From NCBI GenBank assembly GCA_002269645.1, contig NIVC01001340.1, forward strand, positions 323,919 to 387,918: 64,000 nucleotides of DNA, given 5' to 3'. Below the pieces are notes generated by a model. It saw nothing but the letters and a program-made list of their open reading frames with translations, was not told the origin of the DNA and searched no databases. A program made the translations under genes and the position numbers. Numbering within the stretch: the first letter of the stretch is position 1; each line of letters starts with the position of its first letter. The stretch is from Macrostomum lignano (Eukaryota). Of this stretch, positions 1 through 64,000 are shown piece after piece.

Positions 1-13
1 AGACGCTGAGTTC

Positions 14-2151
14 GTGCTAGATACCGATGCTTCTGGCGTGGCCATCTCCGGAGTTCTTCAAGAGCGCCGTGGAGGCAGGACGCAGGTGGTGGCGTACGGC
101 AGTCGCATTCTGTCCAAAGCAGAGAGAAATTACTGCACAACGAGGCGTGAGCTGCTGGCAATTGTGCACTTCGTCGGTCACTATCGCAGCTACTTGTTAG
201 GAAAAAGATTCACACTACGTACTGATCACGCCTCGCTGATCCATCTTCTGCGCTTTCGAGATCCCGATGGTCAGCTGGCACGGTGGCTGGATAAGCTAAG
301 CGAATTCGACTACCAGACGGAGTATCGCAAGGGCGAGAAACATGGAAATGCAGACGCACTTAGTCGGCGACCGTGTCGAAAAGGACCTTGCCTGTGCAGT
401 GGCTCTGCGCTCGCTGTCGAGTTCAATGACGACAGCGCGATTCGACGAGCACAGGCAGAGGATCGGTGCATGCAGAAGCTGGCGAACTGCTTGCGAGATG
501 GTCAACCACCGGATAAGGCAGAGACGGATGGCTGGAGCAATCGGCAGCGGCAACTGCTGTCCGAGTTTAAGCGGCTGACACTGGTGAACGGACTGCTGTG
601 CCGCCGATGGGAATCCGAAGATGGCAGCGCCTTTTGCCAGCAGCTGCTGGTGCCAGAGAGTCTACAGCGCGATGTTTTTGTCGAAGCTCATGCTGGAACG
701 AGCGGCAGCCACTGCGGACCGCAGAAGACCATTGAAAAGATCAGGGCGCGACTCTACTGGCCTGGAATGACAGCAGATGTGACTGACTGGTGTGCTGCGT
801 GCCTCGAATGCGCGACGCTGAAAGATTCTGGCCAGCACAGGCGGGCACCTCTACAGAGCATGGCGGTCGACTGGAAATGGACTTCATGGTGGGCCTGCCG
901 AGGACCGATCGTGGAAATTCAGTCATCCTGGTAGTCATCGACACCTTCAGCAAGTGGACTGAGGCCTTTCCACTGCCGTCTCAAGACGCTGAGACCACAG
1001 CCCGGACGTTTGTCAACGAGTGGGTGGCTCGCTTTGGAGTCCCGCAGTCGGTGCACACCGACCAGGGTCGGAACTGGGAGTCACAGCTGTTTCAAGAGAC
1101 GATGCGGCTGCTGAAAATCGACAAGACTCGGACGACAGGCTACCACCCTGAAGGAGACGGCGGTTGCGAACGGATGAACCGGACACTGGTACAGCTGTTG
1201 CGTGCATGGGTGAACGAGAATCAGCGAGACTGGGATCTTCATCTGCAGATTGCACTGATGGGCTACCGCACTTCAGTCCACAAGTCGACTGGTCAGACAC
1301 CTTCGGCGATGCATTTCGGCCGGGAACTGCGACTACCACTGGACTTGGCATACGGAGGTCTGGCGCCGGATAGGCAACGTCCTTGTGAATGGGTGGCCGA
1401 GCTGCGGAGCCGGCTGCAGACATCGCACGAGAGGGCGCGACAAAACTTAGAGGCAGCGCAACTGCACCAGAAGGCAGCGTACGACAGGAGGTGCCACGGC
1501 GAGGCATTCAGCGAGGACGATCTGGTCTGGCTGCACAATCCGGCGCTGAAGCGAGGCGAGAGCCGAAAATTTCATCGATGGTGGACTGGGCCATGGCGCG
1601 TTAAAAAGCAGATCTCAGACGTCACCTACCGCATTCAGCACGAGGCCAATGCACGACGGCGAAGGGTGGTGCATTTCAATCGCCTGAAGCCATGCAACAC
1701 GGCCAGTCCAGCTGCAGCACCTCAATTGCAACCAGCGGCGCAACTGCACAATCCTGACGAGGACGACCTGAGATTTGACGGTGTCCCAGCCGGCGCCCCA
1801 GCCGGCGTCCCAGCCGGCGCCCCAGCCGGCGCCCCAGCCGGCGCCCCAGCCGGCGCCCCAGCCGGCGCCCCAGTCGGCGCCCCGGTCGGCGCCCCAGCCG
1901 GCGCCCTAGCCGGCGCCCCAGCCGGCGCCCCAGCCGGCGCCCCAGCCGGCGCCCCAGTCGGCGCCATAGCCGGCGCCCCAGTCGGCGCCCCGGTCGGCGC
2001 CCCAGCCGGCGCCCAATCGGCGCCCCGGTCGGCGCCCCTGCTGATGTTCCAGAGCATCCTGAGCAGCCTGTATTGCGCCGAAGTGAGAGGGCCCGTGCCC
2101 CGCCAGAATTTTTTGGTGAAGTGTATACTCATTGAATGCAGATTTTCTTAG
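14..2151 (+). mobile_element. Ty3/Gypsy LTR retrotransposon pol fragment (RNase H, integrase), frameshifted
   Basis: RT/RNase H motifs (DASGVAISGVL, ELLAIV, TDH, NADALSR), integrase zinc finger (H..H..C..C), core (VIDTFSKW, DQG, EGDGGCERMNRTL) and GPF/Y-like WTGPW. Frame change near 870 between ORFs 14-934 and 790-2151. Confidence 0.93.
1785..2030 (+). repeat. 12-bp GC-rich tandem repeat (ccagccggcgcc), in-frame (PAGA)n at the integrase C-terminus
   Basis: About 20 near-identical units, directly visible. Confidence 0.9.
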
Positions 2152-2336
2152 AAATTTTTTTTTTGAAACATTGACATTGCTTAAGTTTATTTTAATTTCC
2201 TCTTTTATTTCCCTCAAATACTTATTCGTTCAAATATTCGATCACAATTCGTCGAACTCATACTCGTTACTTTTTTTAACACAACGAAAAATGCAGAAAG
2301 TGAGTGGAACACTTTTTTTTGAAAGAAGGAGAGCAT

Positions 2337-2501
2337 TGTAAGATGGTTTGCTTAGTTGATTGCGTGTGCGCACGTTCACTAGCTCTTATGTACATTTGCT
2401 CGCTGTACAATGATAATATATAAGTGAATGCCTTGGCGCCCTGGGCAGCCAAGAGTTGGTCTACGCCTTAAGCCAATTTCTCGTTTTCGTTTGTTCTTAC
2501 A
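2337..2501 (+). mobile_element. Putative 3' LTR (165 bp) of a Gypsy-type element
   Basis: TGTAAG...CTTACA inverted termini, preceded by a T-run and a polypurine tract (gaaagaaggagag). No partner LTR in the window. Confidence 0.6.
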
Positions 2502-3448
2502 GTACGATGTCGGGGTCGACAGCGGCAGCACCGGTCATCCGAACCCTCCGCCAGTGGTTCAGCATTCTCATCGCCATTCTCACCCGCCATTCTCGTCCGC
2601 ATAACTCAACGCCTTCTTGCGCAGCCAGGGCGTCCACCACCATCGGACTACGTCGTTACATCCGAAAGCCAACGGACTCGTAGAGCAATGCAACCGAAGC
2701 CTCAATAAGGCAATCAGAGCGGCGATCCTGGAAGGCAGCGACTGGCAGGTGGCACTGGACGACTACCTGGCCGCATACCGGCGAACACCGCACGCATCAA
2801 CCGGCATGGCCCCAGCCGACCTGCTATTCGGCCGACAGCTCAACGACACGATCCCAGGTTGCGCCACAACCGTCCCGTTGATGAGTCTCCCAGGTAGCCG
2901 ACGACGAGTGGCCGAGTGGCCCCGGGGAACGCGACAGCGGACAGAACAGCCGGCCGGATGAACCAAACGGCCTGCCGAGCCAACCGTCAACCAGGCCGAC
3001 GTCCCGCTCGCCAACGGGCCGCACCCCCGACAGGCCAAGAAGACGCCGAAACGCTACGAAGAGGGCGACCGGTGAAAGGCTCCGAACATCTGACAGCTGC
3101 GGAACAGCAGCAAGGACTGATCATTGACTCTAATGACTGACACTGAGTGCTCGATCGCGCGTAACATGAACCCAATGTTGTAACCCAACCCCACCCCGGG
3201 TTCCAATCCACCAGACGAGGGATGTAGCTAGATGCGCAGGCAGGCAGTTCGGGCACCTAGTTTGCACTCCGTGACCCCCACCCAGCCTATCCACTTCCAT
3301 CTGCTCGAGCACATCCCAACGCGCACTCAATGAATCGGATATCTGTGACCAGACAATAAATATACAGGCACAGCCACATTCTATATTTCTACACCTTTTT
3401 GAGTGGCTAACTAACACTCGCAATAACAAGCCAGAGTTGCTCGCTACA
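2502..3448 (+). mobile_element. Second Gypsy element: truncated, frameshifted integrase plus 3' LTR (3223-3448)
   Basis: HPKANGLVEQCNRSL...YRRTPHASTGMAPADLLFGR integrase core. Purine tract agacgaggga, then TGTAGC...GCTACA LTR containing AATAAA. Confidence 0.8.
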
Positions 3449-5536
3449 ATGTGCTGTTTCCATACATATTTATTCCTTTACATTTCCTTTACATACGCTC
3501 CCATGCAAAGCTATGTACATTTATTGTAATCAAATCCTAGGATGCACATCTGTGGTCTTTGTTTTTGAGGATATAAATTATATAGATGCAATTCCTTAAC
3601 AATAGCACCATAGAAATTACTGAAGATGCAAACACCTGTATATGGTAATAACATGCACTTTGGTCAAAATTCCGATGAAATTTAAATTTCTCAAACTGCT
3701 GCAACTGGGTTCAATTATTTTTATACTGTGATCGTAACCCACATGGTATATGTGCGTACGCTATCATAAAGCAAAACATTTTTGCCTTCCTTAAACTAAT
3801 TTTAACTGTAAGTATAATGCTCATTTGCAATAATAAGGTTGGTAAAATTCATTCTTGAACTGCGCTTGGTTTTTGAGCATTAGTTAATTTTTTTGTCTAT
3901 CATTTCGTATTTTTAGCACGATGTTTGTGTATGGCGGCAATATAAATTTTAAAATAAATAGAAACGTTTTTAAGAGTTCGCGCGACAACCATTTTTTTCT
4001 TTGCTAAATCATTCTACTGTTTTTGAATTGCTAAATATTATATAAAGCCTGCTGCCTGCTGTATACAAATATTAAAAAATAAAGCCGAAATTATCTCATA
4101 CTATATTTTATACATTGTGCAATATGGAAACATGTTTGGTCGTTTGACAGTCATGGGACTTCCAAAAACTTATTATAAAGGACAATAAATTAAAAAAACA
4201 GTCAAACTAAATTTTATTTGAATATATTTTGTTTTGGTGTCTGAACACATAAAATACATCTATATTATCATATTTGAATATATTTCAGATTATTAAATCT
4301 GAAAAATTAGATCTGAGTAGATCTAAGATTAGATCTGAAATTTCAGATTCAGATTATATCTGAATATTATTTTTATAATAATTCAGATTCAGAAATATAT
4401 CTGAATGCATTGTTGGCCCTGCGGGAGCTTTACTAAAATAATATTGGTGCTAGTTTTACAATTGCAACATTTAAATCCAACAAAATGCATACTTTTCTAG
4501 TTTTCTAGCAAAAAATCTATTGTTCAGCACCTAGGATGAAGTTCATCCTAAAAATAAATAATCAATAATGCATTCTATGCATTATTTTTCTTTAACTCTA
4601 AGGCAGCTTTAGTAAATTAACATTCTCACTAGAGCTACCATTGCAACATTTCTTTTCAACACACTTTTCTGGCAAAAACATCTATTGTTCTATGTGCTTT
4701 TCTTGGTCAAAATTTTCTTGTTTTATGAATTTGATGTATAAAATACAGTGTACACCTTGGTTTGGCATACCTTTCTTCAAGTTTCTTTGTCAATTTTTGT
4801 TCTGTGCACTTGATGTATTTATAAAGTATACCTAAGGCCAAAAATATATTAGAAATAAAGGGCTAAAGCAATTAACTAGGTCTTAATAATTTATTTTTGA
4901 TTCTAAGCTTGGCCTAATTAACTTAGGCTATTAATCAAAAGCTTTGAAAAATTAGCCCAATCAAGAATTTAACTATACAAGTCTTTTTTGCAATTAAAAT
5001 AGTTGATTTTGTTGGCAATCTCCTAGTTTATTTCATTACTTTTTTTAGTTTTTTCATATAGAATAGATAGAATCCAAGTAGTAAGCATATTATTAATGTC
5101 AAATCCATTAACAATATTAATAATAGTGAGCTACCTAATAAAAGAAGTTTCCAAAGACCTTTCCTAGAAATAGGCATTGCCATAGGCTCCCATGATTTCT
5201 AGACATATTTATTAAACCTGTGGCTCCTATAGGTAGATGTCAATATCCAAAAGCTTTGTGGTTGGTCTCATATCAGCTTCAGGGAGAATTGTGGCCAGTG
5301 CTCTAGGCCTTCTAGCCATTACAGAGTCAGCAAATTGGCTAGAAAGTTTGAAAAAGACTGAAAAATAATTTAATGCAATAAATTAGGACATTGCCATTTT
5401 GTTTAATATATATTTATTTGTATTTTATATTTAAAGCTAAGTGGACTAGCTAGGTTTAATGTGTTTCCTCTTAGATGGCTGCCAACTCCAATATAAAACT
5501 TGTATCTATAAATGTAGAATTTTCCTACGCAACATA

Positions 5537-6700
5537 TGAGGGGTGATCAAAAAGTTCTGCAACTGACTTCACAACTCAGTGCTATAGCAGCCGAGGTGTC
5601 TAATCAGTGTCATATTCCCTCAAAGTACTTTCCACCACTATCTATGCATCGTCGCATGCGTGTGCACCATGTCTGAAAGCAGTCATGGTATTCCAATGTT
5701 GGTATACCCTGTAGAGCTGAATGTACTGCTTGGGCAAGGTCTTGCATGCGTGAAAACGGCCTCCCAGAAATGATGGATTCGATCTTCGGGAACAGCCTAA
5801 AGTTGCACAGTGCTAGGTCTAGAGAGTAGGGTGGATGGGGCAGCAGCTGGACCCCCTGCTGCTCCAGGTAATCCATAGTTCAGGCCGCTCTATGCAGTGC
5901 CACATTGTCATGATGCAGCAGGAGTCGAGGTCCATGCCTGGTTCACACACATTCCTGTTGCTCCTGCAGCACGCCTGGCAGAACAGTGTCTGTGTAGTAC
6001 CTGGCAGTCACTGTGGCACCCACTGGAAGGATTTTCACTGCTACAACACCCTGAGAGTTGAAAAAATGGTGAACATCCACTTCCGACTGCGGAATCTGGT
6101 CTTCAGCACCCCAGGCCTTGGCTCATCTTCTGCTAGCCAGACCATGTTGGACTGCTTATCCTTCATGGTAAAAGAAGGAGATCCAACATTTGTCTCCTGT
6201 GATGACATCCAAAAGTTGTCATGGGCCGTGGGGCTCAAACATTTGTAGCCACAAGCGACAGATGCGCACCCTCTCTGCTTGCTACTCCGGAGTAAGAAGA
6301 TGGGATACCTATCGAGCGCAAGTCTTTGTGCAGCCTAGTTGCTCATGCATGATGTTATGAGCACTTCCATAGCTGACACCAAGCTCATAGGCAATGAATC
6401 TCAGCATAATGCTCCAATCCTCACAAATTATTGTATTCAGCATGGGCCATGACATCTTCTGTCACAGATGTCTGGGGTCTGCCAGACCTCGGTTCATCAT
6501 TGAAGCTGTCCCAGCCTTCCAAGAAATGGCGCAGCCAGCGGGCAACTGTGTCAAATGATGGAGCAGAGTCAGCTAAAACATTCACCAGATTGGTGTAAAT
6601 CTCAGTCACTTTGCAACCAAGTTGCATGCACATAAAGATATAGAAGCAAACGCTGTCTTTTGATATTTCCATCAGCTACTGAAAACACATGAAAAATATA
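5537..6700 (-). mobile_element. Decayed Tc1/mariner transposon (transposase pseudogene)
   Basis: Fragments with HTH (FNDEPRSGRP), catalytic region and C-terminal HPPYSLDLA...RMRRCIDSGGKYFE. One mariner-like TIR (TA-tgaggggtgatcaaaaagt) at 5535; partner TIR not found. Confidence 0.85.
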
Positions 6701-6999
6701 TGGCTATGAAATTTTACTGGAGCACATTTGGAAGCCAAAAATGCATATAAATATAGCAAACAGATATAGCCGCATATGTGTAAGTTTTCGCCTTTCGGCT
6801 TTAAATATAAAAACAAAAGCATAGCATTGAAGAAACAATTTCTATACTTTCAACTTTTTGCAAATATTGTAGTCATTTGGAGTCAGAGATAAAGTTGGAG
6901 GGTTGCATATGCACATTCAAGCCAGCTATCATTTGATTAATTTCAGTAATGGAAGAGATAGGTGACAAATTTCGATTGGTTTCATTATTGGTGCCTTTA

Positions 7000-7660
7000 G
7001 TCATTCAGATAAGAGAGAAAGGAGAAGAGAGGAGAGATGATATAAAAGAGAGTAGATATACAAGCTTACTTAGCAACATTGATTGAAAAGTAGCCAATCT
7101 ATATACCAGTGAGAAATTTCTCTTGGACTATTCTGAAACAAAAGATGTGAGAAAGAGACTTTACCTGCACTCTCAAAAGAGGTGATCATGGATGGAATCT
7201 TCTGTGATGGCAACTTTTCAATGTTGCTGAGTATATAAAAGAGGGGAGAGAAAAAAGGAAAGACAATAGAGTAGAGAGGAGAGACAAGAAAGAAGAGAGG
7301 AGATAGGATATGGTAGTGAGGAGAGAGGAAAGATGAGACATGAGAAAGGAGAGGGTAGAGAGAATATAGGAGATATGAAAAATGAGAGCACAGAAGAGAG
7401 AGAGAAAAGAGAAAAGGGAGAGAGAGAGAGAGGACAGGGTAGAGGAGAGACAACATATAAGAGAGTAGGGATTAGAGATTAGAGATTAGAAGAGGAAAGT
7501 AAAGAGAGAGAGAGAGAGAGAGAGATAGAGGAAATAGAGAGGATAGGATAGAGGAGAGACAATAGATAAGAGAATAGAGATGAGATGACAGAGCAGAGAA
7601 GAGGGGAGAGATGAGAGTAGAGATGAGAGTGCAGAAAGGAGAGAGCAAATAAGTTTTAAA
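7000..7660. repeat. AG-rich low-complexity sequence
   Basis: Runs of gaga/gagag. Confidence 0.8.
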
Positions 7661-8527
7661 GGACCCAAGGGACATAGAGGCAGATGCCAGAAGCCAGAGT
7701 TTGCCAATGCCATGCTTTAGACAGGCATTGTCTGACAGACATTGGCAAGCTAGCCAAAGAGATCAATGCCTGCCTCAAATCTTTATTTAAGACGAATTTA
7801 CTCCATTTTTATGTCTATCCTAACTATTAACAAGCTTTTGTTTGAAAATTATTTTATATTTTAGAGGATTTAGAAAATGGGATTCAGCTGACTGATTTCA
7901 GTGAATTGAATTCTGTCGATAGAAGTTCTATCCCCTTTCTCCTCCAATGGAAGAGTTGGCCTTGTATATTATAAAGATTATCTAATATAGGTAATACATT
8001 GTACTATATGCCTTTAAGTTTTAGATAAATAAAACTTTAACTATTGTAAATGTAGTGTATAATATTTTGGATTCCAGTCACTTTGTCTGCCATCAACTTA
8101 TCAATTTGCAGACAAGTCGACTCCATCTGAAAAGTAGAGAACACAAGTTGGTATATAGTTAACCTAATATTAGTAAAATTATACAAAAAGACGTGTATAG
8201 GTGATTGATGTTTCTTATTTATAGGGACTCTATATTTCATTTTAAGAGTTAATGATTTATAATCATTAGGATTATTGCCATTTAGAGTCCTTTATCAATT
8301 CTCAAATTTGATCAATTGTAAACACAGAGTCTGCAGACTTTTGAAACTTCTGTAGGTCAGAGAGTCAGCAGTGTAAAGGGCTGTTCTAACATTGACCAAT
8401 ATATTTATAATCTAGCAGTTATTATGCAACTTCACTGAGCCATATATTAATTATAAATGTCAAGAGTTCTATGCAATGTAAATGCATTTTACATTCTTTC
8501 ATGCCACAGAGTTGAAACTATTCAACA

Positions 8528-11500
8528 ATGGAAAACTGGGAAAGAGTTTCTTATGGAAAAAAGAAGGACAAGTTGAACAAGCATGATAAGAAGAAAATTA
8601 ACGAAAATATGCTTCGTGTGGAAGATCTTGGTAAGCTATTTGTTTATTAATTTAATGTTGATAAATTAATCAATCAATTATTATTAAATTCATTAACACT
8701 TTGCCACTATTGCGTAGCGACTAAGTATTAGTTTAGTTGAATAGTACATGCATTGGACATATGGGTTCTTTTCTAAGCGTGTTTTCCTTTTATTTCTACT
8801 GTCAGTAGAGTATTAAACAAAAGTTTAGTATAATTTATAAGGTATTTTGGTTGTATGACTGTATTTTAATTAATTAATGAGCTATAGACAGCTCATGTAT
8901 TTTCTTCTCAACTGCTAGTTATTCTAATTGTTGAATAATTATCCAGATCACGTGGCCAGATCGTCAATCTACCTGGCTGGAGGCGAAGGGCTAGACCTTG
9001 CTGCCTATGCCGAGGCCAATGGCGCCGGAGGTGCCAGTAGAAGCAATGGCGCCGGAAATCAAGGCTCACCTGCCAAAGCCAGGCAGCAGCAGCAGTCTTC
9101 TGGGAGCAAGACTCAAAGTAGCAATGGAGGCTCTGCTAAAAGACCACCGGCTAACAATACTGAAGCGCTGCAGGCTGTAAGTATAAGATTAGACTAGAAT
9201 GTATGTGTCAGGTAAACTCTGGCTGGATGCAGCTGAACTGTATATGTATCTTCAGGTCTTAGACAGATTATATGACAGTTAACTGTCTAATACAATCCTG
9301 CTAGGCAGGGTCAGGTGTCTAATAGAATCCTGCTAGACAGGGTCAGGTGTCTAATAGTCCTGCTAGGCAGGGTCAGGTGTCTAATACAATCCTGCAAGGC
9401 AGGGTCAGGTGTCTAATACAATCCTGCTAGGCAGGGTCAGGTGTCTAATACAATCCTGCTAGGCAGGGTCAGGTGTCTAATACAATCCTGCTAGGCAGGG
9501 TCAGGTGTCTAATACAATCCTGCTAGGCAGGGTCAGGTGTCTAATACAATCCTGCTAGGCAGGGTCAGGTGTCTAATACAATCCTGCTAGGCAGGGTCAG
9601 GTGTCTAATACAATCCTGCTAGGCAGGGTCAGGTGTCTAATACAATCCTGCTAGACAGGGTCAGGTGTCTAATACAATCCTGCTAGACAGGGTCAGGTGT
9701 CTAATACAATCCTGCTAGGCAGGGTCAGGTGTCTAATACAATCCTGCTAGGCAGGGTCAGGTGTCTAATACAATCCTGCTAGGCAGGGTCAGGTGTCTAA
9801 TACAATACTGCTAGACAGGGTCAGGTGTCTAATACAATCCTGCTAGACAGGGTCAGGTGTCTAATACAATCCTGCTAGGCAGGGTCAGGTGTCTAATACA
9901 ATCCTGCTAGGCAGGGTCAGGTGTCTAATACAATCCTGCTAGACAGGGTCAGGTGTCTAATACAATCCTGCTAGGCAGGGTCAGGTGTCTAATACAATCC
10001 TGCTAGGCAGGGTCAGGTGTCTAATACAATCCTGCTAGACAGGGTCAGGTGTCTAATACAATCCTGCTAGGCAGGGTCAGGTGTCTAATACAATCCTGCT
10101 AGGCAGGGTCAGGTGTCTAATACAATCCTGCTAGGCAGGGTCAGGTGTCTAATACAATCCTGCTAGACAGGGTCAGGTGTCTAATACAATCCTGCTAGAC
10201 AGGGTCAGGTGTCTAATACAATCCTGCTAGACAGGGTCAGGTGTCTAATACAATCCTGCTAGGCAGGGTCAGGTGTCTAATACAATCCTGCTAGGCAGGG
10301 TCAGGTGTCTAATACAATCCTGCTAGGCAGGGTCAGGTGTCTAATACAATACTGCTAGACAGGGTCAGGTGTCTAATACAATCCTGCTAGACAGGGTCAG
10401 GTGTCTAATACAATCCTGCTAGGCAGGGTCAGGTGTCTAATACAATCCTGCTAGGCAGGGTCAGGTGTCTAATACAATCCTGCTAGACAGGGTCAGGTGT
10501 CTAATACAATCCTGCTAGGCAGGGTCAGGTGTCTAATACAATCCTGCTAGGCAGGGTCAGGTGTCTAATACAATCCTGCTAGACAGGGTCAGGTGTCTAA
10601 TACAATCCTGCTAGGCAGGGTCAGGTGTCTAATACAATCCTGCTAGGCAGGGTCAGGTGTCTAATACAATCCTGCTAGACAGGGTCAGGTGTCTAATACA
10701 ATCCTGCTAGGCAGGGTCAGGTGTCTAATACAATCCTGCTAGGCAGGGTCAGGTGTCTAATACAATCCTGCTAGACAGGGTCAGGTGTCTAACACAATCC
10801 TGCTAGGCAGGATCAGGTGTCTAATACAATCCTGCTAGACAGGGTCAGGTGTCTAATACAATCCTGCTAGACAGGGTCAGGTGTCTAATACAATCCTGCT
10901 AGACAGGGTCAGGTGTCTAATACAATCCTGCTAGGCAGGGTCAGGTGTCTAATACAATCCTGCTAGGCAGGGTCAGGTGTCTAATACAATCCTGCTAGGC
11001 AGGGTCAGGTGTCTAATACAATCCTGCTAGACAGGGTCAGGTGTCTAATACAATCCTGCTAGACAGGGTCAGGTGTCTAATACAATCCTGCTAGACAGGG
11101 TCAGGTGTCTAATACAATCCTGCTAGACAGGGTCAGGTGTCTAATACAATCCTGCTAGGCAGGGTCAGGTGTCTAATACAATCCTGCAAGGCAGGGTCAG
11201 GTGTCTAATACAATCCTGCAAGGCAGGGTCAGGTGTCTAATACAATCCTGCTAGACAGGGTCAGGTGTCTAATACAATCCTGCTAGGCAGGGTCAGGTGT
11301 CTAATACAATCCTGCAAGGCAGGGTCAGGTGTCTAATACAATCCTGCTAGGCAGGGTCAGGTGTCTAATACAATCCTGCTAGGCAGGGTCAGGTGTCTAA
11401 TACAATCCTGCTAGACAGGGTCAGGTGTCTAATACAATCCTGCTAGACAGGGTCAGGTGTCTAATACAATCCTGCTAGACAGGGTCAGGTGTCTAATACA

Positions 11501-14500
11501 ATCCTGCTAGGCAGGGTCAGGTGTCTAATACAATCCTGCTAGGCAGGGTCAGGTGTCTAATACAATCCTGCTAGGCAGGGTCAGGTGTCTAATACAATAC
11601 TGCTAGACAGGGTCAGGTGTCTAATACAATCCTGCTAGACAGGGTCAGGTGTCTAATACAATCCTGCTAGGCAGGGTCAGGTGTCTAATACAATCCTGCT
11701 AGGCAGGGTCAGGTGTCTAATACAATCCTGCTAGACAGGGTCAGGTGTCTAATACAATCCTGCTAGGCAGGGTCAGGTGTCTAATACAATCCTGCTAGGC
11801 AGGGTCAGGTGTCTAATACAATCCTGCTAGACAGGGTCAGGTGTCTAATACAATCCTGCTAGGCAGGGTCAGGTGTCTAATACAATCCTGCTAGGCAGGG
11901 TCAGGTGTCTAATACAATCCTGCTAGACAGGGTCAGGTGTCTAATACAATCCTGCTAGGCAGGGTCAGGTGTCTAATACAATCCTGCTAGGCAGGGTCAG
12001 GTGTCTAATACAATCCTGCTAGACAGGGTCAGGTGTCTAACACAATCCTGCTAGGCAGGATCAGGTGTCTAATACAATCCTGCTAGACAGGGTCAGGTGT
12101 CTAATACAATCCTGCTAGACAGGGTCAGGTGTCTAATACAATCCTGCTAGACAGGGTCAGGTGTCTAATACAATCCTGCTAGGCAGGGTCAGGTGTCTAA
12201 TACAATCCTGCTAGGCAGGGTCAGGTGTCTAATACAATCCTGCTAGACAGGGTCAGGTGTCTAATACAATCCTGCTAGACAGGGTCAGGTGTCTAATACA
12301 ATCCTGCTAGACAGGGTCAGGTGTCTAATACAATCCTGCTAGGCAGGGTCAGGTGTCTAATACAATCCTGCTAGGCAGGGTCAGGTGTCTAATACAATCC
12401 TGCTAGGCAGGGTCAGGTGTCTAATACAATCCTGCAAGGCAGGGTCAGGTGTCTAATACAATCCTGCAAGGCAGGGTCAGGTGTCTAATACAATCCTGCT
12501 AGACAGGGTCAGGTGTCTAATACAATCCTGCTAGGCAGGGTCAGGTGTCTAATACAATCCTGCAAGGCAGGGTCAGGTGTCTAATACAATCCTGCTAGGC
12601 AGGGTCAGGTGTCTAATACAATACTGCTAGACAGGGTCAGGTGTCTAATACAATCCTGCTAGGCAGGGTCAGGTGTCTAACACAATCCTGCTAGGCAGGA
12701 TCAGGTGTCTAATACAATCCTGCTAGACAGGGTCAGGTGTCTAATACAATCCTGCTAGACAGGGTCAGGTGTCTAATACAATCCTGCTAGACAGGGTCAG
12801 GTGTCTAATACAATCCTGCTAGACAGGGTCAGGTGTCTAATACAATCCTGCTAGGCAGGGTCAGGTGTCTAATACAATCCTGCTAGGCAGGGTCAGGTGT
12901 CTAATACAATCCTGCTAGGCAGGGTCAGGTGTCTAATACAATCCTGCTAGACAGGGTCAGGTGTCTAATACAATCCTGCTAGGCAGGGTCAGGTGTCTAA
13001 TACAATCCTGCTAGGCAGGGTCAGGTGTCTAATACAATCCTGCTAGACAGGGTCAGGTGTCTAATACAATCCTGCTAGGCAGGGTCAGGTGTCTAATACA
13101 ATCCTGCTAGACAGGGTCAGGTGTCTAATACAATCCTGCTAGGCAGGGTCAGGTGTCTAATACAATCCTGCTAGACAGGGTCAGGTGTCTAATACAATCC
13201 TGCTAGGCAGGGTCAGGAGTCTAACACAATCCTGCTAGGCAGGATCAGGTGTCTAATACAATCCTGCTAGACAGGGTCAGGTGTCTAATACAATCCTGCT
13301 AGACAGGGTCAGGTGTCTAATACAATCCTGCTAGACAGGGTCAGGTGTCTAATACAATCCTGCTAGGCAGGGTCAGGTGTCTAATACAATCCTGCTAGGC
13401 AGGGTCAGGTGTCTAATACAATCCTGCTAGACAGGGTCAGGTGTCTAATACAATCCTGCTAGGCAGGGTCAGGTGTCTAATACAATCCTGCTAGGCAGGG
13501 TCAGGTGTCTAATACAATCCTGCTAGGCAGGGTCAGGTGTCTAATACAATCCTGCTAGGCAGGGTCAGGTGTCTAATACAATCCTGCTAGGCAGGGTCAG
13601 GTGTCTAATACAATCCTGCTAGACAGGGTCAGGTGTCTAATACAATCCTGCTAGACAGGGTCAGGTGTCTAATACAATCCTGCTAGGCAGGGTCAGGTGT
13701 CTAATACAATCCTGGTAGCAACAATTTCATATTGAAACCGATCCGCTGTGCCTCGCAGGTCTCCCCAGCCAGACTTGAGCGGGCCCTGGAACAGTCTCGC
13801 AATACGATTCCTGATTCGCCACTGGCCTGGCTAGTTGACATCTGCGCTATTATCGATCTGGACATGGTCTACGATAAAAAAGAGGATTGGACTCGAACGG
13901 ATCTTAGTGAGTTGCAGTTTTTTTAATAATATTTATCATACGCAAAATAAAAAAACTTCATATAAATTCAAGGTTTCTTTCCGAGAAAACCTCTTAAAAT
14001 TCGCCTACTAATGATACGAGTATCAATGGCCCCTCTAGAGAGTCTAGACAGTCAACAATATCCCTCAAAATCGCCCCCTAAACAGTCAACAATATCCCCC
14101 GAAATCGCCTTCTAAACAGTCAACAATATCCCCCGAAATCGCCCCCTAAACAGTCAACAATATCCCCCGAAATCGCCCCCTAAACAGTCAACAATATCCC
14201 CCGAAATCGGCTCTAAACAGTCAACAATATCCCCCGAAATCGCCCTCTAAACAGTCAACAATATCCCCCGAAATCGCCTTCTAAACAGTCAACAATATCC
14301 CCCGAAATCGCCTTCTAAACAGTCAACAATATCCCCCCGAAATCGCCCTTTTAACAGTCAACAATATCCCCCGAAATCGCCCTTTTAACAGTCAACAATA
14401 TCCCCAAAATCGCCCTCTAGACAGTCAATAATATCCCCAAAATCGCCCTCAAAACAGTAAACAATTTCCAAAATCGCCCTCTAAATATTGGGGATCAACA

Positions 14501-17500
14501 ATATCCCCAAAATCGCCCTTTAAACAGTCAACAATATCCCCAAAATCGCCCTCTAAACAGTCAACAAAATCCACCGAAATCGCCCTCTAAACAGTCAACA
14601 ATATCCCCCGAAATCGCCCCCTAAACAGTCAACAATATCCCCCGAAATCGGCTCTAAACAGTCAACAATATCCCCCGAAATCGCCCTCTAAACAGTCAAC
14701 AATATCCCCAAAATCGCCCTCTAGACAGTCAATAATATCCCCAAAATCGCCCTCAAAACAGTAAACAATTTCCAAAATCGCCCTCTAAATATTGGGGATC
14801 AACAATATCCCCAAAATCGCCCTCTAAACAGTCAACAATATCCCCAAAATCGCCCTCTAAACAGTCAACAATATCCCCCGAAATCGCCTCTAAACAGTCA
14901 ACAATATCCCCCGAAATCGCCCCCAAAACAGTCAACAATATCCCCCGAAATCGCCCCCTAAACAGTCAACAATATCCCCCGAAATCGCCCCCTAAACAGT
15001 CAAAAATATCCCCCGAAATCGGCTCTAAACAGTCAACAATATCCCCCGAAATCGCCTTCTAAACAGTCAACAATATCCCCCGAAATCGCCTTCTAAACAG
15101 TCAACAATATCCCCCGAAATCGCCCTTTTAACAGTCAACAATATCCCCCGAAATCGTCCTTTTAACAGTCAACAATATCCCCAAAATCGCCCTCTAGACA
15201 GTCAATAATATCCCCAAAATCGCCCTCAAAACAGTAAACAATTTCCAAAATCGCTCTCTAAATATTGGGGATCAACAATATCCCCAAAATCGCCCTCTAA
15301 ACAGTCAACAATATCCCCAAAATCGCCCTCTAAACAGTCAACAATATCCCCAAAATCGCCCTCTAAACAGTCAATAATATCCCCAAAATCGCCCTCAAAA
15401 CAGTTAACAATATCCAAAATCGCCCTCTAAATATTGGGGATCAACAATATCCCCAAAATCGCCCTCTAAACAGTCAACAATGTCCCCAAAATCGCCCTCT
15501 AAACAGTCAACAATATCCACCGAAATCGCCCTCTAAACAGTCAACAAAATCCACCGAAATCGCCCTCTAAACAGTCAACAATATCCACCGAAATCGCCCT
15601 CTAAACAGTCAACAATATCCACCGAAATCGCCCTCTAAGCAGTCTATAAAAACACCAAAACCCTCAAGGTGGCCAACAATACATATATTAATTGTTGTTC
15701 ACCTCCCGCAGATTTCCCTAGCAACCATTTGCCCAACGCCAGCCGTCAGCTGCTCAACCGTCTACTTGAGTCAGTTTCGGACGAAGTGAAGCGCCGTTTC
15801 TATCTGCACGCCTGCCAGCGTCTGGTGAAGCAGTCCGAGAAACAGGCCGGCGCTTTCGGCACCCGAGCCGTGCTGCAGCTGGCTGTCCGACTGCTGCCGC
15901 AGTTGCCGGGCCACGCTGATTGTCGCCAGCGAATGCGCGAACTGTTTGACTCGGCTAGGGGCACCAGGGCCGCCTTTGCCGCTCTGATGTGGGCGCTTGG
16001 CCAGACCGCCTATAAGTGAGATCTTATGGATTCTCTATTGGCTTCCTGAGATTCTTCTCATATTTAGTCTGTTTGTCTCCTAGATTCGTATGAGATTGTC
16101 CATTATATACTTAGAATCTTTCCACAGGTTGTCTGTTGAAATCCTAGAATCTTCCCATAGGTTGTCTGTTCGATTCCTAGAATATTATTATAGGTTGTCT
16201 GTTGGATTCCTAGAATATTATTATAGGTTGTCTGTTCGATTCCTGGAATCTTCTCATGTGTTGTCTCTTGGATTCTAGAATCTTCCCATAGGTTGTCGGT
16301 TGGATTCCTAGAATATTATTATAGGTTGTCTGTTGGATTCCTAGAATATCATTATAGGTTGTCTGTTCGATTCCTGGAATCTTCTCATGTGTTGTCTCTT
16401 GGATTGTAGAATCTTCCCATAGGTTGTCGGTTGGATTCCTAGAATATTATTATAGGTTGTCTGTTGGATTCCTGGAATCTTCCCATAGGTTGTCGGTTTG
16501 GATTCCTAGAATATTATTATAGGTTGTCCTATTGGATTATTAGAAACTTAGAATTCCTATAACAAACAATGCTTAAATACCCCCCTTTAACAGGGACCGC
16601 GCCACCGGTCTCCAGGTGCTCATCGACTGCGCTCTGCCGGCCGGCGATGGCCAACTCCTGGCCACCAGGTGGGCCGCGCCCGACCTGCTGGACACCCTGG
16701 ACGAGCTCACTCGAGACCAGGCCGCCGCCTCCACCAAGCTGTCGCTGCGACACGCCGCCGGCCTGCTCGACGCCGCCGCCCTGGCCGGGCCCGGCCAGAC
16801 CTGCGACCGCCTGCAGCGCTGCCTCGCCCGCCTCCGCCCGGCCTGGCAGCGCCTGGCCGCCTCCGCCAGCCCGGAGCCCGACGCCTGCGCCCGCCTGCTG
16901 GCCGCCCTGCGCCGCTGGGACACCGCCGCTCCGCCAGGCGACCTGCCCTGGCAGTGCCTGATGGACAGCCTGCGTGCCGGCCCGCCTGACCTGCTGGCCA
17001 ACCTGCCGTTCTCACCTGAGGCCGCCTCCGACCTGCGCTTGCTGCGCGAGGCTCTCGACACCAACTGCGGCAAGGACGGCGAAGGCGCGTTCGGCCGCGC
17101 GGCCCGGCTGTCCCTGTCTGTCCGGCTGGCCTCGCAGCCCACGAATTCGCCGCCGTTCCCGTCGGACATTGTCAAGATGGCCGCGGCCGGCGCTGCCGAA
17201 GCTGCCGCCGCCAGTCTGAGCAGTCGATCCGGTCGTCGGCGCGGTGGCAATGGGATTTGCGGTTTTGTTGGCCGAGTTCTGCTCCGGCTGATGCGGCTGG
17301 CCAGCCTGCTGCTGCTGGTTGCCATGGTTACTGCTAGCGTCCTTTGCGCCCTGGCGTTTGTGCCGCGCGGACAGATGCCGTCTTTTGGTGAGTTCCGGCT
17401 TCTGGGTTTCTCTCAAATTCTCGGACTGGCCACTGCCGTCCTCCCAGATTCTCAGGCTTAGCCTCTGGATTATACTCAGTTCCGCTCCCAGATCTTCAGG

Positions 17501-19128
17501 ATTGATCTCAGGATTATCTCCTCACGATTATCACCTCACGATTATCCCCTCACGATTATCCCCTCACGATTATCCCCTCACGATTATCACCTCACGATTA
17601 TCCCCTCACGATTATCCCCTCACGATTATCACCTCACGATTATCCCCTCACGATTATCCCCTCACGATTATCCCCTCACGATTATCCCCTCACGATTATT
17701 ACCTCACGATTATCCCCTCACGATTATCCCCTCACGATTATCCCCTCACGGTTATCCCCTCACGATTATCCCCTCACGATTATCCCCTCACGGTTATCCC
17801 CTCACGATTATCCCCTCATGGTTATCCCCTCACGATTATCCCCTCACGATTATCCCCTCACGATTATCCCCTCACGATTATCCCCTCACGGTTATCCCCT
17901 CACGATTATCCCCTAACGATTATCCCCTCACGATTATCCCCTCACGATTATCCCCTCACGGTTATCCCCTCACGATTATCCCCTCACGATTATCACCTCA
18001 CGATTATCCCCTCACGATTATCACCTCACGATTATCCCCTCACGATTATCCCCTCACGATTATTACCTCACGATTATCCCCTCACGATTATCCCCTCACG
18101 GTTATCCCCTCACGATTATCCCCTCACGATTATCCCCTCAGGATTATCCTCATGATTATCCTCTCAGGAATCGTCAGAATTATACTCAGGCTTAGCCTCT
18201 CTCCTAGTAAGTCAAGTAAGGCAAATAGCCTCTCTCCCAGATCCTTAGGATTATCCTCAGTCCCACTCCCAGATCCTCTGAGTTGCTATACACCGCATAT
18301 CACTTCAACCACAGTGCACCCAGTCCGCGACTACCTGGAGGACCGGCTGGTGCTGTACCATGTCCGGCGTCTGCACTCAGAATGCCGTATCTACTATGAG
18401 CGCAACATCTCGCCCGAGCTGCTCCGCCTGTGGGACCGCCTTGCTGACGTTTATCACGACTCGCTGCTGCCCAAGTGCCGCCAAGTTGGCCAGGCTTGGC
18501 GGGAGCACTCACAGCCCAGGCTGGCCGCCGCCTGGGCCGCCTGGTTGCACTTTTATCGGGAGCAGGCCCTGCCCTGGATGACCGCCGTTTGGCTGACCGC
18601 TAGAAACGGAGTCGTGGACGCGTGGCAGTACGCTGAGGCTGAGGTGAGATCTTTATTGTTGGCATAGCTCTGTACTCGTGTTTTAAGTGGTGTCTGTCAT
18701 CTTCATGTCTTCATCCTATTGATAATGAGATTTCTAACATTGATAATGGCATCTTTATCACCTTGATAATGGCATCTCTCACATTGATAATGGGATTTCT
18801 AACATTGATAATGGCATCTCTATCACATTGATAATGGCATCTCTATCACATTGATAATGGGATCTCTCATATTGAAAATGGCATCTCTATCACATTGATA
18901 ATGGCATCTCTCACATTGATAATGGCATCTCTCACATTGATAATGGCATCTCTCACATTGATAATGGCATCTCTCACATTGATAATGGCATGTTTCCAGA
19001 TGCGGCTCTACATGCCGAATGTTGTGGCCTGGTTGGGCAACGCTGTAGACTTCTGTATTCAGCGCACTACAGATGCCCTGCACTATCTCGCTGCCCAGGT
19101 TAAATACCTGTACTCCCTGGCCATCTAG
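8528..19128 (+). CDS. TMEM214: Transmembrane protein 214-like, 7 exons, about 678 aa
   Basis: Exons 8528-8630, 8947-9176, 13759-13906, 15712-16015, 16594-17387, 18315-18643, 19000-19128, all GT-AG and phase-compatible (2037 nt). N-terminal WERV..KK, conserved MWALGQ followed by ATGLQV..LP, TM segment near the C-terminal third. Confidence 0.85.
9288..13714. repeat. 32-bp minisatellite (aatacaatcctgctaggcagggtcaggtgtct), about 138 copies, TMEM214 intron 2
   Basis: Directly visible, near-identical units. Confidence 0.98.
14045..15640. repeat. 33-34-bp minisatellite (aaacagtcaacaatatcccccgaaatcgccctct), TMEM214 intron 3
   Basis: Directly visible, with a recurring variant block (aaacaatttccaaaatcgccctctaaatattggggatc). 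Confidence 0.97.
16110..16540. repeat. About 33-bp degenerate tandem repeat, TMEM214 intron 4
   Basis: ctagaatattattataggttgtctgttggattc units. Confidence 0.9.
17515..18140. repeat. 14-bp minisatellite (cacgattatcccct), TMEM214 intron 5
   Basis: Directly visible. Confidence 0.97.
18715..18990. repeat. 21-bp repeat (acattgataatggcatctctc), TMEM214 intron 6
   Basis: Directly visible; ends immediately before the splice acceptor. Confidence 0.93.
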
Positions 19129-19269
19129 ACTGCCTCAACTGCGCTTGGAACATGGATATTAATTAATGCTAACCTTGCTGATTCATTTCATCCAATGCAT
19201 TATCATCTATACTGCTTACATTGACTTTTGATTGGCGTGAACTGTGACTTTTAGCGATCGACGACTAAT

Positions 19270-19595
19270 GCGATAATCGCCCTCAACCCCATAAAGAATC
19301 GCCCTCAACCCCATAGAGAATCACCCTCAACCCCATAGAGAATCGCCCTCAACCCCATAAAGAATCGCCCTCGACCCCAAAGAGAATGGCCCTCCAACCC
19401 CATCTAGAATGGCCCTCAACCCTATAGAGAATCGCCCTCAACCCCATAGAGAATCGCCCTCAACCCCATAAAGAATCGCCCTCGACCCCAAAGAGAATGG
19501 CCCTCCAACCCCATCTAGAATGGCCCTCAACCCTATAGAGAATCGCCCTCAACCCTATAGAGAATCGCCCTCAACCCCATAGAGAATCGCTCTCG
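19270..19595. repeat. 22-bp repeat (agagaatcgccctcaaccccat) downstream of the TMEM214 stop
   Basis: Directly visible. Confidence 0.92.
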
Positions 19596-20496
19596 TTTAG
19601 TTGCTAGGCAAACTCAAAGTGAACTTACAGCATTAGTCGTTGATTTAGCCATAATTTTATCCAGCTTTTCGGTAAATTTTGTTTTGCTGACTTATGTTCT
19701 CTTCAGGTGTTGACGTGAGCTGAAAAAACGGTTGATTTGACTTTTATAAAAAATGCTCGCCCTACTCACTTATAGTAGTATCGACCCCTAAATAGCTACC
19801 GTGCAATCTGTTCTGTTCAGAGCCGCCCCCTGTTTGCCATCGGATCATCAGATGTATTTAACTTTTTTTGTTTTAGCATGGTTTCTTTGCCGTTTGAATT
19901 CTATATACCAAAAAACATGTTTGGTTTTTTGACGTAATTTTATTTGTGATATTTAAGTCTGTCATTAAATTATATAAAATCAAAGACCATAAATTAATTT
20001 AAAAAGAGTCGCTAATCTTCATCTATCTATGTCTGTCTCAGTGTTCAGATTTTGTTCCTTTTCAACCCGGCATTCCTTTCATTAAAAATTCTCTAAACAA
20101 TAAATTAAACACTAAATATTGTGTCTTGTAAGTTTGGTATATGAACTCTCGCTGGGACCCAATTGACTTCTATGTCATCGTTAATTGTAAATGGTCAGTA
20201 TTTCTGTGTTTGCACTAATTATTATGCTTTAAAACTAACTAATTTTATATATAAGTATGAATTATGAATTATGAATTATGAGCTGATAAAATTTCCAAAA
20301 AACTATTTAAAAGCTTTTTATTCATTAATTCATATAAATATATCCCAGTAAAGTTGATAGATCGCATAATCATGTTGTTTGTTTGTGTCAATTTATTTTT
20401 TTACTGTTTCTAATGTAATATTAACAGGATTAGTTATTCACTTTGAGTAAATATGAGAGGTTTTTGCCCGCATGACTTAAGAGAGATCCGAGGTTT

Positions 20497-21530
20497 TGAT
20501 GGTGGAGTCAGAGGGTTGGATGGTGGAGTCTGAGGGTTGGATGGTGGAATCTGAGGGTTGGATGGTGGAATCTGAGGGTTGGATGGTGGAATCTGAGGGT
20601 TGGATGGTGGAATCTGAGGGTTGGATGGTGGAATCTGAGGGTTGGATGGTGGAATCTGAGGGTTGGATGGTGGAATCTGAGGGTTGGATGGTGGAATCTG
20701 AGGGTTGGATGGTGGAGTCTGAGGGTTGGATGGTGGAATCTGAGGGTTGGATGGTGGAGTCTGAGGGTTGGATGGTGAAATCTGAGGGTTGGATGGTGGA
20801 GTCTGAGGGTTGGATGGTGGAGTCTGAGGGTTGGATGGTGGAGTCTGAGGGTTGGATGGTGGAATCTGAGGGTTGGATGGTGGAGTCTGAGGGTTGGATG
20901 GTGGAGTCTGAGGGTTGGATGGTGGAGTCTGAGGGTTGGATGGTGGAGTCTGAAGGGTTGGATGGTGGAGTCTGAAGGGTTGGATGGTGGAATCTGAGGG
21001 TTGGATGGTGGAATCTGAGGGTTGGATGGTGGAATCTGAGGGTTGGATGGTGGAATCTGAGGGTTGGATGGTGGAGTCTGAGGGTTGGATGGTGGAATCT
21101 GAGGGTTGGATGGTGGAATCTGAGGGTTGGATGGTGGAATCTGAGGGTTGGATGGTGGAATCTGAGGGTTGGATGGTGGAGTCTGAGGGTTGGATGGTGG
21201 AGTCTGAGGGTTGGATGGTGGAGTCTGAAGGGTTGGATGGTGGAGTCTGAGGGTTGAATGGTGGAGTCTGAGGGTTGGTGGCAGTCTGGGGGTTGGATGG
21301 TGGAGTCTGAGGGTTGGATGATGGAGTATGGGGGTTGGATGGTGGCAGTCTGGGGGTTGGATGGTGGAGTCTGAGGGTTGAATGGTGGAGTCTGAGGGTT
21401 GGATGGTGGAGTCTGAGGGTTGGATGGTGGCAGTCTGGGGGTTGGATGGTGGCAGTCTGGGGGTTGGATGGTGGCAGTCTGGGGGTTGGATGGTGGAATG
21501 GTGGAGTCTTAAGGTTGGGTAGTAAGTACA
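20497..21530. repeat. 21-bp G-rich satellite A (gagggttggatggtggagtct)
   Basis: Directly visible. Confidence 0.97.
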
Positions 21531-21544
21531 GTCTGAAGGTAGGG

Positions 21545-23395
21545 TGATGCAGCCTGAAGGTAGGGTGGTAAAGCCTGAAGGTAGGGTGATAAAGCCTGAA
21601 GGTAGGGTGGTAAAACCTGAAGGTATGGTGATAAAGCCTGAAGGTAGGGTGGTAAAGCCTGAAGGTAGGGTGATGCAGCCTGAAGGTAGGGTGGTAAAGC
21701 CTGAAGGTAGGGTGGTAAAGCCTGAAGGTAGGGTGATGCAGCCTGAAGGTAGGGTGGTAAAGCCTGAAGGTAGGGTGATGCAGCCTGAAGGTAGGGTGGT
21801 AAAACCTGAAGGTATGGTGATAAAGCCTGAAGGTAGGGTGGTAAAGCCTGAAGGTAGGGTGATGCAGCCTGAAGGTAGGGTGGTAAAGCCTGAAGGTAGG
21901 GTGGTAAAGCCTGAAGGTAGGGTGGTAAAGCCTGAAGGTAGGGTGGTAAAGCCTGAAGGTAGGGTGGTAAAGCCTGAAGGTAGGGTGGTAAAGCCTGAAG
22001 GTAGGGTGGTAAAGCCTGAAGGTAGGGTGGTAAAGCCTGAAGGTAGGGTGGTAAAGCCTGAAGGTAGGGTGGTAAAGCCTGAAGGTATGGTGGTAAAGCC
22101 TGAAGGTAGGGTGGTAAAGCCTGAAGGTAGGATGGTAAAGCCTGAAGGTAGGGTGATGCAGCCTGAAGGTAGGGTGGTAAAGCCTGAAGGTAGGGTGGTA
22201 AAGCCTGAAGGTATGGTGGTAAAGCCTGAAGGTAGGGTGGTAAAGCCTGAAGGTAGGATGGTAAAGCCTGAAGGTAGGGTGGTAAAGCCTGAAGGTAGGG
22301 TGGTGCAGCCTGAAGGTTGGGTGGTAAAGCCTGAAGGTTGGGTGGTAAAGCCTGAAGGTTGGGTGGTAAAGCCTGAAGGTTGGGTGGTAAAGCCTGAAGG
22401 TAGGGTGGTAAAGCCTGAAGGTTGGGTGGTAAAGCCTGAAGGTTGGGTGGTAAAGCCTGAAGGTAGGGTGGTAAAGCCTGAAGGTAGGGTGGTAAAGCCT
22501 GAAGGTAGGGTGGTAAAGCCTGAAGGTAGGGTGGTAAAGCCTGAAGGTATGGTGGTAAAGCCTGAAGGTAGGGTGGTAAAGCCTGAAGGTAGGATGGTAA
22601 AGCCTGAAGGTAGGGTGATGCAGCCTGAAGGTAGGGTGATGCAGCCTGAAGGTAGGGTGGTAAAGCCTGAAGGTAGGGTGGTAAAGCCTGAAGGTAGGGT
22701 GGTAAAGCCTGAAGGTAGGATGGTAAAGCCTGAAGGTAGGGTGATGCAGCCTGAAGGTAGGGTGGTAAAGCCTGAAGGTAGGGTGGTAAAGCCTGAAGGT
22801 AGGATGGTAAAGCCTGAAGGTAGGATGGTAAAGCCTGAAGGTAGGGTGGTAAAGCCTGAAGGTTGGGTGGTAAAGCCTGAAGGTTGGGTGGTAAAGCCTG
22901 AAGGTTGGGTGGTGCAGCCTGAAGGTTGGGTGGTAAAGCCTGAAGGTTGGGTGGTAAAGCCTGAAGGTTGGGTGGTAAAGCCTGAAGGTTGGGTGGTAAA
23001 GCCTGAAGGTTGGGTGGTAAAGCCTGAAGGTAGGATGGTAAAGCCTGAAGGTTGGGTGGTAAAGCCTGAAGGTAGGATGGTAAAGCCTGAAGGTAGGGTG
23101 GTAAAGCCTGAAGGTAGGATGGTAAAGCCTGAAGGTTGGGTGGTAAAGCCTGAAGGTTGGGTGGTAAAGCCTGAAGGTTGGGTGGTAAAGCCTGAAGGTT
23201 GGGTGGTAAAGCCTGAAGGTTGGGTGGTAAAGCCTGAAGGTAGGATGGTAAAGCCTGAAGGTTGGGTGGTAAAGCCTGAAGGTAGGATGGTAAAGCCTGA
23301 AGGTAGGGTGGTAAAGCCTGAAGGTAGGATGGTAAAGCCTGAAGGTTGGGTGGTAAAGCCTGAAGGTTGGGTGGTAAAGCCTGAAGGTTGGGTGG
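21545..23395. repeat. 21-bp G-rich satellite B (gaaggtagggtggtaaagcct)
   Basis: Directly visible. Confidence 0.97.
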
Positions 23396-23619
23396 CCCAG
23401 CTAGCTGGCAAAGCCTGAATTAGTTAGGTATTATAAGCAAGCCACTATTGAATAATTCATGCAGCCACGTTCTCAACGTGCCGAATGCGCTGAACTCAGA
23501 GCGATATTCTCTGCATCAAAACGTTTACTATCGGCACAGACTCTGCCGCTTTGAAATTATTGAATTTCACGCTGCCAGAGCTGCACTGCACAGTCTGAGC
23601 CTTGCGATTTCGGTGGCGC

Positions 23620-26600
23620 ATGGATAGCTACTGGGAGAGTGAGTGCCGGGTTATTGCTAACAACCCCACTTTTCAGACCAGAGTTGCTAACTCCATCTTC
23701 CTTGTAGCATCTCGGCTGGGTTTTGATTGTTTAACTAGCAGAGACCAGTTAGGCTTGCTCAGATTCCCGACCAAATGGCAGCAAGTTTGAGTAGACAGGC
23801 AGACAGACACGGACAGACTTATGGACAGAAGTTATAAACAGACACTGACGGGTAAGTAAACAGACACTGACAGACAAGTAAACAGACACTGACAGGCAAA
23901 TGGACAGGCAGGTGTACAGACACTTATAGACAAGTATATAGATACATAGACAGGCAAGTGGACAGGCATTAATAAGCAAGTGGACAGACACTGACAGACG
24001 AAAGGACAGGCACACAGACAGGAATGCAGCGAAGCCCCTACCGCCCCTTGTAAATATCTGTTTACACTCCACCGCAGGCATGGTCGAAGCCACAGGCAAC
24101 AGCTACGAGAGCGGGGCCGGAGTTGAATACGACGATTTGCCGCTGTCAGACGAGCCGTTGTACTTGCTAGGTCACGCCTACAGCACTAAGCACGGTAGGT
24201 CATATTAATAAATCTGAATTTAAAAAATGCGCATCTTAGCTACTGTTAGTAGAAATAGAAAAATATTTCTCGTTAAATTTAACCAAGATCGAGAAGACAT
24301 CCGTCTGGACCATCTGTCCCGCCTATGGGTGACTTATCGGCGCGACTTCTCGCCAATCGGAGGCAGCGAAGGCCCCAAATCGGACAAAGGCTGGGGCTGC
24401 ATGCTCCGCTGCGGCCAGATGATGCTAGCTGAAGCCATTGTCCGAGTGAAGCTGGGCCGAGCCTGGCGTTGGTCTGGCGAAAGTTTCGCTAACGACGCAA
24501 CTTATCGAGACATACTGCGCCTGTTTGAGGACAACAAAGCCGCTCCCTTCTCTATTCACCAGATTGGTGAGTTGTCTTGACAGGACATCATAGCATTTCT
24601 TATCTATTTAGACTAGTAGTATTTATTGCGCAACTCCGCTCTACCGCAGCGTCCATGGGCGTGTCTGACGGCAAGCCGGTTGGCCAATGGTTCGGCCCGA
24701 ACACCGTGGCGCAAGCGATACGCAAGCTGTCTGCGTTTGATCAGTTCGCTAATCTGCTGGTGCACGTGGCTCTGGATAATACCGTTATTATTGACGATTT
24801 GAGTGAGTTGCGCCTTTGAGAATCGCCCATAGACAGTCCCCGAGAATCGCCCATAGACAGTCCTTGAGAATCGCCCATAGACAGTCCCCGAGAATCGCCC
24901 ATAGACAGTCCTTGAGAATCGCCCATATACAGTCACCCAGAATCGGCCATAGAAAGCCCCCGAGAATCGCCACCCATAGACAGTCACTCAGAATCGCCAC
25001 CCATAGACAGTCACTCAGAATCGCCACTCATAGACAGTCACTCAGAATCGCCACCCATAGACAGTCACTCAGAATCGCCACTCATAGACAGTCACTCAGA
25101 ATCGCCACTCATAGACAGTCACTCAGAATCGCCACCCATAGACAGTCACTCAGAATCGCCACCCATAGACAGTCACTCAGAATCGCCACCCATAGACAGT
25201 CACTCAGAATCGCCACTCATAGACAGTCACTCAGAATCGCCACCCATAGACAGTCACTCAGAATCGCCACCCATAGACAGTCACTCAGAATCGCCACTCA
25301 TAGACAGTCACTCAGAATCGCCACTCATAGACAGTCACTCAGAATCGCCCATAGACAGTGACTCAGAATCGCCCATAGACAGTCCCCGAGAATTGCCATA
25401 AATTCCCCAGCAACAGCTCCTGCCCACTCGCACTCGCAGAGGCTCTACTCCGCAGCTCAGCTGACTCCAAAGCTCTGCTGTTATTTGTGCCCCTTCGCCT
25501 GGGCCTGTCCGACCTCAACCAGCAGTACGTACCGGCTCTGAAGCGGTGCCTTGAAATGCCCCAAAGCCTGGGCATCATTGGCGGCAAGCCGAACCATGCT
25601 CATTATTTTATTGGCTACCAGGGCAACGAGCTCTATTATTTGGATCCGCACACAACTCAGGACTGCGCCGCTATTGGTCCTGCGGTGTCTGGCGTGGCTG
25701 CTGCTGCAGCAGCGTCTGGAAGTGTAAGTGTCTAGAATTCCTTTCTCTACATGTCTCTCCAAGTCTCTCCACTCACTGAACCCAGCCCTATGCTTGCAAC
25801 ATATTTGATCAGATTATCTGCGCATAAGACATCATGTCATGTTCGCATGTACCCATAGAACATCATCACATAATCACGTGTGCCCATCAAACATCTTGAC
25901 ATGATTACATGCGTCCATCGGACATCATGACAATATATATCCGCCCATCAGACATCATGACAAGATCGTATGCGCCAATCAGACATCATGACATGATCAT
26001 ATGCGCCAATCAGACATTATGACATGATCACACCCGCAGCCGCCGCCCCCGGACGCCAGTTATCACTGTCCGAGCCTTCGCCGGATGCCGTTCGCCCGTC
26101 TTGACCCCAGCCTGGCCGTCGGGTTCGTCTGCGCCAACGAGGCCCAACTGGACGACCTGTGCGCCAGCCTGGTCCGCCGGATGGTGCAGCAGTTCGATTT
26201 GCCGCTGTTCGAAGTCCACCAGACCCGGCCGAGCCACTGGCCGGCGTTTGAGCCGTACACACTGGCCAGCCAGATCAAATTCGGTGAGAGTCTGGCAGCA
26301 GCTCAGCTGAGCTGTGGGGAGATTTCATTTTCAGTAAATGGATTTTTACATGGAGTGAATTGGCACATAGTTTTCATTTTTAGTATAGTGGATGTTGGAG
26401 ACCAATTTCTTGGATGTCTTGTTAGTACATTCATAGGCTGTGATGTCATGTTGATATGTCTTATTAGTACATCCATGGGCTGTGATGTCATGTCGATATG
26501 TCTTATTAGTACATCCATGGGCTGTGATGTCATGTCGATATGTCTTATTAGTACATTCATGGGCTGTGATGTAATGTCGATGTCTTATTAGTACATCCAT

Positions 26601-27254
26601 GGGCTGTGATGTCATGTCGATATGTCTTATTAGTACATTCATGGGCTGTAATATTGTGTGTGGCGATGTCATTTAGGAAATTTGCGCTATATCATGTACT
26701 CGTAATGTTATTTTCTACAGAATATACTATACCGGTATATTATTGGGAATGATGTTGCGTTTGTAGGCAGTTAAGGAGACTCTTGGCAGAATTGTTAATA
26801 GCTTGTAGATGAAATTATTATTTCGTGAATTCTTTTCAATTAATTATATTATAAAAACTGTTACAGTATAGTTAATTGAAAATTGCCAAAAATTTCCTGT
26901 TCGCACAGCTGCCTCTCGACTAAGATAAAGGCAAATTGATATTTTAACTATTTATATTAACAGTTTCCGCTACTGTAAGTAGCGATTATCGTTTATTTAT
27001 TACTTTACTTATTAATTAAGTTATTTCAATTTTTCGCTCATTGGCTGTATGGGGCCTGCGGTTTAGCTTGCCATAAATTTGATGGATTAAAATTAACTTA
27101 TTCAGGCTATACATTACATGTGTGATGTTATTTTCAGTGTTAGCCACAACTTTTGTTAGCCACAGCTTTTGTTAGCCACAATCTGTGTGTTTTAACACCT
27201 TCAATTGTAGATCAGCAAGAGGACGAGGAGGACGACAACTATGTACTTTTGTGA
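23620..27254 (+). CDS. ATG4: Cysteine protease ATG4 (peptidase C54), 7 coding exons
   Basis: Exons 23620-23638, 24078-24194, 24288-24566, 24650-24802, 25440-25723, 26040-26283, 27211-27254, phase-compatible. Catalytic GWGCMLRCGQMML and LDPH, plus WFGP, VPLRLG, LDPSLAVGF and an acidic LIR-like tail (EDEEDDNYVLL). Confidence 0.95.
24820..25390. repeat. 27-bp minisatellite (gaatcgccacccatagacagtcactca), ATG4 intron
   Basis: Directly visible. Confidence 0.96.
26425..26650. repeat. 42-bp tandem repeat, last ATG4 intron
   Basis: ggctgtgatgtcatgtcgatatgtcttattagtacatccatg units. Confidence 0.9.
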
Positions 27255-28044
27255 AGTCCGAGGTTCGAGCTCAACAGCAACTTGTGAACTACCTTTGTCA
27301 ATAGTATAGATTCCTTTCATGGACTCGGATCTAAAGAGATTTTTATGGAGAACAATAATCGTGTCTCTTTTTTTGACTTGATAATTTTTCTCAATGTTAA
27401 TACGGTATGCTATCATACTAATAATATTAATACTGATAACATCTGTATCATAGAACTTCATTTTCTACATATAATATACGTACATATGTTTGTCATTTGA
27501 TCTTGTACTGTTTTAATATAATGAGAGTGGATTGTGTCATTGAATATATTGTCTTCTAAACACTGATTGCTGATGCTTGAGCGAAACAATTCAAATTCAT
27601 ATCTTCCGTTAATTAGTTGCCTTATTTGCGGGCCAAAACACAAACAAAGTTTTTGAAATTCGACTGTGTATGTGTATTTGAATTTTATATATTTGCACTA
27701 AACTTAATGTAAGGCCACACTTGATAGGGCTTAAGAATGACACAAGAACTACAGAGAAATCAAACGGTTAATATGCCGATTAGAAAATATGGAAATAACT
27801 TGCTCTAATAGTAAAACATGCTGAAGTAACACAATGATAGATAATTGCTTTCTACATAAGCTCCGATGCTGGGTCAACCAGTGTATATGCGCACGTTTTG
27901 TTTAACTGCAGTAAATGATAAATACAATCAACTACAGCCCTAATGGCTATGAGTTACATGGGGGCGCCTTTGACTCGCGAAAAACAACGAAACGAAACAG
28001 CAGAACTACAGCTTACAGCATGAAAACATGCAATGCTTCTCTGA

Positions 28045-28492
28045 AAACAGTCACTGAGTCACAGCCCCTGACAGTCACTGAGTCACAGCAGCTGACAGTC
28101 ACTGAGTCACAGCAGCTGACAGTCACTGAGTCACAGCAGCTGACAGTCACTGAGTCACAGCCCCTGACAGTCACTGAGTCACAGCAGCTGACAGTCACTG
28201 AGTCACAGCAGCTGACAGTCACTGAGTCACAGCAGCTGACAGTCACTGAGTCACAGCCCCTGACAGTCACTGAGTCACAGCAGCTGACAGTCACTGAGTC
28301 ACAGCAGCTGACAGTCACTGAGTCACAGCAGCTGACAGTCACTGAGTCACAGCCCCTGACAGTCACTGAGTCACAGCAGCTGACAGTCACTGAGTCACAA
28401 CAGCTGACAGTCACTGAGTTACAACAGCTGACATTCACTGAGTCACAGCAGCTGACAGTCACTGAGTCACAGCACCTGACAGTCACTGAACC
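28045..28492. repeat. 24-bp tandem repeat (acagtcactgagtcacagcagctg)
   Basis: Directly visible. Confidence 0.96.
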
Positions 28493-28620
28493 CTACTAAA
28501 GATCCGGTCAGACCAATGGGCTCACAATAACAAAAGTTTTGAATTTCGAACTCAGAGATATTATTTCAATAAACAAACTAAACAGCAATAGTTTAAAACA
28601 TGGATTGTCACTCAACCGCT

Positions 28621-29978
28621 TCACTCAGCCTTGCTTTGCGTGGCCTGCTTAGCCAACTCCTTGGCCTCCTTAACCAACGCCTTCACCTTCTCATATTTTG
28701 GCGCCTTCTGGTGCGCCGGCGCCATGGCCGTGTTGTAGATGGTGCCCAGCAGGATGCCGGCCAGGACGCCGCATAGGGCGCCGTTGATGCCGCCGACTGC
28801 GGCTCCGGCCGCGGTGCTGGCGATGCCGAACCGGTCCTGGCGGACCTGATTGAAGTTGTAGCGCAGGCGGTAGGCCCTGCGGCGACGGCGGCGAGGAGGT
28901 GCGTTTGAGTTCCATTTGTCAAAACTCACTGGCGGTTGCAAGGTCATTAGCTAAAGTCATCAGCTAAGATCACTGACTAAGGTCACTGGCTAAGGTCATC
29001 AGCTAAAGTCACTGGCTAAGGTGGGCTAAGGTCATCAGCTAAAGTCACTGGCTAAGGTCACTGGCTAAGGTCATCAGCTAAGGTCACTGGCTAAGGTCAC
29101 TGGCTAAGGTCAACAGCTTAAGTCACTGGCTAAGGTCACTGGCTAAGGTCACTGGCTAAGGTCATCAGCTAAGGTCACTGGCTAAGGTCATCAGCTTAAG
29201 TCACTGGCTAAGGTCACTGGCTAAGGTCACTGGCTAAGGTCACTGGCTAAGGTCACTGGCTAAGGTCATCAGCTTAAGTCACTGGCTAAGGTCACTGGCT
29301 AAGGTCATCAGCTAAGGTCACTGGCTAAGGTCACTGGCTAAGGTCACTGGCTAAGGTTATCAGCTGTCATTAGCTAAGGTCACTGGCCAAGGTCATTAGC
29401 TAAGGTCACTGGCCAAGGTCATTAGCTAAGGTCACTGGCTAAGGTCATTAGCTAAGGTCACTGGCCAAGGTCATTAGCTAAGGTCACTGGCCAAGGTCAT
29501 TAGCTAAGGTCACTGGATAAGGTCATTAGCTAAGGTCACTGGATAAGGTCATTAGCTAAGGTCACTGGATAAGGTCATTAGCCAAGGTCACCGCCTAATG
29601 TACAGTGCACCATTTTATACCATAGACAGCAGCTAAATAGGACACAACAAGCAGCACAATAATGACTCACCTATCGTACATGGCCACATCGGGGTCACCC
29701 CGGGTCATGCCGATGGTCATGGCGGGGCCCAGCGGCAGGCCGGCCAGGGCGCCCACCCGGCCGAACCGCAGCGCTCTGGCGGCCAAGCCGGAGAAATTCC
29801 GCGGCCCCCTGATCGCCGTGACAACCGGGGCGACCATCGCCATGCTGACGAAGATGCCGAACTGAACGCCACGGTAGGTGGTGTGGGTGTACAGCTCCAG
29901 GCTGGGGTGCGGGATGTTCTCCAGCTCCTCGTCTGACACAGTCAGGCCGATCGTGTTTTTCACGTAAGCCAGCGTCAT
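28621..29978 (-). CDS. Small membrane protein, DUF1757-like, paralog A (2 exons, 187 aa)
   Basis: Exons 29978-29671 and 28876-28621 (phase 2, GT-AG). ENIPHPSLELYTHTT...YDRAYRLRYNFNQVRQDR with Gly-rich hydrophobic helices. Family assigned from memory. Confidence 0.8.
28945..29590. repeat. 13-bp minisatellite (ctaaggtcactgg), paralog A intron
   Basis: Directly visible. Confidence 0.95.
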
Positions 29979-30034
29979 GGCTGCAGCTGCTGCTGATGGT
30001 TGAATGCAAGCAATACTGGATCAGTTTGCAGTCC

Positions 30035-31290
30035 TAACTGTAACAGAAAGCCTGTTAGTCACTGTAACAGAAAGCCTGACACTGTAACAGAAAGCCTGTC
30101 ACTGTAACAGAAAGCCTGACACTGTAACAGAAACCCTGACACTGTAACAGAAAGCCTGTCACTGTAACAGAAAGCCTGTCACTGTAACAGAAAGCCTGAC
30201 ACTGTAACAGAAAGCCTGACACTGTAACAGAAAGCCTGACACTGTAACAGAAAGCCTGACACTGTAACAGAAAGCCTGACACTGTAACAGAAAGCCTGAC
30301 ACTGTAACAGAAAGCCTGTCACTGTAACAGAAAGCCTGACACTGTAACAGAAAGCCTGACACTGTAACAGAAAGCCTGACACTGTAACAGAAACCCTGAC
30401 ACTGTAACAGAAAGCCTGTCACTGTAACAGAAAGCCTGACACTGTAACAGAAAGCCTGACACTGTAACAGAAAGCCTGACACTGTAACAGAAAGCCTGAC
30501 ACTGTAACAGAAAGCCTGTCACTGTAACAGAAAGCCTGACACTGTAACAGAAAGCCTGACACTGTAACAGAAAGCCTGACACTGTAACAGAAAGCCTGAC
30601 ACTGTAACAGAAAGCCTGACACTGTAACAGAAAGCCTGACACTGTAACAGCAACCCTGTCACTTTAACAGAAAGCCTGGCACTGTAACAGAAAGCCTGAC
30701 ACTGTAACAGAAAGCCTGACACTGTAACAGCAACCCTGTCACTTTAACAGAAAGCCTGGCACTGTAACAGAAAGCCTGACACTATAACAGAAAGCCTGAC
30801 ACTGTAACAGCAACCCTGTCAGTCACTGTAACAGAAAGCCTGACACTGTAACAGCAACCCTGTCACTGTAACAGAAAGCCTGACACTGTAACAGCAACCC
30901 TGTCACTGTAACAGAAAGCCTGACACTGTAACAGCAACCCTGTCAGTCACTGTAACAGAAAGCCTGACACTGTAACAGCAACCCTGTCACTGTAACAGAA
31001 AGCCTGACACTGTAACAGCAACCCTGTCACTGTAACAGAAAGCCTGACACTGTAACAGCAACCCTGTCACTGTAACAGCAAGCCTGACACTGTAACAGCA
31101 ACCCTGTCACTGTAACAGAAAGCCTGACACTGCAACAGCAACCCTGTCAGTCACTGTAACAGAAAGCCTGGCACTGTAACAGCAACCCTTTCACTGTAAC
31201 AGAAAGCCTGACACTGTAACAGCAACCCTGTCACTGTAACAGAAAGCCTGGCACTGTAACAGCAACCCTGTCACTGTAACAGAAAGCCTG
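30035..31290. repeat. 20-bp minisatellite (actgtaacagaaagcctgac)
   Basis: Directly visible, just upstream of the paralog A ATG. Confidence 0.97.
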
Positions 31291-31871
31291 TTATTCACTA
31301 TAATAGAAATCCTTTCCCACTAACAGAAACCCTACTGAGCGGGAATTCCCAATTGAAAACAGTGTATAAAACAAACAAAAATGGTATAAAAATATTTCTA
31401 ATAGAAATTCACTACAACAATAATGAGTAAGTGGCCAGTATATTTTAAATAGAATTATTATACATTTTGCAGACGGAAATAATATCATACCTTTTGTATG
31501 TATGCATATATATTGTTATAAAATTTAAATATGCACGAATGGTCAGCGCTGGCGAAAGATAAGTAAATAGAAAATTGTGGGAAAATTCCAAATTTTGAAA
31601 GACTACTACTGTAAGTAATAGTAGTGAAAAATATTTGGAAAATTTTTATATTATAACTACGATTTCTAAATTAAGATACTCTTCATCTCTACTATCAGTA
31701 GCGTATAAAATATATAGTTAAAATATGCATAAGGATTATGGATTGAATTTAAGCGATTTCCAAAACAGCGCTAAACAATTTAAAGAAGAAATTTCGAAAA
31801 TATTTTCTTTGGCTGGTTAAAATTTGCTAAACGACGAAAATCAGAATTGAGAACCATCGGATTAATTTAGG

Positions 31872-34110
31872 CTACTGCTGACGCTTAGCCGCCTGCACTT
31901 TAGACTTCAGCTGGTCGGTCAGCGGCGCTTCGCCTCTCTCCCTATTAGCCAGCAGGCTGTTGTAGGCTGTTGCCAAGGCGATGCCGCCAAGGATGCCAAC
32001 AAGGGCACCGGCCGGACCGTTGCTGGCGCCGCCGATGCTGGCGCCAATGAGGAAGTAGCGATCGTGGCGCACCTAGGGGCGAGCGATGGGTGTCGTTAAT
32101 ATAAGCCTCGTGAAGTCATTCTCGTTGTGTTAGCGCTTAACCTTCTACTAACTCAGTAGGCTAGTTAGAGTGCAATTAGAGTTAAATTGTGTTAGCGCTT
32201 AACTTTCTACTAACTCAGTAGGCTAGTTAGAGTGCAATTAGAGTTAAATTGTGTTAGCGCTTAACTTTCTACTAACTCAGTAGGCTAGTTAGAGTGCAAT
32301 TAGAGTTAAATTGTGTGAGTTGTTTGCAATGACTCTTTGACGATTCTTGTCACGATAACGCTTTCAACAGGCTGTGTGAGCGCGTGTGAGTGTGAGCCTG
32401 CGTACAGTATTGGCGAGCTTGCATGTGCTCAGGAGTCAGTGGAATGAGCAGCATTGCATTGACACTGGTTGTGTAAAACGATGTAACACCTGATTGGAGT
32501 GGTACCGCAGCCGGTACACCCTGTCATAGACGGCGATCTCCGGCTCCTTTCGCATTGCCGCATAAGTCACCAGCGGAGCGGCGACGGCCCCAACTCGAGC
32601 CCCGGTGACGCCGTAGCGAAGAGCCCGATCGGCGAGATCCGACAGGGTCCGGGGGCCGCCGATTGCCGTGACCAGGGGGGCTGCAACAAGGGAGCCCAGC
32701 ACTGCGCCGGCCTGGGATGGTGCGGAGTAAGATGTTGGAATTGAGTCTGCATAGAATAACACACATTAACAACTGTACATAACACACAACTGTACATAAC
32801 ACACAACTGTGCATAACACACATAACTGTCAGCAACTCAGTCTACCATAACCCACAGTCCAATCGCTCATAACCCAATGTCCAATCGCTCATAACCCAGT
32901 GTCCAATCGCTCCTAACCCACAGTCCAATCGCTCATAACCCAATGTCCAATCGCTCATAACCCACAGTCCAATCGCTCATAACCCAGTGTCCAATCGCAC
33001 ATAACCCACAGTCCAATCGCTCATAACCCACAGTCCAATCGCTCATAACCCACAGTGTCCAATCGCTCATAACCCACAGTGTCCAATCGCTCATAACTCA
33101 CAGTCCAATCGCTCATAACCCACAGTCCAATCGCTCATAACCCACAGTGTCCAATCGCTCATAACCCACAGCCCAATCGCTCATAACCCACAGTCAAATC
33201 ACTCATAACCCACAGTCCGATCGCTCATAACCCACAGTCCAATCGCTCATAACCCACAGTGTCCAATCGCTCATAACCCACAGTCCAATCGCTCATAACC
33301 CACAATCCAATCGCTCATAACCCACAGTGTCCAATCGCTCATAACCCACAGCCCAATCGCTCATAACCCACAGTCCAATCGCTCATAACCCACAGTCCAA
33401 TCACTCATAACCCACAGTCCAATCGCTCATAACCCACAGTCCAATCGCTCATAACCCACAGTCCAATCACTCATAACCCACAGTCCAATCGCTCATAACC
33501 CACAGTCCAATCGCTCATAACCCACAGTCCAATCGCTCATAACTCACAGTCCAATCGCTTATAACCCACAGTTCAATCGCTCATAACCCACAGTCCAATC
33601 GCTCATAACCCACAGTCCAATCGCTCATAACTCACAGTCCAATCGCTCATAACCCACAGTCCAATCGCTCATAACCCACAGTCCAATCGCTCATAACTCA
33701 CAGTCCAATCGCTCATAACCCACAGTCCAATCGCTCATAACCCACAGTCCAATCGCTCATAACCCACAGTCCAATCGCTCATAACCCACAGTCCAATCGC
33801 TCATAACCCACAGTGTCCAATCGCTCATAACCCACAGTCCAATCACTCATAACCCACAGTCCAATCGCTCATAACCCACAGTCCAATCGCTCATAACCCA
33901 CAGTCCAATCACTCATAACCCACAGTCCAATCGCTCATAACCCACAGTCCAATCGCTCATAACCCACAGTTGAACACAGAATGCATTATTCACCTGAATA
34001 AACCGAACAGTGGTGTGCAGCGTCAGTTCCACATTGGGATGCGGGATGTTCTCTAATTCCTCATCTGTCACAGGAACACCCATCAGGTTTTTTAGGTAAG
34101 CGCTAGTCAT
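31872..34110 (-). CDS. DUF1757-like paralog B (3 exons, 179 aa)
   Basis: Exons 34110-33994, 32711-32490, 32072-31872 (all phase 0). ENIPHPNVELTLHTT...YDRVYRLRYHSNQVRHDR is clearly homologous to paralog A. Confidence 0.82.
32830..33970. repeat. 22-24-bp minisatellite (cccacagtccaatcgctcataa), paralog B intron 1
   Basis: Directly visible. Confidence 0.97.
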
Positions 34111-34504
34111 GGTGGCTGTTAAATCAATTTGACAACAGAGCTGAAAATTGAAAAAAATATTTATAAATAGTGAGAATTTTATCAAAATAAAATGAAAGTT
34201 TCACTAAATATACTTAAGTTGGACAGAGTCCGAAATATGAATAGGTTTTTAATCCATAAGGCAAACACGCGGAACCATGGTGTGAATATTATATCAGTTA
34301 TTATTTATTCATTTATTATTCATAATTTATAAATTAAGGTTGCGCAATTACATTCAAATTCGAATATACCAACAGATTTTGTGCAGCACGCGCTACTAGT
34401 AAGTAGAGCGAACAGGAAAAAACGCAGAAAATGCTGAGAAGTACAATAAATAGACAAAAGAAAGTATTGGGTAAGCAAAGTGAAACACACCGATGTTGCT
34501 GAGT

Positions 34505-35820
34505 TCCAGATGCTTCAGTGCCCCCCCCCAGATGCTTCAGTGGCCCCCCCCCAGATGCTTCAGTGCCCCCCCCCAGATGCTTCAGTGCCCCCCCAGATGC
34601 TTCAGTGCCCCCCCCAGATGCTTCAGTGCCCCCCAGATGCTTCAGTGCCCCCCCAGATGCTTCAGTGCCCCCCCCAGATGCTTCAGTGCCCCCCCCAGAT
34701 GCTTCAGTGCCCCCCCCAGATGCTTCAGTGCCCCCCAGATGCTTCAGTGCCCCCCCCAGATGCTTCAGTGCCCCCCCCAGATGCTTCAGTGCCCCCCCCA
34801 GATGCTTCAGTGGCCGCTGCCCCCCTTGTTAGATGCTTCAGTGGCCGCTGCCCCCCTCCCAGATGCTTCAGTGGCCGCTGCCCCCCTTGTTAGATGCTTC
34901 AGTGGCCGCTGCCCCCCTTGTTAGATGCTTCAGTGGCCGCTGCCCCCCTCCCAGATGCTTCAGTGGCCGCTGCCCCCCTCCCAGATGCTTCAGTGGCCGC
35001 TGCCCCGCCTCCCAGATGCTTCAGTGGCCGCTGCCCCCCTTGTTAGATGCTTCAGTGGCCGCTGCCCCCCTTGTTAGATGCTTCAGTGGCCGCTGCCCCC
35101 CTCCCAGATGCTTCAGTGGCCGCTGCCCCCCTCCCAGATGCTTCAGTGGCCGCTGCCCCCCTCCCAGATGCTTCAGTGGCCGCTGCCCCGCCTCCCAGAT
35201 GCTTCAGTGGCCGCTGCCCCTCTCAGATGCTTCAGTGGCCGCTGCCCCCCCTCAGATGCTGTAGTGGCCGCTGCCCCCTTGTCAGATGCTTCAGTGGCCG
35301 CTGCCCCCCCTCAGATGCTGTAGTGGCCGCTGCCCCTTGTCAGATGCTTCAGTGGCCGCTGCCCCCCCTCAGATGCTGTAGTGGCCGCTGCCCCCTTGTC
35401 AGATGCTTCAGTGGCCGCTGCCCCCCCTCAGATGCTGTAGTGGCCGCTGCCCCCTTGTCAGATGCTTCAGTGGCCGCTGCCCCCCCTCAGATGCTGTAGT
35501 GGCCGCTGCCCCCTTGTCAGATGCTTCAGTGGCCGCTGCCCCGCCTCCCAGATGTTTCAGTGGCCACTGCCCCGCCTCATAGATGCTTCCCCTCAGATGC
35601 TTCAGTGGCCGCTGCCCCCCCCCTCAGATGCTGTAGTGGCCGCTGCCCCCCTTGTCAGATGCTTCAGTGGCCGCTGCCTCGCCTCCCAGATGCTTCAGTG
35701 GCCGCTGCCCGCCTCCCAGATCCTTCAGTGGCCGCTGCCCCCCCTCCCCAGATGCTTTAGTGGCCGCTGCCCCCCCCCTCCCCAGATGCTTCAGTGGCCG
35801 CTGCCCCCCCCCCAGATGAT
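34505..35820. repeat. C-rich variable-unit minisatellite (cagatgcttcagtggccgctgccccc)
   Basis: Directly visible; starts about 60 bp after the CFDP1 stop codon. Confidence 0.95.
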
Positions 35821-35882
35821 TCAGTGGACCTCCGATCATCACCATGGAAACAAAGAGTCTCTCAGTTGGTCGCTGCTCAGCC

Positions 35883-36941
35883 TTAAGACTTTGCCCCGCC
35901 CTGCTGGCCGCCGCGGCCGCTGGCCAGCCGGGCATCTCTCTCCTGCTCGTAGCGCCTGTAGTCGGCCCGCTCCAAGAAGGCCTGCCGGTCCAAGTAGCCG
36001 GACTTGCCTCGGTTGTACGCGGCCAGATCTTCGCCGATGCCTTCGCTAGATTTGAAGGATTCCCAGTCTAGCCGGGACTTCTCCAGCGTTGACAATTTCG
36101 GCCGCTTAGTCAGCCGGTCAAGGAGGCTGGTCACGCCTTTGGGGGCGGCGGCTGCCGGGCGCTTCGTTGAACAGCCCGACGACGGAGAAGCGATTGGAAC
36201 GGCCACCGACTCGCCCGCGAATTCGAATATTTTGGTAGCTTGAGTAGCTGTAGCGCTTTTCGAGGCGTCAGTGGTCGCCTTAGTAACCAAATCTGTATTC
36301 TTAGCAACGTTGTCGGTCGCCTTAGCAACGGTATCTGTTACCTTAGCAACGGTGTCGGTTGCCTTAGCAACGGTATCGGTTGTCTTAGCAACGGTGTCGG
36401 TTGCCTTAGCAACGGTATCTGTTTCCTTAGCAACGGTATCTGTTTCCTTAGCAACGGTGTCGGTTGCCTTAGCAACGGACGAGGAAGCGGGCTTGGCAGG
36501 CCGAACGTCGGCCAAGAAGCTGGCCCAAAGAGCATCGGCTCGGCGTTTCTCCTGTTCATCTGCTACATCAGCCGCCGGCTCATCAAGTCCAGCCGTTGTT
36601 AGTGATGAAGAGGGAGTCGGCTTAGCGGGCGCTTCATCTTCAGCCTCTCCCTCCAGTCGGATTCCACCCCGTCTAAATCTGTTAACCCGACCGGGAAGCT
36701 CCACCTTCTTAGCTTGAGTTTTTGACTTCTTTGTTGTTTGTTGCTTTTTACTGCTTGAATTATCACCGGCTCCATTTAATCCAGCTTCCTCGTTTGGATT
36801 CTCTTCATCATCATCTTCATCATCAACATCATCATCGTCATCAAGCTCCTTCTCGTCGGGCACGTACTCGGAATCGTCGCTCGAATCGTCGTCCTGATCT
36901 GAGTCCAACTGGCGCTTGTCAGCAAAGAATAACGCAGCCAT
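35883..36941 (-). CDS. CFDP1: Craniofacial development protein 1 / BCNT (Swc5), single coding exon, 352 aa
   Basis: Acidic N-terminus (DSSDDSEYVPDE), RADALWASF, and BCNT domain KLSTLEKSRLDWESFK...GYLDRQAFLERADYRRYEQERDAR. Confidence 0.93.
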   Translation of the reverse strand: MAALFFADKRQLDSDQDDDSSDDSEYVPDEKELDDDDDVDDEDDDEENPNEEAGLNGAGDNSSSKKQQTTKKSKTQAKKVELPGRVNRFRRGGIRLEGEAEDEAPAKPTPSSSLTTAGLDEPAADVADEQEKRRADALWASFLADVRPAKPASSSVAKATDTVAKETDTVAKETDTVAKATDTVAKTTDTVAKATDTVAKVTDTVAKATDNVAKNTDLVTKATTDASKSATATQATKIFEFAGESVAVPIASPSSGCSTKRPAAAAPKGVTSLLDRLTKRPKLSTLEKSRLDWESFKSSEGIGEDLAAYNRGKSGYLDRQAFLERADYRRYEQERDARLASGRGGQQGGAKS

Positions 36942-37959
36942 TATTGGTATTCACTGACGGGTTTCTCTGGATTCGCTGAAGTTGGCACATGCACAGATGA
37001 CGGTTAGTATAACTGTGAGCAGTCAGTGGATTCGTCATCAAATCAAGAAAACAGCTGACCCGCAGTCAGCGAGAAGGCAAGCACATAGCTACATGCCCAT
37101 TCTGCTGACCCCTGAGCAATCATACACACGCTCACACAGGGTGTACAGCGGCCCAGACTTTCTAATCGTGAGGAATGTAGGCAACACAATTAGTAAAAAA
37201 CTACTAATCAGATAACGAGGTAATTACGTATTTAATTAAAAGCAATAGTTACTCCCGCCGTTTACCTCTACTAGCCTAGACCACAACAGTCATTTTAGTT
37301 AATTAATATTAAAGATAGGAAGGACTAAAGGACTAAATATAAGCTTTAACCAGACGCTTTGTAGGCAACTGCTGGCTAAAGGCAGTTGATAGATAGCTGG
37401 ACCTCTAACTGACTGGACAGACAGAGAAAGAGAGAAAATCTTGTCAGTTTGTGTGCTCGAAAAGTGAGGAGAGTCAGAGAGGGGAGGGTGAGAGAGAGAG
37501 AGAGCACGATCATGCGCGAACTCAAACAGCATAGCATTTGGAAGCTTTTGGATTTAATCTGACTATTGCTAAGTGTTTACACAATACCCTGTAGGGGTTA
37601 GCAGTGAATGGAGAAGCGGACAGGACTCTAGAGCTCATATGCGCGAGTGAATTATCTGCCTACCAAACTTATTTCGTAGGTTTCACGTAAAGTGCACGAG
37701 ACTGTACAAAAATATAGTACAATAAAATAAAAAAACGTTCAAATAATCTCACATAAGAGACCATACAGTCTCATGGAAACACTGTCTAATACAGTAGTAT
37801 TAAATTAAATAGAATACCTAGCTAATTATAATAAATAGTGATAAGTTGAACTGGGCCACAACTTGATACAAAAACCTACAATCAATACAATGCCATAAGC
37901 CCATAATGCTACTGCTACCTGACTACTAATTAAGTAGAGTGAATTAAGGTTTTTCGATG

Positions 37960-38360
37960 GGACACTGCTATCTGACCTGACCTACAGGTCCTTCATTTGG
38001 GTCAACTGCTACCTAAACTACAGGTCCTTCATTTGGGTGTTGGGTCAACTGCTACCTGAACTACAGGTCCTTTATTTGGATCAAATTGCTACCTGAACTA
38101 CAGGTCCTTCATTTGGGTGTTGGGTCAACTGCTACCTGAACTACAGGTCCTTCATTTGGATCAAATTGCTACCTGAACTACAGGTCCTTCATTTGGGTCA
38201 ACTGCTACCTGACCTACAACTCCTTTATTTGGGTCAACTGCTACTTGACCTACAGGTCCTTCATTTCGGTCAACTGTTACCTACCTGACCTACAGGTACT
38301 TCATTTGGGTAAACTGCTACTTGACTTATAGGTCTTTCATTTTTTCAACTGCCATTTGAC
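37960..38360. repeat. About 35-bp degenerate tandem repeat
   Basis: ctgctacctgaactacaggtccttcatttgggtcaa units. Confidence 0.88.
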
Positions 38361-39803
38361 TTATAATTATAAATTCTTCATTTTTGGTCAATTTCTAATA
38401 GAAAGATAGGATTCCTAAAATCTTAAGAAAGATTCTGGTCTTTTATTTAGATCAACTATTACTTAGCTTTCGGGTCAGGTTTATAATGATTGCTTATTCA
38501 AATAATAACTTATTTAAGACATTTTCTCCAAAAAACATTATATTTAATTATTTAATCCCAATAACAAATGGAATAAGATACAAGGCTATGTAACATAGCA
38601 ATAAAGTAAATATTGATAAAAAATAATTATATTTGATATACATAATTATATGATTATTTTAATGATTATGAGGTTCTATTCTAAATAGATCTAGCTTTGA
38701 ATTTTGAAATATGCTAAAAATTGAAATATTTTCAGATTTATATTTGATTTATATCTAAAAATATTATATAAAATTTAGAACTTGATATTAAACTGACTGA
38801 GTGACTCTAAGTAAGCTTTTCTATTATACATTTCTTCTATGTTTGTTTATATAAATATATTATAACAGTTATAGTTTTTGTTATTATGGATATTCCTAGA
38901 CCTAGGCCTAATAATATTAGTAATATATATATTTTATAATTTATAGTTATTTATATTAAAATTATGAAAATTTAGTTGTTGTAGTTCTACTATGGCTATA
39001 TAGTAGAGGTTGGACAGTATTGAAATCTTTGGATAGGGCCTAAAATTGGGATTGGGAATAATTTATTCTCGGGATAGGGATTTGGGAATTGGGATCAAGT
39101 CTTTCAATGTATTGTCCATATAAACAAAATTGAGCAAAAAATTTCAAGATCAAAAAGTGAAACACAAAATTGATGCAAAGTTTTGTAACCAAAAAGTAAT
39201 AACATAATGAGTACAAGTTAAAACAAAATACATTCAAGCAAGTAATCACAAGGCCTAATTAGATAAATTTTTAATCAGAAGACCTGTTCCCAATTCTCAT
39301 GTTTTTAGGGCCAGGATTCTGGTCCTGTGAGAATCCAATTTTCCTTGGGATCCCAAGATTTTGGGATTGGGATTAGGATCCTATCTAATTTCTATTATGT
39401 AGAATAATTTATTTTATATTATAAATGAAGTTAAGTTTTAGTGTGTTTTACTAAGAAGGCCCCTAACTTATTTATTACTAGGCCTAAGCAAGATTTAATA
39501 TTAGTAAGGGCCTAAGTTGGTAGGCCTAGGCTTAATGCTTATTACTATTATTATTAGACTATCCTAATTAATTAATTTAATATAATAATAGTTTTGAATA
39601 ATTAAAAATTTAACTAAGCTTTACTTAGTTATTATATAAAATAAATTATTCTTAATTTGCATTTTTGCCTAATAAATTTATAATATTTAGTAGGCCTAGT
39701 ACTGTCTATAGTAAAAAAGCCTAGGTAGTAGCCTGTCTTAGAAGAAACAATTCTTGTTAAAATGTTTTAATACAACTATTTCAATAACAATAACAACTAT
39801 TCA

Positions 39804-40101
39804 CATACATGCGCAACAGTCGGCCGAGTCGGCCGATCCGGCCGACCGATTTGGCGGCCAATCAAGGAAGTCGCAAAAATGCCCACCCAAAAAATAACCT
39901 GAAGAGTAGTACTAAGTAGCTGACGAGGCATTTTAGGTTAATAAAACAGTCATAGTTACTCCTGCCGTTTACCCAAAGTTGCGTTAATTTTGCTTTCGGG
40001 TTTTTTTATATGTAAGTCGCATTTTTGGCCAAAAACTACGTCGCATTTTTGTTAAAACTAAGTCGCACGGCTGACCGAATTTTGGAGGTTGCACATGTAT
40101 G
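39804..40101. mobile_element. hAT-type MITE (298 bp)
   Basis: TIR catacatg(c/t)gcaac with a perfect 8-bp TSD actattca (39796-39803 and 40102-40109). Confidence 0.88.
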
Positions 40102-40464
40102 ACTATTCAATTTATAATTTATATAATTATACATCTTTTCTCTGAACCATCAGATTCAACATACATTTATAGATAGATAGAATTAGGAATTTTAGTTTAT
40201 TTCAGTTTTACACTTTTACTGATTAATTTTCTTCTTTTTATCTACTATCTATACTTTTAAAAAAAATTAATGGCATTATGAAAACATAATAAACAATAAA
40301 TCAAATAAATTTTGGTTTTTAACATTACAAAAACATAAATCATAAAAGCATAGGGGGGGGGGCTATCTATAACTGTAGGAGGGCTTGGAGGTGTTGGAAG
40401 GAACAGACAGTGCTCTGACATGAGGAAAATCACTTTTAAATTATTCTCTGCTTGCGTTTGAATC

Positions 40465-40643
40465 CAGGGGTGGATTCAGAGGGGGGCAAGGGGGGCGGCC
40501 CCCCCTCAGCCGCGGCCAAAAAAATGTTGATCATACTTTTTGGCCCGCTACTATGCCAGGTCTATTTTCCAATATGGGGTTGCAGTGCTTGGTATAACTT
40601 GGCCGTTGGCCCCCTCCTCAAAAAATTTCTGGATCCGCGCCTG
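40465..40643. mobile_element. hAT-type MITE (179 bp)
   Basis: Imperfect TIR caggggtggattcag / ctggatccgcgcctg with a perfect 8-bp TSD tttgaatc. Confidence 0.88.
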
Positions 40644-42869
40644 TTTGAATCAGTGCCAGAATTTCCGGGAGTCAAAGTCAATTAGAACAAACTGCCGGTG
40701 CTATGGAAGCTCGGGCTGCTGACTTCATCAAGCTCAGTGTGAGGGTAGCTGTGGTCGTGGCGGAGTGGTTGAGTTTCATGTCCTTTTAAATGCCGGCCAG
40801 ACAGGATTACTCAAAAGCTGAAGAGAAAACAAATGATTTATTCAATACTTAGTAGAATTTTCGGATGTGTTCCTTTTAGTAGGTCACTGCTTCCACCACG
40901 ATAATTCGCGGGAAAATATCCTAAGACTTGCATGGTACGTTAGCTCGTACACTCGAACTAGTCTATATAAGAACTCTTCCTAATTTAGATCGTTGAGATT
41001 GAAGTGCTTTCCGAGCTGCAGGGTCACGAATTGTATCTAGGACATTGATTTCAGTCGGCCCAACGAAAGCGCGCACATGTATTTTACGGCTGAATTTATT
41101 GAAGTTATATCAACGTCACGGCAAGTTAAGATTATAATTGTAACATAATGGGCTGCAGTTGGAATTAAGGTGAAGCTAGCTGAAGTCGACCATGCAACAA
41201 GGATCAGATATAAATCAGGCTTATGTACATATTTATGCAGCTGTAACTGCATGTAACATGTTGGGGACCTCGGGAATCGGGATATTAAGGAAAGGGGTGG
41301 TTCCACGATCGAGTCTGGCCAATAAGGCGGGCGAGCGCAGACTTTTTATAGACTTTCATGAGCCACCAGCAGGTGGGAAAAGGGTTTACACCTTGGTCAT
41401 GGGATCTTTTTAGCGAGTGAAACGCGTGGGACCACCCAGAAGGGCCAATGAAAACAAAGGAGAAAACAAAATTGAAGGAGTGGATGCGCGCGCCTTGAGT
41501 GGAGAAAAGAATTTTCACTTGGAGAATTTTCACACGGAAGAAAAATTATTTGAATGGTAGGAGCGTAGTAGGTTACATATTTTACTACGCGTAAAATTTA
41601 TCGTTACACACCGCGATCGTGTGGCAGAAGTTACACCCAGTGGGGGGGCCACAGCCTTGCACAGTATAAAGGGGCCTCGATCGTTTTATTCATTCAATTT
41701 TAATTCAGTCACTATAAATTTAAATGTGAAAGTATTTCCAAATACTAAAAATGGTCTGTCGGTAGGTATGTGGGTATATGGGTATGTGATCGATTTTAGC
41801 CAAAATGGCTGGACCGATTTTCTGTCCTATACTCGCACAATAATATTCGTATACTCGTAGATTAGAAAGAAAACTTAAGTAGAAACTTGTAAAACAAGAC
41901 TGCTGGCTGCATTCTTTCGTAGTTACGAATGTGCATGCTCCTGAGTTGGAAGTATCATTATGCTGAGTCGAGCAGTAAAATGTCCTAGAATGCCAATGCA
42001 AATATGCCAATTCGCAGACAGGCAAACATGGACGACATGTATATATGTTCTAAAGTGTTTTGATACTCGTACTGTCTAAAATTATTGAAAGAAATTATCC
42101 TATTTCTTGTAATGTCACATTACTGTATACCACCGGTACTCGTACAATTTACATGTATGCATACACATTGCATGCACAGTATACATACTGTATGGTACCG
42201 TGCATATGCAATTCTACCTTCAACCACAAAAGCACTTGCTCATATAATTTACCATTCATTGGTGAAACGGTCTCGTACAGTACCAAGGACTACTAGACGA
42301 AGTGTTCCTAGTGGTCCTTGTACAGTACATGTAGGCTAATTGCATTATTGTGTATCCATGCACACTCTGTATACCTATATAAGCAGGTCAAGAAATCATA
42401 ACCTGGTAGAGAGGCGAGAGAGAGAGAGAGAGAGAAGACAGAGAGAGAGAGAGAGAGAGAGATGGAGAGAGAGAGTTGAGAGTGTGTAGAGAGGCGAGAG
42501 TGGGCGAGAGGTGAGAGTCGACAATTCATACAATTTTTTAACGGTGGAGAGAGGCGACTGAACATGGGTAATACGTGGTAATTAAAACACTGGGTCTAAC
42601 CCCTGATAAGGACGAGTGGATGGGGTATATGATGGGTCATGGGTAAGGTTATCGTTATGGCTTTCTTACCATATATATAAAAGGAGAGTTAGATTCGGTT
42701 GATTCTCGTCATTGACAGAACCAGTACGCGACAGTTAAGTTTGGTTATCTAAAATTAATTTGTCTGTTTGTCGTACTCTGTCCTATCCGGTGGTAAGCAG
42801 TTTTTCTGTTCCAGTACCTGCTATTCGACTAAATCTGTATTAATGAAGTATTAAAAAAAATTCGAAAAC

Positions 42870-43740
42870 CATCGACGACCTGGCGTCCTAGTAACTACGT
42901 AACGGTGCGAGCATGCTAGCACTAAACGAGCGAACTCAAGCGCAGCGTGTGCGAGAGACGACGAAGAGTTAAAACGGAGGAAAACGTTCTAGCAGGAGCG
43001 GGAGGCCCCTGCGGCGGGGCGGGAGAGGGCGCGCCACAGACGGCCTGTGGACACGACGGAACCGGACCGCCTCTTGACCGCTAGGATGAAGTCGGTCGAC
43101 GCGAGAACCCTTCGGAAGACACAATCGCGTCCGGCGGGGGATCTAGAGGTCGACTGCCACTGGACGAGACGGCGATGTAGCGCGTGCGTGCGGACCATTC
43201 GTCCGAGGCCAGGAAGAGGTCGGAGGCTAGGATGCAGGTGCGGCAGAGCAAAGACGTGGTTCGGTGGCCGCGGGGGGAGGGTCGCTTCTGAAGCACGTCG
43301 ACCGGGAGGCGCCTCGGTTTGCAGCTGAAGGATAGCGAGCGCCCGGACGGACAGCCGAAGTAGACCGACGACCTTCGACCGGGAAGGTTTCCGGTTGGTC
43401 AAGCCCAGCTACGGCGTACAGCAGGAAGACGGTGGACAAGCTTCTCAGTGGCGAGACGTGATCCACCAGAGTGGACGTGGACAGTGGTCGGTCCCAACTC
43501 AGGGACCGACCACTGCGGCGAGAAACCGATGCGGCGCCTCCGCTCGAGAGTCGTTCCGTCAAGTAGTCGACGGAAACACGCACAGACCGACGCACGCTGT
43601 AAGGTCGACGCCCAAAAAGGCCGGTTTCGTAGGCCGCACCCCCCCGTCGAAGACGGTAGTTTAGCCGAACAGTCTTAGACTGTAAGCCGGGGAACCTCCG
43701 ACCTCTATCCTGCGACAAGAGACGATGAAAGATGGTCGAG
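42870..43740 (+). mobile_element. (complemented block) Degenerate tyrosine-recombinase retroelement fragment (DIRS/Ngaro-like)
   Basis: Complement reads GLAENWRSYFSQLRSWEAFC, LLCRYIAH..SFSSLRSYVHAVSFLH, FVQLALRGAKR, FSGQSIRRGG, SESDIRPLGGWR*DAVLCY, with frameshifts and stops. IIDALPRS upstream resembles an RNase H end. Confidence 0.8.
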
Positions 43741-44340
43741 ATGGGACAGCGCGGCGGTCGCCGCGAGGTGAAGAAAATACCGAAGCGTCGACGTTCGACG
43801 TAGGTAGGTTAAGACGAAAGGTACGAAAATCAGGAAGAGGAAGGGAAGTAATCTCAACTCTAGGCGAAAGAGCCGGCGGCGGTCAAAAAGGCGTTGGTGA
43901 AACGAAACGAACCGAGGAAGGCCGCACAAATCGTATTTCAAAGCGGATTTGTGTAAATCTGTCCGTAAATGTGTTTAGCCTTCGCACGAAGCCTTCATAG
44001 CCTTCAGCTAGAGAAAACAATTATAAGTATCGATCGAAGATTTTTGCCGAGTAGTCTTTTTTATGAGCAAAACTGGTTTACTTTCACCGTGTTTCGTCTG
44101 TAAGGATGACGTCATTTGGTCGCAGTAATTTTGCTACATGTCGTCGAGTAATTCCTTGTCGGGAGGAAGATTTTTAAGACATTGACGCGGTTTTGGAGTG
44201 AATAAAGTTAACCTGCCACCGTCGCGGCGGTTACCGTCTGTAACGTCTGTTAACACTGCGCTTACTCGATTTTATCTATTTATGCTCATCGTCGTCTTAC
44301 GCCGCGAGAGGCGTAAGGTGTCGTGGCTATGGCTCGGCTT

Positions 44341-45430
44341 TACCTTCGAGAAACCTCTTAGAATTGTCGCTAACGTCGTCAAGACTACGTCTTGAAGCCG
44401 GAACTACTTTGACTTGGCCTCTAGGACTCTCTGTAAGCCAAGCCTTTGTGTTCTTTTTAAAACGCTATGGATGTCTTAGGAAGATTGCAATTATCCGACA
44501 AGTCGTAGTTACTCTACCGTAAGAGTGGCGAAGTGAAACGTACACTTTACCCGTTTCAGTTTTAACAGTTTAACAAGTAAGTTTGGGCTCGACTGCAGCT
44601 CGTCATTGCTCGTCAGTTGCTTTGTGACCGCTCAGTGGAGATATATGACGTAGTGTAATACCGGTTGTGGTTTCAACACTCGTATGAGTAGTTTCGTGTT
44701 CGACTGTAGTTAGAAGTTCTTCAGCTACCGACGAGTGGAGATATGTAACGTAGTGTTTTACCAGTGGTGGTTCAACACTCGAATGAGTAGTTTCGTGTTC
44801 GACTGCAGTTAGAAGTTCTTTTACAAGTACCGAGAAGTGAAGAGATGTAACGTAGTGTTTTACCAGTGGTAATTCAACACTCGAGTGAGTAGCTTCTTCT
44901 TCAACTGCAGTTAGAAGTTGCTTTGTGACCGCTCAGTGGAGAGATGTAACGTAGTGTAAAACCAGTGGTGGTTCAACATGCGCGTGAGTAGTTTCGTGTT
45001 CGACTGCAGTTAGAAGTTGCTTTGTGACCGCTCAGTGGAGAGATGTAACGTAGTGTTTTACCAGTGGTGGTTCAACACTCGAGTGAGTAGTTCCGTGTTC
45101 GACTGCAGTTAGAAGTTGCTTTGTGACCGCTCAGTGGAGAGATGTAACGTAGTGTAATACCGGTTGTGGTTCAACACTCGTATGAGTAGTTTCGTGTTCG
45201 ACTGCAGTTAGAAGTTCTTCAGCTACCGACGAGTGGAGAGATGTACCGTAGTGTATTACCGGTAATGGTTCAACACTCGAGTGAGTAATTTCGTGTTCGG
45301 ATGCAGTTAGAAGTTCATTTGTGACCGCTCAGTGGAGAGATGTAACGTAATGTCTTACCAGTGGTGGTTCAACACTCGTGTGAGTAGTTTCGTGTCCGAC
45401 TGCAGTTACAATGACCTCACGACGGGATTC
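44341..45430 (+). pseudogene. (complemented block) Ankyrin-repeat ORF, about 9 repeats, with stops and frameshifts
   Basis: Complement: MEALWRILT..., FSPLHFACEMGKVKIVKLFI, then 99-bp units encoding NTGESPLYIASQNGHHQVVSSLIKAQADVNLQ. TAA near 44605 and 44870 and indels in the first repeats. Confidence 0.85.
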
Positions 45431-45495
45431 GATGTATTTATTCAGTTAATTGGGAAGATCTTCACGTACAAAGATGGTTTGTTGACTGTAAATTC

Positions 45496-47622
45496 TACGT
45501 CAGGCTAGCTTAGTCTCGACTCGCTCGTCGACGTGAGTCGTGACCTCGTCAGTCCGAAGTGGCTTAGGGCTCGGCGTAACGTCTCGCGTCGACGACTACG
45601 GGACGTCGTCTAATATTCTTCACCTGGTTTGTTACTACTGAATTAAAAACAGCAGCCGTCGATGAGTCTTCCGACCCCGTTGTCGGACTGCTGTGACCTG
45701 CCGTCTTGACTGCGGTTAAGGCTGTAACTACACTACGTCAACTAAGGGCCGGCTCTTATGGTGGTCTCTCCGGACACGCTCACGCTACCTCGAGGCCTCG
45801 TCGTTCTCAACCACTTGCCCGTGTAAGTCACGAATCCTAAGCCACTCAAGAGAAAACCCCTCACTCTACCAGACACAAGACAATCAAGACAACACTAAAG
45901 ATCTCTAAGACCGTCACATCTGCAAACGAAAGACACACGTTTCGTAACCACGTCTTTAATAGCGATTTACGTACCAGGGTACGACATGCGAGTAATAAGT
46001 TGCGAAGCTTCAGTAATAAATTCCGATGATATTATGTAAGTACTCTGTTATACAGTTATACATCCAACTGTTACTAATTAAAAATACTCACCGCTTCGTG
46101 TGATGGTATTAACGGTTGGATGGTAACATTGTGCTATATTAGTACATAATTTAAGGTATCAGATACCGGTACAGAGTAGAGTGCATCTGTTACCTGTACC
46201 GGTATGTTTTTTGCCATATAATTTACATAAACATTGGCTTAGCAAAAATGTCGGAGGTTAGGACGAAAACGTTGTGGGCCTAAGTGTGACTCCGGTCGTG
46301 ACCTGTTACAGAGGCGTACGGCAGAGACGGCGATGGGCGGGTAGCGCGGCGACGACGGTTTGGCGCAGAGGTTGTAGGGGGTAGGGCAGAACCTCCGGGA
46401 GGCCTTCCACGAGTGGAGGCGGAGTAACGGGACGGTGCACCACGTGCGTCGGAGAGGACTAGCTGTCCCACTTCTCGAGGCGCACTCGTGGTCGAAGGAC
46501 CTCTTGGCCTACGACGCTTCAGAGAGATGGGACGTTCCAGTTGACAAGCAGTGTGAGTTCATGGACCAGTTCTTCCAGTAGACAGTGTTCTTACCGAAGT
46601 TAGTCGTTCCGAACTTCAGGATGGTGCACTTCTGGTAGTGGAAGGCTTACCACCTGCTCTGCGGCCAGCTCGTCACCTTCTTCCTCTTGGAGCACTCAGA
46701 GTGCTCTGTCAGCGACGTCTACGACGAGCTGACACACCTCTTCTCGGCTCTCGTCCTGTCTGTTTGTGGACTGTGTGGACTGGCTAGAGCCCCAGCGTAG
46801 TACTTAGTAAAGAAAGAGTCGCTACACCGGTAGATGGAGTTCCCACGCCTGTTCCTCTCTCGCCTGGTCGTAAACCTGCCGTAGTACTCGTGTGACTCTT
46901 GTCATTAACTAGCCGACGGGGTCGACGACGTCGTCAAGTAGCCGTCAGAGTCTGGACACTCGCTGAGTCCGTGTAAGATGAAGGTGGGCAAGGTTTAGGC
47001 CGGCTTATACTCAGGCGACGGGGAGTGATTCAGGTCACGAGAGCTCATGATAGTCTAGATGCTGCACCACTCTCTCACAGACCACGCAGAGAGAACGTCA
47101 CTGACGTCGGGCGCTAGAGTCCTCAGCGAGTGTCTCGACTAACGGTCTGACGGTCTGACGCGGGAGAGTCGTGCCCTCCGAGAGTCTCGCGACCGAACGG
47201 ACTTCAAGCCGCTGGCTCCTTGACGTCTCTCTCAGCACTCGAGCACGAGTTCAGTGAGCCACTCGTCTCCGTATCGAACCAGAGCACTCTTCAGCCGCTG
47301 ACTTCGCTGACTCCTCAAGCACTACGCCGTAGACTCCTCGGCGCTGAGCCGCACCTTCAAAACGAAAGCCAACCTGGTCGCTGGCTTTGAGCTTAAGAAC
47401 CGTCCTCGAGATTCCCGCACGAAAGGGGAGGCCAACAGTCCGTCATTGATAAAGATGTACTTGAAGCTGCGAGACGACACCCGAGACGCCGAGCTCGACG
47501 CCTGACTAGCTCTTCGAGCGCGAGTCCTGACCTAGGCCCTACACCGACTCTCTCTCCTGAGCCTACTCGTCCTCGACGTCCAACGGCAAAAAATAAGAAG
47601 CTTAGGCCTCGTCAAAGACATT
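45496..47622 (+). CDS. (complemented block) Mab-21/cGAS-like nucleotidyltransferase (cGLR-type), 2 exons
   Basis: Complement: exon about 45500-45842 has VVGSYSEG...NSDIDVM and ends G|gtgag. Exon 46253-47622 (ttttacag| acceptor, phase 1) is open for 455 codons with ALDNV, LRVSTSFLE, LKSYHVKT, EQWKKENL, MNHFF. The frame stays open after the TAA until 47721. Start codon unclear. Confidence 0.85.
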
Positions 47623-49589
47623 TATAAATTCTTCGACCTCTACTTCTCTCGTTTAGAAGAGCTGACCGACTACTCCTCTGAAGCTTTTATAGTTCGTTTA
47701 TTGGTGTCCTTAAAACACATTTTTTGCTTTCGAGAGAATGAACACTCGTCCATTAAATAAAAAAAAATTAAAATAGAATTTAACAAATTGAACTAAAAAT
47801 TCACGGCTCTTAATTGTGCTGACGGGTCTCACGTGATGTCCATTTGTTTTAGTAAATGGCTTTAAACGAGAGTTTAGATAACTTCTTACTGATCGTCACG
47901 TCCTATAGTCGATAAGTTATGCTAAAAGTTATATGTCTGTTTCAGCTTTAGAGGCTCTTGAAATCGAGTATTCGCATAAGATGAAAGTCAAAAAATAATT
48001 CTTAAATTTATTATTAATATTGTTATCGTCAGTAACATCAACTTAATCAACAGTTCGTTACGGAAAACGGGCCTAAATAACTTTATCACGTAAGAAACTT
48101 AAGCAGAGATAAATCATTACACTATCTTACCAATTTAATGACAAACGAAACGGTTTCTTTTTTTATTTTACACGACTTGAGCGGCATCCCTCGCACAAAT
48201 CTCTCCGGCCGAGTTGGAGTTCGTCATCGATTAATAGCGATAAGAGTCCGGACGTGAAGTAAGACGGTCGGAAAGACGTCAGATGTCCGCTCGCAACTCG
48301 TCGGAGACGCCAACGGCCCCTGTTACTTGTTACGACACGAGCCAGAACGACAAACTAACTTACGAAACTTACGACAAACTCATCACTCGACCTAATCTCA
48401 AAGTTAGATCGGTCTGAGCGCCAAAATAACAGAGACTCCGTGTCGCGCGCCAACCCACTAAGTTCTCTGGTCACAACCCAAACAACCGCTTGAGTTTCGT
48501 CAAAAGAGAATCGTGAGCGTCGCGCTATTAGGACGTCGACGAGAAGAAATCTACGTCACAGATGTCCTGTTTAAATTCTTCGACCCCAAAGATATTTTGC
48601 GCAATGGGTAGTTTTAATCTCTACTACTTTACGTAGACGTCTGAGAATTCAATTATTTATAAGCGTGCTCCCGACGTGCGTGGGACCGCGTTGCGGAAGA
48701 CGCTGTAGCACGGAGTCGGTCGCGACTGCCGCTAAGACGGGTAAGGCAACTGAGGACTCGTGTACGTTTGTAGAGTTATGACACTCGTCCGTGAGTGAGT
48801 ATGTGTCCGAGTGTGTCCCACGGGACTTGAAAGATTAGCTGTCCGTACATGTGGGATACGTAAACCCCAACCCAGGTCATACCACGTGAACATCCACGAG
48901 TCCTAGACCCGCACCGGTAGTTGTCGGTTAAAGTTATTAGCTTTAAAATTAGAACTCAGCTAGCTAAGAGAGTAATTCGGACCAGGAGAGAGCGCGGAAG
49001 ATGGAAGAAAAAATGAGAGAGGGGGTCAGAGTAGGTCTTCTCTTACTTTTATTCAAACCGAACACATTTTATAATAACGTCTCTCCGATGCGTTCTCTCG
49101 AATCACAGCGGCTTCGCCGTCGTTTTACGCTTTAGACTCCCGAGATATATAAAATATAGATAAGATAGATCCTGATATCTTAGGAAGTTAAGAGTTGTCG
49201 TCATATTGTTCCAAAGTAAAGGATAATAGAAGACGAATGTACTGTCTTTCTGAAAATTTGTGTTACCGGAGATTTTCGGGATAACACTCACACTCCGTGT
49301 TACGTTTCGTTACCTACGAAACTTGGGGGAGGGGTTTCGTAAACGACGCTCAGAGAAGACACGGTGCGCAAGCGTCCGACGACCGAGCCGGGAGTTTGAA
49401 GTCGAAGCAATAACAGGAAAAACCCGTAACTCCGGCCGACCAGACCTCGACCCGACGAACCTACCGACGCCAGCCCTGCTCATCTCCACCGACGAAAAAG
49501 GCGAGGCCACACTCGACGCGAAGAGGTTAAGAAATTCGAACGTATAGACGAGGCTAAGGACAGTTAGTTGACGAGTGATCTGACGAATG

Positions 49590-49930
49590 GTGAGAGACTT
49601 GACGAAGGCGAGAGACTTGACGAAGGTGAGAGACTTGACGAAGGTGAGAGATTTGACGAAGGTGAGAGACTTGACGAAGGTGAGAGACTTGACGAAGGTG
49701 AGAGACTTGACGAAGGCGAGAGACTTGACGAAGGCGAGAGACTTGACGAAGGTGAGAGACTTGACGAAGGTGAGAGATTTGACGAAGGTGAGAGATTTGA
49801 CGAAGGTGAGAGACTTGACGAAGGTGAGAGACTTGACGAAGGCGAGAGACTTGACGAAGGTGAGAGACTTGACGAAGGCGAGAGACTTGACGAAGGCGAG
49901 AGACTTGACGAAGGCGAGAGACTTGACGAC
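49590..49930. repeat. 18-bp tandem repeat (gacgaaggtgagagactt as written)
   Basis: Directly visible; inside the complemented block. Confidence 0.95.
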
Positions 49931-50539
49931 AGGTTTGTCCACTGTGACTAGGACTCGTGTGAATGTTCGCGCGGATACGACAATAATGGTTTCAACTCGG
50001 ATTTGTCTTTTAATAAACCGTATACTTTATTTTCGATGTATGAGAGATGTGTGATGAGAACATCTCTCCTCAAGTCATCCGTTCATCGCTTTAAATTAAA
50101 GCTTTAATAAAACAAACCGTTTTAACACTTTTAATCCATTATTATTAATTCTCGTTAAATAATCGAAATGGAGCCGGTTATAAACTAAAAAACTACCCGC
50201 GGGAACAGAGGACCATATATACCAGGAAAACAATTCAATTATTACTTCAAACGTTACTTGTTGACCATTTGTACTACTTCCTGACAATTAGAAAGACAGG
50301 TAAATATCGTCAGCAACGGCAGTTCACACCTGTAACATTATCGAGTATAGGTTAAGCGAGAAGGCGAATTCTCGGTACGACTGAAAGTAGCTGTGTAGGG
50401 CAAGCCACAAGGTGTTGAGGCTGTCGTCAACCACTGGCGGAAACGAAAGATGTAGCCGTTTGAACGACTCGGGTTGTCCAAGTGTGGACGTGAAAGACTT
50501 TATCCTTATTTCTCTCGAGCCGTCGATTTTCGACTTTTC

Positions 50540-51360
50540 GAGAAGGGAGAAGAGAGAAGAGTAGAGAGGAGAGAAGATAGGGAGAAAGGAGAGGGGAGAA
50601 GAGAGGGGAGAAGAGAGGGGAGAAGAGAGGGAGAAGAGGAGGAGAAGAGAGGGGAAAAGAGGGGGAGAAGAGAAGGGAGAAGAGGGGAGAAGAGAGGGGA
50701 GAAGAGAGGGGAGAAGAGGGGAGAAGAGAAGGGAAAAGAGGGGGAGCAGAGGAGGAGAAGAGAAGGGAAAAGAGGGGGAGAAGAGAAGGGAGAAGAGGGG
50801 AGAAGAGAGGGGAGAAGAGAGGGGAGAAGAGGGGGGAGAAGAGGGGAGAAGAGAAGGGAGAAGAGGGGGAGAAGAGAGGGAGAAGAGGGGAGAAGAGGGG
50901 AGAAGAGGGGAGAAGAGGGGGGAGAAGAGGGGAGAAGAGAAGGGAGAAGAGGGGGGAGAAGAGAGGGGAGAAGAGGGGAGAAGAGGGGAGAAGAGGGGAG
51001 AAGAGAAGGGAGAAGAGGGGGAGAAGAGAGGGGAGAAGAGGGGAGAAGAGAGGGGAGAAGAGAGGGGAGAAGAGGGGAGAAGAGAAGGGAGAAGAGGGGG
51101 GAGCAGAGGAGGAGAAGAGAAGGGAAAAGAGGGGGAGAAAAGAGGGCAGAAGAGGGGAGAAGAGCGGGAGAAGAGGAGGAGAAGAGAGGAGAGAAGAGAG
51201 AAGGGAGAGAAAAGAGGGGAGAAGAGAGAGGTGATAGAATAAAGAAGAGAGGAGAGAGGGGAGAAAGAGAAGAAGGTAAAAGAGGAAGTAAGAGAAGAGT
51301 GAACAGAAGAGAGAAGGGTAGAGGGTGCAGAGGAGAGAAGAGAGTAGAGAGTAAAAGAAA
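50540..51360. repeat. Purine-only low-complexity tract (as written)
   Basis: gagaagagggga-type units. Confidence 0.93.
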
Positions 51361-51484
51361 AGGACGAGGAAAGGTGAGAGTAGACGGGGCCCAGTTACTC
51401 GTCGATCCTAAGAAAGAGACCAGGAGCTCTATTTTTCTCAAACGACTGGGAATATTTTGGTTCTTTCTAAGAAGACAATTCGTA

Positions 51485-52025
51485 CTTGTAGAGAGTGACT
51501 CGTAGAGAGTGACTCGTAGAGAGTGACTCGTAGAGAGTGACTCGTAGAGAGTAATTCGTAGAGAGTGACTCGTAGAGAGTAATTCGTAGAGAGTAATTCG
51601 TAGAGAGTGACTCGTAGAGAGTGATTCGTAGAGAGTGACTCGTAGAGAGTAATTCGTAGAGAGTAATTCGTAGAGAGTAATTCGTAGAGAGTGACTCGTA
51701 GAGAGTGACTCGTAGAGAGTGATTCGTAGAGAGTAATTCGTAGAGAGTAATTCGTAGAGAGTGACTCGTAGAGAGTGACTCGTAGAGAGTGATTCGTAGA
51801 GAGTGACTCGTAGAGAGTAATTCGTAGAGAGTGACTCGTAGAGAGTAATTCGTAGAGAGTGACTCGTAGAGAGTGACTCGTAGAGAGTGACTTGTAGAGA
51901 GTAATTCGTAGAGAGTGATTCGTAGAGAGTGACTCGTAGAGAGTGACTCGTAGAGAGTGACTCGTAGAGAGTGACTCGTAGAGAGTGACTCGTAGAGAGT
52001 GACTTGTAGAGAGTAACGCGTAGAG
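51485..52025. repeat. 14-bp tandem repeat (gtagagagtgactc as written)
   Basis: Directly visible. Confidence 0.95.
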
Positions 52026-52085
52026 AATAGAAGATTCTACCTTTTAAAATGTCTGAGCCGATGTACTTTTGTTCAAGTCTACGTG

Positions 52086-55000
52086 AAACTGAATTGACTG
52101 AATCGACGTCCCACCAGGCATCTGTGTCGCCCCTCCGCTCCCAGCGGGTAAGGCGATCGGGGACTTCCGGGCGTCTGTCCGTCTCCGCACCCCGGCCAGT
52201 CCCACCAGGCGGCCAGGCAGGACGTCGCACTAGAAGGCAACCCTTCTTTGACCGAGCAGATCAGCGGGCTTCCTTGACCTACTCGGCACCCTACGACAGC
52301 CCGACCGTCTGGAGCAGTTACCTGCCCAAGCCGGGCTCCATCGCATCGGCCAGAGACAATTTCTTTCCCGTCACTGTCTGTTTCACGACTCGTAGAAGAA
52401 ACAGCGTGAGCGTTTTCCCCGTTTAAAGCGAGAGCTCCAGCGGAGCCTCCTTCGTCACGGACCGCTCCATCGGTACCGGCCATTCCCAGTACTGTTCCCG
52501 AGCTTATAGGAAGGCTAAGACCAAGTCTTCCTACAAAGACTCGGACACTCTGCCCGTTCCTTGGCGCCGTGCTCTGACGGCCGTCAAAACCCACGGGCGG
52601 GTAGACAGGGACACCTCCCTCAGTCGGGTCAGCAGCTAGACTGCTAACTACTGACAGTTCCCGTATCCCTGGTCCCCCCGTCCCGGCTTCTTTCTCGGTC
52701 TCGGCGGGGAGAACCGCTCCCACAGACGGTCGAGCAAGGGGCCTTTGGGACGCACGGGACCCTAGGTGAAGTCGGACTGTCATAACGAAGACCGGTCCTC
52801 CAACTCGACGGCCCGCGTCAGCCGCTGACAGGCCCTCAAGCAACACCACACCGTTTCCCGGACATTCCGGCGAACCGACAGTCTCACCTACTGTTATCAG
52901 AAAGGAGAGCATTGGAACCGCAAGTCGAGACGTCGCGTTCTCGACTACCGTTCCTGAAGCAAGACCTTCTGACACCTCTCAGATGGTCACACGACCCGTA
53001 CGCACCGTTAATGCGCCGGCAACTACTACTACGTCTGGGGTTTCGGCCGCGCTGGCAGAAACTACCTAGGCAGGCACATCGTTACCTGGAGGACCTTTAA
53101 GGTCACCAGTAACCGTCGTAGGGATCTCCCCTACCACTGGAACATCGCGACTTTCTCCAACTCTCACGCCCCAAGCGGCAGTCTATCCTGCACCTCGGGC
53201 GGCGACAGAGAGTTCAGGAACTCCGTCTCCAGTCGCACCCCGTCTTCGAACGCGAATCGGTACCGGGATACCCCGACCTAAGCTTACGGTCGCAGTCGAT
53301 CTGCCGCCCGTCAGAATCGGCGAAGGGACGCCTGTTTCTACAGGTCGCCTCCTTACAACTCCTTCCGCAACTCCGGTAGCATCCCTCGTCTGCCTCCCCG
53401 CGAGTACTAGCACGCTGTTCGCGCGGGAACGCGAGAGGACTCTCGGAGATCTGTCCAGAAATAGACGTCCCGCGATCGGGTCTAGTCCGGCGGTATGCTC
53501 TATCGCCCGGATTGGTAACGTCACATCTAGGTGGTCTCCGCGAACCCCCACTCGGGGGTCCACCACGGCTGTCGGGACGCGTTAACGCGCTCCTGACGCT
53601 TCCGGAAAAACCGAAAACAAACTTGCACCCCACTGGTCAAGTCGGACACCAGGTCCCATTATGGGTCTGTAAATCAGACGAACGTCTTCCCCTAAAGGGA
53701 AGGCATTTCGCACTCGCCGGCTTAGACGGTGAACCAGGACGACCACTTGTACTAGCGACGCCAGAATCAGAGTCTCTCGGAATTCGGTGTCGCCAGGCGG
53801 GTAACGAGTCGTCGCATCTACTTCAAGACTTCTTCCAGGGACTCCCATAGTCCCCTGCCTGGTCTACGGTGGCGCCACTGTAGCAGGCGTATAGGTTGAA
53901 AGTCTTACCCCAGTCCGGCTTGTAGGGCCTCCTCGAGTAGCTACTGGTATAAGGTCTCTTGACCTCTGTCGTGGGGTGGAACGCCCGATGGAAACGTCTG
54001 CCCCTGGCAGGAGACCATCGGGTCGTCTGACCGCCACCGGCACGCTACCGACTAGTACATGTACTAGGTAGACCACTCTACACTCACGCAAACGGAGAGT
54101 GTTTCTCGAGAAGCCTTGCGGAGTTTCTCCTGCAATAGCTTCCGCGGTTACTATAGGTCCTTCTAGGGGTCTCGTTTCGGTAATGGTTCGTGCCGGAAGA
54201 GCTCAAATAGCTGGTCCTGCACGTCGCGCGAAAGTCACCTCGCTGGGCGGGCTTTTCGCACGACCAAGAGCGACTCTCCAAACAAGAAGTCGAGTTGTCT
54301 CTCTTCCGCGGTTTCGTGGTCAGAGAGGTAGTCGAACTGGTCCCTCCTCCAGTTCGACTAGCCAGACTTCCTAAACTATCTTACCATCAGGCTCGCCGGA
54401 CCGAATCCCTATTTCTAGTGGAAACGGAGCCAGGTTCGGACACCCTGTATTGGTTCGCACTACGTACGGGCTTCTTCCGACGTTTCAAACGCGTCCTTCG
54501 GACCCGTAAATTGGCGGAGAGAATCTTCCCGGCCATGTTACGGCAGCCCAGGACCCCGAAACTTTCCGAACTTCCTTAAACGGCGAGAGTGTTACGCCAG
54601 GAGGCACTACTATCTCCGTCGGTCGCGCACTGGAGGGAGGCTCACTAGGCCTCACCAGACCAATCGACCGAGCAACCCCTTTTTGCGTCACTCGTAATGT
54701 AGTTCGCAAAGGGGACCCAACAGGCACCTGCATGGCAGCCACGCAAACTGGCTCCTCTCGAATCTGTAAAACAGGTCGCACTCGCGAAAGTGTTGAGACC
54801 TCCACCCCGCACTCGGGAGATCGAGGAGTGTCATAACAGCGGTAAAAACTCGGAAACGTAAGGATTGGAAGGAAAATTTGAGTACTTAACGAAGTACTAT
54901 CCGCCAAACCAGACGTCCCGAGAATCAAAATCAACGAGACGCCACCTCAGAGAATCGGGACGCTGCCTCCAACGGCTCGAGCCCTAAGGTGGTGCCGCGG

Positions 55001-57840
55001 CTAAAAAAGGGAAATATCCGAAAATTTCCCGTCCTGCGGAGTTTCCGCCGCCAATCGCAGAGACAGTTTTGTCAGCGCGTGAGTAGGCGGAGAGCCGTGC
55101 TGCACTAGCACCTACCAACCGGTCCTCTGGCTACCTTAAGGAAGTCCCGCTCGGGCTTCCAAAGGGTTAGGCATAAAGACCGCAAGGCAGAGGTGCATTG
55201 TGCTCAACGCGATGCGCGCCGGTAATCCAACTTCCTCTACTTGAACACTAGGCTCTCACTCCTGTGACCTTCGTGGGCGGTGCGAGGTTATGAGACCATC
55301 TCAGACCCGCAACGCTCGCATCGCAGCTAGTGGAGGCTGGTGGCAGGCAACAGTTTCCATCCCCACCTGGGTCTCAACGTCTTGAGCTCCCAGCATCTCC
55401 GTTGCATCCGATCCTCCAGAAGCGGAGAGACTAATTACGGTCACGACGGGGTCACTCACACCACCCGCAACTACAGCGGCCGTTGGTACTCGAGCATCAA
55501 AAACCGTCTCGTCTCGAGATGGTCGCATCGCTCCCGAGACCCCTGCTGGCGTCGTAGCGGACCATCCATTTGGCTCCGTTACTCCCACCAGAAGGGTCCT
55601 TCTTCCAGGAGCCTAACCTACTGCGTCTACAGGGACAACCTGTCCAGGCTAGACTCGGTGCGTGACTCGCAAAACGAGCGTTTCTACGTTCGAGACCCTC
55701 CGACCAACCGGAGCGCTCCCATTCATATTTTTGTTAACATCGGTCGTCCCCGCAAGACTCCGAATGGAGACTCTCAGGTCCCAAGGACCTGCTCCTACTC
55801 GGGGCCGAACAGCTCGAGCCGCATTGCGTATTCCAACTGGCTCCGACGCTGCGTCACGACGTCTAATTAGACGTCCGTTACCTAAGGAACCAGCGACTAG
55901 TAATAGTGCGTCAACCCCTTAGCAACTCGTCCAGTAGGAGGAGGAAAAGTCACCACCCACTGGGCGTCTGGAGGTACCCTCAAAGTCGCAGGAGTCGTCA
56001 ATCCCACCGACACCTCAGGAGGCGCCTGCACTCGGGTCGCACCTGCAATGGCAGCGGAGGGGACGCACGAAGCCACGACAGTGACGGGCAGGGGAGACGG
56101 AGCAGCCAGTCCAGCTACGCCCACCGCGGTCGGAGGACCACTCAGTGTCTGAGCTTGGTCAGCCAGCCTCGGAGGGGCGAATCTCAGACCGGAAGACCGA
56201 CAACCCCACCTCGCGCTCTTCGCGCCCGGGCGAGTGCTACGCGTGCTTCCAAGAACCGGACCAGGTCGCGCGCGACCTAGTCCGGCCTGGAGGCCCACGA
56301 GGACCGCCCAGACGCTAACGCTAAAGGCCAAAGTCGTCGCGCTTGACGGAATGGCCCGTATCCTAGCCGGCAAACGGAGCCGAAGAAACGGCCTCCTCGG
56401 ACCCGGGGTCAAGGCCAAAGCCTTCGAAACCGTAAGAACCGAAGTAGTCGAAAGGCGAGGAGCGTTGCCTCCTACCAGTCGACTCAGTCTGGTTATACTT
56501 AACACCTGAATCCGCCGTTCGCGAATCGGGTCAGTAGTCTCTCGGGATCCTAGTGGCATCGGGGGAAGAGGAACGCCCTTCACCGCACCACATCCTCGGG
56601 CAACTGGAGTTCCAGCCCCACGTCGAAATCGTTATAAACGGATTCGACTAGAGGCCTGAATTACCGTGACGGCCGGCCCTAGGTCTGCGCTTTCGCGACC
56701 CAGAAGACAGCAAGCGGGAGCGACCGCTTCTGCTCGAACGGCTCGAAGAACCCGGTCAAGTCGAAACCGTCTTCGAGCGCATCTAACGCCGACGAGAGGA
56801 GGCTCGACGTGGTCTACTTCTACGTCGGCAGCCAGAACCGTCTGAACTGGTGCGAGTGTCCCGCCGGGCGGTCCTCGACCAGCTACTCGCGTCGTAGCTA
56901 CCACGCGGTCCGTGACAGCTCGAGCAGCCGGCACTCCAGGACGAGAAGGGGCTTCTGCTACTGGCGGCCAACCTCGAACTGGAAACTCCGCATCAACCAC
57001 CGCCGCCAAGGGCTTCCGGGCCGGCGCGAACATCGTCTATATGACCCACCGAGTGGTCGCCCCCAACATAGGACCCCCCGTCCCCAACGACACCAAGGAA
57101 AGCCGGGTTGTCGTCGGAGCGGGAGGGATCCAAGGGGGAGGCGGCCACCGGCCGGGCGTCATGGGGCATCAGCGGCAGCGGCGAGCAACGCCGCAACCAA
57201 CGCCCACGCAGCCCGAAGTCGCCTCCCGGGCCAACGCGCACGCCCGTACAGTGGCCGGCTCGGCCGCCGTTCGGGTAGACGGGGGCCACCCCGCCGCGAC
57301 CACGGTCTCAGTGGCCGGCCTCAACGGCCCCGGGGCCGAAGTCGCCCCAACTTTCTCCGCCTACTGCGGTATCGACTTTCGCCCTTCCTCACTCGACTCA
57401 GTGTTTTTTTCTCCTTTCTTCTTTTTCTTTTCCTGGCGATCGCTGGCCTGTTGGGGGGCCGGAAGGTCGGGTAGCCGTGCCAGTTTGTGGAATCCGTATT
57501 CCCCCATGCAATTCGTCATGGTGCCGGACGTCCGACCGTTCGGTCTGGGCGTATGGGTTTAAACCGGCTTCGGTGACCTACCCAGCGGTCGCAGCCTCGG
57601 GTCAGACAGGTCGTCGGGATCCCAGACGGAACTTGTGTGCGCCCCTGCTCATGGGACCCAGCTGAACACTTTGTCGCACTCCCCCCCAGACGCCGACGGT
57701 CGCCGTTTATCGCCCACGTCTGGAGGGAGAGGTCGGAACTGGACGACTTCTATCCCCGTCCGCACTTCGTAGCGTCTGGCATCGGGTATCCGGACCAGAC
57801 AGAGTATGAAGTGACCGCACGACTTATGTGGAAGCGCACG
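52086..57840 (-). mobile_element. (complemented block) Full-length RNase H-containing LINE, LOA-like clade, 5755 bp
   Basis: Reading the given bases right to left: ORF1 57371-55905 (488 aa) and ORF2 55902-52198 (1234 aa). ORF2 has APE (QINLQHC, VQEPW, AGDINAHH, SDH), RT (FLDIIGAFD, PQGGVLSP, YADD, WGLTPK), RNase H (YTDGS, SDSQAA, WIPGH, GNELAD) and CCHC (CPFCE..EDAQHFVCHC). 12-bp TSD caagtctacgtg at 52074-52085 and 57841-57852. Confidence 0.92.
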
Positions 57841-58291
57841 CAAGTCTACGTGTCCATGGAAAAGTTAACATAAGTTACAAATGTCTTACAACGTGTTCAG
57901 TCGACCACGTGTCAAACGTGATCCATTGTCAGTTAAATAAGATATATACGTTAGCTGTTATTTTTGCGTAGAGACACGTTATTTTTGCGTTCCGTGTTCC
58001 TACAAAAAAGAAAAGAACAAGTTTGAGTAGTTTTTCACAGGTCAATTCGACTATATCAACTACGACGTATAGGTATTTATCTAAATGACGTAGATGAGCA
58101 ACTACCATTTCAGGTTTATTTATCTAAAACATCTATTTGTTCAAAGAATTTTTATATGTGATCTATCGTGGACTCGATTTCACCTGGGGGATGTTCGTGT
58201 GTTTCCATGGTCACATACACAGGATCATAACCGATATTTTGTCATTCCGAGCATTCCGAGACAAACTTTTTTTAAGGAGTTCAAATTGCTT

Positions 58292-61200
58292 TACACGGCA
58301 AATTTAAGTTAGAGTAGCTGCCAGCGAAAAAATTAGCAAGAAAACACACCTTGGCATTCAATGAGCGTTTAGGAAAACGTTTGTATGATCCACACCGTTA
58401 CCGTTTGAAACTAATGTTACCAAGGAATTAGCGTTAGACGATGTCCAGCCGCCATGACCCAGGTACGTACATGTTAAGGTGTGGATGATATTAGTACTGT
58501 CGTCTCGGAGCCTGCCCTGCATGACGCTGTGCAAGAAAAGGACCTCTCTCAGTCGGACGCTAGGCTTTAAGGTTGAGAAACGACTGTCCTCCAACGCCGG
58601 AGGGTAAATTATTGCTGCTGACGAGGGCCTTTAGAAAGAGATGTTCACGGTAGATTAATAAGTTCTGCTTGTGCTTTCGCTCCCTACAGCAATCCGACAG
58701 ACATGCTAACCATCCATCCATCGGTGTAATGTTAAAAAGACCCTGTTTGAATTTGTTTTTGGCAACTAAACCAACAAGCACTGTAGATTAAATAATATGG
58801 GATGCTTTGTTTAATAATTGTGGATTGAAAAAATTTAGCTGTGCCTCGATATTTTGCTGAGATTATATAGCTCATTTTTGGGGGGGGTTGCTAAGACTAC
58901 GCTGGAATTGCTGAAATGCCATCGATAAATGTAGAATGCTGAGATTCCCAAGGCATTCCTAAGGCATTCCCTAGGGATTTCCGTGAAGAATTTATTAGGA
59001 TTTCACTGGCTCAAGGGGGAATTCTGAGCTGCCAAGGATTAGAGATCAATCTCTAAGAGTTTTTAATCTTACTACTTCTTCCGTTGTCTACCCATGTGGG
59101 GGGCTAAGATTACTAGTCTAATTCTACTTAGTAGTTTTGGCGGGAGAGTTATTGAATTTACCTTGAGTTAACGATTGCCATTCGAAATTCCTGCCCACAG
59201 GAACAATCTATTTAACTACGGTCAAGCTGGATACTATGGGGATTCGGACATTGTCAACTTCGGCGGCAGGTTCGGTGAAATTGCCAATCCAGTCGTTATA
59301 GACATGCCCTACTGGAATCCGGTATGCAATCTTAGTACTTTTAGTTTGTATAGCTACCTACAGTACAATATATCTGTGACCAGAACGCCACATCTCAACA
59401 TTTCTAACATTAACAGGGCAGCATACAAATAACGGTTGTCGCGATGGACAAAGACGAATTTTACGACGACCATATGGACCATTTCTACGCAAGTCTACCG
59501 GCTCGGGCTGACTCAGTAAGGAGAAACATGGACATCTACAGTTCTCCGAGGCACCACAGGCTATCAATTACCTATTGGTACACCTGCCACAGCCATTACT
59601 ACGGACTGGACTGTAACACACTTTGCAAGCCTCGCAATGACTCTACAGGCCACTATACCTGCGATTCTAATGGCAACAAAGTTTGCATGTCAGGTGAGCT
59701 TCGAGGTCACTACTAATATGTGTCTTTTAGTTTGTTGACTGCTGCTGAAATGTTTGCATTTTTAATTGTAATACGTTTACAGACTGGATGGGCACCAACT
59801 GCACCCGACTGATTCCGTGTCTCGAAAGCCCGTGCTACAACGGAGGCACCTGTTCCAATGTCGGCGACATTGCCAACTGCACCTGCACGCCAAACTTCAA
59901 CGGAAGCCGCTGCGAGACGGATGTCAACGAATGCGAACTTGATCTGCCGACCTGCTCGAATGGAGGAACGTGCCTAAACACCTATGGAGGATTCGATTGT
60001 GTCTGCCCGGAAAACTCTACTGGCAGTCGTTGTGAGGATCTGAACGAATGCGCTCTAGACATTCCACCGTGCCAGAACAATGGCACCTGCATCAACACTT
60101 TTGGCGGATTCAACTGCAGCTGCCCGCCGAACTTTAATGGCAGTCTTTGTGAGACTGACGTGAACGAGTGCGACACAGGAACCTCACTCTGTCTGAACGG
60201 AGGTACGTGTATTAACACCTTTGGCGGATTCAACTGCAACTGTCCTTCGGGTTTTACTGGCAGCCTCTGCGGCTCGGACGTGAACGAGTGTGATTCAGGC
60301 ACTTTCCCGTGTCAGAATGGAGGCACCTGTCTAAACAAATTCGGTGCATTCAACTGCAGTTGTCCCCCAAACTTTAATGGCAGTCTTTGTGAGACTGACG
60401 TGGACGAGTGCGACACAGGAACTTCACTCTGTCTGAACGGAGGTACCTGTATTAACACCTTTGGCGGATTCAACTGCAACTGTCCTTCGGGCTTTACTGG
60501 AAGCCTCTGCGGCTGGGACGTGAACGAGTGTGATTCAGGCACTTCCCCGTGTCATAATGGAGGCACCTGTCTGAACACATTCGGTGCATTCAACTGCAGT
60601 TGTCCGCCAAACTTCACAGGCGCCCGTTGTGAGGCAGATGTGAATGAGTGTGAGAATGGGACTTCGCTGTGTCTGAACGGAGGCACTTGTCAAAACACAT
60701 TCGGCGGGTTCAGTTGTCTCTGTCCAGGAAACTTTGTCGGCAGTCGCTGCGAGGCAGACGCTGACGAGTGCGAGATATCGGCCTCACCTTGCGGCATCGG
60801 CGGCACCTGCCTGAACACCTTCGGCGGATTCAACTGCATCTGTGCCGTGGGATTAACAGGCAGCCGATGCGAGATCGATGTAGACGAGTGCGAGGGCAAG
60901 TCCGACTGCGCGAGCGGCAGCACCTGCGTGAACGAATTTGGCAGCTACAGATGCCAGTGTCCCGATGGATTCAGCGGACGACTTTGCGAGACAGCAGAGA
61001 AACCTGCGGAGCCGAATCAGCAGACCCTCATCATTGCCTTAGCAACTGTCGGTGGTGTCATTCTGATCGTAGCGTTCATACTGACTGTCGCCGGCATCAC
61101 GAACAGCGAACGTATTTCACAGGCAGTCAGGTATTAACACTGAACATTCTGTTAACATTCTTTGAGGCCGTAAACAGATAAACCTAACTTTCTCAACTCC

Positions 61201-61377
61201 GTGATTAGCAGGTCCCGTCGAGGCAGTACAGTCGAGCCAGATATGGTGGACAATCATACATATAATACGGAGTAAGCATTGATTTCTTTGATTTAGTAAT
61301 CGAAGGTAATTTGTCGACTCGAAGCGTCACCTTTTACATTGACAGCGATTCTACATTCAAACCGATGAGGTATTGAT
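58292..61377 (+). CDS. Delta-like Notch ligand (signal peptide, C2/MNNL-like domain, DSL, 10 EGF, TM, short tail)
   Basis: Exon 1 58292-58354 and most of exon 2 58446-58603 are in the complemented block. Then 59201-59321, 59417-59693, 59783-61130, about 61214-61271 and about 61346-61377. DSL motif [38 protein letters not shown], Ca-binding EGFs, [23 protein letters not shown]. Confidence 0.88.
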
Positions 61378-62089
61378 GTCGCCAGCTGCCTCAGAGAAGG
61401 CTACACCTGATCTCAGGTTTTTGACCAATTGCGACTTTTTTCTGAACTCGAGACTCTGCTGGCATATTCTCAACTTATTCCAGTATTAATAAGCATCCCT
61501 GTAAATGCAACCCACTTTGTATATCATGTGAAAACGTATTTTGCTATAAATTGGTACACTTATCCATCTAAATATTCTAGTATTAAAAATCTGCTTTATT
61601 TTTCTGTATAGCTAATCGAACAATGATAAATTAATAACTTCCCAAATTTCTAATGTACAAGGTAATCACAACGTTGATCATGGATGCAATGGATGCGTCA
61701 GACCACCTTTATCCTAGTACATTGTAGTATCTTGACGACATTTACGAGTATTGATAAGAAATCTTTTTTGATACAATTTATTTCATACAGATCAGTTTCC
61801 TTATTTCGGACTTGTGAGAAAATAAATTAAAGCCTGGTTTATAATTTAAATCCAACGGATATATTTAGTTGTTTACTGAGTCGTCTGCTGCTAATTAAAA
61901 TTAGCTAGGTAAGTAAATTTGTGATGCAAATAATGCAAATCTATGTACTTTACGCTATGTACTTATTGCATCCTGATAATTATTTTATATCTAGAAAATA
62001 GAGTTAATACACAATTAAAAAACTATGACTACGGACCCAAATGCATAATAATAATTAGTAATTGATGACACCCGCCCGAATAGGCAGAT

Positions 62090-62370
62090 GTGCAACCGAC
62101 ATCTCAGCCGCAGCTATTGCGCAGCGCATCTGAAGGCTGCGTACGGCTGTTCATTCCAAAGACTGGGGGGGGCGCCACTTACATACGATATCTACCCTCA
62201 ATTACCCCAGCCAATGGTGGCACCAATTTTACGGCTGTGTGAACTGAAGCAATGCAGAGTTAAGTGTCTTTCTCAAGGACACAAATTGTTCCGTGTGGGT
62301 CGAGAATCGAACCCCCGACCTTTCAGCCGTGAACTTAGCCAGAACCCATACTGAGTCATCATGTGAAATA
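62090..62370 (-). mobile_element. Probable tRNA-derived SINE remnant
   Basis: gttaagtgtctttctcaaggacac...gagaatcgaacccccgacc resembles the antisense of widespread invertebrate tRNA-head SINEs. Recognised from memory. Confidence 0.5.
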
Positions 62371-62399
62371 GTGGGTAGTGCATCATGTGCGTCATGTGA

Positions 62400-62720
62400 C
62401 TGAGCTATCAGTGACCTTGAGACTCATGTGACTGAGCTATCAGTGACCTTGGGATTCATTCAGTGACTGAACTAACATCAGTGACCTTGGGATTCATTCA
62501 GTGACTGAACTATCAGTGACCTTGAGATTCATTCAGTGACTGAGCTATCAGTGACCTTGAGATTCATTCAGTGACTGAGCTATCAGTGACCTTGAGATTC
62601 ATTCAGTGACTGAACTAACATCAGTGACCTTATTACTCATTCAGTGACTGAACTATCACTGATCTTGGAATTCATTCAGTGACTGAACTATCAGTGACCT
62701 TGGGATTGATTCAGTGACCC
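62400..62720. repeat. About 35-bp tandem repeat (cattcagtgactgaactatcagtgaccttgagatt)
   Basis: Directly visible. Confidence 0.9.
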
Positions 62721-63588
62721 TAACCGAATATAACCTCCGCATTATATTTACGAGTAATATGGATTAGGAGACGGTGTAACAAATGCAACATTGAAATGTG
62801 GATATGTATAATAGTTAAATAGAGCTAGACATTCGCGCACGATGAAATATTCAACTGAATTGAAAATGCTATACATATATAAAACCTTAATTATTAGATT
62901 TAAGTAAAAGTTTAAAAAAATGTTTCAAAATTTTGATGCTCTAGTCTAGTGAATTATTTAAAGCACCTCTGTTAAAAATCTGGTACGAGCGACAAGAAAG
63001 CAGTGTGGCACTTTTAATATATCAGCAAAACGTATTTAAAATTTGCTTTATTTTTAAGTTGTTTTTTTAAGTAAAATTTGTCTTTACAAGCGACCAAATC
63101 GTTTCACTCCAAACAACAGAAAATGGCAAATTTTTGCAGGACAATGCAACAATGCTTAATACTCGTGTACAGTACGCTAGATTTAAATGATGATGTTGTT
63201 ACATGGTGCATCTACATAGAAGATTCGGAGCAAGCATATGTACATGGCGTAGCATGCAAGTGCAAATGCCTCCACCGAAATTTATGAAATTTACTGGTAT
63301 ATATCTGATGAATAAATATCTTCGAACTCCGGAGGACATTGGCAAGGGACATTTCCTAGTCATTGACTTCATTACCTAAGAGGATTTAATTTTAATTATG
63401 TATGTCAAGCACGAAAATCCTTGTACAAACGTTTAATCCACAGGTTACATAGCAGTCCTGTTAAGCGTTCAACTCAGAGCAGTTATGCTGCGTATGCTTC
63501 GTTATCGAATCTGGAATTGAAATTCATTTATAGAAGAGCAATGGTCAAACTTATAGACTCCGGAATGCAACAACTGACACATTCTTAC

Positions 63589-64000
63589 CTGCTCTCATTA
63601 TCCTCGTAGCCAGCAGTGCCTCTGCTACTGAAAATATGTTTTGCAGCCATTTAATCAATAAATTCAATCTATAGCAAACACCGTATTTACTAGCACTTCT
63701 GTAGTCAGCTTCCTCTATCAATATGCACTTACCTATTCCTTCTTTGATAGACAACAAGCGCAATTATGACAGCGATAATCGCTGTCCCCAAGACTGCTGA
63801 GACGATGATTACTGGCAGTTTCCAGAGAGCCTCAGTCGGAGACCCAACCGAGGCCTCAGCGCGAAATCTCACAGCGTCTGCCTCTAAACGCTGGTCCGCA
63901 ACGGCAGGAAAATCCGCCAAAGCTGTTCTGACAGCTTCCGTTGTTTCGACACGGCGGGGCGGCCAGCTTGCACTCGTCGATGTCCTGCTCGCAGTGACGT
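63589..64000 (-). CDS. 3' part of an EGF-repeat transmembrane gene (continues beyond the window), frameshifted
   Basis: Minus strand CEQDIDECKLAAPPCRNNGSCQNSFGGFSCRCGPAFRGRRCE, then in another frame TM LPVIIVSAVLGTAIIAVIIALVV-YQRR. Donor at 63733; next exon 63627-63589. Confidence 0.75.

Follow-up and report, generated by a model that had tools for sequence, protein, structure and literature searches.

Genes and features of the locus

A gene with ankyrin repeats and a Mab-21 domain, a non-LTR retrotransposon and the first coding exon of a Delta-like gene lie, from left to right, in one block of the window, by which we mean the whole stretch of Macrostomum lignano DNA that was analyzed (64,000 nucleotides of contig NIVC01001340.1). 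All three are hidden in the letters as written and emerge once each letter of the block is exchanged for its complement and the order is left unchanged (Table 1). The original prediction had counted four recognizable elements or genes here; three protein-coding units stood (the retrotransposon contributing ORF1 and ORF2), along with a short dispersed repeat.

Table 1. Coordinates of the block, its junctions and the features in and next to it (positions in the window)
Feature	Position	Strand	Basis or remark
Left-junction interval	41230..42573	.	Between as-written and complemented homology to NIVC01000092.1
Complemented block	42250..58590	.	Composition, base-level comparison with public contigs, change point; end exact, start approximate
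Upstream GC-rich region of ankyrin + Mab-21 gene	42574..44340	+	Syntenic with NIVC01000092.1 only after complementing
Ankyrin + Mab-21 host gene	44341..47622	+	Reads left to right after complementing; homology, Pfam, splice sites
Ankyrin-repeat array, 99-nt tandem repeat	44615-45408	+	Ank_2 7e-60
Nucleotidyltransferase-core exon	~45476-45844	+	Exon mapping
GT-AG intron of Mab-21 gene	45845-46251	+	Splice sites in complemented letters
Mab-21 C-terminal exon	46252-47619, stop 47620-47622	+	Mab-21_C
Short dispersed repeat	49324..49527	.	Complemented only; two matches in NIVC01001460.1, 88-90%
18-nt-unit tandem array	49581..49934	.	Repeat listing
Purine-rich tandem array	50540..51273	.	Repeat listing
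14-nt-unit tandem array	51484..52026	.	Repeat listing
Target-site duplication, element 3' side, 12 nt	52074..52085	.	Identical to 57841-57852
Non-LTR (LINE-type) retrotransposon, 5755 nt	52086..57840	-	ORFs, domains, target-site duplication
Element ORF2, 1234 aa from first Met	52201..55902	-	0 internal stops
RNase H domain of ORF2	~52705-53091	-	RNase_H 3.4e-14
Reverse transcriptase domain of ORF2	~53659-54411	-	RVT_1 1.5e-31, above Pfam cut-off
AP-type endonuclease domain of ORF2	~55237-55872	-	Exo_endo_phos_2 1.4e-19, above Pfam cut-off
Element ORF1, 488 aa from first Met	55908..57371	-	0 internal stops
Target-site duplication, element 5' side, 12 nt	57841..57852	.	Identical to 52074-52085
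First coding exon, Delta-like (DSL + EGF) gene	58446..58603	+	Complemented up to 58590; 58591-58603 ordinary
Right junction	58590..58591	.	Base-exact; inside coding exon, whose GT donor follows 13 nt downstream
Other exons, Delta-like gene	59202..61137	+	As written, outside block; Pfam DSL, EGF_CA

The leftmost gene is 88% identical (E = 1.3e-207) to an annotated M. lignano Mab-21 protein (P0001), and its N-terminus corresponds to a gene model at NIVC01000092.1 1-248(-). Its Mab-21_C domain scores 25.7 bits against a Pfam cut-off of 24.1. A GS...DID-type motif, the putative catalytic core, is visible at 45488-45862, a stretch that has no Pfam match. With a domain score above threshold and close homology, the predicted product is a member of the Mab-21/cGAS-like nucleotidyltransferase family.

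The sense strand of the retrotransposon corresponds to the letters of the written plus strand read from right to left. ORF1 matched no Pfam family, whilst the C-terminus of ORF2 is Cys/His-rich and the nearest solved structures in the PDB are LINE-1 ORF2p, R2 and the TRAS1 endonuclease. The 3' end of the element is short and A-rich, and no long terminal repeats were present in the repeat listings. For the target-site duplication, we estimate that a 12-nt match between the two stretches searched would be expected by chance about 0.06 times. Judging from its predicted endonuclease and reverse transcriptase, its target-site duplication and its lack of long terminal repeats, the element is an APE-type non-LTR retrotransposon, and it is apparently intact, no breaks having been counted in either predicted ORF. 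APE-type non-LTR elements that carry RNase H are LINE-like elements of the I, Tad and Nimb-type architecture; the RNase H domain only narrows the architecture of the element and does not assign its clade. The retrotransposon did not give rise to the anomaly described below; it is simply carried along in the block as ordinary sequence.

The block ends within the Delta-like gene. Exons outside the block were mapped to 59202-59318, 59417-59695 and 59776-60930. A search for an orthologue to serve as an anchor gave only a paralogue with 52% identity (P0043), whose residues 15-62 match the complemented letters 58446-58586 only. ORFs of the window as written outside the block include a CFDP1-like one of 352 aa and a Delta-like one of 449 aa. 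Exact-product look-ups with these two, with P0061 and with two small ORFs immediately left of the junction returned no recorded protein.

Reading the block as written and complemented

As written, the block has 10 ORFs of at least 150 aa, none with a credible Pfam family. The only two matches, to Med31 and LED_rpt, were rejected as low-complexity artefacts from ORFs built of the 18-nt array; the long spurious ORFs of the written block arise because of its three tandem arrays (49581..52026). A tblastn search with five M. lignano Mab-21/ankyrin proteins gave 0 HSPs against the written letters and 19 once they were complemented. Complementing also brought out stop-free stretches of 1244, 510 and 493 aa, and one intron defined by homology reads GTGAGT...ACAG after complementing only. 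The same operation applied to ordinary flanking DNA shortened the ORFs there. Rfam returned no RNA families in the whole window. The original prediction, that the block yields no recognizable protein in any of the six frames as written and acquires long ORFs and GT-AG introns on complementing, is thus borne out for the proteins and the ORFs and, as regards introns, for one of them.

Word usage changes in the same place. CA+TG was rarer than AC+GT in all 15 of the 1-kb bins inside the block and in 1 of 46 outside (Mann-Whitney p = 8e-9); CAG+CTG fell below GTC+GAC in every inside bin (15/15) and in 3/46 outside, and GCA+TGC below CGT+ACG in the same proportions (15/15 and 3/46). CpG depletion is mirrored, with a CG/GC count of 1240/811 inside the block and 1520/2701 outside. 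When a strand-symmetric Markov model was trained solely on public sequence from M. lignano, it favored the complemented reading in a single interval, 42406-58509 (summed log-likelihood ratio -865 nats). The flip in word usage that had been claimed for the block is therefore present for all three word comparisons in every inside bin, and it is limited to one interval. Dips in likelihood at 14-16 kb and 32-34 kb were considered as further complemented blocks and rejected as minisatellite noise; 32486-33770 aligns as written to NIVC01000092.1.

Collinearity and junctions

We compared the window with other M. lignano contigs, two of which, NIVC01000092.1 and NIVC01001460.1, are homeologous or paralogous and do not represent the same locus. 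NIVC01000092.1 aligns as written to window positions 26370-40946 and then, in the same direction, to the complemented letters 42574-44561 (contig positions 1926-1, 86% identity over 2028 nt). NIVC01001460.1 matches complemented letters only and is collinear over 45405-48950 at 72-91% identity. At about 49.5-58.4 kb the complement is suggested by protein-level and structural evidence, namely the predicted ORFs, domains and target-site duplication. Divergence is the same inside and outside the block: against the best M. lignano protein for each, identity is 88% both for the hidden Mab-21 gene and for the CFDP1/BCNT gene of the as-written flank.

The contig of the Delta-like paralogue, NIVC01001731.1 (GCA_002269645.1), proved to be a near-identical locus, which gave the exact right junction. 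Window positions 58430-58590 are the complement of NIVC01001731.1 22833-22673 at 161 of 161 positions, the next 30 (58591-58620) are identical to the contig as written (30/30), with an identity of about 99.7% over 58591-61200. The public contig runs through this point without interruption and in ordinary form. The junction in the window falls at an arbitrary place in mid-exon, in unique coding sequence of the Delta-like gene, with no gap and no N run. No comparable as-written matches were found inside the block.

At the left end, as-written homology to NIVC01000092.1 stops at 40946, with a weak match to 41229, and complemented homology begins at 42574; a sensitive blastn search against the ordinary M. 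lignano sequences compared found no match in between. The window carries about 1.1-1.3 kb here that is absent from the homeologous contig, so homology cannot place the left junction. Markov change points fell at 42259-42556 for k = 2-3 and drifted at k = 4-5, by a method with an error of 100-400 nt that missed the known right junction by at least 81 nt. A comparison of repeat pairs gave none that straddle the left junction and none that was informative. A block length of 16384 nt (start 42207) was rejected, since the best change point outscored it by 11-13 nats. The first complemented base thus lies within 41230-42573, most likely at about 42.26-42.56 kb. Coordinates of 42250-58590 had been proposed: the end is exact to the base, and the start is compatible with the results, though not proven.

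DISCUSSION

Between about 42.3-42.6 kb and 58590, each letter of the window is the complement of the corresponding base in ordinary M. lignano DNA, with the left-to-right order kept. The order of positions is retained relative to both flanks, the left alignment running in the same direction and the right end continuing to the base, and the gene content is normal once the letters are complemented. Complementing without reversing is the same operation as reversing without complementing viewed from the opposite strand. A block reversed in place would appear inverted once complemented; the observed synteny is collinear, so the block was complemented in place. It is established biochemistry that all known DNA and RNA polymerases copy antiparallel to their template, and none is known to produce a complement of the same polarity. 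For this reason the block is almost certainly an in-silico artefact or a deliberate manipulation and not a property of the DNA of the animal. In such a process every letter would have been exchanged for its Watson-Crick partner (A for T, C for G and vice versa), probably by software or by hand acting on a range of coordinates once the sequence had been assembled. This may have happened before deposition, through a post-processing or format bug, or later, a deliberate spike-in included. An artefact of complementing without reversal had been proposed in the original prediction and agrees with every test: the full complement match at the right end, the retained order, the arbitrary mid-exon place of the right junction and genes that appear only after complementing.

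An error of orientation in the deposited assembly, whereby an assembler or scaffolder complemented a contig that needed flipping and omitted to reverse it, would be the commonest faulty reverse-complement routine. The window also differs slightly from the Mlig_3_7 contigs, so its source is a different contig, haplotype or assembly, as this explanation would allow. However, complementing such a piece back should leave it inverted with respect to its flanks, whereas both ends are collinear. This collinearity speaks against the simplest bug in an assembler and points to an operation applied to a range of coordinates in finished sequence. In addition, contig joins usually lie elsewhere than in unique coding sequence that continues to the base with neither gap nor N run. 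We therefore regard an orientation bug of this kind as improbable; if a piece in the correct orientation was complemented at some later format or processing step, the case belongs with the in-place change that we favor.

Could some M. lignano individuals physically carry the block in their chromosomes, through some hitherto unknown way of copying DNA? If it were, 16 kb would have been copied in parallel polarity with perfect fidelity, in a manner known for no polymerase. We found no positive evidence for this. The long-read public assembly of the species is ordinary through the right junction and 100% identical after complementing, and a real event would have destroyed a Delta-like gene. Moreover, the retrotransposon ORFs are open, the Mab-21 exons read through and divergence equals that of the flanks, so any such event would have to be extremely recent as well as perfectly faithful over the whole 16 kb. 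Relying on biochemistry and on the public assembly of this species, we hold with high confidence that no such block exists in the physical DNA, and we consider a real block to be extraordinarily unlikely. Because the block has two sharp ends and a word usage of its own, conventional biology might be suspected (an inverted chromosome segment, a compositional domain with strand bias, or DNA of foreign origin), and is less probable still. An inversion, as a reverse complement, would keep strand-symmetric word counts and six-frame readability, neither of which holds, and neither a compositional domain nor DNA of foreign origin would equal the letter-for-letter complement of the species' own sequence. 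All three were rejected.

The in-place complement has no biological novelty, and its relevance is to quality control only. Antiparallel strands are taken for granted in six-frame translation, splice models, repeat libraries and alignment, which makes the block invisible to each of them; the claim that standard annotation is blind to it holds for the ankyrin + Mab-21 gene, the retrotransposon and the first Delta-like exon. This failure mode escapes ordinary pipelines, while a strand-symmetric k-mer likelihood scan detects the block in seconds. It is conceivable, although we think it rather doubtful, that the error resides in the deposited reference assembly and may recur in other parts of it, where annotation would miss the genes concerned; were the block in the deposited assembly, the record would need correction and the remaining assembly the same scan. 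If the block was planted as a control, its earlier detection was correct, with an exact end coordinate.

Several known systems invite comparison. The hidden element matches APE-type non-LTR retrotransposons with RNase H in having ORF1 and ORF2, in the order endonuclease, reverse transcriptase, RNase H and Cys/His region, and in its short A-rich 3' end and target-site duplication (12 nt here), but differs in that its ORF1 has no Pfam family. The combination of ankyrin repeats with Mab-21 is common to the hidden gene and to the M. lignano Mab-21/cGAS-like proteins P0010 and P0013; unlike the annotated proteins of this architecture, the hidden copy carries 2 in-frame stops in its ankyrin array.

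A chromosomal inversion or misoriented contig resembles the block in its two sharp junctions and in disconnecting genes from their flanks, but it is readable by every tool and leaves strand-symmetric k-mers unchanged, whereas the block is unreadable as written and its k-mers are flipped. Parallel-stranded DNA duplexes made in vitro are short, synthetic and of non-Watson-Crick geometry. They pair two strands of the same polarity base by base, as in the relation between the letters of the block and ordinary DNA, yet nothing in the block points to a physical molecule.

Also comparable are sequences that are reversed and not complemented, used as null or decoy sets for false-discovery rates in the form of a zebrafish genome (PMC5909433) and of motif matrices (PMC8920891). 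They belong to the same class of transformation, which leaves length, base composition and repeat structure intact and abolishes all biological signal, and it is for this reason that they serve to estimate false-discovery rates. In contrast to such decoys, the block is one internal piece of about 16 kb, set seamlessly in normal sequence with its order kept and unlabeled as a control.

Word usage and readability flip across one interval

In word counts at 2-kb and 500-nt resolution, AC+GT exceeded CA+TG and TA exceeded AT at ~42.3-58.5 kb, and the same scans showed CAG/CTG, ATG/CAT and GCA/TGC replaced by GTC/GAC, TAC/GTA and CGT/ACG. The ratio of CA+TG to AC+GT was flipped in 15/15 1-kb bins in the block but in only 1/46 outside (p = 8e-9), and CpG depletion was mirrored (CG/GC of 1240/811 in the block versus 1520/2701 outside). 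A strand-symmetric Markov model, whose training set was public M. lignano DNA only, favored complemented letters over a single interval, 42406-58509 (-865 nats). Smaller likelihood dips at 14-16 and 32-34 kb were attributed to minisatellite noise and not to further complemented DNA, because 32486-33770 matches a public contig as written.

Read without complementing, the block owes its long stop-free stretches mainly to tandem arrays, and no credible Pfam family was found in the ten ORFs of at least 150 aa searched. Two Pfam matches were rejected, both in ORFs built of an 18-nt minisatellite; an as-written ORF of this repeat at 49310-49942 (- strand) matched Med31 at 27.4 bits against a Pfam cut-off of 25, judged a false positive from repetitive sequence. 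Complementing the letters without reversal yielded stop-free stretches of 1244, 510, and 493 aa and a GT-AG intron (45845-46251), whereas ordinary flank DNA treated in the same way gave shorter ORFs. The flanks are normal as written, with a Ty3/gypsy-type pol fragment, a BCNT/CFDP1 gene, and Delta-like DSL and EGF exons. The original prediction of flipped word usage, no recognizable protein as written, and long ORFs with GT-AG introns after complementing was thus borne out.

The block is complemented in place

Public M. lignano contigs match parts of the block in its ordinary form. The homeologous contig NIVC01000092.1 matches the window as written at 26370-40946 and then carries on with unchanged direction, but now only where 42574-44561 is complemented (86%, 2028 nt). 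At the other end, NIVC01001731.1 matches the complemented letters of 58430-58590 at 100% and, from the next base, the uncomplemented window (58591-61821). Base for base, the left side of this junction is complementary at 161/161 positions and the right side identical at 30/30. A paralogous locus, NIVC01001460.1, gives a collinear match at 45.4-49.0 kb to the complemented letters only. Reversal in place would make the complemented block appear inverted; since neither end does, the block is complemented in place with its order kept.

The 493-aa complemented stretch is 88% identical to M. lignano Mab-21 proteins (E = 1.3e-207), a level that the CFDP1-like flank gene, as written, also shows with its counterpart in M. 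lignano; the right flank shares ~99.7% identity with NIVC01001731.1 across 2.6 kb. These matches identify the window as M. lignano DNA, of a haplotype, contig, or assembly other than those compared. The presence of near-identical contigs alongside ones with 86-90% identity fits the neopolyploidy of M. lignano (PMC10733133).

The right junction, 58590|58591, has no gap and cuts the first coding exon of a Delta-like gene 13 nt before that exon's GT donor. The left junction was bracketed to 41230-42573, and composition favors ~42.26-42.56 kb (method error 100-400 nt). Within this bracket, ~1.1-1.3 kb of the window is absent from NIVC01000092.1, which has ~0.5 kb between the flanking matches, and homology therefore could not place the junction. 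Of the predicted limits, the end at 58590 is exact and the start at 42250 is compatible with these data, though unproven.

Genes and repeats in the block and its flanks

Features of the window, with genes in the block read after complementing
Feature	Position	Reading	Details
Ty3/gypsy-type LTR retrotransposon pol fragment	1-2151	as written	RT_RNaseH, Integrase_H2C2, rve, Integrase_p58_C
Minisatellite arrays (examples)	9284-13718, 14043-15644, 20490-23395, 30037-31290, 32846-33970, 34506-35827		
Region upstream of host gene	42574-44340	complemented	syntenic with NIVC01000092.1
ANK + Mab-21 host gene	44341-47622	complemented	
Short dispersed repeat and three tandem arrays	49.3-52.0 kb		hidden in block
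Non-LTR retrotransposon	52086-57840	right to left	hidden in block
Delta-like gene, promoter region and most of first coding exon	to 58590	complemented	right end of block
Second Delta-like gene	63267-64000	- strand	right edge of window

At its N-terminus the host gene is nearly identical to an M. lignano gene model of 1594 aa on the homeologous contig; an ankyrin array encoded by a 99-nt tandem repeat (Ank_2, 7e-60) follows, and its further parts are a nucleotidyltransferase-like exon, the GT-AG intron, and a C-terminal Mab-21 exon. In the 44341-45444 part of this copy, two in-frame stops fall in the ankyrin array, and the copy may be a pseudogene or differently spliced. A Mab-21 protein with 41% identity to the hidden gene is labeled 'Kangiellaceae bacterium' (a MAG, on a 1065-nt contig), which suggests that eukaryotic sequence contaminated the metagenome bin.

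Identical 12-nt copies of a target-site duplication border the non-LTR retrotransposon. Neither its ORF1 (488 aa) nor its ORF2 (1234 aa) showed stops or frame changes, and ORF2 has endonuclease, RT, and RNase H domains. The pol fragment runs past the window's left edge, with one reading-frame change and a 12-nt tandem array in its 3' part. One exon of the second Delta-like gene is 97.7% identical to an M. lignano Delta-like protein (P0043) and 95.6% to another protein (P0061). Minisatellite arrays with 12-42 nt units occupy ~1/3 of the window (roughly 21.9 kb, merged repeat rows summed); several occur at the same positions in NIVC01000092.1 and are thus conserved between subgenomes.

Origin of the block

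Every known polymerase copies antiparallel to its template. Together with the ordinary form seen in an independent M. lignano assembly, this makes the block an artefact or manipulation at the text level and not a real biological feature; the 161/161 complements and the collinear ends likewise support the predicted complementing without reversal. This collinearity argues against the simplest kind of orientation bug, a contig that was only complemented when it should have been flipped, since the block would then appear inverted once complemented. An operation on a coordinate range of the finished sequence fits better.

The block is useful as a quality-control case. Complement-only DNA is reverse-only DNA viewed from the other strand. 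In genomics, DNA reversed without complementing serves as a standard null control (PMC5909433, PMC8920891), which makes it plausible that the block was such a deliberate control.
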